DNA of 64,000 bases from Candidatus Woesearchaeota archaeon (GCA_016181265.1 JACOZP010000006.1:19962-83961), one strand, 5' to 3'; counted from the first letter of the stretch, positions 1 to 64,000 are shown. The notes: a model not told the origin generated them from the letters alone. Program-made: numbers and translations.

Positions 1-890
1 CCAGCTGCAAACAGATCGCCGAGCTCCACAAACACACGTTCATCATTATACAGTTTCAAGAGCGGCAAAAGAACAGTTATCGCGTCATCCCGTCTCCCCA
101 CATCACGCAGCCGGAAACTAAGCGTTAACCTAAATTCGATCAGATTTGGTTCTAAGCGTACGGCTTTCTCGGCATACTCCAATGCTTTCTGCTCATCTTT
201 CTTATAGACATGATAATAGATAGAAATATCGTGGTAATTCTTGGCATGCGTAGGATATTTCTCAATATTCTTCAAGGACAGTTGTGCGTAATATTCTTGT
301 TTACCATGGATCTTTGTCTGCTCTTTCAATTCATGGAGATGTAAAAACGGTGCAGCAAGCCAGCCGATAGCTAAATTTTGTTTTCTCAATGAGAATTCAA
401 CCGTCTCATGAACGAAATAATCATAGGTGATCGTTTTCTGATTTTGGAAAAGACGGATGATGTCACCTGCTGTATATCCCGCAAAAGTCTTCTCATGAAT
501 AATAACGGGGTTCTGAATAAACAGGGGATCATTGGTGTAAATATTTGTAAACGTCACTTGCGGCAAGAAATAAGCGGCATACTGGTCGCTCTCCATCGCT
601 TCTTTGATCTTAATTTTACTTTCTGGCGGAAGAATTTCATCCGCATCGAGAACTAAGATCCAATCTCCTGTAGCATGTTTTAAAGCCTCATTTCGTGGCG
701 CGGAGAAATTATCGTTCCAGATAAAATCATAGATTTTGTTCGTAAACCGTTTTGCGATCTCTTTCGTTTTATCTGTGCTTCCCGTATCAACAATGATGAT
801 TTCATCAACAAAACCTCTGACCGAGTTTAATGATTCTTCAATGAACTGTTCTTCATTCTTCGTGATCATACACAAGGAAAGCGTGGGCAT
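1..890 (-). CDS. Glycosyltransferase family 2 with C-terminal TPR-like region (3' end runs off window start)
   Basis: Absent from the ORF track because there is no in-window stop. My minus-strand translation from ATG at 890 reads MPTLSLCMITKNEEQFIEESLNSVRGFVDEIIIVDTGSTDKT...GDWILVLDADE (GT-A/GT2 core). The frame stays open to position 1. Confidence 0.75.
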   Translation of the reverse strand, partial: MPTLSLCMITKNEEQFIEESLNSVRGFVDEIIIVDTGSTDKTKEIAKRFTNKIYDFIWNDNFSAPRNEALKHATGDWILVLDADEILPPESKIKIKEAMESDQYAAYFLPQVTFTNIYTNDPLFIQNPVIIHEKTFAGYTAGDIIRLFQNQKTITYDYFVHETVEFSLRKQNLAIGWLAAPFLHLHELKEQTKIHGKQEYYAQLSLKNIEKYPTHAKNYHDISIYYHVYKKDEQKALEYAEKAVRLEPNLIEFRLTLSFRLRDVGRRDDAITVLLPLLKLYNDERVFVELGDLFAA

Positions 891-1001
891 GAGAAGTTAT
901 TTGTGAGAGATATTTATAAAAATTATGGTTTAGTTTCTTCCTTCATCGAAAAAGATTTTATATACCTCCTCATCTTTATCCATTACAAAAAGGGGGAAAC
1001 C

Positions 1002-2741
1002 ATGAATACAAAGGTAATAGCTCTGATTATAACGCTTAGCATCGTATTTCTCATCGGCTGCGCTCCGCAGACAAACGTCGAGACGCTTGATGGGCTGGGA
1101 GAATACGCGATTATTATTGAAGAACCGACTTATTTTCAAGATATAAAAGGCTATCTTGCACGGCCAGATGAAGAAGGACAATTCCCTGGGATCATCATGA
1201 TTCATGAATTTTGGGGGTTAAATGACCACATCAAACAGATGGCAAGAGAATTAGCTTCACAAGGCTACGTTGTTCTTGCCGTTGATATCTACGAAGGGAA
1301 AATTGCTACAAATACCAGCGAGGCAAGTGTTTTGGCAAAAGAAGCAAGAATAAATCTCCCCCAATCCACCACCAACATGAAAGCAGCTACTACCTATCTC
1401 CAAACAAGAGCAGAAGTGACGGATAAAATTGCATCTCTTGGCTGGTGCTTTGGCGGTCAGATGTCTTTGCAACTTGCACTGAACCAAGAACTTGCTGCAA
1501 CTGTAATTTATTATGGAAATCTCGAGACGAATAAGACCAAAGTGCAACAAATACAGTGGCCGGTTTTAGGAATCTTTGGAAGTAATGATACCGTCGTTTC
1601 TGTTGCTTCCGTCAATCAGTTTAAACAAGTATTAGATGAACTAAACATTCCCCATGAAATTTATATGTATGAAAGCGTAGGACATGCATTCGCTAACCCT
1701 TCCGGGATGAATTATGCACCAGCTGAAACGAAAGATGCCTGGCAAAAAACCCTCGCCTTCCTCGAGAAAAATCTTAAGAAGAAGGCAGTAACAACACCGT
1801 CAGAAATAGAAGTTGTTGCTAATGACTTCGATACACCTTGGGCGATGGATTTCCTTCCCACCGGCCAATTAATGTTCACCGAAAGGCCCGGCCACGTTAA
1901 TATTATTGAGAATGGAAACGTTAAAACGGTTGGCGAGCTGCCCGTCAATGAAGAAGCGGAATCAGGTTTACTGGGGATTGCCGTCGACCCAGAGTTTGAA
2001 GACAACAAATTCATTTATCTCTATTACATACACAAGAATAAAAATAGAGTCTCACGCTTCCGGTTAGATACGATTTTAAAAGATGAAATAATTCTCTTAG
2101 ATAATATTCCCTCCGCTCGCTTCCATGACGGAGGCAGAATCAAATTTGGTCCAGATGGAAAACTCTACATCACCACTGGCGACGCAACAGATCCCTCTTC
2201 AGCGCAAGATATTAATTCTCTCGCCGGAAAGATCCTACGCATCAATAAAGATGGCACTATTCCGCAAGATAATCCTTTCCAAAATGCAGTGTATTCCTAT
2301 GGACATCGTAATCCTCAAGGACTCGCCTGGCATCCTCAGACCGGAGGGTTATACGCAGCAGAACACGGCCAGAACCGGAATGATGAAATAAACTTGATCG
2401 AAAAAGGAAAGAATTATGGCTGGCCACAAGAATGTACTGAAAAAGCTGATGATAAAGTGCAACCATTACGCTGTTATACTGAATTTACACTTGCCCCTAG
2501 CGGGATTACTTTTGTTGGAGAAGAGTTATATGTTGCGGGTTTGCGAGGGAATCAAGTAAGAAAAATTACTTTCGCTCCAGATCATAAAACGATACTTCGA
2601 GAGGAAGAACTCTTTTCTCCTCTTGGTCGTATTCGTGATGTTGTCGAGAATGAGGGATACTTATATATTGCAACCTCAAACAAAGATGGACGCGGTTTGC
2701 CTTCCCCAGGCGACGATAAGATCGTGAGAGTTAAGATTTGA
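1002..2741 (+). CDS. Lipoprotein fusion: dienelactone hydrolase domain + PQQ-dependent (soluble) sugar/sorbosone dehydrogenase beta-propeller
   Basis: I prefer the ATG at 1002, preceded by aaGGGGGaa, over the GTG at 903. Signal/lipobox MNTKVIALIITLSIVFLIGC. DLH-like IIMIHEFWGLNDH...GWCFGG...GHAF. GSDH-like GLLGIAVDPEF, RFHDGGRIKFGPDGKLYITTGD, GHRNPQGLAWHP. Confidence 0.7.
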   Translation: MNTKVIALIITLSIVFLIGCAPQTNVETLDGLGEYAIIIEEPTYFQDIKGYLARPDEEGQFPGIIMIHEFWGLNDHIKQMARELASQGYVVLAVDIYEGKIATNTSEASVLAKEARINLPQSTTNMKAATTYLQTRAEVTDKIASLGWCFGGQMSLQLALNQELAATVIYYGNLETNKTKVQQIQWPVLGIFGSNDTVVSVASVNQFKQVLDELNIPHEIYMYESVGHAFANPSGMNYAPAETKDAWQKTLAFLEKNLKKKAVTTPSEIEVVANDFDTPWAMDFLPTGQLMFTERPGHVNIIENGNVKTVGELPVNEEAESGLLGIAVDPEFEDNKFIYLYYIHKNKNRVSRFRLDTILKDEIILLDNIPSARFHDGGRIKFGPDGKLYITTGDATDPSSAQDINSLAGKILRINKDGTIPQDNPFQNAVYSYGHRNPQGLAWHPQTGGLYAAEHGQNRNDEINLIEKGKNYGWPQECTEKADDKVQPLRCYTEFTLAPSGITFVGEELYVAGLRGNQVRKITFAPDHKTILREEELFSPLGRIRDVVENEGYLYIATSNKDGRGLPSPGDDKIVRVKI

Positions 2742-2967
2742 AAGGCTAGTCTAAGAATCTGTTCAATTAAACATATCCAGGGTTTTTGAGAGATCCCATT
2801 TATAGTTTCTCTTATCATAAGATTTTAACAATAACCACCAAAAAAGCCACTGGTCACTGGTCAAGTACGGGTGAAGTATAAAAAGGACCCCAACCATAAA
2901 GATTCTATCAAGACAGAGATAAGCCAAAGCATAGGCCACGAGATCTTGATAAAAAGAGGTGAAAACA

Positions 2968-3096
2968 ATGGTTGATTTAACCACAAAAACGATACGAAGA
3001 CTATTTGAACAACAAGTTCGCGATCTCACTCAACGCACGTTCTTCTATAAAGAAGATTCTTTCGACCTGCAATTCAGCGGGAGGTGGCTACAATGA
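2968..3096 (+). CDS. Small ORF, 42 aa, hypothetical (below ORF-track cutoff)
   Basis: ATG at 2968 follows aGAGGTGaaaaca. Translation MVDLTTKTIRRLFEQQVRDLTQRTFFYKEDSFDLQFSGRWLQ. Its TGA overlaps the next ATG. Confidence 0.3.
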   Translation: MVDLTTKTIRRLFEQQVRDLTQRTFFYKEDSFDLQFSGRWLQ

Positions 3097-3221
3097 ATAT
3101 AAAAGACCGAATAAATTATTTACTGCAAAAATACGATGTCAAAGAACAGAGGACAACATCAAGCTCCTTCTTTAACCACAAACAAACCTACCTCGATGAG
3201 TTTGATACTGCCATCGCGTAA
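3093..3221 (+). CDS. Small ORF, 42 aa, hypothetical, translationally coupled to the previous one
   Basis: ATGA overlap with the upstream ORF, with GGGAGGTGG 6 nt upstream. Translation MNIKDRINYLLQKYDVKEQRTTSSSFFNHKQTYLDEFDTAIA. Confidence 0.3.
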   Translation: MNIKDRINYLLQKYDVKEQRTTSSSFFNHKQTYLDEFDTAIA

Positions 3222-3276
3222 CCATCCTTATTTCTGACGGATAGTTATTTAAATCCATCTTTTTTTTTCTTTTGTT

Positions 3277-3846
3277 ATGGAAATCCTTACTGAAACTGAA
3301 CTCACGTATCGAAAGACAGAGATTATTGAGAAAATAAAGAACGGCGCTCTGTTCATCTATCCGACAGATACAATCTATGGTATCGGCTGCAACGCGCTCA
3401 AAGCGAAAGCAGTTCAGGCAGTCCGTAAACTAAAGAATCGTCCGGATTCACCTTTATCTATTTTAGTACCTTCAAAAGAATGGATTCGACAATACTGTAT
3501 CATTACACCGAAAACAGAGGAATGGTTACAAAAACTACCGGGACCATATACACTTATTCTCCCACTGAAAGAAAATAACCCTCTGCCAAAAATAGTAACC
3601 GGTGGCATAGCCACGATCGGCATCCGTATTCCACACCATTGGTTCCAACAAATCGTCGTTGAAACCAACACCCCCATCATCACGACTTCCGCAAATAAAC
3701 ACGGCGAACCTTTCATGACAAAACTAGAGAATCTCGATGAGGATATCCAAAAAGGAGTAGAATTCATGATCTATGAAGGAGAAAAAGAAGGGCACCCTTC
3801 TACATTAATCAATATTGAAAAAGAAGAAGTTAAAAGAAGAAGTTAA
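3277..3846 (+). CDS. Sua5/YrdC/YciO family threonylcarbamoyl-AMP synthase (t6A pathway)
   Basis: FIYPTDTIYGIGCNA, GIRIPHH, ITTSANKHGEP motifs. Size fits a single-domain YrdC. Confidence 0.8.
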   Translation: MEILTETELTYRKTEIIEKIKNGALFIYPTDTIYGIGCNALKAKAVQAVRKLKNRPDSPLSILVPSKEWIRQYCIITPKTEEWLQKLPGPYTLILPLKENNPLPKIVTGGIATIGIRIPHHWFQQIVVETNTPIITTSANKHGEPFMTKLENLDEDIQKGVEFMIYEGEKEGHPSTLINIEKEEVKRRS

Positions 3847-3853
3847 AGAGATT

Positions 3854-4246
3854 CTAAACCCAAGCCGCCAGCAACGCACCCGTGGCAACTAACGTCACTA
3901 ACCAATAGCCTGCATTAAGAAGATATAACGTAAATGCTTTTCCTTCCCAGAGGAAACCGCCAAGAGTTACTGTTGCGATAAAACCAAGCCATATCCAAAG
4001 ACCAGTTACAGCACCGCTCATCCACGTGCCAGGCATAACAAAACGTGCGAGGACAAATGACATAACTAGCGCCGTGACAAGCATTAGCGCATAACCACGC
4101 TGCGCTTCTTTCTTTCTTGATCCCATTTGTTTCGGATCAATCTTCATTAATTTTAACCATTGATTTCCAAACATTAGCGGAGAATACCACAACGCACCTA
4201 ATGCATATTGAATCAACGCTGCCACCAAAATTGCCCAATAATTCAT
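3854..4246 (-). CDS. DUF1761-like membrane protein
   Basis: Start moved to the ATG at 4246, preceded by GGAGGTtgaaatt. MNYWAILVAALIQYALGALWYSPLMFGNQW, about 4 TM segments. Confidence 0.6.
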   Translation of the reverse strand: MNYWAILVAALIQYALGALWYSPLMFGNQWLKLMKIDPKQMGSRKKEAQRGYALMLVTALVMSFVLARFVMPGTWMSGAVTGLWIWLGFIATVTLGGFLWEGKAFTLYLLNAGYWLVTLVATGALLAAWV

Positions 4247-4340
4247 AATTTCAACCTCCAAGAAGAGATAATCCGGAGACACATATAAATGTTTTTAGAT
4301 TTTCTCTATTAACCACTTCATTGCCGGAAGATAAGAATAC

Positions 4341-4682
4341 TCAATCCTCTTTTCGAAACAACTCATAAAGTAAAGATGCAATGTTACCGACCATTAGTGC
4401 CCCTAAACTTGCTCCTAATAAGCGAGGATCATCTCCTCTCAGAAGGCGATCAATTCCAACAAGCATCAACACAGGAAAAGAAGCTTGCGCGCCTACTTCC
4501 CCCAGAGCATAGGGATAGAGTGGACGTCGAAAAACCGGATCTTCCTGTTGTGTCAAAGGATCAAGATATTTTTCTTCTTTAAGACGCGTGGCTGTCGCAT
4601 AAAACGCAAGATAGCCCAAGCCAGTCAGAAATGGTGCAAGATACTTTTCTCCAAATGCCTCTACTTTGTCTGACAATTCCAT
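4341..4682 (-). CDS. Hypothetical membrane protein
   Basis: 113-aa ORF with hydrophobic segments; no recognisable motif. Confidence 0.45.
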   Translation of the reverse strand: MELSDKVEAFGEKYLAPFLTGLGYLAFYATATRLKEEKYLDPLTQQEDPVFRRPLYPYALGEVGAQASFPVLMLVGIDRLLRGDDPRLLGASLGALMVGNIASLLYELFRKED

Positions 4683-4691
4683 CAGAAAACC

Positions 4692-5660
4692 TTATTCTTC
4701 CTTCTTTATCTTCGCTACGAAGAAACCTTCCGTATCATTATCCTGTGGCCAGATACGGAGAACATGCTTGAGTTGTGGGTCGAATTTCGTACCATTAAAC
4801 TCCATCACCGGAGGGGACGTTTTTAGTCCCGTTAATTTCGCCGGCAGCAGCTTCGCCGTCGGAAACTTCTTTAGCAGATGATCGACAACACTTTCGTCTT
4901 CCTCCGGCTCTAAAGAGCACGTAGAATAAACCATCACCCCGCCTGGCTTGAGATTTTCAAACGCCGTCACGATCAGTTCCTTTTGTTGCCGTGCAAGTTT
5001 CGTAATCATTCCCGCATTCCAGATCACTACTGTCTTCAAACTTTTACGGATTGTTCCCGTTCCCGAACAAGGCGCATCAACGAGGATCTTATCAAATTGG
5101 AGACCATAAAATCGTTTTCCATGCATCAACGTCACAACCGTATTCGTCAACCCGCTACGCTGCACATTAATCCCCAATGATTGCAGCCGCTGCCCTTTGT
5201 AATCATTAGCGACGATGATTCCTTTATTCTTCATCATCATTCCCATCTGCGTTGTCTTACTTCCCGGCGAAGCACACATATCTAAAACAACATCATCTGG
5301 CTGCGGATCTAAAACCAATGGTGGAATCATTGATGCTGCTTCTTGAACATAGATTTTACCAACATGATACTCAAATAAATTCCCTACATCTCGCCGTTCG
5401 AGATGATCAATCCAGAAACCGTCTTTACACCAAGGAATGGGTGTGAGATTCCAATTTTTCCCGGCGATGGAAGAAGAGACCTCTTTCACTGTCCCCAAAA
5501 CCGTATTTACCCGAATACTTCTACGTAAGAAAGAAAGTGAGTACCTCTTGAATTCTTCCCAATCAGTAAGGGCAGCGTAGCGTTCTATAAATGCTTTTTT
5601 AAATTCTAATGTTTCTGTTCCGGGGATCATGCGCGGTTTTGACATAACTTCAATAAGCAC
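4692..5660 (-). CDS. NOL1/NOP2/Sun family RNA cytosine-C5 methyltransferase
   Basis: VLDMCASPGSKTTQM (SAM site), DAPCSGTGTIRK (motif IV Cys), VYSTCSLEPEE (motif VI Cys). Confidence 0.85.
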   Translation of the reverse strand: MLIEVMSKPRMIPGTETLEFKKAFIERYAALTDWEEFKRYSLSFLRRSIRVNTVLGTVKEVSSSIAGKNWNLTPIPWCKDGFWIDHLERRDVGNLFEYHVGKIYVQEAASMIPPLVLDPQPDDVVLDMCASPGSKTTQMGMMMKNKGIIVANDYKGQRLQSLGINVQRSGLTNTVVTLMHGKRFYGLQFDKILVDAPCSGTGTIRKSLKTVVIWNAGMITKLARQQKELIVTAFENLKPGGVMVYSTCSLEPEEDESVVDHLLKKFPTAKLLPAKLTGLKTSPPVMEFNGTKFDPQLKHVLRIWPQDNDTEGFFVAKIKKEE

Positions 5661-5736
5661 GATGTCTTTAAATACTTTATGAGAAAAATACCATTGTCAA
5701 AAAATCATTTAAACCACCGTTTTTAGAGAGAAGCAA

Positions 5737-6441
5737 ATGAGAAAAACACTAGCAGCAATAGCCTCCATCGGACTCTTCTCATTAGGGTGTGAAAAAAATA
5801 TCCCTCTTCGAGAGCAGGATCATACTCTTCATAGAGAGAAGATCGAGAAATATGCTCCTGAAATCGAAGAGAGAAGGGCAAGAATCTGGCCAATAGATTT
5901 GTCAGAAAGAGAATTCGCCGAATTAATCTCAGGCGTAAACTCACTGTCAGACCTTAAGAGTGTCATTAAACAACGGGGATTATATTATCCTCAGAGAGGA
6001 ACACCAGAGAACAAGACAGCTATCGAGTTAAGTTACGGAGCACCATGGGAAACACATAATCGGGGATCTGGAGTATGTGACGAGCTGGCTGTGTATGCTC
6101 TCCCGTTCCTTTTAAACATCCCCACCGTCAAGAATATTTATCTCGTAGAAATAAAAGGAGATCTTAAAAATTCTGAAGAAGTAAAAGAAAATGCAAGACA
6201 TGCTTTCGTTCTCTTCCGAGACGAAACACAACGATGGCGATACTTCAGTAACGGAGATATTTCTAAATTAACTTACGACTCAATGTCTAACGCAGCAACT
6301 GCTACAGCTCTCGATACGGGTTATGTTCTAGAAACAGAGATTGAATATAAAATGAGAGAGATTAACCAAAAAGGTCCGTGGGTCTATAACGACTTTGAGG
6401 CACGGAAACTAAGACCAGAAAGCACTATCTGTCCGAACTAA
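5737..6441 (+). CDS. Lipoprotein, possibly transglutaminase-like cysteine peptidase fold
   Basis: Lipobox LFSLGC. GSGVCDELAVYA followed by ARHAFVLFRDE resembles a Cys...His...Asp transglutaminase core. The fold assignment is inference. Confidence 0.4.
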   Translation: MRKTLAAIASIGLFSLGCEKNIPLREQDHTLHREKIEKYAPEIEERRARIWPIDLSEREFAELISGVNSLSDLKSVIKQRGLYYPQRGTPENKTAIELSYGAPWETHNRGSGVCDELAVYALPFLLNIPTVKNIYLVEIKGDLKNSEEVKENARHAFVLFRDETQRWRYFSNGDISKLTYDSMSNAATATALDTGYVLETEIEYKMREINQKGPWVYNDFEARKLRPESTICPN

Positions 6442-6443
6442 GA

Positions 6444-6632
6444 TTATTGTTCCTTTCTTTTCAGACGAGTCATGTAACCTGCGATAATATTTCGTAATTT
6501 CTTACTTTCTACTTTCACAGTCTTGTTAGCCATTCCTTTATTAGAAGCAAAGTCGGTTGTAAACTGGTCACCGTACGTCTTAAACAATTCTTTCGTCTTG
6601 CGTTTGATGAATGTAGTTTTGATTCTTCCCAT
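6444..6632 (-). CDS. rps17e: 30S ribosomal protein S17e
   Basis: MGRIKTTFIKRKTKELF... 62 aa, typical eS17. CTTTATAAAT box about 20-28 nt upstream of the ATG. Confidence 0.85.
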   Translation of the reverse strand: MGRIKTTFIKRKTKELFKTYGDQFTTDFASNKGMANKTVKVESKKLRNIIAGYMTRLKRKEQ

Positions 6633-6784
6633 AATTCAGTTCAAGATAGGAGCTAATTTATAAAGCTTACGGCAAGAATAAACCTCTGCTTCTTCCGAAC
6701 CATAAAAACCATTTAAACCCAATTAAGCACACCAGTAGCCATTTTACAGTAATATTTATATATTTTTGACCCTTTAACGACTGC

Positions 6785-7183
6785 ATGGTAATTCTCTTCG
6801 ACCAGTTTAATCTTCCACAAGACATTTTTAAGATTATTTTTGCTACAGAGCAGCAGGAAATTGTCGCTAAAATGCTTATTAAATATATGTGGCAGAATGG
6901 GGGGGAAATCGGCAAGACTGAAATGGGCGTCTTCGCTGCCAAATTAGATGAAGGAGAAGCGATCATCAAAGAAAAAGGCAAATCACCTTTGCAGCCAGAA
7001 ATGAAATTGTCCTATAACAAAAAGCAGTTTTACGACCGAATCTTAACACCGATGCGAGGCATGGGCATGATTGAATATGACCTGTATAAGAAAACCTATC
7101 GCGTCTCTGACCGCTTTAATAAGATGATGATTAAAGTCGGTCTAATGTGGCTCAGAGAAATTGAAAGGAAAGGTAAGAATTAG
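6785..7183 (+). CDS. Hypothetical protein (possible winged-helix)
   Basis: 132-aa ORF. AATATTTATATATTT box about 25 nt upstream of the ATG. No clear motif. Confidence 0.45.
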   Translation: MVILFDQFNLPQDIFKIIFATEQQEIVAKMLIKYMWQNGGEIGKTEMGVFAAKLDEGEAIIKEKGKSPLQPEMKLSYNKKQFYDRILTPMRGMGMIEYDLYKKTYRVSDRFNKMMIKVGLMWLREIERKGKN

Positions 7184-7857
7184 ATCAATTTCTCTTCTTT
7201 AAAACTATAATAGCTCCCCTTTCCGATAATTACGTGATCTAAAAATTCTATTCCCACCACTTCTCCTGCCTCCCGCAACTGATTCGTGATGGAGACATCT
7301 TCTTCACTCGGCATCGGATCACCACTGGGATGATTATGTACGAGAATAAATGCAGCAGCACCTTCACTGATACCGATACGTAAAATCTCACGAGGATGGA
7401 TCAACGAGGCATTTAACGTTCCAATGAAAACGATCTCTTTCTTGAGGAGACGATGTCGTGTATCAAGATAAATTCCCACACATTGTTCTTGCTGCAAATG
7501 CATCAACTCCGCACCAATTAACGCCAGAACATCTTTAGGAGAAGAAACGGTAAATCGCTTCTCGTCCGAGAACGTCTGTACCCGTCGTGCCAATTCAAAA
7601 CAGGCGGCAATTTCACAAGCTTTTGCTATACCCACGCCAGATAATTTCTGTAGGTCTGTAAGTCGAGCTCTCGACAATGATGCGAGAGAGTGTTCCTGCA
7701 ATAATCGTGTTGCCAAGACAACGGCATTTTCTGCCCGATTACCCGTTCGTAAAAGAAGAGCTAATAATTCCGCGTCGCTTAACACGTGCACTCCCTGTTT
7801 CTGCAAACGTTCTCGAGGACGTAAATCTTGCGGGAGAGAAAGAATATTCATCAACAA
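7180..7857 (-). CDS. radC: RadC-like JAB/JAMM domain protein (UPF0758)
   Basis: N-terminal HhH region LSDAELLALLLRTG. JAMM motif HNHPSGDPMPSEEDVSITNQL. Confidence 0.85.
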   Translation of the reverse strand: MLMNILSLPQDLRPRERLQKQGVHVLSDAELLALLLRTGNRAENAVVLATRLLQEHSLASLSRARLTDLQKLSGVGIAKACEIAACFELARRVQTFSDEKRFTVSSPKDVLALIGAELMHLQQEQCVGIYLDTRHRLLKKEIVFIGTLNASLIHPREILRIGISEGAAAFILVHNHPSGDPMPSEEDVSITNQLREAGEVVGIEFLDHVIIGKGSYYSFKEEKLI

Positions 7858-7952
7858 CGATTTCGCAATGCGTGATTTATATTGATTTAGATAATCCTAC
7901 ATCTCTTCTCAATCATAACAAACCTTAAGAAACAAAGCAAGTATCAAAAATT

Positions 7953-8897
7953 ATGATTGACCTCTACGTCGAACCACGCGTAACCAAAACATGGGATCGA
8001 TTTCGAACCGAGAATCCACCATTTTCCATCGCGTTAGATGGATACGTAAAAGACAGACCATTATTTGACCAAAAAGGTCCTTACCTTAATTGTAACCACC
8101 ATGAATTCGTTGATCGCTTAAGTACAAGAAGTACGACTGCACAAGTGCATATGGCTATCAAACAGGGCCTCTTTCAAAGATTTTCTCAATCAGGAAAACC
8201 GACTGCACATATTTACGTCAATGATCCAGATTATGACGTCTGCGTCGCCTGGTGGCTCTTGAAAAATCATGAACGGATTACCGGAACACGCAATGAACCG
8301 CTCATTTCACGCTTAGTCAGTATCACTGATTATATGGATGCAACCGGCGGCCTCTACCCATTAGATCCTCATTCAAAATTGATGCGTCAACGTGCTTGGA
8401 TTTTCGAACCATATACTGAATCTCGCCTGACGGGAAGACTTCCCGTAATGGAAAAAAGAGAAATGCAGAACATTATCGATGCAGTGATTAAGAGGATTGA
8501 TGATCATCTCCTTGGCCATGGTGAGGAGAGAACAGTAGACACCCGCTATGAGCGCATTGGTGGTGGAGATAATTGGACAATGGTGCGAGAGATCGGCGCG
8601 GAAGCGCGCGGAAAAATGGTTAGTGATGGAATCTATGCCTTTGTCAGTGTTCGAGATGGAGGAAATGAACACTTCGTGTACACTCTTGCTCGCACATCAC
8701 CATACATTGATTTTCCAGTTCTTGAACTCATCGACCAGATCAATGAAGAAGATGGATTTACTCCAGACGACCCAAATGCCGGCGGAGGTAGTGATATTAT
8801 CGGAGGTACATCCAGAGGAAATATGACGAAGATTACTCCTCAACGGTTAGAGAGAATAATTAATGATTTTCTTGCCGAAAGAAAGAATAAAAGATAA
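7953..8897 (+). CDS. Hypothetical protein, weak DHH/DHHA1-like motifs
   Basis: 314-aa ORF. NCNHHEF, VNDPDYDVCVAWW and GGGSDIIGGTSRG loosely recall DHH-family motifs. Not a confident assignment. Confidence 0.4.
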   Translation: MIDLYVEPRVTKTWDRFRTENPPFSIALDGYVKDRPLFDQKGPYLNCNHHEFVDRLSTRSTTAQVHMAIKQGLFQRFSQSGKPTAHIYVNDPDYDVCVAWWLLKNHERITGTRNEPLISRLVSITDYMDATGGLYPLDPHSKLMRQRAWIFEPYTESRLTGRLPVMEKREMQNIIDAVIKRIDDHLLGHGEERTVDTRYERIGGGDNWTMVREIGAEARGKMVSDGIYAFVSVRDGGNEHFVYTLARTSPYIDFPVLELIDQINEEDGFTPDDPNAGGGSDIIGGTSRGNMTKITPQRLERIINDFLAERKNKR

Positions 8898-8940
8898 ATA
8901 AGGAAAGAGAAGATCACAAAAATCATAAAAAAAGAGTGGA

Positions 8941-10134
8941 TCAAAACCGTTGCGTAACTTCTAATGGCTGTAACCCTGCTTCTCGTTTCAACACGTCGGC
9001 CTTGTCTGTTTTCTCCCAACTGAAATCCGGATCGTTACGGCCAAAGTGACCATAAGAAGCCGTCTTGCGGTAGATCGGTCGTCGTAAATTGAGCGTCTCA
9101 ATAATTCCCTTCGGAGTCAGATTGAAATGTTTTCGTACTAATTCTGAAATCTTCTCCTCGGGGATCTTCGCTGTGCTAAATGTATCAACAAGTACGGAAA
9201 CCGGCTGTGCTACCCCGATCGCATAGGCAACTTGCACTTCACACTTATCTGCTAGCCCTGCTGCAACAATATTCTTTGCGACGTACCGAGCCATGTAACA
9301 CGCAGAACGATCAACCTTCGTGGGGTCTTTTCCAGAGAATGCACCCCCGCCATGTCGTCCATAACCACCATAGGTATCGACAATGATTTTCCGACCAGTT
9401 ACACCTGCATCACCTACCGGACCACCAATGACGAAGCGTCCTGTGGGATTGATAAAATATTTTGTATTCCCATCAACCCATTCGTAGCAGATCGGTTTGA
9501 TGATTTTCTCAATAACGTCCCGCCGGATCGTTTCCAAATCAACATCCGGATGATGCTGTGTAGAAACAACCACCGTATCGACCCGTTTTGGCTTACCATC
9601 AACATATTCTACCGTCACCTGAGATTTACCATCGGGACGCAGATACCACAATTCTCCTCGTTTTCGCGCACTTGCCAAGCGTTGCGTTAATTTATGTGCT
9701 AGAAGAATTGGTAGAGGCATATATTCTGGAGTTTCATTTGTGGCAAAACCAAACATTAAGCCTTGATCCCCCGCACCCTGTTCTTGAAATAATCCTGCAC
9801 CCTCAGAAACTCCTTGTGAAATATCCGGTGACTGTTCTGACAACGCGGATAAAACACCACACGTAGAACCATCAAAACCATATTCCGGCTTGTCGTAGCC
9901 AATACTTAAGATCGTATCACGCACTACTTTCTGAACATCAATATACGTTTTCGTCGTCACTTCGCCAGCGACGACAACAAAACCAGTCTTCGTCAACGTT
10001 TCAATTGCTACCCGTGCTTGTGGGTCATCTTTGTAGATTGCATCAAGCAAAGCATCAGAAATTTGATCGCACATCTTATCAGGATGGCCTTCTGTCACGC
10101 TCTCCGAAGTAAATAAATAATTTTGTTGTGCCAT
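8941..10134 (-). CDS. metK: S-adenosylmethionine synthetase, bacterial/eukaryotic type
   Basis: [48 protein letters not shown], full length 397 aa. Confidence 0.95.
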
Positions 10135-10252
10135 AGTGTTGTCTCCGCAGCTAAAAATAACAGAAAAGATATTTAAACCATCTTGCTCATAATATTCACA
10201 TCAGAATATTTGATCATAACATTTATTAAGCAAGAACAAAAAATAGTGACAG

Positions 10253-10807
10253 ATGGCCTTCCAAAATTTAACTGAAATCAAAAGCTTACGAAAGAGATAT
10301 CACCTTAATCAAAAAGAGCTCGCTCAACGGGCAGGGGTCTCTCAGAGTCTTATCGCTAAAATTGAAGCTGGAACCGTTGAACCTTCGTTCAGTAAAGCCA
10401 AGATGATCTTTGAGACACTAGAGCAGTTACGAGAAACGCAAGAGATCAAAGCAAAAGATCTCATGAACAAGAAGATTAGTTTTGCAGAAATTGGGGAACC
10501 TCTAAAAGAGGTCATCAAAACGATGAAAAACAAAGGTATTTCTCAATTACCAGTTCTTTCCAAAGAGAAATTGTGCGGTATCATCACGGAAGGTTCGATC
10601 CTTCGGAAAATGCTTGAACATCCTGAGAACAGTAATCTCTTCAAAGCCGAAGACGTCATGGAAGAAGCCCCTCCAATCGTAACGTTAAACACGGGGTTCA
10701 ATACCCTCTCTGTCCTGCTGCGTGATCATCCCGTCGTTCTCGTCGCTGAAAGAGGAGACATTAAAGGAATCATCTCTAAGAGTGATTTGTTGGGAAAGAT
10801 AGAATGA
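10253..10807 (+). CDS. XRE-type HTH + CBS-pair transcriptional regulator
   Basis: LNQKELAQRAGVSQSLIAKIE (HTH_3), then two CBS-like repeats (GISQLPVL...GIITEGSIL; VVLVAERGDIKGIISKSDLL). Confidence 0.75.
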   Translation: MAFQNLTEIKSLRKRYHLNQKELAQRAGVSQSLIAKIEAGTVEPSFSKAKMIFETLEQLRETQEIKAKDLMNKKISFAEIGEPLKEVIKTMKNKGISQLPVLSKEKLCGIITEGSILRKMLEHPENSNLFKAEDVMEEAPPIVTLNTGFNTLSVLLRDHPVVLVAERGDIKGIISKSDLLGKIE

Positions 10808-10815
10808 TACAATGA

Positions 10816-11130
10816 TTATTCTAAAACAGAATTCGTCTCTTCCCTAACCCACCGTTCATATTCTTCATTTGCTTCAACATTCATCTTCAGAATACATGGA
10901 TTTTTATAGGGATGAATCTTTAGAATCTCTGCTTTAACCGCCCCCCAATTCTCTTCTTTCGTCTTCAATAAAGAAACTATTTCATCAGAATTCTCGAGTT
11001 TATTTTCCCACCAATATGAACTAGTGATAGGAAAATAGTTTGCACAGGCAATCAATCTCTTCTGGATAAGGTGATTAACAATCTTTTGTGCTTGGTCTAA
11101 ATTCTCGTGGGTTACATAGACTAAAATCAT
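10816..11130 (-). CDS. cutA: Divalent-cation tolerance protein CutA
   Basis: Start moved to the ATG at 11130; the track start is TTG. MILVYVTHENLDQAQKIVNHLIQKRLIACAN...WWENK...KTKEENW. Confidence 0.8.
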   Translation of the reverse strand: MILVYVTHENLDQAQKIVNHLIQKRLIACANYFPITSSYWWENKLENSDEIVSLLKTKEENWGAVKAEILKIHPYKNPCILKMNVEANEEYERWVREETNSVLE

Positions 11131-11147
11131 AGAATTTCCTTTCACGA

Positions 11148-12023
11148 TCAATCCATCGCTTGAAATGCTAAAATATCTTCCGTGCTCAACTTCTTTCCCT
11201 TCTTCATCTTCTCTTGAACTTCCGCTGTTCTCTCCCGTACTCGACTTTTGAAACTATTCTCATCATGTTCCTTCAACTGTGAAGAGAACGCGTCTAGCTG
11301 TTTGGACAATTCTTCTTGTTTTTGTTTCGTCTGGAAGAATTCTTCTTTTAATCTTAAATATTTCTCAGCCACTTCTCTCTCTTCTTCACGCCATTTCTTG
11401 ATCTCGTCATATAATGTATTGATCCCCACATGAACATCCTGTGACTGTTGGGCCAGATCCTGCACCTGTTGATGAACGTCCTGCGCTTTCCTCCGGCTCT
11501 CAGAAAATTCTACTCTTGTTGCATTTGCTTCTTTAGAAGCATCCGCGGCAACTGTAAATTTTTTATAGGTTGCTTTCAACTCTTTGATTTTCTTATTTAA
11601 TTCCTGTTCTTTAGTGAAGGGCATGACTTCCGTTTCTATTTTCCGCTCTAGGCGAGCAATCTCCATCTTTAACTTATGTGGGCTTTCACGAAAAGTTGAA
11701 CTATCACCCATATCTTTCTTCTTCTGATCAACAACATGATGAGCTTGTGCTTTCTCTTTAACAACTTGATTCAGCTGATCACGTTCTCCTTTCAGCTTCT
11801 TTACCTGACCGGTCATCGAATTCCGCTGCATCTTTAACTCTTGAATACGGGCAGTGTGTACAGAAATTTTATCACGAAGAATTTTCAATTCACGAAAAGC
11901 GGCTTCTTTCTCAGTATTCAAAGCATGTAAAGTACTCTTCAACGAAGAGACTTCCTGTTTTTTCGTCAGATACTCTTTACGTACCGTTTGAACATTGGCA
12001 GACATTTCTTCCATGAGCATCAC
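11148..12023 (-). CDS. Coiled-coil protein (archaeal COG1340-like, uncertain)
   Basis: 291 aa, heptad-rich K/E/Q composition throughout; sits directly downstream of the stalk operon. Confidence 0.5.
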   Translation of the reverse strand: MMLMEEMSANVQTVRKEYLTKKQEVSSLKSTLHALNTEKEAAFRELKILRDKISVHTARIQELKMQRNSMTGQVKKLKGERDQLNQVVKEKAQAHHVVDQKKKDMGDSSTFRESPHKLKMEIARLERKIETEVMPFTKEQELNKKIKELKATYKKFTVAADASKEANATRVEFSESRRKAQDVHQQVQDLAQQSQDVHVGINTLYDEIKKWREEEREVAEKYLRLKEEFFQTKQKQEELSKQLDAFSSQLKEHDENSFKSRVRERTAEVQEKMKKGKKLSTEDILAFQAMD

Positions 12024-12081
12024 TTAATTTTGATCTATAGATAAAATAAAATAAAAAGAGAGAAAAGAATTCTCTAGGATT

Positions 12082-12393
12082 CTATCCGAAGAGTGCGCCA
12101 AGTCCAGCTGCAGCTGCTTCATCAGCTTTCTTGGAATCTTCTTCTTTCTTCTTCTCTTCTTTCTTTTCACTGGCAGCAGGAGCTGCGCCAGCGGCAGGTG
12201 CAGCAACAGGTGCTGCCATCGCTGCTTTCTTGATTGCGTCTTCAATATTAACGCCTTCGAGAGCGGCAACTAATGCTTTGACTCGCGCATCATCAGCTTT
12301 AACGCCTGCGGCAGTCAGGACAGCTTTTACTGAAGCGTCCGTAATATCTTTTCCTGCTTTGTACAATAACATTGCAGCGTAAATGTATTCCAT
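12082..12393 (-). CDS. rpl12: 50S ribosomal stalk protein P1 (L12e)
   Basis: Start at the ATG at 12393, after GGAGGTattgaaa. [19 protein letters not shown]...Ala/Lys/Glu hinge...GLGALFG C-terminus. Confidence 0.95.
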
Positions 12394-12457
12394 TTTCAAT
12401 ACCTCCATCTAAGCTCATTTAATGATGAGTGTGCATGTTTTTTAATTTTTGTGATGA

Positions 12458-13297
12458 TTACAATCCCGCTTCTTTCTGTACGGAAGCTGCTTCTGCCTCC
12501 GATTTAGCAAGGATCGCATCTCTAGTCTCTTCCGTCATGAACGCTGACTCAACACCGACTGCCTTCGCGTCACGGAATGCTTTCTGAACCAGTAATTCAA
12601 CAACATCAGCAGCAGGATACGCTGCTTCGACAGCAAGATTGACTGCCCATCGTGCCGCATCCATAATCTGACGTGCAAATTCTGCTTCATCAATATGTAA
12701 TTGTTTCGCATTAAAAATAAGGCCATTTTCCCAAACTGCAACCAGATCAAGACCGATCTCCATCGGTTTGATATCAAGTCTCTTTAAGGTCTCTGCAAGT
12801 TTTGAGCTAATCGTCGCTCCTTCTTTAGCAACAGTAACATCAGCAAGGATCGCTAGTTTTCCTGCATCGACTTTCGTCTTGATTCCAACTGCCGCTAACT
12901 CTGAGATGATCGGACCAGGTGCAAAATTTGTAGATCCAGCCTTGACTATAATATCACGAGGTGCTGTCTGTCCCGCTTTCGCAGGCGCTTCAGACTTGTT
13001 CTTCTGTAACGTTGCATATAATGAAAAAGGATTATCTTTGGTAAGGATTAAAGCAGGCATGCCTTTGACAGTCTCTGCCAGTTTGGCGATATTCTCTTTA
13101 TGTGAATCCTGCAAGGCTTTGAGAATCAACCGCTTTCTCATCATGATAATCTCTACCCCTTTCTTGCGAAGAGTAGTACGCATGACCTGTAGCTGTTGTG
13201 CAGGAAGAGTCTGCATATTGACAACACCGACGATCGGATATTCTTTGACTTTCTTGGTAAGCATCAGTACTAATTGTTGTTTCTGTTCGCTGACCAT
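12458..13297 (-). CDS. rpl10: 50S ribosomal protein uL10 (P0)
   Basis: Position between L1 and P1, 279 aa, PIVGVVNMQTLPAQQLQVMR motif. Confidence 0.9.
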   Translation of the reverse strand: MVSEQKQQLVLMLTKKVKEYPIVGVVNMQTLPAQQLQVMRTTLRKKGVEIIMMRKRLILKALQDSHKENIAKLAETVKGMPALILTKDNPFSLYATLQKNKSEAPAKAGQTAPRDIIVKAGSTNFAPGPIISELAAVGIKTKVDAGKLAILADVTVAKEGATISSKLAETLKRLDIKPMEIGLDLVAVWENGLIFNAKQLHIDEAEFARQIMDAARWAVNLAVEAAYPAADVVELLVQKAFRDAKAVGVESAFMTEETRDAILAKSEAEAASVQKEAGL

Positions 13298-13298
13298 G

Positions 13299-13937
13299 TT
13301 AGAAGACCCTCACCGGTTTGCTCATGCTTAACTTCAGAGCGACATTCTTGATGTTCTGCGTTTCGTTTGGAACCGCTTTCAAGACGGCTTGATACACGGC
13401 TAAAACATTATCAACAATTTCCATTTCAGGTTGCGTTTCTTTTCCGATCATACATTGCAAGGCTAATCCTTTTCGGCTTTGCACTCTGACCGTGTGATTT
13501 AATCTCTTAATCAGTGGCTCAAGCATTGCTGTCGGAGGGACGACACAACCCAGCTTTGGATTTGGCATCTTTCCTTTGGTACCCAATACTTTCCCGAACG
13601 CCGCAGCGACTTTAGGCATTAATGTTGCTTGAGCAATAAAATAATCGTAATCTTGAGCTAAGACCTTCATCTTTTTGACATCGTACTTTGGAAAATCTGC
13701 CTCTCTGATAACTAGATCGCAGAATTGATCTGCTTGACCGGCTAACTGTTGATCAACAAAGGCAGCTACTTTAATCTTTTTTCCTTTAGAATGGGGAACA
13801 GTGACAAAGACATCGATCGGTTCTTGCTTAGTAACAAGGTTCTTAAGATTAATGACAAGATCATAAGATTGAGCGAACTTTCTCTTCGGAATCAACTTTA
13901 ATTCGTCCAACGCTTTCATAACGTGTTGCTTATCCAT
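13299..13937 (-). CDS. rpl1: 50S ribosomal protein uL1
   Basis: 212 aa, FAQSYDLVINLKN...GKKIKVAAF...LGTKGKMPNPK. TAGGAGGTCATA directly upstream of the ATG. Confidence 0.9.
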   Translation of the reverse strand: MDKQHVMKALDELKLIPKRKFAQSYDLVINLKNLVTKQEPIDVFVTVPHSKGKKIKVAAFVDQQLAGQADQFCDLVIREADFPKYDVKKMKVLAQDYDYFIAQATLMPKVAAAFGKVLGTKGKMPNPKLGCVVPPTAMLEPLIKRLNHTVRVQSRKGLALQCMIGKETQPEMEIVDNVLAVYQAVLKAVPNETQNIKNVALKLSMSKPVRVF

Positions 13938-14073
13938 GTATGACCTCCTACAAATCGCAGCACAAAAATGCTCTTTGCTGGTGTAGTGATGTGGTTTACA
14001 GCTTGGGAGAGCAGGTTATTTATAAAGATTTTGGTGAGGAAGAGCTCAAATGAATGATTCGTCCCATACCTCT

Positions 14074-14919
14074 TCACCAATACAAAGAAGGCAGGGGAGG
14101 TGTTCCCAAGAGTGTCGAATTCAGTGGAATCGAACCCAACAACACTTCTTTAGAGGAATGATAACAATGGAAACTGATTCGCCAAAAGAGCTCGACGGAA
14201 TCAAACGTATTGATTTTATCAGAGTCCCTTTGTCCAGAACCTAGTTTTCGTATATCTTGATGATTCAGCGCTACAAAGAGACGTGAGCCATATTCAAAAA
14301 TATCACGATGAGATAGTGCTCCCACAGAAAAAGGAAATTCATTTAACCGATGAGGTGACAACAGATCTCCAATCTCACGTTCAACAACAGAACGGTCCCG
14401 ACAACCGCGCGCTTCTGAAATAATAGTGTGAAAGAAATTTAACATCGCGGCTCTGCGAGAACCCCAGAGATAGCCTTTCGGATCATCATAGGCATTAGGA
14501 TTATAGTATCTCTCAGAATGCCAGAGAGAATAGTCTATGAAATATAAGGTAGCAAGTACCTCTTTATCAGAAGGTAATTGACTAAACGTAGTATGATCAT
14601 CAAAACGAATATAACGCGAAAGAGGAACAATTCGTGCTTGAGGCAAGCCAAAATGTGTAACGAATCCATTGAGTGGAGGATTGATTACTCCTCGTTCTCG
14701 TTCAGCAAGCCCTAATTGATGAACAATTCCATCGATGTGACCAGCAAAGTGCCCGCCCTCCCAGCCTCGCGCTAACAACTCGGGTTTACACTGCCGATCA
14801 GCTTCATCGGCAACAGCAATAAGATTTTGAAGAATCTCTTTTCCATCAGGTGCAGAAAATCGAGATGACTTCTTAAGAGAAGGAGAATGAGCTTTTACGA
14901 GAGAACGTTCCGGAGACAT
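14074..14919 (-). CDS. Hypothetical protein (orphan), last gene of a 3-gene operon
   Basis: 281-aa ORF starting 14 nt after the upstream stop; no motif recognised. Confidence 0.45.
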   Translation of the reverse strand: MSPERSLVKAHSPSLKKSSRFSAPDGKEILQNLIAVADEADRQCKPELLARGWEGGHFAGHIDGIVHQLGLAERERGVINPPLNGFVTHFGLPQARIVPLSRYIRFDDHTTFSQLPSDKEVLATLYFIDYSLWHSERYYNPNAYDDPKGYLWGSRRAAMLNFFHTIISEARGCRDRSVVEREIGDLLSPHRLNEFPFSVGALSHRDIFEYGSRLFVALNHQDIRKLGSGQRDSDKINTFDSVELFWRISFHCYHSSKEVLLGSIPLNSTLLGTPPLPSLYW

Positions 14920-14932
14920 CGTAAATTAAACT

Positions 14933-15295
14933 TTATTCTATTTCCTCTTCTTCTCCTTCTTTCTTCTTTTTCGGATGCTTCATATCTTCGACAGCTTTCT
15001 TGAACGCCGTCACTTGATTCTCTGTCAATGAACCAAAACGATGATACGCTTCTTTAATGTTCCGTAAGAACATCGAGTTCTCATAGAAATCACGAGGGAT
15101 GTCAAACAACTCTTTATAGGGTGATTCTGTTACGGGATCAGAAATCCGTTTCATATGACACTCTGCACAGATCGGAAATTGCCGTGAAGAATACATCACC
15201 ACCATATTCTTCTTACAGATAGCACAGCGTTGTTTGAAGCGTGGGCGAGGCATATATTGAAAAGAAGACTGTTCTTTATTAATGTTTGGCATCAT
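14933..15295 (-). CDS. Zinc-ribbon protein with acidic tail
   Basis: CAICKK...CAECH four-Cys motif. C-terminal KKKKEGEEEEIE. ATGA overlap with the upstream gene. Confidence 0.5.
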   Translation of the reverse strand: MMPNINKEQSSFQYMPRPRFKQRCAICKKNMVVMYSSRQFPICAECHMKRISDPVTESPYKELFDIPRDFYENSMFLRNIKEAYHRFGSLTENQVTAFKKAVEDMKHPKKKKEGEEEEIE

Positions 15296-16518
15296 TTCTG
15301 CGCAATATGCAAAGCATGGTACTCTCTGATCGCCCGACGCACTGCACCAATAAATTTAAAGTGAACATATTGCGGTTCCAGACCTTCAGTCCCATCACGA
15401 TATCGTCTAAGGTAGAAAAGGTTACGCATTTCAGCGCGGCTAATCTCAATTTGAACGCCTTTCAGGGGAGGAAAATTGGTGATGTTCTTTGGATGTCGAC
15501 CAGAAAATCGTTTTCCTTCTCCCATCTCTACGGGAAAATGCTCCCAATCTAAATATTGAATGATGAGATCACGCAACTGCTTATTTAGACCGCCGACAAT
15601 AATACGGTACTCTTCTTCGCCATGTTCTCCTTTTGCCAGCGAGCCAAATGTATGAATAGAAATGGCAACATTAACTTTATCCATCAACGCAAGAAGACGC
15701 GGCTCCCTAAATTTAGTGGAAGTAATGTGAAGACTCTTACATTTTCCATTCTTATCACAGACTTGAGTACGCGCAATGAAAGCGTAATAGATATATTGAG
15801 AAGCACCAAAACGAGGATTCCCCGCAAGATTACTAGCTAACAGTTCTGTTCCCGGTTCAATTAAACCACCGTGGGGAGCAAAGATCAAAAGAGGATATTC
15901 TCCTTCACGAATTCTAATTTCATAATCTTTGCCTTCCTCTAATGATTTTAAATCTTTAAATTTTATATCGCCCGTCTTAGGAAGTTGACGAAAGAACGAT
16001 TGGCCAAAGAGTGTTTCAGGTTCTTGAGTAGAAGATGGACGGAGAGATTTTAGAAGTTTGACTGCGCCAGCCCCGGCAGCCACACCAGCAGTTACTGCGG
16101 CTCCTTTCAAAAGACGGCGACGACTTCCGGGGGCATAAATTAATTTTTCACGAAGATCTTTTCCATCAACTTCAACTAAAATGCGAAAGTGGATGATCTT
16201 CTTCTCGATCTCATCTTTCTGAGAAATAAATGAGTCTGGATCTTTTTGATTAAATAATTTTTTAAGATTCGAAGAGATATCATCTAAAATAACAATTAAA
16301 CTCGTTAGTTGATGATCGATACGAATGCGTGAAAGATACTGCACTCTTTGAACAACATTGGCTTTTAAAAGATCAACCTCATGAAGAAGATCAAATTGCG
16401 GCATTTCTCCAAATCGCAAAGCGTTGAAATGTTTCTTGAGCCCGCGCCAGAGAGTGTAAAAATGCGGGCCACCCACTCCTTCAAAATATTCCTCTGAGCC
16501 ACTAAACCAAATGGTCAT
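15292..16518 (-). CDS. Poly-gamma-glutamate hydrolase-like (PghP/UPF0714-type) domain protein with N-terminal extension and internal twin-arginine/TM segment
   Basis: C-terminal half has FAPHGGLIEPGTELLA and VAISIHTF, recalled PghP-family motifs. GSRRRLLKGAAVTAGVAAGAGAV lies at about aa 131-153. Confidence 0.45.
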   Translation of the reverse strand: MTIWFSGSEEYFEGVGGPHFYTLWRGLKKHFNALRFGEMPQFDLLHEVDLLKANVVQRVQYLSRIRIDHQLTSLIVILDDISSNLKKLFNQKDPDSFISQKDEIEKKIIHFRILVEVDGKDLREKLIYAPGSRRRLLKGAAVTAGVAAGAGAVKLLKSLRPSSTQEPETLFGQSFFRQLPKTGDIKFKDLKSLEEGKDYEIRIREGEYPLLIFAPHGGLIEPGTELLASNLAGNPRFGASQYIYYAFIARTQVCDKNGKCKSLHITSTKFREPRLLALMDKVNVAISIHTFGSLAKGEHGEEEYRIIVGGLNKQLRDLIIQYLDWEHFPVEMGEGKRFSGRHPKNITNFPPLKGVQIEISRAEMRNLFYLRRYRDGTEGLEPQYVHFKFIGAVRRAIREYHALHIAQK

Positions 16519-16611
16519 ATGATTCTTAATGGTAATGAATATAAAAATGTTCCCTAGTCAAGAATCCCTGTAAAAACATTTTATCAATTCTGGAAGAAAG
16601 TTTTGAATACA

Positions 16612-17442
16612 ATGTCCATGAAGAAAAGAGGAAGGAGAATCATATCCCTCTGCAAAACACTGCTTTTGGCAACACCATTGTTCTTTACACCGCACAATCG
16701 TGAGGTTGTAGATCCAAAAGACGAATATGGTGAATACATTCTAACAACGGCCACCCAAAAATATGAGGACTTGGATGCAATCGATGCTGATTCAGCAATC
16801 GATAATTCACTTGAAGAGAAGTTAGGGATTAGAATTTTAGGCTACCCTACAAAAGAAGACATCGACGATCTCCAAAACTTCTACTCCGATCAAAAAAACC
16901 GCCGAAGACTATTTTTGAGAGAAGATATGGGATTAGAAAGAGTAGTTATCTTCCCGCCACAGATGAGAGCACATTCAGAATATCTCGGCAAAACAGTATT
17001 TGACAGAAATGAGATCCAATTCTTCTCAGGACAGGTCAACGAACACGGGGTTGCTCACCATGAATTTACCCACTTGGGAGTTCAGTATCTCGAAGAGAAC
17101 AATTCACCATTTCTAGAAGAATGGAAATCAATTGCAGGTAGTTATACTCACATTGAAGAGATGAGAACCGGAAAAGAAGTGAGATACGTTTACAGCAAAG
17201 CAAGAGAAAAGCAAGAACCCCTGTTCGGATACGTTACTCCTTACGGCGGAAAATCATTGCACGAAGATGTAGCCACATACGTAGAGTATATCGTTGCACA
17301 ACCCGAAGTATTTGGAAAAGCCACAGAAAGTTTTGATCTATATTCACGGAAGCTAGAGTTATTATTGTGCTATGAGTTTATCACCCCAGAAGAATTTAAA
17401 AAAGTGGATGAGTATCTGACTCAAGCAAGGCTAAAACCATAA
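16612..17442 (+). CDS. Putative secreted zinc metalloprotease (HExxH)
   Basis: I prefer the ATG at 16612 over the TTG at 16603. N-terminal KKRGRRIISLCKTLLLATPLFF. HHEFTHLG zincin motif. Confidence 0.5.
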   Translation: MSMKKRGRRIISLCKTLLLATPLFFTPHNREVVDPKDEYGEYILTTATQKYEDLDAIDADSAIDNSLEEKLGIRILGYPTKEDIDDLQNFYSDQKNRRRLFLREDMGLERVVIFPPQMRAHSEYLGKTVFDRNEIQFFSGQVNEHGVAHHEFTHLGVQYLEENNSPFLEEWKSIAGSYTHIEEMRTGKEVRYVYSKAREKQEPLFGYVTPYGGKSLHEDVATYVEYIVAQPEVFGKATESFDLYSRKLELLLCYEFITPEEFKKVDEYLTQARLKP

Positions 17443-17458
17443 TTAACGAGAGGAATGT

Positions 17459-18589
17459 TCATCCGAAGATCCGTTCTAAGAAACTTTTGCTCGCTTTCTC
17501 TTCTTTCAGCTGCACGATCAAATCTTTCTGCTTCTTCGACAATTTCGTAGGGATTTGAATATGTACTTTCACCAGCTGATCACCACGTCCAGAACCATGC
17601 AACGAGGGTAATCCCTTACTACTCATCTTAAATGTTGTTTCAGATTGCGTACCTGCAGGAATCTTTAGCATCGCCTTACCATCGATTGTCGGCACTTCGA
17701 TCTCATCACCCAATACCGCTTGCGTAAAAGAGAGTGGAACCGTCAAGAGTAGATCGTTCTCTCTACGGACGAAGATTTTATGGGGAAGGAGACGAATGCC
17801 AACATAAAGGTCGCCACTCGGACCATTATGACTACCGACACCACCTTCACCACGTACTCGTAGACGTGTTCCCTCTTCGACGCCCGCAGGAATCGTTACT
17901 TCAATCTCTTTTTTCCGCCGGATAACTCTTTCACCATGACAAACTTCACAGGAATCTGTCGCAACTTCGCCACGTCCCTGACATTCTGAACACGGCCCCG
18001 TTTGTTGAAAAAGTCCAAACGGTGTCCGTTGTGTTCGTTTCAAATAGCCCGAACCATGACAATGATGACATTGTTCAAAAGAATGCGCTCCTCTGCCACT
18101 ACAGGCATCACAGCGTTCTAATTTATTCAAGGGGATTGTCTTCTTCGTCCCAAAGGTTGCTTCCTCCAAAGAGATTTCCATCTCATAAAGAAGATCGTCG
18201 CCTCGTTGCCCACGAGCCCCTTTTCTATTCCCACCACCACCACTAAAGAGATGATCAAAGATGTCTTCAAAATCACCAAACATCCCCGACTTGAATTGTG
18301 ACATGACATCAGAATAATCAAAGCCACTATACCCAGGACCACCAGCACCCCCCCCACTACCAAGTGAGCCATGACCAAATTGATCATACTGCTGCCGCTT
18401 CTTATCATCAGCCAGTACAGAAGCCGCCTCGCTAATCTCTTTAAATTTCTCTTCGTACTCCTTTTTCTTCTCCTCAGGAGCGCGATCAGGATGAAACTGC
18501 AACGCTAATTTCTTATATGCTCTTTTAATCTCGTCCTTTGTCGCACCTTTAGAGATGCCTAGAAGTTCGTAGTAGTCTTTTTTACTCAT
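17459..18589 (-). CDS. dnaJ: Chaperone DnaJ
   Basis: J domain with HPDR, G/F region, four CxxCxGxG zinc repeats. Confidence 0.95.
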   Translation of the reverse strand: MSKKDYYELLGISKGATKDEIKRAYKKLALQFHPDRAPEEKKKEYEEKFKEISEAASVLADDKKRQQYDQFGHGSLGSGGGAGGPGYSGFDYSDVMSQFKSGMFGDFEDIFDHLFSGGGGNRKGARGQRGDDLLYEMEISLEEATFGTKKTIPLNKLERCDACSGRGAHSFEQCHHCHGSGYLKRTQRTPFGLFQQTGPCSECQGRGEVATDSCEVCHGERVIRRKKEIEVTIPAGVEEGTRLRVRGEGGVGSHNGPSGDLYVGIRLLPHKIFVRRENDLLLTVPLSFTQAVLGDEIEVPTIDGKAMLKIPAGTQSETTFKMSSKGLPSLHGSGRGDQLVKVHIQIPTKLSKKQKDLIVQLKEEKASKSFLERIFG

Positions 18590-19230
18590 CTGTTCCCCCC
18601 TTCTTTTTTCATCTGTTCTCCCAACTCTTCTGCAGGAAAAGACAACAGCGTAAACAATGAAGTTTCAATCGCGTTCATCTTCGCGAGAAATAAATCCCAA
18701 GCATCTTCACGTTCAGGATAGCGTTCACGGAGATAGGCAACTCTCTCTTTCATGGAAACAATCCTATCTTGAAAGACCCGCCAATCGGCATAATGCACGA
18801 TCTTCTCCTCCCAACTAAAATCCGTCTCGCGCGGATTACTGACTCTCTTCAGAGAAATCGCTAATTCTGGATAGATGTCACGAAAGACAAGGTAGGCTAT
18901 TTCTCCTTCATACATCTGAGGATATCTCTCTCGAAGTATCTCCCGCATTTTGATCTCGTCCTCAGAAAATTGATAGTTATGAAACTTATTTGGTTTTAAT
19001 TCCGCAAGAGCTGCTACTTTAAACAAGTCGTGGAATAAACCAAGACGATCTGCAAAGAGTACATTAACAGCAATCCCTTTTTTATACAACTCTTCTGCCA
19101 AAAAGCGGGAAACGTCACGGACCCGTTGGCAATGGGCTTTGATATTTCCTGGAACTTTATAGTCCTCAAAGTATTGTAAACTTTCCTCCTCCGCGGGAAG
19201 ATGTGCCACGATCATCATGTTTTCGCTCAT
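18586..19230 (-). CDS. HD-domain phosphohydrolase inserted between dnaK and dnaJ
   Basis: AHCQRV...LFHDLFK (H...HD), HYADWR. 4-nt overlap with the dnaJ start. Confidence 0.65.
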   Translation of the reverse strand: MSENMMIVAHLPAEEESLQYFEDYKVPGNIKAHCQRVRDVSRFLAEELYKKGIAVNVLFADRLGLFHDLFKVAALAELKPNKFHNYQFSEDEIKMREILRERYPQMYEGEIAYLVFRDIYPELAISLKRVSNPRETDFSWEEKIVHYADWRVFQDRIVSMKERVAYLRERYPEREDAWDLFLAKMNAIETSLFTLLSFPAEELGEQMKKEGGNR

Positions 19231-19277
19231 GGTCTCTAAATGAAATAAAGCGCTTCCTATTTATTTCTTTCCAGAAT

Positions 19278-19339
19278 TATAGTCATCCCCTCGGATGACT
19301 ATATGTCAACCAACAAGTCAGTATCTCTTGTTGGTTGAC
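19278..19339. repeat. Double-hairpin element, copy 1 (downstream of dnaK, upstream of HD gene)
   Basis: TATAGTCATCC-cctc-GGATGACTATA (19278-19303), then GTCAACCAACAAG-9 nt-CTTGTTGGTTGAC (19305-19339). Confidence 0.8.
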
Positions 19340-19379
19340 TTTAAATAAAAAAATAAAAAGAGGAAAGAGAAATGGGACT

Positions 19380-21245
19380 TTATTTTTTCTCTTTGAAATC
19401 AGCATCGACAACCGGCTCTTCATCACTGCCTTCTTCAGAGTGACCATGTTTCTCTGACTGTTTCTCTGATTGTTTGCCTGTGTGTTGTGCAGCTTCCTGA
19501 TACATCTTTGTTCCGATCTCCTGAACGACCTTATTCAATTCGTCAATGCCTTTCTGGATTCTCTCGACATCTCCTTCTTTACGAGCCTCTTCTAGCTCTT
19601 TCATGCCATCTTCAATCTTCTTCTTGGTACCAGAATCTACTTTATCTTTGAATTCATCCAACACTTTCTGCGTCTGATAAAGCAAAGAATCAGCATTATT
19701 CTCTGTATCAATACGTTCTTTCTTCTTTGCATCCTCTGCTTCAAACTTCTTAGACTCCTCTTTCATCTTCTCGACTTCTGCTTTAGAGAGGTTACCAGCA
19801 CCCGTAATCTTGATGCGCTGTTCTTTCCCTGTCCCAAGATCTTTTGCCGAAACGTTGACGATACCGTTAGCATCAATATCGAAGGTCACTTCGACTTGTG
19901 GTACACCTCGTGGTGCAGGAGGGATACCCATCAGATCAAACTGTCCTAACAGCTTATTATCATTAAACATAGAACGTTCTCCCTGTCCGATACGGATTGT
20001 CACTGCGGTCTGATTATCCGCCGCTGTAGAGAAGATCTGTGATTTCTTTGTCGGGATAGTTGTATTTCTCTCGATCAGCTGTGTAAAGACACCACCAAGT
20101 GTCTCGATTCCTAATGTTAAGGGAGTGACGTCCAGTAACAGGACATCTTTCACTTCACCAGCAAGGACGCCTGCTTGAATCGCTGCACCGAGAGCAACAG
20201 CCTCATCCGGATTGACAGATTTATCTCCTTCTTTGCCGGTGATCTTACGTACCAAATCCTGAACCGCAGGAATTCTCGTCGAGCCGCCAACAAAAATGAC
20301 TTTGTCGATCTTAGCCGCGGAGAGCCCCGCATCACGCAGAGCATTCTTCACCGGCGTTTCCAATCGCTTGAGGATATCGGCGATCAGTTCTTCAAATTTA
20401 GCCCGGGTTAATTCTTCTTTAATATGTTTCGGCCCGTTCTGATCAGCGGTGATAAATGGGATGCTGATCTCTACTTTCGTTTTTGTGGACAATTCGATCT
20501 TCGCTTTCTCTGCTGCTTCTTTCAAACGTTGTACCGCTGTCGCATCACGACGGAGATCGATTCCCGTAGAACGCTTGAAGATGGTAATCAGATGATCCAT
20601 AATTAACTCATCAACATCATCTCCACCAAGCATATTATCGCCGCTCGTGGATTTAACTTCAAAGATACCATCCCCTAATTCTAGGATAGAAACATCAAAT
20701 GTTCCTCCCCCAAAATCGAAGACGAGAATAGTCTGTTCTTTCTCTAGCTTGTCCAGACCATATGCTAACGAGGCTGCTGTCGGTTCGTTGATGATCCGCA
20801 AGACATTTAATCCGGCGATATCCCCTGCATTCTTCGTCGCTTGACGCTGTGCATCATTAAAATAAGCAGGAACAGTGATTACTGCATTCTTTACTGGCTG
20901 CCCAAGATAAGCTTCTGCATCCCGTTTCAATTTTTGCAGGATCATTGCAGAAATCTGTTCGGGAGTATATTCTTTATCATCTATTTCAACTTTTTCATTC
21001 GTTCCCATTTTCCGTTTGATCGAACGGATCGTGTGTAACGGATCAACAATTGCTTGGTTACGCGCAATTTGCCCAACAGTCACTTCTTTATCACGGACGT
21101 GCACGACACTCGGTGTTGTCCGTGTTCCTTCCGCATTAGAGATAATTGTCGGCTTGCCTGCTTCTAAGACTGCCATCGCTGAAAAAGTGGTACCTAAGTC
21201 TATCCCGATAGTTGCACCCGATACTGTTTGTTTTTTATCTGCCAT
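19380..21245 (-). CDS. dnaK: Chaperone DnaK (Hsp70)
   Basis: Start at the ATG at 21245, with GGAGGaaactaca upstream. [24 protein letters not shown] and VGGSTRIP signatures. Confidence 0.97.
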
Positions 21246-21267
21246 TGTAGTTTCCTCCATTAAGAGT

Positions 21268-21356
21268 TATAGTCATCCCAGTGGATTTTCCGTAAGGAAA
21301 ATCCCCTCGGCTGACTATCTGTCAACCAACAAGTCGGTATTTCCTCGTTGGTTGAC
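21268..21356. repeat. Double-hairpin element, copy 2 (between grpE and dnaK), with a nested extra hairpin
   Basis: TATAGTCATCC...GGCTGACTAT encloses GGATTTTCC-gtaa-GGAAAATCC (21283-21304). Then GTCAACCAAC-16 nt-GTTGGTTGAC (21321-21356). Direct repeat of the 19278-19339 element. Confidence 0.8.
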
Positions 21357-21403
21357 TATATTCTTAGTTTTGTTTAGTTAATGTTCTTTAATGTATGACC
21401 AAT

Positions 21404-21946
21404 TCATTCCTTCTTCTCTACGTTTCTACCTGCGCTTACTTTTACTTTTGCATGGCGGATGACTTTTCCATGCAATAGGAATCCCCGTTGATATTCTTCT
21501 AGGATAGTATTTTCCGGCGCCTCCGAAGGGATCTTTAAGATCGCTTCGTGAAGAAAAGGATCAAATCTTCCACCGACTGTCGGAACCACAGCCACGCCAT
21601 TCTGTTCTAGGAACGTATTAAACTGTGTAGAGATCAACGTGACACCTTTGATGAAGTTTTCAGGATGTTCCATATCCACGTGCTTTAATGCTAAATCGAG
21701 GGTATCGAAAATAGGTAGTACACCCAAAATACTATCCCGTGCTGCCATTTCTTGCATCTCCTCAAGACGCTTCTGCGCCTGTTTACGATAGTTCTCGAAA
21801 TTCGCCTGCGTTCGCAAAAGCAAATCCTTAAGTTCATCTAAAGTGTGCAAAGGGTCCATACGCGGACCCCCTGCCACAGAGGTGTCAATAGGAGAAGATG
21901 ATGGATCATTTTCCGATTGTTTTTGATTATTTTCTTTTTCTGTCAT
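21404..21946 (-). CDS. grpE: Nucleotide exchange factor GrpE
   Basis: 180 aa, RTQANFENYRKQAQKR, LLHGKVIRHAKVKV C-terminal beta domain. Confidence 0.9.
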   Translation of the reverse strand: MTEKENNQKQSENDPSSSPIDTSVAGGPRMDPLHTLDELKDLLLRTQANFENYRKQAQKRLEEMQEMAARDSILGVLPIFDTLDLALKHVDMEHPENFIKGVTLISTQFNTFLEQNGVAVVPTVGGRFDPFLHEAILKIPSEAPENTILEEYQRGFLLHGKVIRHAKVKVSAGRNVEKKE

Positions 21947-21979
21947 ATCTCAAACCCCCCCACCAAAAGTTCATCTTAG

Positions 21980-21994
21980 GTCAACATTGTTGAC
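21980..21994. promoter_or_regulatory. Perfect palindrome GTCAACATTGTTGAC in the grpE / wHTH-regulator divergent promoter (candidate operator)
   Basis: Lies 14-28 nt from the shared AATATATAAATTTT box (22008-22021) on the grpE side, where a grpE TSS is expected. Shares GTCAAC/GTTGAC arms with the dnaK-flanking hairpins. Confidence 0.45.
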
Positions 21995-22007
21995 TTAAAA
22001 CGCAACC

Positions 22008-22021
22008 AATATATAAATTTT
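22008..22021. promoter_or_regulatory. AT-rich TATA-like box shared by divergent grpE and regulator genes
   Basis: AATATATAAATTTT sits about 40 nt upstream of the ATG at 22062. On the other strand it sits upstream of grpE, whose ATG follows GGTGGGGGGG. Confidence 0.45.
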
Positions 22022-22061
22022 GTGGGAAAAGTTTAAAAATACGCGTACCCACCCCGTTATC

Positions 22062-22460
22062 ATGACCCAACGCATAACTATTTTAAGAATCCGAAAAGCA
22101 GCTCCCGAACCTGATGTTAATCGCGAACTCCAATGGGTAGGTACTTCTCTCGGTCTCTTTAATCTCCGCGATAAAGACAGTAGCTGTTTCCGCATCTTTA
22201 TTACTATCATCCAAAAAGCGCATCGTCACGAACCTATCTCTTCTGATGAAATCGCCGAGAAGTTAAATTTGACACGGGGGACAGTTGTCCATCACCTTGA
22301 TAAATTGATGGACGCCGGCATTGTCTTGCGAGAGAAAGAAGGATACATCCTCAGAGAAGCTAACCTTAGTAAAGTGATTAAAGACATCCAGCGAGACGTA
22401 CAAGATATTTTTACAGAAGTAGAACGGGTAGCCAGAGAGATAGATGAGCGATTGGAATGA
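22062..22460 (+). CDS. Winged-helix (ArsR/TrmB-like) transcriptional regulator, divergent from grpE
   Basis: I prefer the ATG at 22062 over the TTG at 22020, which overlaps the TATA box. ISSDEIAEKLNLTRGTVVHHLDKLMDAGIV is a helix-turn-helix plus wing. Confidence 0.65.
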   Translation: MTQRITILRIRKAAPEPDVNRELQWVGTSLGLFNLRDKDSSCFRIFITIIQKAHRHEPISSDEIAEKLNLTRGTVVHHLDKLMDAGIVLREKEGYILREANLSKVIKDIQRDVQDIFTEVERVAREIDERLE

Positions 22461-22528
22461 GACAGGTCTAAAAATTAAGGAAAAATACTCAGAAATTCTT
22501 TTAAAGAAAGAAGGGAATTGAGAGAAAT

Positions 22529-22801
22529 ATGACCAAAGATCACTACATAGTCCCACCCGAAAAACAAGAAGAATTTTCTAACTGGAGAATAAAATCGACA
22601 ATTCGAGAATACCTCGTAAAAGGAGCGATAGTTTTCACGGGATATACTGCGTTTGACTTCCTCTCTCAGAAAGAGTGGAGTAAAGGAACACTCACCGGAC
22701 TAGCACTGTTTGTTTTCGTAGATATGTGGAAAACCCACCAGACAATCAAAAGAGAAGAATTGGAAGAGATGATATCCCTCAATAATAGAGATAATAATTA
22801 G
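22529..22801 (+). CDS. Small membrane protein, hypothetical
   Basis: 90 aa with two hydrophobic segments. Confidence 0.4.
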   Translation: MTKDHYIVPPEKQEEFSNWRIKSTIREYLVKGAIVFTGYTAFDFLSQKEWSKGTLTGLALFVFVDMWKTHQTIKREELEEMISLNNRDNN

Positions 22802-22854
22802 TGAAAGAGCTCGTGTAAAGATTCTTTAAAGTCAAAAGAAAATCTTAACCTTTT

Positions 22855-23580
22855 GTGTCTCGCCAACTAACTCTTCTTGGAACAATCCATACCGACCCAT
22901 TGGGGATGAAGAGATTGTATCGAGCGACGACAACAACCCAGAGAAATACAGTTACTACGTTTGAACTAGAAGATGGTCGGATTTCTTGTTTCGCTGCCGA
23001 GCACCGGGACTTTCTTGCCGATTGGCTCAAAGACCTCTTCGACTTAGAACCAGAACAAAAAGAAGAATTCAAAGATCTGTTAAGGAATTACGGCTATGAA
23101 TCAAAGATTGCCTTCGGTTTACAATTGTTAGGATATAAAGCTCACCCCATCGACGATGCCACGGCAGAACGCGATGGCGCATTGATTATCCTCACGGGGA
23201 AAAAGCAGAAACCGGAATATATGCAGGAGTACCATCAGTTAGTTGGTATCCTATACCAACAGCTCGGGTTCATTGAAGATCCGGGAGAACGAGAAGTTAT
23301 CGCCATCTGCGGAGCATACGTCTTTTTTGAACCAGAAAAGCGACAGGAGATCGCTGACTACCAGTACAACCGAGGACTAGAGGACATAAAAGTAAAAACG
23401 ATGCCATCAACAATCCAACGAGATCAAACGATGGAAGGACGTATTAGAAGAATCTGGAATGAAACCGATGCAGACCTCATCCATGTAGGAGGATTATTTC
23501 ACATCTATGGGCCATACCAGAACCTATACGACCGGTTACAGGACCTAAATCCCATCCGCAGAAAATTAAATGAATTTTAA
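22855..23580 (+). CDS. Hypothetical protein, possibly TraB/TIKI-family
   Basis: LLGTIHTDP, RDQTMEGRIRRIW and IHVGGLFHIYG resemble the GTxH...E...R..M...GxxH pattern of TraB/PrgY/TIKI proteins. GTG start. Confidence 0.4.
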   Translation: MSRQLTLLGTIHTDPLGMKRLYRATTTTQRNTVTTFELEDGRISCFAAEHRDFLADWLKDLFDLEPEQKEEFKDLLRNYGYESKIAFGLQLLGYKAHPIDDATAERDGALIILTGKKQKPEYMQEYHQLVGILYQQLGFIEDPGEREVIAICGAYVFFEPEKRQEIADYQYNRGLEDIKVKTMPSTIQRDQTMEGRIRRIWNETDADLIHVGGLFHIYGPYQNLYDRLQDLNPIRRKLNEF

Positions 23581-23797
23581 TGATAACAAAAGATATGATT
23601 ACAACTTGATCTCTAACCGACAATAAGGACAATATACTTTCTGCATCCCCGAAAACAATAGAGAAACAAACTTATACTTGCAGTAGGGACAATCTTGTTT
23701 TTGTTTGAGGATATAAAACCACCAAACCTGCTCAAAAAAGAAAGAATTAATAAGACTTACGAAAAAGAAACGAAAAAGAAAAAAAAGTAGAAAATTT

Positions 23798-24178
23798 CTA
23801 ATCCGAAGCTAGTTTCCAAATTGTCTTCATCCCAACAATGATTGCGCCAGGAACAACGAAGACCACAATGTTACTGAGGATAGCACGCAGATAGATACCT
23901 ATCCCAGGAATCAAACCGAGATTGACAATCCCGGCCAGCATCAAAGCTATTGATGCAACCAAGAAAGGGGTTGTTTCCTGTGCAGTCAGGTTAAATAAAC
24001 CGACAATCAAACCCAAAACAACCAACGTCGTCACTAAGACCTCTGGCGCAATGTAGGTATGAAAAAATCCTGCCAAGATTGCAATCAACAGACCGACAAA
24101 GAACGAATAATGGGCAAGACGATGCCATTCTACTCCCTGCTTGCTTAAAAATGATGAAGCTACTTTTGCTTTAGCCAC
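23798..24178 (-). CDS. Membrane protein, hypothetical
   Basis: 126 aa, 4 predicted TM segments. GTG start preceded by GAGGTGAT. Confidence 0.5.
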   Translation of the reverse strand: MAKAKVASSFLSKQGVEWHRLAHYSFFVGLLIAILAGFFHTYIAPEVLVTTLVVLGLIVGLFNLTAQETTPFLVASIALMLAGIVNLGLIPGIGIYLRAILSNIVVFVVPGAIIVGMKTIWKLASD

Positions 24179-24283
24179 TATCTATCACCTCTATAATAAC
24201 AGTTACAATGAAACAATTTTAGTATATAAATGCTTCGGTTTCGTCGAGAAAGATTTTAAAAATAGCAGAAAAATAAAGCTCAG

Positions 24284-24559
24284 ATGACCGCCGAATTTAC
24301 TGTAGAAAAATGCAAGACTAAAGCAACATATTCTGCAAAATTAAAGAAGCAGCAGCAACTACACTTGACTAAGATTGCACAACGACTAGAAGTCATTTTA
24401 GAGACACCAATTCTACTTGTTATAAAAGAAGAAGGAGTTGAAGCCGTTGTTCATCGCTATGGAGAGATTCTGTTTAAGAATTGTTCGGATGTAGCGTTAA
24501 TGGAGAAAATTGCCAGAAAAGTATTCGAACTTGGCCTAAAGAGAGAGAAGACGTCATAA
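24284..24559 (+). CDS. Hypothetical protein
   Basis: 91-aa ORF with no motif, followed by a hairpin. Confidence 0.4.
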   Translation: MTAEFTVEKCKTKATYSAKLKKQQQLHLTKIAQRLEVILETPILLVIKEEGVEAVVHRYGEILFKNCSDVALMEKIARKVFELGLKREKTS

Positions 24560-24583
24560 AAATGCGTGAAGCAACGCATTTTT
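24558..24583. terminator. Bidirectional hairpin between convergent CDS and tRNA-Asn
   Basis: AAAAATGCGT-gaagca-ACGCATTTTT: 10-bp stem with A/T runs on both sides. Confidence 0.5.
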
Positions 24584-24597
24584 ACATAAGAAAAAAG

Positions 24598-24683
24598 CGC
24601 CCTCGACCAGGATCGAACTGGTGACCTGTCGGTTTCTTTTCAGCGACTAACAGCCGACCGCTCCACCGCTAAGCTACGAGGGC
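24598..24683 (-). tRNA. tRNA-Asn(GUU) with 14-nt intron at canonical 37/38 position
   Basis: Hand fold: GCCCTCG-TA-GCTT/GAGC D arm. Anticodon stem GTCGG/CCGAC encloses CTGTTA[GTCGCTGAAAAGAA]A. T arm ACCAG-TTCGATC-CTGGT, then CGAGGGC + G. No encoded CCA; oligo-T follows. Confidence 0.85.
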
Positions 24684-24709
24684 ACAATTTCCATTCGAGA
24701 GGCATTGAA

Positions 24710-24717
24710 TTTATAAA
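24710..24717. promoter_or_regulatory. Palindromic TTTATAAA box shared by tRNA-Asn (27 nt away) and the divergent phosphoesterase gene (ATG 24 nt away)
   Basis: Spacing on both strands matches the archaeal TATA-to-TSS distance. Confidence 0.5.
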
Positions 24718-24740
24718 GATTTTGCCGTTAAAACCAATTC

Positions 24741-25451
24741 ATGAATATCGCTCCCCACATCCAGATCATTGAAACTGCTCTCTGGCTAGAACAAGAAGAG
24801 ATTCTCATCATCAACGATCTCCATCTCGGCTACGAAGAATCTCTCCGCCAAAAAGGCGTGCTTATTCCAAAATTCCAATTGCAGGAGATTGTTTCTCTTC
24901 TCCAACGTATCCTCCAAAAAGTGAAGCCCGATAAAATTATCATCAACGGCGACCTTAAGCATGAATTCGGAAAAATCCTTAACCAAGAATGGAAAGATGT
25001 CCTGCAACTGCTCGATTTCCTTCTCCAACATTGCGCGGAGATAATTATCATTCGAGGAAACCACGACCCCATCATCAAGCCCATTGCAGAGAAACGAAGA
25101 ATAAAAGTCGTTACTGAATATAGAGCCAAAGGTACATTGATCCTCCATGGCGATGAACTTGTCGAAACTGACGCGAAGAGAATTATCATCGGCCACGAGC
25201 ATCCAGCCATCACTATCCGTGAAGGGAGCAAATGGGAAAAATACAAGTGCTTTCTCAAAGGAAAGTGGAATCAAAAGGAACTGATTGCCGTACCCAGTTT
25301 CAATCCACTGCTAGAAGGAACCGATATTCTCAAAGAAGAAACACTCAGCCCATTCCTCAAAAAGATTGACTCTTTTGATGTCTTCATTGTTAACGAAAGT
25401 GAAGTATTCAACTTCGGGAAAGTCAAAAAGATAAAAGAAAAGAATCAATAG
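24741..25451 (+). CDS. Metallophosphoesterase (calcineurin-like, archaeal ICC/COG1407-type)
   Basis: INDLHLGYE, INGDLKHEF, IRGNHD, LHGDE and IGHEHP motifs in canonical order. Confidence 0.8.
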   Translation: MNIAPHIQIIETALWLEQEEILIINDLHLGYEESLRQKGVLIPKFQLQEIVSLLQRILQKVKPDKIIINGDLKHEFGKILNQEWKDVLQLLDFLLQHCAEIIIIRGNHDPIIKPIAEKRRIKVVTEYRAKGTLILHGDELVETDAKRIIIGHEHPAITIREGSKWEKYKCFLKGKWNQKELIAVPSFNPLLEGTDILKEETLSPFLKKIDSFDVFIVNESEVFNFGKVKKIKEKNQ

Positions 25452-25496
25452 AATTCTTAAAAAATATTTTGAAAAAAAAGATGGAATGAAAAAAAG

Positions 25497-25850
25497 ATGA
25501 AAAGAATACTCATTGCGGAAGACAAAGAATTGAATCAACGGTTATATCAGAGTTTATACTCTCCACTAGCGGAAGTAGAAATTGTTTCTTCCGGCCAAGA
25601 AGCCTTAGAACGTATAGAGAGAGGTGTTGACAAGCTAGATCTAATCGTCCTCGACGGCTCAATGCCCCCGGGACCAACGGGAGATGTCATTGCCAGACGA
25701 TGCAAAGAATTGTATCCCACCTTAAGAGTAGTCCTCAATACAAGCAACCCTAACGATTACAAACATCTTGGAGAATCGGGAATACCTGTCTTTGATAAGA
25801 CCCCTTACACCCTACTCTTGGAGTACGTCAGAAGAATACTAGAAGAATAG
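25497..25850 (+). CDS. Stand-alone response-regulator receiver domain
   Basis: ILIAEDK, DLIVLDGSMP (phospho-acceptor Asp), VVLNTS, 117 aa. Confidence 0.75.
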   Translation: MKRILIAEDKELNQRLYQSLYSPLAEVEIVSSGQEALERIERGVDKLDLIVLDGSMPPGPTGDVIARRCKELYPTLRVVLNTSNPNDYKHLGESGIPVFDKTPYTLLLEYVRRILEE

Positions 25851-25851
25851 A

Positions 25852-25986
25852 CTAACCTTCCTTCCCCGGTTCTTGTTTCGTATACTTTTCATGAACGGGA
25901 TGATCCGATTCAGGATCATACTCCCATTCATCCTCTTTTTTCTTCTTCAGTTTCTTCTTTTTGAGAAGATCATTTTCTGAGTTCAT
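25852..25986 (-). CDS. Small highly charged ORF, 44 aa (below track cutoff)
   Basis: Its ATG overlaps the TGA of the upstream 91-aa ORF (ATGA). Translation MNSENDLLKKKKLKKKKEDEWEYDPESDHPVHEKYTKQEPGKEG. Confidence 0.25.
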   Translation of the reverse strand: MNSENDLLKKKKLKKKKEDEWEYDPESDHPVHEKYTKQEPGKEG

Positions 25987-26258
25987 TGTCCGCCCCGCGC
26001 TTTTTTATTATACTCAACTTGCCTCTGCTGATGATAAGAACAGAAAATGATCCCCGCTACCGCTTTCTCTGAACAACGGACGCAAATCCCTTCTTTACGC
26101 CGGTCATAATATGACTTCTTACGCTCTTTCAAGAGACGTTTCTTATTACCATGATAAAATTTAAGGAAGCGATTAACGTACTTCTTCTCAGTCTTCTCCC
26201 CTCCTTTCAATCTTGCCAGTAATTCTTTCCATACCATTAGCGTTGGCACCTCGGACAA
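25983..26258 (-). CDS. Small basic Cys/His protein, hypothetical
   Basis: CVRCSEKAVAGIIFCSYH motif. TTG start overlaps the fpg 3' end; an alternative ATG lies at 26237. Confidence 0.4.
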   Translation of the reverse strand: MSEVPTLMVWKELLARLKGGEKTEKKYVNRFLKFYHGNKKRLLKERKKSYYDRRKEGICVRCSEKAVAGIIFCSYHQQRQVEYNKKARGGQ

Positions 26259-27040
26259 TAATAAGTGCCCCGTCCACTTTGATTAATCTTTCTAATCGGA
26301 TGACTTTTGGGACAACGGTCCTTTTGATAGACAGAAAGCAGATCCTGAAATTCTCCTTTTCCATCGATGTGGCTAAAGTTTTGGATCGTCGTGCCATTCC
26401 GTTCTATTGCTAAGGTAAGAACATCTCGTAACTCCTGATATAATTTTTCTCTCTTTGAAGTATTGATGTCCTCAATTTGTGTTCGGGGATCAATTCCCGC
26501 TCGATACAATGCTTCTTGAGCATAAATGTTACCGATTCCTGCAATAAGAGATTGATCCATCAATTTTGTCTTGATCACTGCTGAAGGAAACCGTTGTAAC
26601 AAAGAATCGAATAATGTAAACGTAAATGAAGCAGCTAACGGCTCATATCCTAGCTGAGAAAAAGTATTCTCCAGTTCTTTCGCGGAAACATTCTTAATAC
26701 CCCCAAAACGTCTGATCTCATTAAACGTGAAGAAGGAGCCATCATCTAGATGAAACGTACCGGAGAGATACTTCTGATAGCTATTCACCTTGCTTCCCTG
26801 CGGAACATAATGAAAATGTCCCGTCATCCGCAGATGCGCGACAAGATAAGAATTGGTGTCTAGAGTAAAGACGATAGATTTCCCTCTTCTCATAATATCA
26901 ATGATCCTCGCCGGCAGACCTTTCTTAACAGAATGAGAAATGACTTTTGGATCTTTAATCACTACCTTCTCGATAGTCTTAAAACAGACTGTAGTACGTA
27001 ACTGACGGACAACTGTCTCCACTTCCGGAAGTTCAGGCAT
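26237..27040 (-). CDS. fpg: Formamidopyrimidine-DNA glycosylase (Fpg/Nei family)
   Basis: Start set at the ATG at 27040, which yields the obligatory N-terminal MPELPEVE. H2TH region and C-terminal zinc finger YYCPRCQ. Confidence 0.9.
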   Translation of the reverse strand: MPELPEVETVVRQLRTTVCFKTIEKVVIKDPKVISHSVKKGLPARIIDIMRRGKSIVFTLDTNSYLVAHLRMTGHFHYVPQGSKVNSYQKYLSGTFHLDDGSFFTFNEIRRFGGIKNVSAKELENTFSQLGYEPLAASFTFTLFDSLLQRFPSAVIKTKLMDQSLIAGIGNIYAQEALYRAGIDPRTQIEDINTSKREKLYQELRDVLTLAIERNGTTIQNFSHIDGKGEFQDLLSVYQKDRCPKSHPIRKINQSGRGTYYCPRCQR

Positions 27041-27091
27041 AAGAAAGAAGAACCCCACAAAATATATAAAGTTTTAGGACTTGGCTAATGT

Positions 27092-27595
27092 ATGGTAGAT
27101 GTACGTGATCTCCTGCGAAAAAGAGAAAAAGAGACGGTCTTAAAAACACTTCGTAAGACTAGGAAAGCTTTCATCACTGAATATACCTGCAGTATTCTGC
27201 TACTGCTGCTCTTGGGAGTATTATATGTGAAAGGAGTTGCAATTAATAGTTCAATCACCTACTTTGTCTTGGGAATATCCCTAGTTTCCGTTGGATCAGC
27301 AGAATTATCCCGGTTATTTATTCGCTATCAAATCACCGAAAACAAATTTATGATCATCCAAGGGTTCCTCAAACAAAGCAAAAAGAATGTTTACTTCCAA
27401 GCTCTCGCTTTCATTCCAGACTTAAACGTCAGGCAAAGTAGACTGCAAAGACTATTAAATTTTGGGTCTGTATATCTTAGAAGCGGTGGTGAACATACCT
27501 TCGAGATCCACGACATAAACAATCCTCAGCAAGTTCTAGATACGATTGAGAAACTCATTGAGCATAATAAAGGTAGTAGAGGAAGAAGAGAATAA
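27092..27595 (+). CDS. Membrane protein with bacterial PH (bPH_2/DUF304-like) domain
   Basis: Two TM helices, then a YLRSGGEHTFEIHDINNPQQVLDTIE-type domain. Confidence 0.55.
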   Translation: MVDVRDLLRKREKETVLKTLRKTRKAFITEYTCSILLLLLLGVLYVKGVAINSSITYFVLGISLVSVGSAELSRLFIRYQITENKFMIIQGFLKQSKKNVYFQALAFIPDLNVRQSRLQRLLNFGSVYLRSGGEHTFEIHDINNPQQVLDTIEKLIEHNKGSRGRRE

Positions 27596-27624
27596 AGTAG
27601 TCCTGAGTAAAGTATTCTTATTTT

Positions 27625-30600
27625 TTAAGAGCTAATCTGATTAAATACATTCTGTGCCCAATCTTTCCCGCCTTGAGCATTATAATGGGGATCATCAGTT
27701 GCTTTACTTGCATCTGTAAACAAGCTAGAGTCAATAAACGTACAATGAGGTTCAACAACTGTTTTAAGTCCAGCCACAATTGCAGCAACCTTCGGAGCAT
27801 CTGCTTCACTCTTTCTTTTAGGAGGGCCAACCCAGTAGCATTTAGAACCGCCATTAACAGCTTGTTTTGCCAAATCGGCTGCCGCTTTAATTCGAGCATT
27901 ATATGCATCATCATTACCTACATAACTTTCAATATTTGTTCCCAGTGAGATTATAACCATGTTAGGATTAAAAGAATTTTTCAATTCAGAAAGACGCGGC
28001 TTATCTTGTCCTGTTTTTGATTGTGACATCTTCCCAGTCTCATCAATAAAATCAAGGGTAGTGCCTTTTGCACAACCTACAGGGATATAAGCAGGACCAT
28101 CTACCCATTGAGCAGGTGTCGTACAACCAATCCCATATGTCTGAACGCTCGCTCCAGTACTCATCAAGAGAGAGTGTAGGGCGGAGCCATAATTTATTTT
28201 GATATGAGAATCTCCTATATGTAATATTCTCGAACCAGAACTTGTAGTTGGAGTCGACTGCAGTGCTGCCGATGAAGAAGAAGAAAGTGCTTTGCCGTTA
28301 TTCACAGAAAACGCATTTGCTCCACTTGCCCCAGCTTTATAATAATTCAGACAAAGAGTATACGCTTTGGTTAATGTTTCGTGAGAGAAACCACTACCTT
28401 GACTATAATAACTTGTGCCTTTTGGATTATAACGAATGGAAGACCACTCCCTAGCTAGCGCATCCCAAAGAGGATCCCATTTACTTACTTCGGAACCAGC
28501 AGCTTGAACCTGACCCAGTGAAACGCCACGTTTCTGTTCAACCCGAGACCAAGCCTCTTTATCTTGTTCCTCAAAACCAAAACCATTTGGAAAGAAATTA
28601 TCACAGGCATTACCCGCACAATAAAGGAATTGGTAACGACCTGCTGCAGTAGAAGTTTCTCCCCCATTCCCAAAAGGAAACCCACCGACGGGCATTTCGC
28701 CCGTTTTTCGAGGATGCGCTGATAAACTATTAATAACCCTACAACCCAACATGATATTATAACTGGAAGCTTTTTTTGCAAAACCACAAAGAGTAGTACC
28801 CTCAGCATAAGCAATCGTATCTAACAACGCTTTTTGTTCAGGAGTCATACTTTTATCTGCCGTTGCGCATTGAATAACACCAGAGGCACTATTACCCGCC
28901 GAACTCGAAACGGTTGTTGGTTGGGATTGAATTACCTGTTTCGCATTATACGCATTCGCAAATGTCATCCACGTATTCTTTGGAGGAACCCACACTTCTC
29001 CCGCATGTATTCCCAACAACCCACCAAAAACAGTCCACGCTGAATCAATATCTTTACAACGTTGTTCAATCTGACATTTCTGAGAAATTTGTTGTGTAGC
29101 GGCAGTTGTTCCCACTTGGATACCCACTCCTGAAGTGCCTCCTCCGGCTGTTCCAGAACTACTTTTTACAACAAGCTGAACTCCAAACACTTCTTTCAGA
29201 ATTTGTGCTGCGACAGCTCGATCACCGGCATCCGTCCAATGTAAGCCATCGGCGCTACAATATTCAGATCTACAGGAATTAGTCTTAGTCGGATCGAGAA
29301 GAGTAGGATAGATGTCAACTACTTTAAGAGGACTACCCGATGATTTTAGTAGTACATTAAATTGAGTAATGCAATCATTATACGCAACATTTCCTCGCGG
29401 GGGAATTGTCAAGACCACGAATTTCTTTACGCCAGCTGCCAACGCTTTTGAGATCACGCTATTTACAGAAGCAATGCCTTCTTCAGCTGCAATCTTATTA
29501 CTTGTTGCATCTTTTGCTGCTGAACACGTATTTCCAGAAGGATCAATAATCAAAAGATCTGGTTTACCACTTAAAACAGAATCTAACAGTTCTTTTTCTT
29601 GCACTTGGATTGAATAACCTTTGCTTTGGACTACAGTAGGATCTTTTGGAAATACTGAAGTTGTAGAAGAAGAACAACTGCTTCTAATATAACTCGCATA
29701 ACTGCCGCTTCCGCCGCTTTCTACCGTATTCGAAGCACCCATAACAGCAATCTTAGAATAGCCACAGTTAACTATAGAAGAATACGTCGAAGTTAAACGC
29801 AAAGTGGCCACAACGGGATAATGATCTGATGCAACACCGGTAGTTTCACCAACAACAACTGTACCTTGAGAAGCCTGAAATCCCTTATAGAAAATATGAT
29901 CTAAATCTTGCTTCCAATCCTGATACCCATATTGATCTGTTTCAGCACAGTATGGTTTTACAGGAAATGATTTAGTATGGCCATTCGGCAATTCAATAAC
30001 ACTCAAGACAGATTTAAGAGAACTAAGACGATTTAATTCAGCATTAAAATCGCCCATAACGATAACAGGTAAAACTTCTTTGGCCACGATTCCAGCCAAT
30101 TCTTTTGCCTCACTTTCAGTGAGAGAAAAATCTTGTGCATTTTTATTAGCTTCAACACTCGCTTTCACTTTTTTAGGATCAACACATTGATGTAGACTTA
30201 ACTTTTGAGCTGCAGAAGAAAGCGGTCCAGGAAAAAGATGGGTGTTATAAACTACAACTTTCTGACCGCTAACCATAACCTCAGCGCGGAGGTAGGCACG
30301 CCCCTTATTGTCAGAAGAATAAGTATTTATCTTCGCTGAATCTAACGTCCCTTTACTTTTTCTAACAAAAATACCAACTTTAAATCCAGAGCTATCATAT
30401 GTATCTATAAATTGTTCTTTCAAAAAAGTAAAAGGATCACGAAAACCATTCGCGCCTTCCCTACCTTTATTATTTCCCTCTTGAATCACCAGAATATCTG
30501 GTTGTTGTTGTTCCACCACCGCTTTAAGATGAGCTAGAATCTGAGTATAATCCCCACATTTTTCATCGTGTCCACACGCGTAACGAATATTATAGGTCAT

Positions 30601-30705
30601 TACCTTGATATCATCTGGAGAAGAGAGACCCGGAATGTAAATAATAGCATTTACAGAGAATGTAAATAATAAAGATAATAAAAATAGAATAACACCTTTC
30701 CTCAT
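27625..30705 (-). CDS. Secreted four-domain enzyme: EEP nuclease/phosphatase + SGNH esterase + lambda-R-type lytic transglycosylase (GH104-like) + SGNH esterase
   Basis: Signal peptide MRKGVILFLLSLLFTFSVNA. EEP (aa 35-304): MTYNIRY, ILVIQEGN, NTHL, GDFN, LDHIF, SDHYPV. SGNH-1 (aa 316-507): VMGASNT, PSGN, DGLHWT. Lysozyme (aa 620-790): LLDTIAYAEGT, AHPRK, STAAGRYQFL. SGNH-2 (aa 826-1026): IGDSH, LGTN, DDPHY. Confidence 0.8.
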   Translation of the reverse strand: MRKGVILFLLSLLFTFSVNAIIYIPGLSSPDDIKVMTYNIRYACGHDEKCGDYTQILAHLKAVVEQQQPDILVIQEGNNKGREGANGFRDPFTFLKEQFIDTYDSSGFKVGIFVRKSKGTLDSAKINTYSSDNKGRAYLRAEVMVSGQKVVVYNTHLFPGPLSSAAQKLSLHQCVDPKKVKASVEANKNAQDFSLTESEAKELAGIVAKEVLPVIVMGDFNAELNRLSSLKSVLSVIELPNGHTKSFPVKPYCAETDQYGYQDWKQDLDHIFYKGFQASQGTVVVGETTGVASDHYPVVATLRLTSTYSSIVNCGYSKIAVMGASNTVESGGSGSYASYIRSSCSSSTTSVFPKDPTVVQSKGYSIQVQEKELLDSVLSGKPDLLIIDPSGNTCSAAKDATSNKIAAEEGIASVNSVISKALAAGVKKFVVLTIPPRGNVAYNDCITQFNVLLKSSGSPLKVVDIYPTLLDPTKTNSCRSEYCSADGLHWTDAGDRAVAAQILKEVFGVQLVVKSSSGTAGGGTSGVGIQVGTTAATQQISQKCQIEQRCKDIDSAWTVFGGLLGIHAGEVWVPPKNTWMTFANAYNAKQVIQSQPTTVSSSAGNSASGVIQCATADKSMTPEQKALLDTIAYAEGTTLCGFAKKASSYNIMLGCRVINSLSAHPRKTGEMPVGGFPFGNGGETSTAAGRYQFLYCAGNACDNFFPNGFGFEEQDKEAWSRVEQKRGVSLGQVQAAGSEVSKWDPLWDALAREWSSIRYNPKGTSYYSQGSGFSHETLTKAYTLCLNYYKAGASGANAFSVNNGKALSSSSSAALQSTPTTSSGSRILHIGDSHIKINYGSALHSLLMSTGASVQTYGIGCTTPAQWVDGPAYIPVGCAKGTTLDFIDETGKMSQSKTGQDKPRLSELKNSFNPNMVIISLGTNIESYVGNDDAYNARIKAAADLAKQAVNGGSKCYWVGPPKRKSEADAPKVAAIVAGLKTVVEPHCTFIDSSLFTDASKATDDPHYNAQGGKDWAQNVFNQISS

Positions 30706-31268
30706 CCTTCCACCCCACTACCAATAACAAACCTCTGTGTCAATGTCGCTTGTTTCGTCAACAATGGATTCCCTACCACCAATTCAAACGTATATTCTCC
30801 AACAGGCAATCCCGAAGGAACAACAAAATAATCTTTGAACAAAACAACTTCTTGATCGTTGTCGCTCACAACATCAAATTGATACTGCTGATCTGTTCCA
30901 ACATCTAACAGCACCTCGCCAGTTGGTCCCCGAATGCGATAATTCTTCACGATCTTAATCTGTCTATGATACGTGCTGCTCTCCACGCCAAAACGATAAT
31001 AGATTGGCTGACCAAATGTAAACGTCGATCCCGGCCCGAGACAATTATACGTCTCATCAACGGTACGACAGAACGAAAATTCTTTCACGACAAGTACTCC
31101 TTCGCGCGCATACGGGATAAATTCAGCATTTAAAACCGGCTCTTGTTCTCCTTCCATCTTCACCGTCACTACATTAAATTTGATCAGCAATAAGACTATC
31201 GCACTTGTTACTACAATGATAATTAAAAAGACAATTAGTTCTATCATCCCTGTAGCTTTTGTGTTCAC
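30702..31268 (-). CDS. N-terminally anchored, pilin-like small extracellular protein
   Basis: GTGA overlap with the upstream stop. MNTKATGMIELIVFLIIIVVTSAIVLLLI, then a beta-rich 150-aa domain. An alternative ATG lies at 31247. Confidence 0.55.
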   Translation of the reverse strand: MNTKATGMIELIVFLIIIVVTSAIVLLLIKFNVVTVKMEGEQEPVLNAEFIPYAREGVLVVKEFSFCRTVDETYNCLGPGSTFTFGQPIYYRFGVESSTYHRQIKIVKNYRIRGPTGEVLLDVGTDQQYQFDVVSDNDQEVVLFKDYFVVPSGLPVGEYTFELVVGNPLLTKQATLTQRFVIGSGVEG

Positions 31269-34200
31269 GAGTTCTTACACGCATCCATTAATTTCTGTTT
31301 CTGTGCTGCATCAGTGATATCAGCAATATTGTATTCATTTGTTGCCGAACCAATCTTAGGATCACAACCTTCTCCCCGCGCAGCGCTTACACACCTATGA
31401 AGATAACCGTCACCAACATCGATAGCAAAACCGTTAGCTTTACAAGCATCCGCGCCACAACGTAACAACAAATCGTTATCCGTAAACGTGAACGGCTGTG
31501 CAACCCCTGAAGGCGGAAGCCCAGTTGATTTAACACAGGACTTCGCAGTATTTGCTGTCACGCAACGATACGCATATTGCGCATTATCTCCTCCCAGATC
31601 ATTGATAGGATAATCAGAGACAGAACATTTGTTAGAAAAACTAGCAACAGCAGTTGTTCCTACCAGAACAGCTCCCCCACAAATCCCAGCATTTGCCGCA
31701 CCATATTTCCCATCTACTTCACAAAGATATTTCTTAATCTTTTGATATTCAGTGATAGCCACTACATCTGCAGGATACGGCTGCGCAGCTTGTTCTGCCC
31801 ACATCCGATTAAAAAATCCACTTAGCGCCTCTTTAATCTGCCCTTCAAACTGTGCCGGATTATTTTTACCCAACATCACAAAGCTGGCGATGTAATAATA
31901 ATACGCCAACGCATTTTCCATATCACCCCGTCGCTGATTCAACACCGTTACGGCGTATGCTTGTGTCTGCTGATAATTTCCCGAAGCGAAGCTCTGTTGT
32001 AGCCCGCTTACTGCTGTTTCCTGTTTCTGGATGCGTACTTTCTGAGTATGTGTTGGTTTTCCCAGAGAAGTCTTCACCGGTTGATTTGCCAAATAGCAGC
32101 CTCCCGCTTCATCTTTTTCTAATAACTGGTAATTGACCGTAAATTCACGGAAGTTCTGATCCTGCGTATAGACATTCTGTTCTATCGCTTGATAGACACA
32201 ACGTCTATTTGTGTCCGTCGGATTAACACCACCAAGAACATTTTGGAACGTGAACCCGCTGCCACTAAACTGAATTTGATTAATCTCAGCGATAGCAAGA
32301 TCCACATTTCCACCTTTGGAAAGATAAGCACCATTGCGATCATAGCCGGGGGTCACGAGATTAACATTTGAAGGCACAATCAACTTAACCGTACCGGGAC
32401 TACTTCCTACATCAAAACTAAACGCAAACTTATCTCCTACCGATAACGTCGTCGGACTGAGATCAAGCTTGATCGGACCGCAATTCAATCCACTATCAGG
32501 AACCGAAACCAAAATTGGCGCGCTACCGCCGAACATACTTTGCTGCACCGTACCAAGAGTATCAATTACATATTGCGCACCTTGCACGTTCTGTGCAATC
32601 TGACGTGGCGGCGCCTCCGCCAAGATGCCCGGTACTAATGGATTGACTGTTCGTTTCAAACATTGACCTTTTCCATCCGTATTCACATGCGCACGCACTT
32701 TGATCTCATCGCCTAAAACAAACAGATTCGGCGTATCACAAGGCATCCACGTTTCAGTCTTCTTATTCCAACAAGAGACGTATGGATCTTCTAAAAATGC
32801 TCCCCCGTAACCGAAGAGCGAATACAATTCCGGACACTGATAGCGTCCCGTCGTCAAGTCAACACTGCACGACAACGCGCTTGGCGGAGAAACATCGCTG
32901 ATCGGAAAGTAATAGACTGCTTTATTCCCCTGCAGGAAATCACTTTCGACGCATTTATCATAATTATCTTTTTCGCTCGGATCGAGATATAATTCCATGA
33001 CAACATGATCATAACGATACGGTGCCGTTACCCGTTGTGGTGATTCTAACGGGACAGAAAACATCTGTGCAGGAGGAAGATTGAATCCCGATGCTAACTG
33101 CTGTTCTTTCTGCGCTTCAAAAGCGGCTCCCGTATTACTCACACTCAAACAATCACAAGTTTTACCACCACAAGATTCATCTACATTCGGATTCCCTCTA
33201 TCCCCCGGACCGATACATTTCAATTTTAAGTTCCAACTCTTTACTTTACAACCGGGGAAAATAGTTGCACCAACATTATAATTAAAGATCGCCATCTGTT
33301 TCGTCGGATCATAACTGCTCAATTCTCGCGTTGCCGGAGCGACAACCGGGAATGTTTTCGACGGGAATGAATACGCCGCATCCAATAAGAAGTCTTCACT
33401 AAATAGCGGGAAGTCATAGCCAAATGCAGCAAGACAGATCGATTGAGCAAAACCCTGAGTTCCGCCTTTAAAATATTGATTTAAGACCGCATTACCATAA
33501 TCTTTACGTGCATCTTCAAACGAAGAATCTAATGCCTTCGTCATCGAGCTAAAGCCGCCCGAGATGATTGTACCTGCCTCTGCAATCGGACCTTCTTTAC
33601 CAACAGGGTCAAACGTCGTAGGGGTACAACTATTCCCTGCTAATGCAGCAATCCCTTGGTACAATAATCCACAGACTTGTTGAGTGAACAATGTCTTACA
33701 CATCCCCGCATCATGCAAGCCTGTATATTTCGCTTCGACCAAACATGCTTGCACTCCTGCCAACATACTCTGCAGCATGCGTAGATTTTTCAAGATGCCC
33801 GAAAGACAAACCGTCTGGAACGTGCCGATGATTTGCGTGTTTGGATTGATCTTTGGTTCTTTCTCTTCTGCCCGTAAATAATCAATCAGATAATTCGCAC
33901 CAAATGCTCCCGAGAAATCTCGACCGGCATAATAGCGCTCCGGTGGATAGAACGTCCCCGTTGTTCCGCCAGTCTCACTATATACTTGCGCTTGCTGGTA
34001 TGACCAGGCTTCCTGCGTCCCGGTATTTACATTCTTCGGCGTCCCCACCCGCATCGAACCACTATCGGCTATTTTTGCTGGTGTCGTTTCAGGCATGCAA
34101 ACACACTGCTGTAGCTGAGGATTACCAGCAGCATCACGCACGAAATTATTATTTGCATCACGCTTGATAAAACAATTACTGGAATACCCCGCAGCGTATC

Positions 34201-37027
34201 GTCCTTGTTGCAGAGGCTTTCCATCTTTATCATAAAACAATCCGTTCTTCTCAGTATAACATCCTTGTACCCCTTTAACATCGTCGACTCGATAACCTGG
34301 CTTCTGCGGATTGTTACAGATCGCTTGACAAGGTTGATCTTTATAGATAATAAAATTCTCTGATCCCTGCGGTTTATATGCAATCAGGCGCGGACCATAC
34401 TTCACAAATGCCGTCGATGCTACCGCATACGTATTTCCTATATGTGTTAGATAGTAAAACCCTTTCTCTTGGTCAGCTTCTTCCATACTATCTTTCGGAC
34501 GCGTCTGGATATACAGATCAGAATCCTTTGTCTGCCAACAGACATTCAAAGTATTGGCATCGATTCCTGGATCCAAGAGAATCTTATTCTTAGAGACAAA
34601 ATCTTTACAATTTTCGATTGGCATCAATGGCTCGCCGCTTCCCGTCACTGCACACTGCTGCTGGGCCTCAACACGTTTCGCAATGTCTTCACGTTCTTTA
34701 TCTTCTGTCCATCTTGCCGGCACAGCACGGCAGAACGCTCGATCCCAGCTCCACTTGTAAGCTTGATCCATCACCGCTTCAAACTTCCAGGCATTTGCTG
34801 TTGAAGGACAACGCTTCTCTAGCGAGACAGCATTCCACGCATCGCTTCCCGAGCCTGCTTGCAAAGCGTCAAGTAATTCTTTTGGCCCATTGGTAATACC
34901 TGCTTCTTTCCAATCATTCAACGTCTCTTCGAGGTAATATTGTTCAGGATGTTCACAACCTTTTGCTTTCGCATCTCCTACTGCTTTAAAAAAAGAAAAG
35001 TGATACTCTAATTTAGCAGAAAATATACGGACCCAGCGCGCAACAGTCCGCAGCATAAATGAGGCCATTCCTGTTATGCCTGTGACAATATACGCCTGTT
35101 CAATATATGGAGTGACAGTGCTAATTTGCGTGATTGTCCAGTTAAGTGTATCAATACCTTCATTTGCCAGAAAATCCGGAATCATATCTTTGCTATCGAT
35201 AGGGATATCGACAAAATAACTAAGATCGGTACAGGTATTCTGCACTTTTGTCTGACCATAAACAGCATTACCCGCCGCATCACGTTTCTCTACATCCTGA
35301 TATGTTACCTGAATCTTAAGAGGGAAGACAACTTGTCTATTTTTCAGTTCATCCCAAAAACTCTCTTTCGCATCGCTGAGATCTTCTCCCGGATGCAATG
35401 TCCAGCTTGCATAGACCGCAGATTGGTCTGGATTTGGCAATGCCCGCGTCGGACGTGAAGGTAATAGCTTACAACCGATATTAAACGTATCATCTTTTGC
35501 CATCCCTGCCGTACAAGCTTTCTCGATCTGGATGCTCGTTACTTTTGCCCCCTGTTCCAAGATTTTCCCATCACTAGAACGCACAGCGATCCCTTGACCA
35601 TTATAATTCAATTTAAAGACGGCTTGGACATCTTGCCTTCCTTGATCAACAAGTTGTGGCACGAGACGCAATGGTGCCTGAAACTCCGGAACAGATTCAA
35701 TCGCAAAATCAAGATTGCTAGAGAAACAGCTCTGGATCAAGACTTGCTGCTGCCAAGAAACACTTCGTCCTGCTTTATCTTCAGCGATCAGATAGACATA
35801 ATACGTCTGTTGCTGAGCCCCTTCGCCGAGAGGATAAATTTTAATCTTTACCAGATCAGAAGGAATTTCCTTCGGCGTCAATTTTTCGAGAGAGATATCT
35901 GTAATGGAAGACGTAAAAGAAACATCATCAAAACGGAATTCTCCTTTTTCATTTGTCGTCACCACTTCTCGCGGCCGATCGAAAGCTGGAGTAAACTCTG
36001 TCGGCAATGGCTTATAGACATAGAGATACACTTTTGCACCTGGGCTCGTCGTTCCGCTGATTGGCGAAGACGCACGTCCCTCGTAAAATTCTTTACCTCG
36101 TTCAAGTTCTGCTTTGATCGCCGGAGGCTTGGCACTGACTTCAATCATCACTTCTTCCTCCGTTAGCCAACCGGCATTATCCGTCAATTTCAGCGCAAGC
36201 TTGTTCACTCCTTCTTGCAGCGGGACAGAAGTGTCGATTTTTGCTCCCTCACCTTTAGAAACGGATTTATTGTTTACAATAATTTCATAGTTCACACTTT
36301 CTGAAACGGTCAACACCAACTTATAGGAATTCTCCGTCACAAAAGGAGGAATACTTTTCAAATCGACACTCGGTTTCTGTGCATCCGCAAACACATCTCC
36401 CGATACGTTCTGCTCATTTCCTGCCTCATCACGAGCAGTAACGACGATATTGTTCTGCGTATTCTCCGTAAGCAGCACATCCGTAAACATAAATGTTCCT
36501 TTCGTAGCATCGACCTCGCTGCCCAGCGCCGTTGCCGTGCCAGATTTTTTGCCATTAACAAGAACAGTCACCACCGTACCGACTTCCGTCTCTCCGGAAA
36601 ACGTCCAGCGTGTCCCCGCAACCCTCTCTGGAAAGTCAACTTTTAATTCTGGTGCGGTCGTATCTGGAGCAGGTGTTTCAAAGGAATAGAATTTACCTTC
36701 GTTATTATCTACAATACCATTACTCTCCACAGAGTAGATATATTTTGTTTTTGACATCAACCCACTGATCTGTAAGCTATGGCTGTTCACTATCTTCGCA
36801 TCACCGACTTTCTTTAGAGAAGAGGCATCCACTCCATAATTAACAAATGAATCTGCCGCCTCGTCTGTTGTCCAATGGATCGTCGCGCCGGAAGCGGTCA
36901 CCGGCTCAACCGTAACGCCGGAAATCTCCAGAGCCAAAGCAGCCGGAAGAAAGACGAAGAGCAGGATTATGAAGAGTGCCTGCATCTGCAACAGCTTCCG
37001 TCCTCTCTTTAGATTCTCAGTCATCAC
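31265..37027 (-). CDS. Giant (1920 aa) secreted Cys-rich protein: N-terminal FN3-like and Ig-like domains, then about 1500 aa with no recognisable family
   Basis: Signal LLQMQALFIILLFVFLPAALA. ISGVTVEPVTASGATIHWTTDEAADSFVNYG is FN3-like. TVLVNGKKSG...IVVTARDEAGNE is Ig-like. About 45 Cys by my count, all after roughly aa 430. Confidence 0.7.
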   Translation of the reverse strand: MMTENLKRGRKLLQMQALFIILLFVFLPAALALEISGVTVEPVTASGATIHWTTDEAADSFVNYGVDASSLKKVGDAKIVNSHSLQISGLMSKTKYIYSVESNGIVDNNEGKFYSFETPAPDTTAPELKVDFPERVAGTRWTFSGETEVGTVVTVLVNGKKSGTATALGSEVDATKGTFMFTDVLLTENTQNNIVVTARDEAGNEQNVSGDVFADAQKPSVDLKSIPPFVTENSYKLVLTVSESVNYEIIVNNKSVSKGEGAKIDTSVPLQEGVNKLALKLTDNAGWLTEEEVMIEVSAKPPAIKAELERGKEFYEGRASSPISGTTSPGAKVYLYVYKPLPTEFTPAFDRPREVVTTNEKGEFRFDDVSFTSSITDISLEKLTPKEIPSDLVKIKIYPLGEGAQQQTYYVYLIAEDKAGRSVSWQQQVLIQSCFSSNLDFAIESVPEFQAPLRLVPQLVDQGRQDVQAVFKLNYNGQGIAVRSSDGKILEQGAKVTSIQIEKACTAGMAKDDTFNIGCKLLPSRPTRALPNPDQSAVYASWTLHPGEDLSDAKESFWDELKNRQVVFPLKIQVTYQDVEKRDAAGNAVYGQTKVQNTCTDLSYFVDIPIDSKDMIPDFLANEGIDTLNWTITQISTVTPYIEQAYIVTGITGMASFMLRTVARWVRIFSAKLEYHFSFFKAVGDAKAKGCEHPEQYYLEETLNDWKEAGITNGPKELLDALQAGSGSDAWNAVSLEKRCPSTANAWKFEAVMDQAYKWSWDRAFCRAVPARWTEDKEREDIAKRVEAQQQCAVTGSGEPLMPIENCKDFVSKNKILLDPGIDANTLNVCWQTKDSDLYIQTRPKDSMEEADQEKGFYYLTHIGNTYAVASTAFVKYGPRLIAYKPQGSENFIIYKDQPCQAICNNPQKPGYRVDDVKGVQGCYTEKNGLFYDKDGKPLQQGRYAAGYSSNCFIKRDANNNFVRDAAGNPQLQQCVCMPETTPAKIADSGSMRVGTPKNVNTGTQEAWSYQQAQVYSETGGTTGTFYPPERYYAGRDFSGAFGANYLIDYLRAEEKEPKINPNTQIIGTFQTVCLSGILKNLRMLQSMLAGVQACLVEAKYTGLHDAGMCKTLFTQQVCGLLYQGIAALAGNSCTPTTFDPVGKEGPIAEAGTIISGGFSSMTKALDSSFEDARKDYGNAVLNQYFKGGTQGFAQSICLAAFGYDFPLFSEDFLLDAAYSFPSKTFPVVAPATRELSSYDPTKQMAIFNYNVGATIFPGCKVKSWNLKLKCIGPGDRGNPNVDESCGGKTCDCLSVSNTGAAFEAQKEQQLASGFNLPPAQMFSVPLESPQRVTAPYRYDHVVMELYLDPSEKDNYDKCVESDFLQGNKAVYYFPISDVSPPSALSCSVDLTTGRYQCPELYSLFGYGGAFLEDPYVSCWNKKTETWMPCDTPNLFVLGDEIKVRAHVNTDGKGQCLKRTVNPLVPGILAEAPPRQIAQNVQGAQYVIDTLGTVQQSMFGGSAPILVSVPDSGLNCGPIKLDLSPTTLSVGDKFAFSFDVGSSPGTVKLIVPSNVNLVTPGYDRNGAYLSKGGNVDLAIAEINQIQFSGSGFTFQNVLGGVNPTDTNRRCVYQAIEQNVYTQDQNFREFTVNYQLLEKDEAGGCYLANQPVKTSLGKPTHTQKVRIQKQETAVSGLQQSFASGNYQQTQAYAVTVLNQRRGDMENALAYYYYIASFVMLGKNNPAQFEGQIKEALSGFFNRMWAEQAAQPYPADVVAITEYQKIKKYLCEVDGKYGAANAGICGGAVLVGTTAVASFSNKCSVSDYPINDLGGDNAQYAYRCVTANTAKSCVKSTGLPPSGVAQPFTFTDNDLLLRCGADACKANGFAIDVGDGYLHRCVSAARGEGCDPKIGSATNEYNIADITDAAQKQKLMDACKNS

Positions 37028-37028
37028 G

Positions 37029-39029
37029 TTATTGCACCCCGAACTCCGGGAGAGGCAAATGCTTGCTCTTCTCCTCTAATTCAGCATATAACCCAAAGAG
37101 ATCAGTATCAGTTCCGGTCTCTTCACTGATGATATGAATCGTCAATCTTTGTGCTCCGGCTAATTGATCCCAAAGGACAGTCCAATTTCCTTTGTAGCCG
37201 CCGATAAACTCCTCACCTCTGAGTACGGTCACATCAACCGCATACATGAAATCCGCTTTTGCCAAAAACTCGAGAGGCTGCTGTGAAATGATATCAGAAG
37301 AAAGCTCAGGCGAAATAATAATCATTCCATCTTCGAGAGGTTGGTTAGTTTGAGGATTACGTTGTGCCGATCGCAGCTTGATGATCACAGTTTCATCTTT
37401 GGCAAGAGGAATTCCAGCACTAAGTTGATCGTCACCAAGAAGAGTATGCTTCAGGATACTTATATTCAACGAAGGGAATAGATGAACAGGAACCAATTGA
37501 ATATCCGCACGTACACCAGCTTTAACGACCAAGCTTGTCCAACCATCTTTATACCCTACTTTCTGACCACGAATGACTGCATTGGCACAAAATGGAACAT
37601 TCATTTGTCTTGCCGCCACATCTCCCACACCAGCATAATCATATTCGGTCTGTCCTAAAGAGCATTGATATTGCAGACAACTATACGTTACATTCACTCG
37701 CTCCACTGGCTCAGTATAAGAAACACCCATCCCGTTATCTACTAATTCTGCAGTCGTCACGGTAATCGGCGTGTTCCGTGTATCGCAGAACTGTTCATCA
37801 GAATAAGTGCTTAGCCCTTGCAAAGGCACCGCAGGGATAATATCTTTCCGATCCGGAATATTTCGTTTGAGATGAACAGTTAGCGCCGTCTTGAACAGAT
37901 AGCCCGTCGTCTCGTCCCGCAAAGTTATCAGGACAGGATAGCTAACATCGTAACTAAACTTCCAACTCTGTGCACAAAAAGCGGAGAGCAATGGATTTGA
38001 TCCGGCTGCCAAAGGCGAACTCTTCATCGTACTTCCGCTGCGCGGATGGACATCAAAAGTGAACGGATAACTAGCATCATAATGAAAGTCCACAGTCACG
38101 CTCTTTTGGAGAAGATCATCTCCTACATCCCAGATATAATGATTTTGATAGTAAGGAAGTTCCTCAGGGAACTCTACAAAACTGGTACCCTTCACTTTTA
38201 ACTGACCAATATTTACGCGCAAGAGATCTTGCATTGTCTGCTTTACCGTATCTACCTTCCATTGTTTGGAAGAACAGCTTAACTCGAACCCGACAACGGG
38301 AACATTTGGATGTTCTAATGCAATGAGATCTTGAGTGATATCTTCCAGCTTTAGGTCGCGTAACTCTACATCCGTAATCCTCACGGCAGTATCATAAAGT
38401 CGTTTTAATTTAACAGGCGACTCCGCACCATGATCAATAAGTTGCTGAATTATCTCCCCCTGCTTGTCTTGTACTTCAATATCCCAATGAACCGCAAAGA
38501 TCACTTTAGCATCGACAATATTTGTATCGGCGGTGATATCACTTTTTTCCACAAGATTATAAGTCTGCGTAAACGCACCTGGCCCAAAGACACACTCACG
38601 AAGATTTTGTTGAATATGAGAATCGATCTGCACTGTTACTGTCTGTAATGAAGGGACGGCCCGCGTCGTGCCATACGCCCAATACGGAACAGCGGTGAAC
38701 GGTGATGTTTTCAGATGGACATAACCATTTTGTGCGATCTCCTGCGGCAAATCAACATAGCCACCTTGTTCTCCGATACGAGATAAAGCCTCTTCACCTA
38801 ACTTCTTGATGCAATTAGCGATGTAATCAGCGACGGGACCTTTTCCGGTCGTAACGAGTTCCTCCGGTTTTACGGTCAGCGTCTCACGCGTGACAAAAAC
38901 AACGACGACCAATGCTAATACGAGAATAATACCAAGAATGATAAAAAGAGTGACTTGCCCTCGTCGAGGGAAGATAAAAGCATGAGAAATAAGACTACGA
39001 GTATTACATCTCTTCCTCTTTTGATACAT
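37029..39029 (-). CDS. 666-aa extracellular protein with archaellin/pilin-like class III signal motif
   Basis: Start moved to the ATG at 39029, about 24 nt downstream of TTTATATA. MYQKRKRCNTRSLISHAFIFPRRGQVTLFIILGIILVLALVVVVFV. Remainder has no known domain. Confidence 0.6.
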   Translation of the reverse strand: MYQKRKRCNTRSLISHAFIFPRRGQVTLFIILGIILVLALVVVVFVTRETLTVKPEELVTTGKGPVADYIANCIKKLGEEALSRIGEQGGYVDLPQEIAQNGYVHLKTSPFTAVPYWAYGTTRAVPSLQTVTVQIDSHIQQNLRECVFGPGAFTQTYNLVEKSDITADTNIVDAKVIFAVHWDIEVQDKQGEIIQQLIDHGAESPVKLKRLYDTAVRITDVELRDLKLEDITQDLIALEHPNVPVVGFELSCSSKQWKVDTVKQTMQDLLRVNIGQLKVKGTSFVEFPEELPYYQNHYIWDVGDDLLQKSVTVDFHYDASYPFTFDVHPRSGSTMKSSPLAAGSNPLLSAFCAQSWKFSYDVSYPVLITLRDETTGYLFKTALTVHLKRNIPDRKDIIPAVPLQGLSTYSDEQFCDTRNTPITVTTAELVDNGMGVSYTEPVERVNVTYSCLQYQCSLGQTEYDYAGVGDVAARQMNVPFCANAVIRGQKVGYKDGWTSLVVKAGVRADIQLVPVHLFPSLNISILKHTLLGDDQLSAGIPLAKDETVIIKLRSAQRNPQTNQPLEDGMIIISPELSSDIISQQPLEFLAKADFMYAVDVTVLRGEEFIGGYKGNWTVLWDQLAGAQRLTIHIISEETGTDTDLFGLYAELEEKSKHLPLPEFGVQ

Positions 39030-39052
39030 CACTTTTGAAATGGTCTGAGAGT

Positions 39053-39060
39053 ATATAAAG
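39053..39060 (-). promoter_or_regulatory. TATA box (TTTATATA on minus strand) for the 4-gene operon
   Basis: 24 nt upstream of the ATG at 39029. No SD in between, consistent with a leaderless transcript. Confidence 0.5.
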
Positions 39061-39159
39061 ATTATGCTGAAGTGAGAACAAAAGAAACTCAGAAAAAACA
39101 GAAAAACAATAAAAGAAAAACACCAAAACAAGAATTAACATAATTGCATTTAACAGAGC

Positions 39160-39978
39160 CTAGCCGATATAATTCGCTTCTTGACTTACTTTCTTTGCGC
39201 CCGCTTTAGTGTGGCTCATCTCTGCTGCCCACTCTTGCGTTTTTTTCATGATCTCCGTCTCCATTTCTAGGATCTCTTTCGACATCTTCTTTAAATCCAA
39301 ACCGAGCTTGAACTTTGCTTCTAATACCCGCAATATTTCCTTTGCTCCTTTTACACCAAGGTAAAGAGGATGGGCAAATGTTTCCGCTAACAATGCCACA
39401 CCTTTAACTTTGTGCCGCTGTCCCAATCCTAAAAGGATCCCTGTTACCCCAATAATTGGTCCAACAACCCCGAAGATGCGTGTCTCAACATGTAGCTGTT
39501 TCTGTTTGTACTCTTTCAAAAGAAGAGGATCATTCGCAGTGCAATAAACGAGCGGCTTCTCTGGGATATTCTGCAACCCGACCCCCCCCGTCGTCACTAT
39601 CTCCGTACAAGAAAAACGCTTTAGCAGTTGAAGGATCTCTTCACAGAAACGATAACAGCTCTCCTCATCGATCGGCTGGATATCACCCGTCAACAATAAG
39701 AGATCCTGTTTCTTTTTTCCCTTACCGGCTTGCGCGCGATACAATTCTAACTTAGGCATATCTACCAGATTTTTCTCATTGACAAAAACAGAATGAGGAA
39801 ACTTATATGAAAAGAAAGAATATAACTTCTTCGCGTTCAATTCATCGATGAGAACATCAACAGCAATCTTACCAACATTGCCAATGCCAGGAAGGCCTTC
39901 GATAAAGAGAGGATGATGCAATCGAGGTAAATGTTTCACTTCCTGCGTCATGATCCACTCTGAAGGCATAACGAACAT
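39160..39978 (-). CDS. PAC2-family proteasome assembly chaperone
   Basis: LFIEGLPGIGNVGKIAVDVLI, ATP-grasp-like PAC2 signature, 272 aa. Confidence 0.65.
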   Translation of the reverse strand: MFVMPSEWIMTQEVKHLPRLHHPLFIEGLPGIGNVGKIAVDVLIDELNAKKLYSFFSYKFPHSVFVNEKNLVDMPKLELYRAQAGKGKKKQDLLLLTGDIQPIDEESCYRFCEEILQLLKRFSCTEIVTTGGVGLQNIPEKPLVYCTANDPLLLKEYKQKQLHVETRIFGVVGPIIGVTGILLGLGQRHKVKGVALLAETFAHPLYLGVKGAKEILRVLEAKFKLGLDLKKMSKEILEMETEIMKKTQEWAAEMSHTKAGAKKVSQEANYIG

Positions 39979-40067
39979 AAAACAACCTTAATTTATATAG
40001 TTACCTTTTTATAGGCCGAAAATATCCTCAGGTCATAAAGATTCGACAAGCAAAAGAGGTAGAGATC

Positions 40068-40202
40068 ATGAATAAAAAAGCAATTCTTCATCATCCCGCA
40101 ACATGGATCGTCATTTCATTTATTGTAGGGATGGTAGTTATGTACTATGTAGCACAAGGAACGATTCCATTAGGAATTGATGTGTGTGCAATAAAACCAT
40201 AA
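40068..40202 (+). CDS. Small membrane peptide, 44 aa (family member 1; below track cutoff)
   Basis: aaGAGGTagagatc precedes the ATG. MNKKAILHHPATWIVISFIVGMVVMYYVAQGTIPLGIDVCAIKP. Shares the C-terminal G-T-I-P-x-x-I-x-x-x-C pattern with the ORFs at 54979 and 55137. Confidence 0.4.
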   Translation: MNKKAILHHPATWIVISFIVGMVVMYYVAQGTIPLGIDVCAIKP

Positions 40203-40503
40203 GAAAGAAAGCACCTTGTTTTTGTTCTTTTATTTCTAATATTATCGATTAGCCATTTATGATAATTTTGATGCTTGCGATGAGAATAAATCCAAGAAGA
40301 ATAACAAAGAATTGTTACTAACGCAAGAATAGTTTCAATGAAAGTAACTTCAGCATCATACTTAAAAACGGTCATAAATCCTACAGAAAAAGCAAGAAAA
40401 GAAGATATTGAAGCTGAAGAAAAATTTCGCCAATAGTCTAACTTTAACTGTAATTCTTTAACTGTAATTCTTTATCGGAAACCATTTTCTATTAAAAAAA
40501 GAG

Positions 40504-40703
40504 TGCGAGGGACGTGACTTTCACATCAATATCCTATAAAACGCAGTGGGCTACGCAAAGCGTATGCCCGCTTATGTCGCCTAAGATATTGGCTTTGAAC
40601 ACGCGTACCCACTAAGGGACTAGCCTTTTACACAGAAAAGTAAACGTATTAGCCTACTTCTCCGACCTCAAGCTAGCGGATTTGACCGCTCTCCCACCCT
40701 CGC
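40504..40703 (-). tRNA. tRNA-Leu(GAG) with two introns (about 40 nt at 37/38 and about 76 nt in the T-loop, probably 59/60)
   Basis: Hand fold of the minus strand: GCGAGGG-TG-GGA/TCC D arm with GAGCGGTCAAA loop. CTAGC-TTGAGG[intron]G-GCTAG. Long variable arm TCCCTTAGTGGGTAC. T stem GCGTG...CACGT with TTCAAA[76 nt]T. Then CCCTCGC + A, followed by oligo-T. Confidence 0.75.
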
Positions 40704-40793
40704 ACAGGAGATAGAATCAAGCTGCTGTTTAAAAGATTAACGATATTTTTTCTTCATCGTCAGATTTATATTAGAAAGAAGAATCGTTTACCC

Positions 40794-41591
40794 ATGTCCT
40801 TCTCCGAAGAAATCATGCAGCTCCTCCAAGAACATCAGCTCTCTCCCAACGTCATTAAAGATCAGCATTTTTGCATTGACAGCTCTGTCTTCCAGACTTT
40901 GATTCATGCTGCTCACTTGAAAAGAGAAGACGTCATCCTGGAAATCGGTCCCGGCCCAGGTTTATTAACCAGGAAAATGGCCAAACAAGTAAAGAAAGTC
41001 ATCGCTATCGAATTGGATGAAACATTAAGACCTCTTTTAACAGATCTTTCCAAAAATGTCGATCTCCATTTTGGCAATGCCTTAACGATCCTACCATTAC
41101 ATAAAGAGTTCAACAAGCTGATCTCCAATCTACCTTACCAAATCTGCGAACCTTTACTTCAATATCTTACGACTGTTAAACACATTCAGCTCACCGTTCT
41201 TACAGTCCCGAAAACCTTTGCCAGAAAAGCACAACAACATCCCATCTTTTCTTCTTTCCTGAGCATCGAAATCATCAAAGACGTACCAAAAGAAGCATTT
41301 TACCCGCAACCAAGAGTCTTGTCAGCAATCATCACTATTTCTCCCATTAAGAATCCAACAGACCCACAGTTTCTGATCCAAAAACTGCATCTCCAGCGCG
41401 ATAAGAAACTGCGGAATGGGTTGAGAGATGCGTTGATTGATCTCTACAGAAGAAGAGACAAGATTCTTACTAAGAAACAAGCGGTAGAATTAATCCAACA
41501 GTCCCATCTTTCTGAAAAAACATTAGACACGTTGATCGCGAAAGTACATTTAAAAAAGTACAAAGAATTCTCTACCGTACCTCTTCCGTAA
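40794..41591 (+). CDS. ksgA: 16S rRNA dimethyladenosine transferase KsgA/Dim1
   Basis: VILEIGPGPGLLT and ISNLPYQI motifs, 265 aa. Confidence 0.85.
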   Translation: MSFSEEIMQLLQEHQLSPNVIKDQHFCIDSSVFQTLIHAAHLKREDVILEIGPGPGLLTRKMAKQVKKVIAIELDETLRPLLTDLSKNVDLHFGNALTILPLHKEFNKLISNLPYQICEPLLQYLTTVKHIQLTVLTVPKTFARKAQQHPIFSSFLSIEIIKDVPKEAFYPQPRVLSAIITISPIKNPTDPQFLIQKLHLQRDKKLRNGLRDALIDLYRRRDKILTKKQAVELIQQSHLSEKTLDTLIAKVHLKKYKEFSTVPLP

Positions 41592-42579
41592 TCACTGCTC
41601 GATCATCTAACCGAAACAAACAAATCGTCTTCTTCCCCCTCAACTGCTTCTCAAAAGAACGCTGAATGAGAGCATATTCGTTAGGATCGACAGAATAACG
41701 GAGGATAACAGTTCCTGCTTTCACTTTCTGCAACGCTTTACGTAATACGTTCTGTTCAAACGAAACTGTTTCTAAAATGATATACGCATGGACAAAGAAA
41801 GCTTCTTCGAGTAACGTAGGACCAGTAAACACTGTATTCCTTCCTCGCTGTAACAGAGCTGCACCTGTTTTCTCAGAAAGCTCTGCAAGTAACTCTGCTT
41901 TTACGACTGCCGGATCAACATCGAAAAGATACTGTTCAGGAGAGCGAACTTCTCGCAATTTCTTTTCTTCACCGACAACAAGACATTCCCCCGTCGGCAA
42001 GGTGACTGCACTCCTCTCCGTCCGTTTCAATTTCCCAAAATAAAGAGTCAAGCGATTTAATTTTCCCTGCCAAGAGAGATATTCTCGCTCGCAATCAAAT
42101 GGAATCTCTTTGATTTGTGGTGGAAATTCAATCGCGATCTTATCCGTTAATCTTCCATATTTCTCTAACAACTGATGGATGTCCGGTTGGATCGTCCCCA
42201 TTTTCCGTTCCACCTCTTCGGGAAGGCGTTGCGGGTCACAGAAAACAATATCAACATCTTTAAGCTGTTTTATCACAACCGGAGACAGCGCATCTCCCGA
42301 AATAAACGTGATATTTTTCAATCCCAATACCACGGCATTTTTCTTTGCTCTTTCAATCTTTTCTTTATCAATCTCAATGGCATAGACATGCGCGCAGTGT
42401 TTTGCAAAAGCAAACGTCTGGAAACCAATACCGCAGCCGAGATCAACAATCGTCTTGCACTTCAAGCGCTTTGCTCGATATTCAGCAACTATCTCCGGTG
42501 TCGCCCAGCGGATATCCTCCCCTGAATGTTCCAATTCTTCCGCTCGGGGATGTTTCTCTAATGCTTTTGTTGATACCAT
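41572..42579 (-). CDS. Class I SAM-dependent methyltransferase (RNA methylase-like) with C-terminal extension
   Basis: IVDLGCGIGFQTFAFA (motif I), VYAIEID, IVFCDPQR. Confidence 0.6.
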   Translation of the reverse strand: MVSTKALEKHPRAEELEHSGEDIRWATPEIVAEYRAKRLKCKTIVDLGCGIGFQTFAFAKHCAHVYAIEIDKEKIERAKKNAVVLGLKNITFISGDALSPVVIKQLKDVDIVFCDPQRLPEEVERKMGTIQPDIHQLLEKYGRLTDKIAIEFPPQIKEIPFDCEREYLSWQGKLNRLTLYFGKLKRTERSAVTLPTGECLVVGEEKKLREVRSPEQYLFDVDPAVVKAELLAELSEKTGAALLQRGRNTVFTGPTLLEEAFFVHAYIILETVSFEQNVLRKALQKVKAGTVILRYSVDPNEYALIQRSFEKQLRGKKTICLFRLDDRAVITEEVR

Positions 42580-42580
42580 A

Positions 42581-43156
42581 TTATTTTCCTTTGCTTACAA
42601 ACTTGTTACCAGCAACATAAAATCGCCAGAGTAATTCTTTCCCTTCTGTAATACCGATACGTGGACCGGCAGCAACAGAAGACACAATATAATTATCATT
42701 ATATACTTTTATGTCTTTCCCTATTTTCTGACTATTATGTTCCTTACCAATTGCTAACGCCAAGCATAATTTTCCCGGACCGGAGCAGAGATTCTTCATA
42801 CTCTCACAACCTCGCCGTCGTTTCATCTCCTCAATCCCTTTAAGTGGTTCAACCGCGCGGATTAATACAGCACCAGCATCATCTCGTTCCGTGGTAAAAT
42901 TAAGGCAGTGATACATACCATAGATCAAATAAACATACACATAACCATACGTCTCGAACATGATCCTGCTGCGTTCCGTTTTTGTATACGCATGTGATGC
43001 AGGGTCACGTTTGTATGCTTCTGTCTCCACGATCCTGCCAGAAACACCATTATACGAGATTATTTTTCCTAACAAATCGCGTGCTACGTTAACTGTATCT
43101 CGTGCGAAGAAAGAGGGTAGAATAAGGTCCATAACCAAATATTTTCTTCTAAACAT
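42581..43156 (-). CDS. DNA-3-methyladenine glycosylase (AAG/MPG family)
   Basis: FFARDTVNVARDLLGK, GRIVETEAY, YVYLIYGMYHCLN, AVLIRAVEP. Confidence 0.85.
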   Translation of the reverse strand: MFRRKYLVMDLILPSFFARDTVNVARDLLGKIISYNGVSGRIVETEAYKRDPASHAYTKTERSRIMFETYGYVYVYLIYGMYHCLNFTTERDDAGAVLIRAVEPLKGIEEMKRRRGCESMKNLCSGPGKLCLALAIGKEHNSQKIGKDIKVYNDNYIVSSVAAGPRIGITEGKELLWRFYVAGNKFVSKGK

Positions 43157-43185
43157 TTAAAAACTTGTGCCTTGCAAATGATTCA

Positions 43186-43299
43186 ATGGAACATCATAAA
43201 ATGAAGCTGAACGAAAGTCCTTTCGAAAAGATAAAGTCTGGAAAAAAGACTATTGAAATCCGTATTCTAGAGAAGAAGAGCAAGAATATAGCGTTTTAG
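43186..43299 (+). pseudogene. Truncated ASCH-domain gene remnant (37 codons)
   Basis: MEHHKMKLNESPFEKIKSGKKTIEIRILEKK... matches the N-terminal strand of ASCH/DUF3850 proteins but stops after 37 aa. No room remains for the rest of the domain. Confidence 0.4.
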
Positions 43300-43326
43300 G
43301 GATAAGAATACAAGCCCCCAATCTAC

Positions 43327-43530
43327 TTACAGATCAATAACGATAACACCATCTTCACGATCATCATCCGGAGTAATTTTGATCTCGATCCCTTCTCCTT
43401 TCTCATAAGGGAGATCCTTTGGTTGGGGAGGTGGCGGAACAGGCAGATACAAAGGGATACGCTGCTCTTCCTCTGGTCTATCTCCCTTTCGATCACAGAG
43501 CCCCAGACCAAAATAGACTTCTCCTACCAT
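43327..43530 (-). CDS. Small Pro-rich hypothetical protein
   Basis: 67 aa. ATG 22-30 nt downstream of ATTTTATAAGA. Preferred over the overlapping alternative frame 43323-43511. Confidence 0.35.
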   Translation of the reverse strand: MVGEVYFGLGLCDRKGDRPEEEQRIPLYLPVPPPPQPKDLPYEKGEGIEIKITPDDDREDGVIVIDL

Positions 43531-43566
43531 GCTACATCAAAATGAAAAAAATCTTATAAAATTTGT

Positions 43567-44283
43567 TTACAAGAGATGTGTAAAAAGACTCAGAACAAAG
43601 CCGACAAGATATCCCACGATTCCCGCACCGACACCGACCAGAATGATCTCTACGCTCGATTCTAACCAATGTATCTTCGTATAATGCGACTTAGCCCAAC
43701 CCATGAAAAAGAGACTGCATGCCGTCAATATAGACGAAACGAGCGCAGCAGTGGAAGGAATGAAGAAAAAGAAAGGTGCAATAGGAATAATCGAACCCGT
43801 CAAGAACGAGAAAAACATCGCGATTGCATTCTTCAAAGGTAATTCGAAGCGCTGCTCAGACAAGCCTAATTTCTTTTGAATATAATTACGCATGAATGTT
43901 GTCTGATTATGATGTTCAAAATGATGCAGCAGAGCTTCAATCTCATCGTCATCAAACTCCTCCTCTTTCAGGATCTGTCGCATCTCTACCAATCCTTTTT
44001 GAGGATTCTTCTTTAATTCTTCTTTGGTGTGGCGAATCTCATGCTCGTAGACTTCGCGTTGCGATTTTGCCGAAAGATAACTCCCCGCAGACATCGAAAA
44101 CGCGCCGGCAAACATGCTCGCTAAACCAGCAAGAACGATGACAAAGCGATCACCACCACCTTGCCATACACCTAAAACTAATCCTAAGTTAGAGATAAGA
44201 CCATCTTGCATACCAAAGATAAAATCACGGACAAGATCTTTTGTTTTCTCTAAGAAGCTGTGTTTCTTACTCTTCTTTTCCAT
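43567..44283 (-). CDS. VIT1/CCC1-family iron/manganese transporter
   Basis: FIFGMQDGLISNLGLVLGV, central helical metal-binding region, C-terminal TM bundle. Confidence 0.8.
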   Translation of the reverse strand: MEKKSKKHSFLEKTKDLVRDFIFGMQDGLISNLGLVLGVWQGGGDRFVIVLAGLASMFAGAFSMSAGSYLSAKSQREVYEHEIRHTKEELKKNPQKGLVEMRQILKEEEFDDDEIEALLHHFEHHNQTTFMRNYIQKKLGLSEQRFELPLKNAIAMFFSFLTGSIIPIAPFFFFIPSTAALVSSILTACSLFFMGWAKSHYTKIHWLESSVEIILVGVGAGIVGYLVGFVLSLFTHLL

Positions 44284-44549
44284 TACGAGAACACCGCTTT
44301 ACACTCATTCTTTATGCACTGTACTGAACCTTGGCCACAATCTAGTGTTTCCGGACGACACTCCAAGGTACAGATCACTCCGCTACAATCCGGGGCAAAT
44401 ACGTTACGTATGGCTCCCGTCGCATGACAGCAGGCATCAGGCACACAATCAGTATCAACAGAACATTGTTTTTCAGGAGGGATGGAAGAACAGGAAGTGA
44501 CTAGCAAGAATACAAGAATTAACGATAAACTAGATAAAATCTTCCTCAT
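44283..44549 (-). CDS. Small Cys-rich secreted lipoprotein
   Basis: I prefer the ATG at 44549. MRKILSSLSLILVFLLVTSC lipobox. Mature part has about 12 Cys. Confidence 0.5.
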   Translation of the reverse strand: MRKILSSLSLILVFLLVTSCSSIPPEKQCSVDTDCVPDACCHATGAIRNVFAPDCSGVICTLECRPETLDCGQGSVQCIKNECKAVFS

Positions 44550-45819
44550 ATTCCAACCGCTCATTAATTTCACCACGTAAATTCTCGCCAACGAGTTTCT
44601 TGACTTCATCCAATTTGTAATTTGCTAATAACCATGATAATTTCACAAAAGCAGTACTGGCTAACATATCTTTTCCGGGAATGACTCCTAAGTCCAATAA
44701 ATCGCGACCCTTGTCGTAGACATTCATGTTAACACCACCAAAAAGACACTGTGTCGTCATGACCACAACACACCCAGAATCAATCAATTTCTGGAGAGCA
44801 GGATAGATTTTACGATGAATTTCACATTCTGGATTCGGGACTTGTCCCGGCGTATGTCCCAAACCGGTCCCTTCAATGATCAATCCTTTATACCCTTGAA
44901 AAAAAGAAAACTGTTCAGGGAACATATTAACATGAATCCTCAACAAGCCAACTTTCTCTTCCACCTTTGGTTTTATCACTAGTTCCTTCCCAACACGAGG
45001 ATATTTCTTGTCAACAAAAACAATCTTTCGATCTTTATAGCCAACACGCGCCAAAGGTGCAGAATTAATTGCTTTAAACGCATCCCGCCGTGATGAATGA
45101 AGCTTATATGTCTTCGCTCCGGGAAGAATGACACAAAAATCATCATTTTCTTTCTCATGCATACAGATGCCCACGCCGCCGAAATCCGTCTTGCTCACAA
45201 ATTCTGCCGCACAGATAAGATTCATTCTGGCATCACTGCTCCCCCTGTCTGAAGAACGTTGCGCGCCAACCAATACAATTGGTACGGACGTTGATTCTAC
45301 GATAAACGATAACGCCGCTGCTGCCACTGCAAGATTATCTGTTCCCATACCAACAATGATTCCTCGCGAGCCAGCTCTGACGTGCTCTTCAATCTTTTTA
45401 GCAATTAAAGTGAAATGTTTGAACCGCAGATCATCACTCCACATTTGCGCCACTAATTCTGATTTAATGTTTGCAATACTCTGCAACTCCGGGAACAATG
45501 CGACTAATTCTTCAGGACTAAAGTCGGTGGTAACCCCACCCGTCCGATAATCAACTTTCGAAGCGATTGTTCCTCCCGTATGTAAAATGGAAATAGTTGG
45601 AAGATTCTTATTTAAAGAAGCAGCCTTGATCATCATTGCTTTGGTCTCTCTTGCTTTCTCCACCACAAGTACGCTTTTCACTTCTTCTTTTTTGAACCCA
45701 AGATTATACCCCGTATCTAATTTGATTAGAACAACATCTTTCTTCGGAGAAGGCATAAGCATTCCCTGTTCAGTACCTTTTTTAGTCGTTACTTTGACAA
45801 CGTCACCGTGTTGAGGCAT
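44530..45819 (-). CDS. gatD: Glutamyl-tRNA(Gln) amidotransferase subunit D
   Basis: N-terminal GDVVKVTTKKG domain plus an asparaginase domain: ILHTGGTIAS, GIIVGMGTDN. Confidence 0.85.
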   Translation of the reverse strand: MPQHGDVVKVTTKKGTEQGMLMPSPKKDVVLIKLDTGYNLGFKKEEVKSVLVVEKARETKAMMIKAASLNKNLPTISILHTGGTIASKVDYRTGGVTTDFSPEELVALFPELQSIANIKSELVAQMWSDDLRFKHFTLIAKKIEEHVRAGSRGIIVGMGTDNLAVAAAALSFIVESTSVPIVLVGAQRSSDRGSSDARMNLICAAEFVSKTDFGGVGICMHEKENDDFCVILPGAKTYKLHSSRRDAFKAINSAPLARVGYKDRKIVFVDKKYPRVGKELVIKPKVEEKVGLLRIHVNMFPEQFSFFQGYKGLIIEGTGLGHTPGQVPNPECEIHRKIYPALQKLIDSGCVVVMTTQCLFGGVNMNVYDKGRDLLDLGVIPGKDMLASTAFVKLSWLLANYKLDEVKKLVGENLRGEINERLEYEEDFI

Positions 45820-45862
45820 GGTTGGTTAGAAATAAGAGACATTTATATAATTTCCTACGAGA

Positions 45863-46966
45863 TCATTCTGTGGAGAATTGGAAAATATATGGTTGAGATG
45901 GCCCGCGATAGGAAACACGATCTGAAGTGGGAATCCATTCTCCAAAATGAAGCGCGGGGAGATATAATTTCCCTTGATGAAATTCAAGATTAGGTTCTAT
46001 GTGCCAATCCCCAGAATAACCATCCTCAGGGATTCCTTCAATCGGGGTTCTCTCTTTCAACTTCATATCAGAAGTATACGTTAAAATTTCGTTTCTGCTA
46101 CGAATGAAAACATTATCTTCACTAACAGCCAGACCAGAAACTAACCCCAGATCAGAACCCAGATTGTGCATCGTCAGCTCTCCATCGAAAGTTACACGGC
46201 CGACAGTGTTCCAATCCCTTTCCCCCCGAGATATCAGCGCAAGATATGCACCCGACGATCCAACAGCAAAATCAGAATAGCCACAAACAATACGACCGGG
46301 AATATCATCAGCTAACACACGTACAAAATTTCCTTCTAAATCGAATTCCTGCATTCTTCTCCCACCACAATCCGCAAGAATGAGTTTATCCTCAAAGGCA
46401 CAAATGAGAGGAATAACCTCAGACAAATTTACATCACCAGGATCAGCACCAGTTTTAAGAGTTTTCTTTAATGGATTCCCCTCTTTATCAAAAACTGCAA
46501 GACTTACATCAGTATTTTCAAAGTAGTGTCGTGGTCCAAAAAGAACAGAGGATTGTTGGTCAAGAATGAACAGACGATCGGCAGTGGCAGCTATGCTTGT
46601 TGGCTCCCAAAGATGATCTAAACTCTGACGAAGCCCACCAACAAATCTTTTCTGAGCGGGGAGAGTTACAAAGTTATACGTTGCTTGAAACGGAAGGGTT
46701 ACATAATGTCCAAGTATCTTCAGAGGGTCTACCCTACCCGTTCCATCTTCAAATGGATTGAGACCTCTGTAGAGGTGACTAGGCCGCTGCAATTGATAAT
46801 CGCGACCGAATTCTTTGACAAGTTTTCCATCTTTGTCCAAAAGATCAAGGTAGAATTCCTCGTGATCTTGAGGGAACGTGACTTTTAGACCAACAATCCG
46901 CTCAGCAGAGACAGAAATCTCATAATAGCGACTGGGAACTTCCAACATTTTTTCTAAGCGAAGCAT
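45863..46966 (-). CDS. Hypothetical protein (possibly beta-propeller)
   Basis: 367-aa ORF with repetitive beta-strand-like segments; no firm motif. Confidence 0.4.
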   Translation of the reverse strand: MLRLEKMLEVPSRYYEISVSAERIVGLKVTFPQDHEEFYLDLLDKDGKLVKEFGRDYQLQRPSHLYRGLNPFEDGTGRVDPLKILGHYVTLPFQATYNFVTLPAQKRFVGGLRQSLDHLWEPTSIAATADRLFILDQQSSVLFGPRHYFENTDVSLAVFDKEGNPLKKTLKTGADPGDVNLSEVIPLICAFEDKLILADCGGRRMQEFDLEGNFVRVLADDIPGRIVCGYSDFAVGSSGAYLALISRGERDWNTVGRVTFDGELTMHNLGSDLGLVSGLAVSEDNVFIRSRNEILTYTSDMKLKERTPIEGIPEDGYSGDWHIEPNLEFHQGKLYLPALHFGEWIPTSDRVSYRGPSQPYIFQFSTE

Positions 46967-47013
46967 GTTTTACTCTCAATGTGAGATGAAGTTTAAAATT
47001 ATTTCGCTGTTTT

Positions 47014-47101
47014 AGTAAATGACATAACTAAGTTATAATCGCCTTGTCATTTACTATCTAGTGAGCGACCAGTTTCAATAGTTTTCTTTCGTCGCTCACT
47101 A
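47014..47101. repeat. Two adjacent 11-bp-stem hairpins in the intergenic region
   Basis: AGTAAATGACA-20 nt-TGTCATTTACT (47014-47055) and TAGTGAGCGAC-21 nt-GTCGCTCACTA (47059-47101). Confidence 0.7.
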
Positions 47102-47107
47102 TTTTGA

Positions 47108-47962
47108 TTACAATAATTTCTTCTCGTGATGTCCAATCTTCTTTTGCTCTTCTGTCTTCTCTAAGAAATTCTCGTTCGAAACGACACTCTTCCCCAATTT
47201 ATGCTCAATATCTCTTCTCGTCGCTCCTGCAACATCTCCTCCATCTCTGGCATCTTTCTTTAACTCTGGGAATTGTTGCGAATCTCTTTCTTTTGTCAGC
47301 CGAGAAGTAGTGGCTTCGCCTAACATTGTAAGGATCAGTTCCATGTCATCCATATGATCTCTCAGATTTTCTCGTTTCAAACCTTTAAAGTTCTTATATT
47401 CAGTAGGATTCATGTTGAAAGTTGCTTTACTTATTTCTGCGGTGAGGATTGCAAACTCTCTCTCAGTTTGAGCTCCGCGATTCTTCCATTGGTCTGTCAA
47501 TTCATCTCGTATTGCTATCCCTCTCACACGTTTCTCGATCCAACTATCAGAGTAGCCTTTAGCTCTGTATGTCTCTTTCATCCGCTGTTGGGCTAATTCC
47601 GGATTCTCGATTTCTTGAACACGTTCGTACCCCACTTTTGCCAACCAGAGTTTAAACGGTTCTGCTTTCGGGGAAGGAATGGATTGGATGATCCGAAAAA
47701 GAGCCTCAGTATTAGCACAATCGGTCTCATATTTTTTACCATCCGCAGAGGGTAATTTCAGTTGTCGACAAAATGTCGATAACTCAATACCACTTGATCC
47801 TAGTTCTCTTTTCTTCAATCGATACCAATAATCTTTAGCATCTACACTTTCCGTAAGTCCGGCTACAACATCAATTACTGAAAAATACCATTCGTTGTTA
47901 TGCCAAATCTTACGAATATGTTGACCTTCAAAGACGGAGAGTTGAGTAGGAGTCGTTTTCAT
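47108..47962 (-). CDS. BRO-N domain protein (DinD / phage antirepressor-like)
   Basis: LSVFEGQHIRKIWHNNEWYFSVIDVVAGLTES is a BRO-N signature; helical C-terminal half. Confidence 0.7.
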   Translation of the reverse strand: MKTTPTQLSVFEGQHIRKIWHNNEWYFSVIDVVAGLTESVDAKDYWYRLKKRELGSSGIELSTFCRQLKLPSADGKKYETDCANTEALFRIIQSIPSPKAEPFKLWLAKVGYERVQEIENPELAQQRMKETYRAKGYSDSWIEKRVRGIAIRDELTDQWKNRGAQTEREFAILTAEISKATFNMNPTEYKNFKGLKRENLRDHMDDMELILTMLGEATTSRLTKERDSQQFPELKKDARDGGDVAGATRRDIEHKLGKSVVSNENFLEKTEEQKKIGHHEKKLL

Positions 47963-48100
47963 GAGGATATTAAGAAAGAAGGAGGTATATAAGTTTCACC
48001 CGCACTTGTCCAGTGACCAGTGGAAATTCATAGTCTCCTGTTTCTAAAGATTTATATATTATTGTTTTTCAGGAAAATAGAAAGAAACGGGGTTGTGTAT

Positions 48101-49516
48101 ATGGAAAGTAATAATACTGATTTTAAAGTGAAAGATATCTCCCTTGCGGAATGGGGAAGAAAAGAAATTCTGATTGCTGAAAAAGAAATGCCGGGCCTGA
48201 TGGCGCTGCGAGAAAAATATGCCGTACAGAAGCCACTCAAAGATGTAAAAATTACCGGTTCCTTGCATATGACCATCCAGACTGCAGTATTAATTGAAAC
48301 ATTAGCAGCCCTAGGAGCGCAAGTCCGCTGGGCTTCTTGTAATATCTTCTCAACACAAGATCATGCTGCTGCTGCAATTGCCAAAGCTGGAATTCCAGTT
48401 TTCGCTTGGAAAGAAGAGTCACTTAAAGAATATTGGTGGTGTACACTTAAAGCATTAACGTTCCCCGATGGAAGCGGGCCAAATCTTATTGTTGATGACG
48501 GCGGAGATGCTACGCTCATGATCCACAAAGGAGCAGAAATCGAAAAGAACCCGAGCCTCTTAGAAAAAGATTATAGTTCAGAAGGAGAAGATTTTCAAGA
48601 ACTGATCAAATCTCTTCAGGAAACGTTTGCAAGCGAAAAAGATAAATGGACAACAGTGGCAAGAGAAGTTAAAGGTGTATCTGAAGAAACAACAACTGGC
48701 GTTCATCGGCTATATCAAATGATGAAAGAGAAAAAACTACTCTTCCCTGCAATTAATGTGAACGATTCTGTCACCAAATCAAAATTTGATAATCTGTATG
48801 GGTGCCGTGAGTCTCTCGTTGATGGGATTAAACGCGCTACGGATGTTATGCTCGCGGGAAAAGTCGCAGTTGTTGCAGGCTACGGAGATGTAGGAAAAGG
48901 CTGTGCACAATCCCTACGGGGATATGGTTGTCGTGTTTTGATCACAGAAATCGATCCGATCAATGCTCTGCAGGCCACGATGGAAGGTTACGAAGTCAAA
49001 AGAATGGATGACGCCGCAAAAGAAGGAGATATTTTTGTGACGACGACTGGGAATACGAGCATATTAATGGACAGACACTTCTACTCTATGAAAGACCAAG
49101 CAATTGTCTGTAACATCGGCCATTTTGACAATGAAATTGATATGAATTGGTTGACCAAAAAATCCGGCGCAAAAAGAGAGCAGATTAAACCACAATATGA
49201 TAAATATATTTTTCCAAACGGAAAAGAGATTTATGTCCTCGCCGAAGGAAGGCTAGTTAACTTGGGTTGTGCCACTGGTCACCCTTCGTTTGTGATGAGT
49301 TCCTCATTTACAAATCAAGTGTTAGCACAGCTTGAACTTTGGAAAAATCATTATCCTGTCGGAGTATATATTCTTCCTAAGAAATTAGATGAAGAGGTTG
49401 CTCGGCTTCATTTACATAAGCTGGGTGTGCAGATTGACGAGTTGACAGACAAGCAAGCGGCATATCTTAATGTTGCAAAAGAAGGGCCGTATAAAGCAGA
49501 TCATTATCGGTATTAA
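48101..49516 (+). CDS. ahcY: Adenosylhomocysteinase
   Basis: Start at the ATG at 48101, with a TTTATATATT box about 40 nt upstream. [30 protein letters not shown]. Confidence 0.95.
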
Positions 49517-49518
49517 AG

Positions 49519-50529
49519 ATGGAAGAAGTAATCTCTGCTTTACGTACACCAAAAGCATATCCTCATCGAACCACGGAGGTAAAGAAGATAACGACAGCAA
49601 TCTCTCATGTTTTTCTTACCGGAGATTACGCCTATAAGCTCTGCAAGCCAGTAAATTTTGGCTTTTTAGATTTCTCTAATCTCGAAAAAAGAAAAAAATC
49701 ATGCGAAGATGAAATTGCGTTCAACTCCCTCATCTCCCCCGAACTCTACCTCGGCCTCTCCACCATCAATCAAGACGAATCAGGAAAGATTACCATCGAT
49801 GGCAAAGGAAATATCATCGAATATGCGGTGAAGATGAAGCAGATGGATCCGGAGAGCACAATGAACAATCTTCTGAGAGACCAGAAAGTCACCACAGAAA
49901 ATATTGTCCAATTGGCAAAACAAATCCATCAATTCCACCAGAAAGCGCCGGAAGATGAGGAAATTCGTTCTTACGGCAAATTTGAAACCGTAAAATTCAA
50001 TTGGGATGAAAATTTTCAGCAGACAGAAAAATACAAAGACGTGTTAATTCCGACAGAAACGTTCACCAATATCCAACAAAAGATACACTCATTCCTCGGA
50101 AAAAAACAAGAACTGATCAACCTGCGCGTCCAGAAAAAGAAAATCAAACATTGTCATGGAGACTTTTATTCCAGCAACGTCTTTATCAATGATGATAAGA
50201 TTCACATCTTTGACGGCATTGTTTTCAACAAACGTTTTCCTTGTTCAGATATCATCGCCGAAATTGCGTTCATGGCGATGGATTTAGACTATCACAAACA
50301 AGAATCCCTTGCCAAAACTTTCATCGAAGAATATCAAAAATTAAGCGGCGATAATGATATCCCAAAATTAATAGACTTCTATAAATGCTACCGAGCGTAT
50401 ATTCGCGGAAAGATTGCTTGCTTCACGTATGACGATCCAAATCTTAGTACAGAAGAAAAAGAGAAGACGAAACAAACTGCTCAAGAGTACTTCCAACTTG
50501 CAGAAAGATACGCTCAGCACTTCCTCTGA
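49519..50529 (+). CDS. Phosphotransferase/kinase of the APH/ChoK superfamily
   Basis: HCHGDFYSSNVFI (HxDxxxxN catalytic loop) and IFDGI (DxG-like). Immediately follows ahcY. Confidence 0.6.
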   Translation: MEEVISALRTPKAYPHRTTEVKKITTAISHVFLTGDYAYKLCKPVNFGFLDFSNLEKRKKSCEDEIAFNSLISPELYLGLSTINQDESGKITIDGKGNIIEYAVKMKQMDPESTMNNLLRDQKVTTENIVQLAKQIHQFHQKAPEDEEIRSYGKFETVKFNWDENFQQTEKYKDVLIPTETFTNIQQKIHSFLGKKQELINLRVQKKKIKHCHGDFYSSNVFINDDKIHIFDGIVFNKRFPCSDIIAEIAFMAMDLDYHKQESLAKTFIEEYQKLSGDNDIPKLIDFYKCYRAYIRGKIACFTYDDPNLSTEEKEKTKQTAQEYFQLAERYAQHFL

Positions 50530-51545
50530 TGAGCATGCAATTCTAACGCAACTTCTTGGCATGCGGTTTGGTAATCCTTAAAATCTGTGATTGCTTTCTT
50601 ACGGGTAAAACCGCCGCTGTTGTTTCGGCCGCCGCCGCCTAACGCTCGACAAGCACCAACAATGTCAAAAGGTGATGCCTCATTTCCTAAAATAATATGA
50701 TTTCGATACGGCGCCCCAAAGAAGCAGACGATGGTATCGTAGTGGGAACCGTATCTCTCCCGCAAATACCGCGGAGCTGGTTTCTGAGAAAGAATCGGCG
50801 AAGCGCATGCAAATAAAACGCGAGCATTGTCTACCCGTGCGGGAAGAAGTGTTTTTTCCAATTCTGAGAGAGCTTCTGCTTTGTGCTGTTCATACTGACC
50901 ATAGATCTCGCCCCAAGGTTCATCGACAAGACCAAGATCTGTTGTGAGAACAGTCCTCTCTTTAAGACCAAAAGCCAACCCGAGAAGAAGATCATAATTC
51001 TCAGAAGCATTACCCAAAGCGATGATCCCCTCCAATTTATTACCTGCTAAAACAGCATCGTTAACATCTCCTGTACGGGCATAATCATGAGCTTGTGCGA
51101 TCTGTGCTAATTGCCGGAAGTAAGGATCTCCCAGAAGCTTATTGTGTCTTGCAATCTGCAGAGCGGCACATTGATTAGGACTATAGCTAACAAAGATCCC
51201 TTTATCATGCAGCCTCTTGGCATACGTCCTTGTCCCTTCGTGATGATCTATCCAATGCATAAAAGTCGTGGCCTCCCTCAACGGATCAAGAAGGCCTTTT
51301 TTCCCACGCCGTCGAAAATTAGCGGGGTTAAAATTAATATCAGCAACAAAAAGATTACAAGGATGACCTGCTTGAGCAATCTCAACGAAGGAAGGCAATT
51401 CGTCACTCAGCGTGTCGTATCGTAGAAAAGAGTGTCCAGCTGGCTCTTCTTTATATCCTTGTTCACAAAGCTGCCAAAGAAGAGCGTGAGAAATAACACC
51501 ATCCGGATCTTCTCCATGTGTAACGATGAACGGGCTGCAGACCAT
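50514..51545 (-). CDS. DHH/DHHA1-family phosphoesterase
   Basis: THGEDPDGVISHA, VADINF, WIDHHEG, GGGGRNNSGGF. Confidence 0.7.
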   Translation of the reverse strand: MVCSPFIVTHGEDPDGVISHALLWQLCEQGYKEEPAGHSFLRYDTLSDELPSFVEIAQAGHPCNLFVADINFNPANFRRRGKKGLLDPLREATTFMHWIDHHEGTRTYAKRLHDKGIFVSYSPNQCAALQIARHNKLLGDPYFRQLAQIAQAHDYARTGDVNDAVLAGNKLEGIIALGNASENYDLLLGLAFGLKERTVLTTDLGLVDEPWGEIYGQYEQHKAEALSELEKTLLPARVDNARVLFACASPILSQKPAPRYLRERYGSHYDTIVCFFGAPYRNHIILGNEASPFDIVGACRALGGGGRNNSGGFTRKKAITDFKDYQTACQEVALELHAHQRKC

Positions 51546-51597
51546 AAACCCGTTAAAATCGCCGTGGTTTTAAAAGATTATCTTAAAAAAAGTATAA

Positions 51598-52152
51598 TTA
51601 GATACGTTTTAGTTTCTTGATTGTTTGATAAAAGATAAGAGAACCAATTAGAGAAAAGATAATGGAATCATTGATCAACGTCGAGACAGGAAATTCAGTG
51701 TAAAAGAAAAATTTCATCAAAGAGAAAAGAATTAATAGCATAATTAGTTCTATGAAAAAAATAATGATAATGGCTTTCTTTGTCCCGAAGCGGAGAGCTA
51801 TCTTTACCCAACCTTTTCTAGTAAAGAGATCAAAGAACATTAATTTCTCATCTTTTGCGGCCAAAGCAATACCTTCTGTCTCCTCCGTTTGCGCTCGCAT
51901 CGACTTCCCAAAACGAAAGAGAGAGATAAGTACAACTAAAAGAAAAAGAAGAGCAAAAGGAACAAAGTAACCCAACAATCCACAGGCGAGAGAGATAACT
52001 AAAATGACGTTGATGATCACTGCCCAAAGATAATAAGTTTTTAGCAACTTGGTGTTCACCGAAGTAAACTTAACCATATTTCTAACAAGAACTCCACCAA
52101 AAAAGACTAAAGCAAAGACAAACAGCCAGAATCCATCTGCAAATACCATCAT
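51598..52152 (-). CDS. Membrane protein, hypothetical
   Basis: 184 aa, 5-6 hydrophobic segments. Confidence 0.45.
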   Translation of the reverse strand: MMVFADGFWLFVFALVFFGGVLVRNMVKFTSVNTKLLKTYYLWAVIINVILVISLACGLLGYFVPFALLFLLVVLISLFRFGKSMRAQTEETEGIALAAKDEKLMFFDLFTRKGWVKIALRFGTKKAIIIIFFIELIMLLILFSLMKFFFYTEFPVSTLINDSIIFSLIGSLIFYQTIKKLKRI

Positions 52153-52167
52153 CTCTTAAAACTAAGA

Positions 52168-53232
52168 TTATTTAAAAACATTTCTCATCGCTTCTTCAAT
52201 CTCTTCTTCAACAGGCGTGCGTAGAGGTCTCTTCTCACCACCCATCTTAATTATTGAGGAGGTGGCAGAAGGTTTTGCAGAAGGTGTTTCTTTCTTTGCT
52301 TCATGAGTTTCATGATATTTTACCGACCACATTTTATCTTTGACCATTTTCTGAAGATCATCCAAATTATAATCCGGCTGTTTTGGCTGCCACAGCATCC
52401 CTTGTAGAACATCACCTTGAAAGCGAGGTAAGACATGGACACACAATCTTCCTTCCGGATTATCATCACTAAAACCAGACTTCAGAAGAATATTCGTCCC
52501 CTGCGCCCCCATGCCATCAAATAATGCCGAAGCAGCAAATGATGCGACAAAGAACAGATGTGTACTATCCTCTTGCGACAACTTACCGATGTCTCGTTCT
52601 TCCATTTTATTATACACTTCGATATGTCCAGGAACAACACTTTTTTGCGGAAGAATACATAAGACCTTCTCATCTTGATATAAGATGGGGGCATCTCGCT
52701 CGAAAGATTGAAGAAACGCAGGAGTCTTCTCATCACCAGTATGCCACACCCGAGGATTTTTTATGAAATAATTTTGCATTAAACCCAATAATTGTCCCTG
52801 TACTTTTCCTACCTGTTCTGAAGAAAGACTCTTTCCGGATTTAAACAAGAAGTGATAAAATCCATCTCCTCTCTCACGAGGAAAAAGATGCCCCAGGAAA
52901 TGAGGAAACTGCTGTCCCGCAGCACCACCATTAGAGATAAACAGATTGATTCCCGTTGCCACCATCGCCGATTGGATCGCTCTACTGAGCGCTGGAACAA
53001 GACCAAAGAAATGCGCAAACTCTTCCGCCGGGATTAACGGCACGATGGGATAATGTTCTTTTAATGTAAAAACAGTATGCCCCTTCTTGGCAGGATAGAT
53101 ATCTAAGATCCCAAGCGTCACTGCATCTTCAAAGACAACCTTGCCAGGGATTTCTTTTGCGACAATTCTGCAGTAGACACACTGTTTCTTCTGTTCAGCT
53201 AATTGTGCTTTGATTTCGGGTGCGAGGGACAT
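52168..53232 (-). CDS. Tandem HIT-like domain protein with degenerate histidine triads
   Basis: Domain 1: CVYCRIV...GAAGQQFPHFLGHLFPR. Domain 2: ...RLCVHVLPRFQGD. The canonical HxHxHxx triad is reduced to HxxxH and CxH. Confidence 0.6.
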   Translation of the reverse strand: MSLAPEIKAQLAEQKKQCVYCRIVAKEIPGKVVFEDAVTLGILDIYPAKKGHTVFTLKEHYPIVPLIPAEEFAHFFGLVPALSRAIQSAMVATGINLFISNGGAAGQQFPHFLGHLFPRERGDGFYHFLFKSGKSLSSEQVGKVQGQLLGLMQNYFIKNPRVWHTGDEKTPAFLQSFERDAPILYQDEKVLCILPQKSVVPGHIEVYNKMEERDIGKLSQEDSTHLFFVASFAASALFDGMGAQGTNILLKSGFSDDNPEGRLCVHVLPRFQGDVLQGMLWQPKQPDYNLDDLQKMVKDKMWSVKYHETHEAKKETPSAKPSATSSIIKMGGEKRPLRTPVEEEIEEAMRNVFK

Positions 53233-53307
53233 GGATGAGAAATTATAATTCTTCTATAAGAATGTTTCCGTAGTGAAGATGATAGACAATAATTGTCCAA
53301 AAAGAGA

Positions 53308-53832
53308 TCATCTAAACAGTTCTTCTTTCCCCTCCACTCGATCACCACAGAGTTCAGGAATGATAGTACAATCAACAGATAAACCGACAGCAGATAAGCT
53401 ACGATAGGCTAGATGAGAATACTCATCAACGCACACAGATGAAACTTCACCAAAAGCTTCAATAGTAACTTTAGAACTACGTAGTACTTCGGGAAAGATT
53501 TGAGGAACAGGACACTCAAGGTCAGTTCTCGTTTTAAAGCGTGATCCTAATATTGCACAACCCCTAGCCGCAAGGGACTCACTTAAAGCACATCCTAAAT
53601 TAAATTTAATCAAGAGAACACGATAATGTTCATGGTCGGCATACATCGAAAAACGATTGAGATAGAGCTGAGTGAGGGCATCAGCATATCCGCTTGCAGA
53701 AATCTTCCTTTCGGAGAGAAAGGGGATCAAAGCGCGATACCAGGTTTGGAATACTCCACGACGTTCACGGTCAGCATACGGAAAACCATAATACGGGTGA
53801 ATCAGTAAATCAAGAGTTATTTCTTCATTCAT
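53308..53832 (-). CDS. Hypothetical protein
   Basis: 174-aa ORF, no motif. Confidence 0.4.
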   Translation of the reverse strand: MNEEITLDLLIHPYYGFPYADRERRGVFQTWYRALIPFLSERKISASGYADALTQLYLNRFSMYADHEHYRVLLIKFNLGCALSESLAARGCAILGSRFKTRTDLECPVPQIFPEVLRSSKVTIEAFGEVSSVCVDEYSHLAYRSLSAVGLSVDCTIIPELCGDRVEGKEELFR

Positions 53833-53871
53833 TTGTTGGAGAACACAACCAAACTAAAAACCAAGAGAACT

Positions 53872-54807
53872 TTATTTCTTCTTCGTCTTCTCGACGTTCT
53901 TGCCTAACTTCAGCTTCTTGATCAATTCCTTGTAGCGATTACGAATAGTCACTTCGGTGACGCCAGCGACATCTGCTACCTCGCGCTGCGTTCTTTTCTC
54001 GCCATGAATTAATGAAGAAACATACAATGCTGCCGCAGCAATACCCGTTGGACCTCTTCCAGATGTCAGTTCAATATCACGTGCCATCTCCAAAATCTCT
54101 ACTGCCTTCGACTGCGATTCTGGACTCAATTTCAATGCGGATGCAAAGCGCGGGATATAATCAGCAGGATTGCTAGGCTTAATGCTAATTCCAAGCTCAC
54201 GCGTCACAAAACGGTATGTCCGCCCGATCTCTTTCTTTTCGATACCAGAGGCTTCACCCATTTCATCTAATGTTCGCGGAATCTCATGTCTTCGACAAGC
54301 CGCATACAATGCCCCGGCGATAACTGATTCCATTGATCTGCCACGAACTAATCCTTTCTGCACTGCTTGACGATAGATCGTTGCTGCCTCTTCTTCGACT
54401 GAGCGTGGCAGACGCAAGAAAGAACTAACCCGCTTCAATTCCGCCAGAGCAACTTTTAAGTTTCGTTCGATCGCTGTACTTATCCGGATGTTCCACTTTC
54501 GCAGACGGAAGAACCGATCACGTTCTTTATCCGAACTTAATTTGTAGAAATCTGAAGTTGTTCCCACTTCCGTTCCTAGACCTTGGTCAAACTGGGTCTG
54601 AGACGTAGGTGCTCCGGTACGACGCTTGCTTGCTCCACCATCTTCTTCAAAATCGCGCCATTCCTGTGAGAAATCAACCATCCGATCTTCGATAACAAAG
54701 CCACAATCGCGGCAAATCGTCTCCCCTTTCTCTACGTCGCGGAAAATATTCTTACTTGCACATTCCGGACATTCTTTCAATGTTTTTCTGATCATTGTCT
54801 GCACCAA
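53872..54807 (-). CDS. tfb: Transcription initiation factor IIB (TFB)
   Basis: Zinc ribbon CPECAS...CRDCG plus two cyclin-like repeats. GTG start 8 nt after AGGTGAT; an alternative ATG lies at 54795. Confidence 0.95.
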   Translation of the reverse strand: MVQTMIRKTLKECPECASKNIFRDVEKGETICRDCGFVIEDRMVDFSQEWRDFEEDGGASKRRTGAPTSQTQFDQGLGTEVGTTSDFYKLSSDKERDRFFRLRKWNIRISTAIERNLKVALAELKRVSSFLRLPRSVEEEAATIYRQAVQKGLVRGRSMESVIAGALYAACRRHEIPRTLDEMGEASGIEKKEIGRTYRFVTRELGISIKPSNPADYIPRFASALKLSPESQSKAVEILEMARDIELTSGRGPTGIAAAALYVSSLIHGEKRTQREVADVAGVTEVTIRNRYKELIKKLKLGKNVEKTKKK

Positions 54808-54978
54808 GAATCCATCACCTAAGAGTTAAGTTTAAATATCCATTTCTTTAATGGTTTATAAATATTTCGGAAATTTGGTGAACAATGAAAGCAAGTCTTA
54901 GATCTTAGCGCCGATTTATCTCTCCAAATCCAGATTGTAGAAACATTTATATAGGCAAAAAGTTTCATTTTACCCAAG

Positions 54979-55140
54979 ATGTTTGCAAGAAGAGGGCAGT
55001 TAGGATTCATAGAATTCAAATACTTGATGGCAGGTCTTTTCTTCGGCATTATCATCGGTCTTGTTCTTATCTACTTAGGAACAAAAGGGATTATCCCTTT
55101 CAGTATTCCTTATGCTTGTCCCGCGGTGAAACCAATATGA
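54979..55140 (+). CDS. Small membrane peptide, 53 aa (family member 2; below track cutoff)
   Basis: CATTTATATAGG box about 27 nt upstream. MFARRGQLGFIEFKYLMAGLFFGIIIGLVLIYLGTKGIIPFSIPYACPAVKPI. Confidence 0.45.
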   Translation: MFARRGQLGFIEFKYLMAGLFFGIIIGLVLIYLGTKGIIPFSIPYACPAVKPI

Positions 55141-55277
55141 AGAAAGGGCAGCTTGGGATTATTGAATTTAAGTATTTTATGACTGGTCTTTTCATTGGTC
55201 TGATTGCCATCATCATCGTTGTTGGGTTAGGTTCTGCTGGTACAATTCCTTTTAAGATTCCTTTAGTTTGTGGATAA
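55137..55277 (+). CDS. Small membrane peptide, 46 aa (family member 3), ATGA-coupled to member 2
   Basis: MKKGQLGIIEFKYFMTGLFIGLIAIIIVVGLGSAGTIPFKIPLVCG; clear paralog of the preceding ORF. Confidence 0.45.
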   Translation: MKKGQLGIIEFKYFMTGLFIGLIAIIIVVGLGSAGTIPFKIPLVCG

Positions 55278-55323
55278 GAAAAAATAAGTTAATTATAAGA
55301 ATACGACCATTTTTGATGAGATT

Positions 55324-55716
55324 ATGGTTATTTACGCTTCTGGGGGAATGATCATCAGAGACGATGAAGTTCTTCTGATCAAAAGAAGATCTTCCTCATT
55401 CGATAACTATTGGTCAAACCCCGGCGGTAAAGTTAGGGAAAGAGAAAGTCTAGAAGATACAGTACGGAGAGAATTACGAGAAGAACTTGCAATTGAAGTC
55501 GAAATCTGTAGGAAATTAAGTGATTATTTCGATTTCCAACGAGGGGGATTAGTGGGGATTTATTCGGGTTATGAAGTTAAAATCATCGCTGGCATCCCGA
55601 GAATAAATGAACCGAATAAAATCCGAGACGTGCGCTATTTTCCCATAAACCATCTCCCACAAAAAATAGCACCGTATACATTACAATATCTTGATGATCT
55701 TAGACGAATCGGATAA
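55324..55716 (+). CDS. NUDIX hydrolase
   Basis: Nudix box GGKVRERESLEDTVRRELREELAI. Confidence 0.8.
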   Translation: MVIYASGGMIIRDDEVLLIKRRSSSFDNYWSNPGGKVRERESLEDTVRRELREELAIEVEICRKLSDYFDFQRGGLVGIYSGYEVKIIAGIPRINEPNKIRDVRYFPINHLPQKIAPYTLQYLDDLRRIG

Positions 55717-55793
55717 CCTATCTATATCCACCAGCAACGAAAACATTATATAACCAAAAGCTAGACAGACCAGCATAAAATTGAGGTGGAATT

Positions 55794-56306
55794 ATGGATG
55801 TTGAACGAATTCAGAAAATAAATAGTCTCGCTGTTGAATTAATGAAAAAAGGCTTGGCTACAGACAGAGAAAACGCAGTCGTACAAGCAGAACAGATTTA
55901 TCGGAATACAGATACAGAAGGATATAGCTCACTCCGTGATACGCTCAGAGAAGTTAAAGCTGAAGCTTCTCCTAAAAAAGAGATTGAATCGGCGGTGGAC
56001 CTCTCTCAAGACCAGATCAAAGAGATCTTAGAAAAAAATACAAAATTCTTAGTTTCTACCATCAAAGACTTCCAAGAGAAAATGGGAAATATGGAGAAAG
56101 AATTAGAATCATTGAAGACAAAACTTCGTTATCAAAGCATCCCTACGGCGAAAGAGATTATTGTTGATGCTCCACAACAGGCTAGTCGCCCAAGACCAGT
56201 AGAACAGCCAAGAGGAGCTCCTACGACGAATACACATCCTCGTTCGGGAAATTATAACGAACAGGATGTCTCCATCGAAAAATTCTTTTATATGGGAAGT
56301 AAGTAA
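55794..56306 (+). CDS. Hypothetical coiled-coil protein
   Basis: 170 aa, helical N-terminus, Pro-rich linker. tGAGGTGGaatt precedes the ATG. Confidence 0.45.
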   Translation: MDVERIQKINSLAVELMKKGLATDRENAVVQAEQIYRNTDTEGYSSLRDTLREVKAEASPKKEIESAVDLSQDQIKEILEKNTKFLVSTIKDFQEKMGNMEKELESLKTKLRYQSIPTAKEIIVDAPQQASRPRPVEQPRGAPTTNTHPRSGNYNEQDVSIEKFFYMGSK

Positions 56307-56354
56307 CTTCCCCGTTTATTCTTGTTTAATTTTTCGTTTAATTTCTCTCTGATC

Positions 56355-56690
56355 TTATTTCCCTCTTCGAGAGAAAGTATGTTCTCGCTCAACCTGCGCA
56401 GCCATACGTTCTAAACCAGAATAGACTAAGCGAAACGAATGAGGATTAACTTCTCCTATAACAGCAGTGCCTCGTGATGGATCAAGATACGAAAGATACA
56501 CGAAAGCCTGTGGAAAGACTGGACGGAGAGAACGCACTTTATCAGGAGAGAGTTGTTCTAACCAATCCTCAGCATTGCCTACAACCGTGTATACCGGCCA
56601 TTGACGCGGAGATTGTACAAGCTGCTTTAGAACGCCATAATCTAAAGCATATCCATCGGTATTTTTTAAGATCATAAAACGACAAAACAA
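56355..56690 (-). CDS. Hypothetical protein
   Basis: 111-aa ORF, no motif. Confidence 0.35.
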   Translation of the reverse strand: MFCRFMILKNTDGYALDYGVLKQLVQSPRQWPVYTVVGNAEDWLEQLSPDKVRSLRPVFPQAFVYLSYLDPSRGTAVIGEVNPHSFRLVYSGLERMAAQVEREHTFSRRGK

Positions 56691-56833
56691 GAGGTTCTTT
56701 ATAAGATTTTCCAGTTAGATACTACTGCTGAGAGATAACCAAACCCCAAAATATAACCCCAAAACCAGAACATTTAAATAGAAAACACCAAAATAACACA
56801 GACAGGATACTACTTAGAAATGGAGACATAAAT

Positions 56834-58294
56834 ATGCAACCAATCTTCCGACATCTGGCTCTTGTAATGCTTTTTTCACTCTTCTTTACAGCCGCTGCTG
56901 AAGCTACAATCGAAATAAAAGATGAACAGATCCTATTTGATGTTGATTACAATCAATTCAGTTCAGATTCACAGAAACAGATCACGGCTAATGGACAGGT
57001 CAATCTTGCTAACACGGGAACAGAAAGCACCAGTCTCATCCTCTCGTTTAGCAACCTCCCCACAGGATATACTGTTGAAGAAAGTACCGCTATCACCCTC
57101 TCCGCAGGAGAAAGTAAAACCGTCTCATACACAATCCAAGTCCCCCATAAGAAAGACTCTGGTAAATCAACGATCGGAACACTTCTAGTCCAAGACACAG
57201 CAACTAAAGCGGTTCTTGCGAGCCAATCATTAATTCAAAACACAAAATCTATGCTTTCACTATATGAAATAGAAATAATCTATACCGATAAAGATGGCAA
57301 AATCCAGACTGAACAATTTACAACTGAAAACGATAAAAATGACCAGATCCAGTTGGATAACAGTATCAAACCAGGCACAGAAGTCAAGATGACATTCTCT
57401 ACCGAGAATCTTTTTGACCGAGATTATGATCAAGATTACGCAGAATTAGACAATATCGAACTAAATATAGAGCCAGATGATACAAGGCTCTTTGTCGACC
57501 GAAAATTTGAAGAGACGTACACTTTTGAAAACCTTGATGCGCGCAAGAAAGACGAAAAAGTGATCACATTTACTGTCGCCGACGACGTCGATCCGGAGGA
57601 ATTCGTCTTTGAAATCACTCTTAGCGGAGAAGACGGAAAGAGCCTTAGCCACAAAGTCAAAAAAGAACTGACTCTCTCTACTGAAAGAGTACGTGACGAT
57701 GTGCGCATCGTCAGTGCAGAAATAACACCCGAAAACCTAACTTGTGAAGAAAGTGTGAATCTTCATATTTTTATCCAAAACTACGGAACAAATGATCAAG
57801 ATTATACTGGACTCGTCATCCATAACCAAAAATTGGGGATAAATGAAAACCTCGCCAATCTCCATCTTTCCCGAGCATCCAAAGAAGAGAACACGTATGA
57901 GTATACGAAAACCGTTACTCTTCCCAAAAACATTCCTGTCGGGTCGTACCCGTTAGACGTGACCGTATTGATCAAAAAAAATGAGAAAGCGGATAATGTC
58001 ATCCTCCCGTTTAAAGTAGGAACTTGTACTGTAAACAACCCAACACTTCCAGAAAATAAAGAAGTTCAACAAACGCCAGAGGAACCATCAAAAAGCACGA
58101 ACGAACAGCCCAAAGTAACATCTACACCTGAAAAAACAACAGACAAACCTGCCACGAGCACGTCAACAATCATTAAGACGGTTGAAGATCCATACACGAG
58201 CGATGATCTTGCTACCGGCCTATTATTTGTAGGATTAATTATCATCACAGTCTTTATCACGTGGTGTCTCGTCCTCCTCTTTAAAAAGAACTAG
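56834..58294 (+). CDS. Cell-surface protein: signal peptide, CARDB-like beta-sandwich repeats, Thr/Pro/Ser/Glu linker, C-terminal TM anchor
   Basis: MQPIFRHLALVMLFSLFFTAAAEA. Repeats such as SVNLHIFIQNYGTNDQDYTGLVI. PEEPSKSTNEQPKVTSTPEKTTDKPATSTST linker. LLFVGLIIITVFITWCLVLLFKKN. Confidence 0.6.
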   Translation: MQPIFRHLALVMLFSLFFTAAAEATIEIKDEQILFDVDYNQFSSDSQKQITANGQVNLANTGTESTSLILSFSNLPTGYTVEESTAITLSAGESKTVSYTIQVPHKKDSGKSTIGTLLVQDTATKAVLASQSLIQNTKSMLSLYEIEIIYTDKDGKIQTEQFTTENDKNDQIQLDNSIKPGTEVKMTFSTENLFDRDYDQDYAELDNIELNIEPDDTRLFVDRKFEETYTFENLDARKKDEKVITFTVADDVDPEEFVFEITLSGEDGKSLSHKVKKELTLSTERVRDDVRIVSAEITPENLTCEESVNLHIFIQNYGTNDQDYTGLVIHNQKLGINENLANLHLSRASKEENTYEYTKTVTLPKNIPVGSYPLDVTVLIKKNEKADNVILPFKVGTCTVNNPTLPENKEVQQTPEEPSKSTNEQPKVTSTPEKTTDKPATSTSTIIKTVEDPYTSDDLATGLLFVGLIIITVFITWCLVLLFKKN

Positions 58295-58388
58295 GGAAAG
58301 ATAAGAGAGGAATTGACAAGACTAAAGAAAGAGAGGAATAGATGTTCTTGAGAATAATCTCTAAAAAATAAAACATGAGGTATGCACC

Positions 58389-61073
58389 ATGAAAAACCGA
58401 AACTTACTGACAGCAGTAATCGCGGTATTGATCATCATCGCCACCGCAGCAATCGCTCTGGCTGAAGATCCAAGCTCGATTACGTTTACTAGCGTGTTAG
58501 TCAATGGAAAAGATGCCTCCGCATCTGAAGGAGTTACATTAAAACCATTGCAGACACTTGAAGTAACATTCAAAGTAAAAAATATCTTGAACGAAAAAGT
58601 AACAAAGATCACCAATGGGATCATCGATGAAAACGGTGATGTCGATAACTACAAGTTTACAGTCGATGGCACAACCCAATTCCATTTGGAAGCTGGCCAG
58701 GAAAGCGCTGTTCAAAAAATAACGACCACGATCCCTGCCGATGTTCCAAACGGAAAATACTTCCTAACACTCACCTCACAAGGGTACACCCTTGACGACA
58801 AACCAGTGAGCGTCAAGAAAGAATTTAATTTTACGGTAACACACGAAAAAGCAGAGATTGTCGTCAAAGTCGATCCTGTTGCTAAAAACACGTTAACATG
58901 TTCTGCTACCACCACGCTTAATGCGATGATTACCAACACCGGAACCGTTAAGGAAGATGATATTGTCACAAAAGTAATGGATGGCTCGACAGAGGTCTAC
59001 AACTCCCAAAAAGCAGGAGTAAATCTTACCCTTGCTGCTGGACAAAGCAAAAGCATCGCTATGCCTGTAACGATCACCACAGAAGGTCAGCATACACTTT
59101 CTGTCGAGACAGGATTTAACTACATTAATAATGTTCCAGCAAGCACTGCTAATACCGTCACGATCAGCATTGCAAAACAAGCCTGTTTGAGCAGCACGAT
59201 CACACCAACCAACACCGATCTTAAAGTATTGGATGGGACGACCTTAAACTTCGGAGTCTCTACGAACGAAGAAAATTACGGTAGTTCAGTTGTTTGGACT
59301 GTAGACGGAACGCAAAAAGGAACGGGAAAGACATTCAGTCAAACCTTTTCTACAGCAGGAACATTTACTGTCAAAGCAACTTTAAACCAAGAGTCTAAAA
59401 CGTGGAAAGTAGTTGTTGCTGACAAGCCGTTAGATCTTACTTCGTTTGGCTGGACACAAAGTCAGGTTGATGCGATCAGTGATCCTAGTAACGTTAAAGA
59501 CGTTGTCTTGAACACAGCTGAGGGATCAATCACTTTTACTCAACCGGTCGATCTAAGTGATATGCTTACGGTAAGTGATGTTATCAAGATCACCAGCCAA
59601 TCTGTCGCTGTCGACAGCGTAAAAGCACCTAGCCTCAACAAACCAGCAACGATCATGTTAAAGAATGTTGATGGAAAAGGAATCATCAAAGTGTACAAAT
59701 ACGATGGCTTTACTGATGCATCCGTAGTTGATAAAGCTGTTTCCTGTCCGGAAACCGTCTGCACCATCGGCAATCAACAGAATAGTGGGTTTACATTCTC
59801 TGTAACGGGGTTCTCAACATTCATTGCAGTGAGCCAGAAAGCAGCAGAACTTACTCTTCCGAGCGAGATTGTCATTGAAGACGGGAAAACGACAAGTAAC
59901 CTTAGCACGATATTCACCGTCCAAAACACTGGAACGACTGAAAGTGTTAAAAACATCGTCTTTGAACTCAGCAACTTCGCAAGCTCTGCCAATGCTAAAC
60001 TATTGAATGCACCAACTCAGCTCGCTCCCCAAGAGAGCAAGACGTTGACATTACAAGTCGATTCTGATAAGAATGCCAATTCCGGCAAAAAACTTATCGG
60101 AACAATTAAAGTGTCCAGCGACAAAGGCAGCAAATCAGTTCCTGTGTACACAAATTCAAAGAGCTTCCTCGTCATCGAAAGTGTAAAGATTAATGGTAAG
60201 ACCTCCGGAACACTTTCTTTAGTTGACGCAGAGAATGTCGTTGAAGTAACTGTCCGAAACGATTACACAGACCAAATGGATGACGTTGCCGTCACCGTTA
60301 AAATCCTTGATGTTGACGGGACCGATCTTGAAGAAGAATCAGAAGAGTTCAAGCTAAGCGAGAGCGATGATAACAAAGTTAAATTGACTTTTGACCTTCA
60401 CGAAGAGAATGTAGATAAAAAGCAATATACACTAGAAATCATTGCTAACGGAAAAGCAGATGATGGAACAACCCATGAGACGACCACTACCCAGATTGTA
60501 GACGTCGAAATCAAGAGCCACGACATCATCATCAAGAGGGCTTCTCTTCTCTCAGGGACAGCATTATGCGGCCAGCAATACGAAACGCTTGATGTCACCA
60601 TCAAGAATATCGGCAGCAACGACGAAGACAACGTTGAGATTCGCGTCAAGAACAGCGCACTGAATCTCGAGCTCTTCAAGAAGAACATCGAGCTCGATAA
60701 ATTCAGCGGCTCAGACAGCGAATTTGAAACAACGTTTACCGTTGACCTTCAGAAAGCGACAGCAGGAAATTACCCATTGACGATCGAAGTTTACCGCAAC
60801 GGTGTACTTCAGACTTCTTCAACGGTAACGTTGAGCGTCCAGAACTGTGGCTCCACAGGAGCAACTGTTCTCGGAACGAATGGTGCTGCTGGCCAAGATA
60901 CTTTAGCAAAACAGCTACAAGAACAGCTTAATGCTAAAGTAGCAGGAAATCAACCAGTCGTCAAAACGTCGCTTCGCGACAGCAATAGCTATGTCCTCTT
61001 GCTCGGCGGAATGGTCGTTCTGATCTTCGTCGCTTTGGTCTTGGCCATGGCGTTGATCTGGAAGAAGAAGTAA
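58389..61073 (+). CDS. Large cell-surface (S-layer-like/adhesin) protein with multiple CARDB/Ig-like repeats and C-terminal TM anchor
   Basis: Signal LLTAVIAVLIIIATAAIALA. Repeats TLTCSATTTLNAMITNTGTVKEDDIV and YETLDVTIKNIGSNDEDNVEIRV. C-terminal YVLLLGGMVVLIFVALVLAMALIWKKK. Confidence 0.6.
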   Translation: MKNRNLLTAVIAVLIIIATAAIALAEDPSSITFTSVLVNGKDASASEGVTLKPLQTLEVTFKVKNILNEKVTKITNGIIDENGDVDNYKFTVDGTTQFHLEAGQESAVQKITTTIPADVPNGKYFLTLTSQGYTLDDKPVSVKKEFNFTVTHEKAEIVVKVDPVAKNTLTCSATTTLNAMITNTGTVKEDDIVTKVMDGSTEVYNSQKAGVNLTLAAGQSKSIAMPVTITTEGQHTLSVETGFNYINNVPASTANTVTISIAKQACLSSTITPTNTDLKVLDGTTLNFGVSTNEENYGSSVVWTVDGTQKGTGKTFSQTFSTAGTFTVKATLNQESKTWKVVVADKPLDLTSFGWTQSQVDAISDPSNVKDVVLNTAEGSITFTQPVDLSDMLTVSDVIKITSQSVAVDSVKAPSLNKPATIMLKNVDGKGIIKVYKYDGFTDASVVDKAVSCPETVCTIGNQQNSGFTFSVTGFSTFIAVSQKAAELTLPSEIVIEDGKTTSNLSTIFTVQNTGTTESVKNIVFELSNFASSANAKLLNAPTQLAPQESKTLTLQVDSDKNANSGKKLIGTIKVSSDKGSKSVPVYTNSKSFLVIESVKINGKTSGTLSLVDAENVVEVTVRNDYTDQMDDVAVTVKILDVDGTDLEEESEEFKLSESDDNKVKLTFDLHEENVDKKQYTLEIIANGKADDGTTHETTTTQIVDVEIKSHDIIIKRASLLSGTALCGQQYETLDVTIKNIGSNDEDNVEIRVKNSALNLELFKKNIELDKFSGSDSEFETTFTVDLQKATAGNYPLTIEVYRNGVLQTSSTVTLSVQNCGSTGATVLGTNGAAGQDTLAKQLQEQLNAKVAGNQPVVKTSLRDSNSYVLLLGGMVVLIFVALVLAMALIWKKK

Positions 61074-61106
61074 TCTTTTTGTTTTATTTTTTATTTTATT
61101 TTATGT

Positions 61107-61667
61107 TTAATTCTCTTTGGGGGATTTCCACTCTGAGAATAAAGTTGCCAGCTGATGTAATCCAGACCACATCTTTTCCATTCTTTCATTAATCAATCGA
61201 ACTAACCACTCGATCTCACCAGAAAACGATAATTTCCCATCCAGATATAACGGCATCTCAATAAATTCACTCCCGCGTAATTCTACGATAATCTTATTAC
61301 TCGCACTTAAGATACAGCTTTTCTTATACAGATGTCGTACTTTCTCCAACAACAGATTGGCGGCGGCGAGATCACGACATGCAATGTGCATGATCATTCC
61401 TTCCAAGCGCAGCCAGATCAACCCTTCATCAACTATTTCTAAGAAAGCTGGCTCAATGAGAGCATGACTCATTTTTAACCATTCCGTTTCATTTTTCTTC
61501 CCTGAACCGCTCCACAGATAAACTCGACCAGAACAAGAAGAAGTGGTATAATAATCAGAAGTTGCATTAATTGCTTGGATTAACGGAATGATCTTCTCAT
61601 CCACCGAACCTTTCTTTGACTTATCTAATTTTACTAGAAACGTCTTTTTTTCATTCTCGAATGTCAT
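61107..61667 (-). CDS. taw3: tRNA wybutosine/wyosine-synthesis methyltransferase Taw3 (TYW3 family)
   Basis: DKSKKGSVDEKIIPLIQAIN...YYTTSSCSGR. I prefer the start at the ATG at 61667 (the track start 61709 is only 11 nt from the divergent trmI ATG). Confidence 0.75.
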   Translation of the reverse strand: MTFENEKKTFLVKLDKSKKGSVDEKIIPLIQAINATSDYYTTSSCSGRVYLWSGSGKKNETEWLKMSHALIEPAFLEIVDEGLIWLRLEGMIMHIACRDLAAANLLLEKVRHLYKKSCILSASNKIIVELRGSEFIEMPLYLDGKLSFSGEIEWLVRLINERMEKMWSGLHQLATLFSEWKSPKEN

Positions 61668-61720
61668 CTGTAACATTTTAAGACAACATTTTAAAAATAT
61701 TCCTACCATTTCAGCTCCAA

Positions 61721-62455
61721 ATGAGAAATATCGAGAAAGTCTTACTACATCGTAAAAGCAAAAAGATCTTTTTAGTCAAAGACCTTAGAGATAACTTCCA
61801 CACACCTTTTGGTACCGTTTCTAAAGTCGACCTTCAGAATAGCCAAGACATGATCAAGAGCGATAAAGGAGAACTGTTTACCATTTTAGAACCATCATTT
61901 AGCGACATTTACCCGCATCTCCAGCGTGGCCCGCAGATCATGATCCAAAAAGATATCGGCTTGATTCTAGCAAAAACAGGCGTGAACCATAATTCTCGCG
62001 TTGTGGATGCCGGAGGAGGAAGCGGCTCACTATGTTTATCGCTAGCTAATGTCTGCAAAGAAGTATTTGTCTATGAGATCAATCCCGAGCATTACGATGT
62101 TGTGCAGAAGAATATTAAACTGCTTGGGCTCACAAACGTAACTCTTAAACAAGAAAACGTCTACAAAGGAATCACTGAAAAAGATGTTGATCTTGTCACG
62201 TTCGACCTACCGGAACCATGGTTAGCTTTAGAGCACACAGAGAAAGCGCTAAAGACAGGAGGCTGGCTGGTAGTATATTTACCAAATTTACATCAAGTTA
62301 AAGAATTTCTTGATGCGACGAAGAAAACAAAGATTCATGTTTTGGAAACTATTGAATTATTAGAACGGAAATGGAAAATCGAAGACAAGATCATGCGCCC
62401 CGAGTTTGAGATGTTGGGACATACGGGTTTCTTGACGTTTGCCAGGAAGTTGTGA
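61721..62455 (+). CDS. trmI: tRNA (adenine-N1)-methyltransferase TrmI (m1A57/58)
   Basis: VVDAGGGSGSLCLSLA and TFDLPEPW motifs. N-terminal beta domain. Confidence 0.8.
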   Translation: MRNIEKVLLHRKSKKIFLVKDLRDNFHTPFGTVSKVDLQNSQDMIKSDKGELFTILEPSFSDIYPHLQRGPQIMIQKDIGLILAKTGVNHNSRVVDAGGGSGSLCLSLANVCKEVFVYEINPEHYDVVQKNIKLLGLTNVTLKQENVYKGITEKDVDLVTFDLPEPWLALEHTEKALKTGGWLVVYLPNLHQVKEFLDATKKTKIHVLETIELLERKWKIEDKIMRPEFEMLGHTGFLTFARKL

Positions 62456-62579
62456 ATCAGAGAAAACTATTTTGATAGAAAGTTAAATCAGAGATGAAAT
62501 TTCTATTGACAAGATTTTTGTATAACATCTTATTTCATCTCTCCGCTTGATTCAGTTTCTGATCTACTTCAACGCCATC

Positions 62580-63539
62580 CTACTTCAACTTTTTCAAATT
62601 TGGTTTTGTCTTCACACCGTGAGGATTTGGCAACCCATCTACAGACTGCCAGGGAAAAACCCGCAACGAAGGATCACAATTTTGATCATAAGGAACCAAG
62701 TTTAATTGTTCAATGTCCCGTTCCACCATCTTCCAATCATAATCAAAAAGAGGATTATGAGCATTTCCTAAACGGTCGAAAATACGGACTTCATACGACA
62801 AGCGAAGCCAGGTTCGGCAAGTATCCTGCACTGCATCATCTCCACGATGCACACAATAAGCATTCATTAGAGTAAGTTCAAATGGAGAAAAACGTATTGC
62901 GGATTGACTATTAGCCATAGCGACTTGGCGATTAAATTCCCAAAAGAAATCATGCTTAGCTATATCTAGGTTATCTAAGAAAAAAGGTTGCGGATAATAG
63001 ACAGTGGGAATAGTATCTGAAATAGTGTAGGTATGATTGATTGGCAACGGAGTAGGCCAGCGGGCTCCTTGAAAACCATCGACGTGGCAAGGTGCTTCCC
63101 TATGCAGAGTTCCTGCTTTTACAGTTCTTTGATCAATAGTTAAGTAACAGTAGTACACACTATGTTGTGGATTGATGGCCTCTTCTATGTTAGCTACCCT
63201 GCTAATTACATCTTTAAATTGCGCTAATTCTTTTGGCAAACGATAATCCGTGCCAGGAAACCTTATCGGCATGTCCAATACTCTGGTGACCCCAGGTCGA
63301 GAAAAAAAATCTCGTTGCTCTTCAGGCAAATATCCAAAAGAGACGGGTACTCTTGGAATCTTAAACTGCTCTAAATCCCATAATGTGTTTAGGTCTTTAA
63401 TCACCCGTGCATCCCGACTATAATGTAAATCAGAAATCCCGTTTGGAGTAAAGATAATTGGATTTTCAGTTGAAAATAAAGGAACAGAATAATGTTTCCC
63501 ACTGTAAGTAAGCTGCTGCATCTCAATCATTTTTTTCAC
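62580..63539 (-). CDS. Hypothetical protein, possible Fe(II)/2-oxoglutarate dioxygenase-like (cupin) fold
   Basis: PCHVDGF (HxD), later AYCVHRGD (His) and RTWLRLSY (Arg), spaced as in a facial triad. Inference only. Confidence 0.35.
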   Translation of the reverse strand: MKKMIEMQQLTYSGKHYSVPLFSTENPIIFTPNGISDLHYSRDARVIKDLNTLWDLEQFKIPRVPVSFGYLPEEQRDFFSRPGVTRVLDMPIRFPGTDYRLPKELAQFKDVISRVANIEEAINPQHSVYYCYLTIDQRTVKAGTLHREAPCHVDGFQGARWPTPLPINHTYTISDTIPTVYYPQPFFLDNLDIAKHDFFWEFNRQVAMANSQSAIRFSPFELTLMNAYCVHRGDDAVQDTCRTWLRLSYEVRIFDRLGNAHNPLFDYDWKMVERDIEQLNLVPYDQNCDPSLRVFPWQSVDGLPNPHGVKTKPNLKKLK

Positions 63540-64000
63540 CCGTCGTTTTCCTTTTTTCTGCTCCCCCTAAAACTTTCAAATTCCAAATACCATCTGCCAA
63601 GGATGCGAGATTGCCAAAACCTTTTCCTTGGATAGCGTTCTTGAAATCTCGTAACTGCCCAAGGTAGAGATTACGTTTTTCAAAAGGCAATTCATCCCCT
63701 CCGATTTTAATTTTACCACCCCCTCGAGAACCAAGAGTCCAGGTAGCAGAAGCGTAATCATTTTTACCGTAAAGATCAAATTGAAAAGGAGATTTATAAA
63801 GAACAGAAGTATAGATGCTTACGAAAGTATCATTCATTTTATAAGAGAGTAATGCTGATTCATCGTTCTTACCATATTGCAGATTATTTGTTAAGAGGGA
63901 TAGATCCTCGACCAAAGGAGTATCTTCATTTAACAACCAGCTGGCAAGATCAACGCAGTGAGTGCCTAAAGCACCAAGAGACCACCAAGGAGAAGAATCA
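63523..64000 (-). CDS. Gfo/Idh/MocA-family oxidoreductase, C-terminal part (5' end beyond window)
   Basis: I extended the track ORF (TTG at 63936). The frame stays open to 64000 and reads ...DSSPWWSLGALGTHCVDLASWLLNEDT, the GxLxDxGxHxxDxxxWL dimerisation-domain motif. Confidence 0.65.
   Translation of the reverse strand, partial: DSSPWWSLGALGTHCVDLASWLLNEDTPLVEDLSLLTNNLQYGKNDESALLSYKMNDTFVSIYTSVLYKSPFQFDLYGKNDYASATWTLGSRGGGKIKIGGDELPFEKRNLYLGQLRDFKNAIQGKGFGNLASLADGIWNLKVLGGAEKRKTTGEKND

Follow-up and report, generated by a model that had tools for sequence, protein, structure and literature searches.

The 64,000 nucleotides of Candidatus Woesearchaeota DNA analysed here (the 64-kb window) contain, at 27625..30705 on the minus strand, a gene with an ATG start and an exact ORF match, encoding an enzyme of 1026 aa. 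A 100% identical NCBI protein is recorded as 'endonuclease/exonuclease/phosphatase family protein [Candidatus Woesearchaeota archaeon]', and the present annotation is "EEP family protein" only. The enzyme consists of, in order, a signal peptide, an EEP domain, a first SGNH domain (SGNH1), a Cys-containing linker module, a GH104 domain and a second SGNH domain (SGNH2), and no second copy of any of these modules was found elsewhere within the window. A fusion of four enzyme domains had been claimed from the sequence alone, and it stands: the EEP and the two SGNH domains pass the curated Pfam cut-offs, and the lambda R-type domain is recognised by profile and fold. The motifs named in that original prediction were all located, in the EEP part MTYNIRY (36-42), VIQEGN (73-78), NTHL (154-157), GDFN (218-221), LDHIF (268-272) and SDHYPV (293-298), in SGNH1 GASNT (323-327), PSGN (389-392) and DGLHW (486-490), in the lambda R-like part LLDTIAYAEGT (627-637), AHPRK (663-667) and STAAGRYQFL (685-694), and in SGNH2 GDSH (831-834), (L)GTN (921-924) and DDPHY (1004-1008).

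The N-terminus of the enzyme, MRKGVILFLLSLLFTFSVNA (residues 1-20; 30646..30705, minus strand), is hydrophobic, is modelled as a helix at residues 2-19 and looks like a Sec signal peptide, in agreement with the secretion already proposed. It is the sole TM-like stretch of the protein; a scan for such stretches gave no membrane anchor beyond it, and Pfam gave no match to LysM, SH3, PG_binding or any other recognised peptidoglycan-binding domain. The full-length AF2 model has a pTM of 0.43 and linkers with pLDDT <50, and its inter-domain geometry is unreliable.

The GH104 lytic transglycosylase domain (residues 618-795; 28321..28854, minus strand) was assigned by profile and fold against lambda lysozyme. 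Pfam and NCBIfam gave no match to this segment, also when it was excised and searched at E<=10, and the call therefore rests on PHROGs, the PDB profile and the fold. The alignment to lambda R had been made by eye; it is now backed by a single-sequence match to 1AM7/3D3D (E=0.002), by a six-ortholog profile that finds 3D3D/1AM7 at E=2.4e-17, and by a match to the PHROG_90 endolysin at E=2.9e-13. The AF2 core has a pLDDT of 86-96, and its best PDB matches are 3D3D_A (TM 0.74, probability 1.0) and then 1AM7. Glu635 aligns to Glu19 of lambda R and is invariant in alignments of 6, 24 and 66 sequences; in the largest of these AAG-YQ (AAGRYQ here, 687-692), Q714 and W754 are invariant as well. A single-sequence search of 5.8 billion proteins returned only 10 weak matches and missed the orthologs, which were recovered by profile. 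The profile search gave 836 relatives, some of them named muramidase, lysin or GH104 (P0089 carries the last name) and one of them from Woesearchaeota, and 255 phage endolysin records were found for the domain. Profile and model thus confirm the fold and the catalytic Glu of a lambda R-type lytic transglycosylase, with the activity as a prediction. The homology extends along the whole lambda R chain and includes the catalytic Glu in A-x-x-EGT and the HPR and AAGRYQ motifs, but the two are only about 25-30% identical, and the archaeal domain has insertions, namely a TGEMP..GFPFG loop and a longer, Cys-bearing C-terminal region. Lambda R, which a holin releases, is a cytoplasmic endolysin with a single domain and 158 aa in all, whereas the domain described here lies inside a 1026-aa archaeal protein, predicted to be Sec-secreted, together with three other enzyme domains.

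SGNH1 (GASN type; residues 316-510; 29176..29760, minus strand) matches PF00657 at residues 319-502 (E=2.5e-7, 31.5 bits against a cut-off of 23.6) and is modelled with a pLDDT of 74-96. Its Ser325, Gly391/Asn392 and His489 are invariant in the orthologs, while the Asp at His-3 varies and can be D, E or G. The closest solved relatives of its profile are generic acylhydrolases (4PPY, E=7.9e-6). SGNH2 (GDSH type, DUF459/PatB-like; residues 824-1026; 27628..28236, minus strand) matches PF13472 at residues 856-1012 (E=1.4e-11, 45.7 bits vs 32.9) and Pfam DUF459 (E=2.6e-7, 30.6 bits vs 27.2), with Ser833, Asn924 and His1007 invariant. Both domains have the block I Ser, the block III Gly/Asn and the block V His of the SGNH/GDSL enzymes. 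In the PDB, the SGNH2 profile finds the DUF459 structure 8GR2 (E=3.1e-5) and C. jejuni PatB, 8TLB (E=4.5e-5), over blocks III-V only. A recent duplication was considered as the origin of the two domains and rejected, as BLASTP gave nothing significant between them.

It had also been claimed that SGNH de-O-acetylation is coupled to the lytic transglycosylase, and this logic of an esterase plus a lytic transglycosylase is supported indirectly by sequence comparison. SGNH1, linker and GH104 form a stand-alone core in P0017 and P0018, P0020 is a GDSH-type SGNH with linker and GH104, and in P0151 an SGNH2-type domain, homologous to the one here (E=2.1e-26), is fused to a GH23 lytic transglycosylase. 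The kinship to DUF459/PatB points the same way, but the likeness to Ape1 did not hold: in the PDB searches Ape1 (4K3U) is not significant with the SGNH2 profile (E=0.17) and is absent from the SGNH1 matches. PatB is itself a peptidoglycan O-acetyltransferase acting on the MurNAc C6 acetyl group, a transferase and not an esterase. The esterase function of the SGNH domains may still be analogous to Ape1 despite the non-significant similarity. Ape1 and PatB have in common with the enzyme an SGNH fold and, by prediction, a place of action at MurNAc C6 and a functional link to lytic transglycosylases, but in bacteria they are separate periplasmic proteins regulating autolysins of the same cell. The archaeon has no murein of its own, and its lytic transglycosylase carries two SGNH domains within one polypeptide. 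Lytic transglycosylases require a free C6-OH and are blocked by O-acetylation (PMC6174289), and PatB-like SGNH domains bind the glycan strands of peptidoglycan (PMC12148441).

The EEP domain (residues 33-305; 29791..30609, minus strand) was assigned by Pfam, by Foldseek and by its catalytic residues. PF03372 covers residues 36-295 (E=6e-12, 46.2 bits vs a cut-off of 24.5), and the full metal-binding and catalytic set is present: N39, E76, H156, D219, N221, D269, D294 and H295. All eight are kept across 14 subfamily members with one exception, E76A in P0141. The nearest folds of the model are TDP2, Nocturnin and ANGEL2 (Foldseek, TM 0.65-0.74, E ~1e-11), which act on nucleic-acid-related or nucleotide phosphoesters, and a nuclease-like role may for this reason still be considered. 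The fold and the set of metal-dependent catalytic residues are common to the domain and the TDP2/CCR4/Nocturnin clade, but the identity is ~15%, a helical insertion of ~45 residues is found at about 164-208, the domain is predicted to lie outside the cell, and murein hydrolases are the fusion partners of its relatives. No PDB sequence gave a significant match (best TDP2, E=0.24), PHROG CdtB matched at E=0.008, and the score against NCBIfam PRK05421 was far under the cut-off. The subfamily is rare, with 36 relatives among 1.84 billion representatives. SLT domains were seen in four of nine relatives examined (P0138, P0140, P0141, P0151) and M23 in one, and the five nearest relatives that Pfam could assign are all fused to SLT or M23. 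The attached nuclease of the original prediction finds no support as such: the catalytic set is intact, but the domain belongs to a small subfamily without a close nuclease relative, whose members are mostly fused to murein-cleaving domains. In view of these fusion partners, a wall-associated phosphoester is no less likely a substrate than DNA.

The Cys linker module (residues 541-590; 28936..29085, minus strand) was seen as dense invariant columns in the ortholog alignment, with the motif C..C..ID..W ... VWVP ... W..F..Y, and no other stretch of the enzyme is conserved as strongly. It precedes GH104, SLT and M15 domains in the relatives. The module has no Pfam match and no meaningful PDB match, and its pLDDT is only about 50. 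A match of the linker profile to designed Kelch repeats, the only one in the PDB, came from the repeated G-x-V-W/Y-V without a single significant stretch and was rejected as spurious.

Upstream of the enzyme lies the gene of a 188-aa protein with an N-terminal membrane anchor (30702..31268, minus strand), the stop of which overlaps the enzyme start. This protein is a partner in every related locus examined, and its counterpart in L008, a locus on an archaeal contig, is 43% identical. It is preceded by the gene of a giant Cys-rich protein of 1920 aa, predicted to be secreted (31265..37027, minus strand), which has fn3/Big-like N-terminal domains and a variable Cys-module C-terminus and is 35.5% identical to the L008 giant over 1418 aa. 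A protein of ~650-700 aa (37029..39131, minus strand) heads the cluster; it is conserved in L001-L004, has a pilin-like class III signal-peptide look-alike and gave no Pfam match. The conserved cluster is formed by the giant protein, the ~188-aa membrane protein and the enzyme, which is probably co-translated with the other two. A Cys module is found both in some of the enzyme orthologs and in the C-terminus of the giant protein, which suggests that the two proteins may be physically associated at the cell surface.

The enzyme slot itself is polymorphic. In L006 the syntenic slot is occupied by the linker and a Peptidase_M15_4 domain (E=5e-14), in L001 an Amidase_2 protein (E=1e-15) is additionally encoded immediately downstream, and in L008 EEP, SGNH, linker and SLT adjoin the homologous giant and small proteins. 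The genes PAC2, bPH_2, Fpg and GrpE-DnaK-DnaJ flank the locus also in genomes whose enzymes are only 41-48% identical to the one described here. Because this housekeeping synteny holds among divergent genomes, the gene is, judged from its neighbourhood, chromosomal and vertically inherited, and a prophage or mobile-element origin was rejected on the same ground. The archaeal origin that had been stated is borne out by the identical NCBI protein and by GatD and PAC2 in the window; a bacterial (CPR) origin of the contig was rejected since both genes are present and the NCBI and GTDB records give Woesearchaeota. A contig scan with linker-module patterns returned only two Woesearchaeota loci, and informs the synteny, not the taxonomy of GH104.

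Archaea are without murein, and the target had been taken to be bacterial. The finding of M15_4 (L006), Amidase_2 (L001) and SLT/GH23 (L008) at the same locus in relatives now supports a murein target beyond this absence. Amidase_2 is an N-acetylmuramoyl-L-alanine amidase, and the bonds cut by Amidase_2, M15 and SLT exist in murein and not in pseudomurein or chitin; pseudomurein has a beta-1,3 linkage to N-acetyltalosaminuronic acid and L-amino acids only. We consider it fairly probable that this Woesearchaeota (DPANN) archaeon secretes the protein as a multi-enzyme that degrades murein, working in a surface module that breaches walls. What we infer in the following concerns its substrates, the order of action, the dependence on contact and the biological role. 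GH104 would be the cutting module, in which Glu635 cleaves the MurNAc-beta-1,4-GlcNAc bond of bacterial peptidoglycan as in lambda R; the product would be 1,6-anhydro-MurNAc, and a free MurNAc C6-OH would be required. The SGNH domains are most likely O-acetyl esterases, stripping the C6 O-acetyl groups with which bacteria block such enzymes. The EEP domain, predicted to be an active metal-dependent phosphoesterase, may work in the same wall context, and our preferred guess is that it removes substituents attached through phosphodiesters, such as teichoic acids or secondary polymers of the wall, for which MurNAc C6 is likewise an attachment site; equally open is a nuclease acting on released or extracellular DNA. 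The enzyme is co-encoded with the giant Cys-rich surface protein and the small membrane-anchored protein, and its slot appears cassette-like, since relatives hold a GH23 SLT or an M15 peptidase there, or add Amidase_2. From this we propose that the three-gene module may serve at the cell surface as a device that breaks through the walls of putative bacterial hosts or prey.

It is also conceivable, though somewhat unlikely, that the enzyme is a freely secreted scavenger digesting peptidoglycan debris and extracellular DNA of dead bacteria, with EEP as a true nuclease. Amino sugars, peptides and nucleotides would then feed the reduced archaeon, and the enzyme would serve neither as a weapon that depends on contact nor for penetrating a host. 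DPANN archaea reportedly need to scavenge nucleotides and cell compounds (PMC8204110, PMC9723730), the nearest folds of EEP handle nucleic-acid and nucleotide phosphoesters, and the enzyme itself has neither a membrane anchor nor a wall-binding domain. The tight coupling by stop/start overlap to the giant surface protein and the membrane-anchored protein across divergent genomes argues against it, as does the Cys module common to some orthologs and the giant C-terminus, and fusion of most EEP relatives to wall-lytic domains is unexpected for a general nuclease.

A more specific reading, which we regard as unlikely, is that the protein is a machine for clearing MurNAc C6, where the SGNH domains deacetylate, EEP cuts C6 phosphodiesters and the enzyme as a whole is the exchangeable effector of a contact-dependent apparatus that pierces the walls of bacterial hosts. 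EEP would here be a new wall-polymer phosphodiesterase for teichoic-acid or secondary-polymer linkages and, together with the SGNH domains, would expose the C6-OH for GH104, and the DPANN three-gene apparatus would comprise a giant adhesin-like protein, a small membrane protein and a polymorphic effector. It is very unlikely that one or more of the accessory domains are non-catalytic, so that SGNH or EEP only bind carbohydrate or envelope and target GH104. Targeting must come from elsewhere when a classical wall-binding domain is missing, the catalytic Asp of SGNH1 is not conserved, and PatB-like SGNH domains do bind glycan strands (PMC12148441), but the SGNH Ser, Gly/Asn and His and the eight EEP residues are kept among members with about 25-55% identity, which argues for retained catalysis. 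A target other than murein (the pseudomurein of partner methanogens, chitin, or surface glycans of the archaeon itself, with SGNH and EEP remodelling the polymer in question) seems most improbable: an association of some Woesearchaeota with methanogens has been suggested, in work cited in PMC9723730, lambda lysozyme binds chito-oligosaccharides according to the title of PDB 3D3D, and the enzyme has no canonical murein-binding domain, but slot or neighbour variants carry Amidase_2 and an M15 D-Ala-D-Ala-type peptidase, SLT replaces GH104, and PatB, the nearest solved relative of SGNH2, is murein-specific.

For the murein-degrading enzyme that we favour, related cases are known. Murein-degrading enzymes in DPANN archaea have already been published. 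The SLT/GH23 proteins of DPANN archaea (fam00969 of Castelle 2021, GH23 of Vigneron et al. 2022, AR20 of Castelle 2015) are from the same lineage, are secreted, and have the same proposed role of binding and degrading bacterial cell walls, and relatives of our enzyme with SLT instead of GH104 occupy the homologous locus. The difference is that our enzyme has a GH104 domain, invisible to Pfam and NCBIfam, together with SGNH and EEP, and Pfam finds no SLT (PF01464), the domain of fam00969, in it. In the literature searched we found no description of the EEP-SGNH-lytic transglycosylase architecture or of the three-gene module. The archaeal peptidoglycan hydrolases of Strock et al. 2025 (PLoS Biol), for example the Halogranum M23-PG_binding_1 protein, kill bacteria; archaeal secretion of a murein-specific hydrolase and modular domain shuffling are common to that set and the enzyme here, and shuffled modular architectures are prominent in Nanoarchaeota (Strock et al. 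2025). To enter that survey a protein had to have both a murein-cleaving catalytic domain and a wall-binding domain in Pfam, and as neither kind is recognisable in our enzyme it falls outside the set. It further differs in being a predicted lytic transglycosylase and not a peptidase, and in being chromosomal and syntenic where the other set is patchy or plasmid-borne.

That DPANN archaea may live as parasites or predators on bacteria, and not only on other archaea, is an idea that has so far rested on a few SLT-domain annotations. The locus offers a concrete and testable candidate, an enzyme predicted to be Sec-secreted in which each domain can be assayed, and across the relatives the effector slot samples the glycan (GH104/GH23) and peptide (M15) bonds of murein, with the stem-amide Amidase_2 alongside. 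Enzymes of the GH104 type, as the locus further shows, escape surveys of archaeal peptidoglycan hydrolases that rely on Pfam. Enzymes in which de-O-acetylation is combined with glycan cleavage could also have applications against pathogens that are O-acetylated and resist lysozyme. The rare EEP subfamily and the short conserved linker module travel with wall-lytic domains, and either of them could be a new cell-wall activity.

The enzyme is encoded by an ORF of 1026 codons on the minus strand (27625-30705), and the short motifs quoted from it in the original prediction were all found where expected. Pfam places an EEP domain in residues 36-295 (PF03372, E=6e-12), a first SGNH domain (SGNH1) in residues 319-502 (PF00657, E=2.5e-7) and a second (SGNH2) in residues 856-1012 (PF13472, E=1.4e-11; DUF459, E=2.6e-7), all above the curated cut-offs. 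With the GH104 domain recognised by other lines of evidence, the proposed four-domain fusion is borne out. The N-terminus, MRKGVILFLLSLLFTFSVNA, is the sole hydrophobic segment of the protein and resembles a Sec signal peptide, in agreement with the proposed secretion. An archaeal origin is likewise supported, as NCBI holds an identical protein, named 'endonuclease/exonuclease/phosphatase family protein [Candidatus Woesearchaeota archaeon]', and the same window encodes GatD (with GatD_N) and PAC2, both archaeal markers.

The central domain, residues ~600-800, was not recognised by Pfam or NCBIfam, even when excised and scanned at E<=10. It is matched by PHROG_90 'endolysin' (E=2.9e-13). Searched as a single sequence, the enzyme matches lambda lysozyme (1AM7/3D3D, E=0.002), LLDTIAYAEGT falling opposite LDMLAWSEGT, and a profile of six orthologs finds it at E=2.4e-17. 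An AF2 model built from an alignment of 66 sequences has a core pLDDT of 86-96, and its top PDB match is lambda lysozyme 3D3D (TM 0.74 on the target, probability 1.0), followed by 1AM7 and a cyanophage baseplate protein. These four independent lines show the domain to be of lambda R type (GH104). Glu635, aligned with the catalytic Glu19 of lambda, was invariant in every alignment made, and so were A687, A688, G689, Y691 and Q692 of the AAGRYQ motif, Q714 and W754. The lambda R-type lytic transglycosylase that had been proposed, including its catalytic Glu, thus agrees with the profile match, the lysozyme-like fold of the model and the invariant residue. A GH104 profile search gave 836 relatives, the named ones being called 'muramidase (phage lysozyme)', 'lysin' or 'GH104 family protein [Ca. 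Woesearchaeota]', and tblastn matched 255 phage genomes in which an endolysin is annotated, at identities of <=33%. It was also possible to observe other forms of the domain. Two proteins labelled Nanoarchaeota, P0022 and P0025, belong to the same DPANN-type GH104 clade and are fused to SUMF1/FGE-sulfatase (PF03781), and P0019, P0021 and P0023 are stand-alone forms of ~215-250 aa, P0021 being encoded on an archaeal contig with GatE. The fused and the stand-alone forms imply that GH104 diversified within DPANN.

The strongest argument for bacterial murein as the substrate comes from the variation at the enzyme slot, the position beside the genes of a giant and a small protein where the enzyme or an alternative wall-cutting protein is encoded. 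At locus L006 the slot holds a 699-aa protein in which GH104 is replaced; it consists of an N-domain of the type seen in the relative P0006, a linker module 67% identical to that of the enzyme, and Peptidase_M15_4 (E=5e-14). At L001 a 923-aa Amidase_2 protein (E=1e-15) is encoded directly after the enzyme gene. L008 is an archaeal contig encoding Rpb4, L21e and Nre; the protein in its slot, P0151, is made up of EEP, an SGNH2-type SGNH, the linker and SLT (GH23). The adjoining giant is 35.5% identical over 1418 aa to that of the window, and the small protein 43% identical to its counterpart. Thus variants at or next to one slot target three kinds of murein bond, glycan, stem-amide and peptide; these are not known to occur together in pseudomurein or chitin, which argues against these two polymers as the substrate. 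The bacterial murein target of the original prediction is in line with this, and the enzyme is probably a murein-degrading multi-enzyme. It may serve as a weapon, for penetration or for scavenging.

The SGNH domains fit this reading to different degrees. SGNH2 retains Ser833, Asn924 and His1007, and the solved structures nearest to its profile are the DUF459 protein 8GR2 (E=3.1e-5) and Campylobacter PatB 8TLB (E=4.5e-5). PatB is an SGNH enzyme working on the acetyl group at the MurNAc C6. SGNH1 retains Ser325, Gly391/Asn392 and His489, with a variable Asp, and is similar to generic acylhydrolases (for instance 4PPY, E=7.9e-6). A comparison of the two domains ruled out that they are recent duplicates. 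Lytic transglycosylases act only where the MurNAc C6-OH is free, and O-acetylation precludes this (PMC6174289), so the suggested coupling of esterase and transglycosylase is chemically sound. It gains support from the fusion of SGNH domains to both GH104 and GH23, two different families of lytic transglycosylase, and from the PatB-like SGNH2; the E-values of Ape1 (4K3U) and OatA against the SGNH2 profile were non-significant. We infer from the sequences that the SGNH domains may act as esterases on O-acetyl-murein.

The role of the EEP domain is less clear. Its eight catalytic residues that were checked are kept across the subfamily, and its structure model is confident, with TDP2, Nocturnin and ANGEL2 as top fold matches (TM 0.65-0.74) rather than DNase I or sphingomyelinase; a search against PDB sequences gave nothing significant. 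When 1.84 billion representatives were searched exhaustively with HMMER, only 36 EEP relatives were found at E<=0.001. Nine of these, the query excluded, were scanned for domains: P0137 is an ortholog with the complete GH104 arrangement, four carry SLT (P0138, P0140, P0141, P0151) and one Peptidase_M23 (P0169), whereas in P0142 and P0143 the linker module precedes a C-terminus without domain assignment, and in P0159 the EEP domain alone was detected. The domain is thus nearly confined to murein-lytic fusions, which makes a general, merely attached nuclease unlikely, and together with the fold and PDB results this leaves the predicted nuclease label not established. Teichoic acids and secondary polymers are also attached at the MurNAc C6 (PMC6174289). 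A wall-context phosphoesterase, such as an enzyme stripping phosphodiester-linked polymers off this position, would be at least as likely as a nuclease. We regard a wall-polymer phosphodiesterase as a tentative assignment, and a nuclease as an equally tentative one, with activity on other substrates only slightly less probable.

The whole-protein search gave six sequences, the query and five others at 41-55% identity, and P0137 was added by the exhaustive EEP search. P0002-P0004 have the same four domains as the enzyme, P0005 is without the C-terminal SGNH, and in P0006 the N-terminal domain is a different one, alpha/beta-hydrolase-like. More remote relatives consist of an SGNH1-type domain, linker and GH104 (P0017 and P0018, ~500 aa), or of a GDSH-type SGNH, linker and GH104 (P0020), which implies that the pairing of esterase and lysozyme is the conserved unit, and that EEP and the second SGNH are additions. 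The linker module, C..C..ID..W...VWVP...W..F..Y, is the most conserved stretch of the protein (~50 aa, residues 541-590, window 28936-29085, minus strand) and is found directly upstream of GH104, SLT and M15 domains across the relatives. It had neither a Pfam nor a meaningful PDB match and was modelled poorly; it is a candidate targeting or docking element.

The enzyme gene closes a run of genes on the minus strand with overlapping stop and start codons. The run is headed by a 700-aa protein (37029-39131), followed by the giant, a Cys-rich secreted protein of 1920 aa (31265-37027), and the small membrane-anchored protein of 188 aa (30702-31268). The same gene order, with flanking PAC2, bPH_2 and Fpg, and GrpE-DnaK-DnaJ further off, was found around P0002 and P0004, and two GTDB Woesearchaeota genomes show it with the same housekeeping flanks, which argues for a stable chromosomal system over a mobile element. 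The 700-aa ORF has RRGQVTLFIILGIILVLALVVVVFV ~55 residues in, resembling an archaeal class III (type IV pilin-like) signal peptide, and a Met further downstream may be its real start. At its N-terminus the 188-aa protein has MNTKATGMIELIVFLIIIVV, likewise pilin-like, and it is therefore conceivable that the cluster builds a pilus-like or surface filament structure.

A Cys module of ~54 aa, ..IDxGDGYxHxC....C..........Y.I........L...C, forms the C-terminal end of the giant (31265-31429, minus strand). It is also C-terminal in the enzyme orthologs P0003, P0004 (residues 1055-1108) and P0137, and internal in the enzyme of locus L005 (4633-6870 of L005); the enzyme of the window is without it. BLASTP matches the module at E=1e-16 and 46% identity, and it may be a docking or sorting module that enzyme and giant share and that links the two. 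The C-terminus of the giant varies, with Cys modules in the giants of the window (31265-37027) and L005 (21-4070), and in that of L006 (27-4373) an extra region of ~350 aa with an alpha/beta-hydrolase-like 'VAHSFGG' motif and zero Pfam matches. This variation would be reminiscent of the C-terminal swapping of polymorphic toxins.

Secreted murein-type lytic transglycosylases have been noted in Woesearchaeota and Pacearchaeota since 2013-2015, and their possible use against bacterial hosts has been discussed (PMC8204110, PMC9723730, PMC10936187). Those proteins are SLT/GH23, whereas the enzyme described here is GH104. An experimental study (Strock et al. 2025, PMC12352652) established that bacteria are killed by archaeal peptidoglycan hydrolases and reported an abundance of these enzymes in Nanoarchaeota, but its Pfam-defined set would miss this enzyme. 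Open-access text yielded no account of an archaeal GH104 enzyme other than a database name, and none of the EEP-SGNH-LT architecture or of the module of giant, small protein and effector. The idea of archaeal murein-cutting enzymes is already known; the architecture of the enzyme and its locus are new.

The window also encodes a 408-aa protein (15292-16518, minus strand) with a Poly-gamma-glutamate hydrolase domain (PF05908, E=1.5e-31) and no obvious N-terminal signal peptide in its translation. This phage- and Bacillus-associated family acts on gamma-glutamyl bonds, which murein stem peptides contain. Bacterial-type genes for S-adenosylmethionine synthetase (8941-10134), of the bacterial/eukaryotic type (PF00438/PF02772/PF02773), DnaK-DnaJ (17459-21260) and Fpg (26237-27058), all on the minus strand, fit the extensive bacterial gene content published for Woesearchaeota. 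The tRNA-Asn(GTT) (24597-24683, minus strand) is 87 nt, longer than a standard tRNA, and may contain an archaeal-type intron. Two large plus-strand proteins, of 894 aa (58389-61073) and 486 aa (56834-58294), with sub-threshold Pfam matches only (Nup98-type autopeptidase S59, NPCBM_assoc), may be additional surface proteins.
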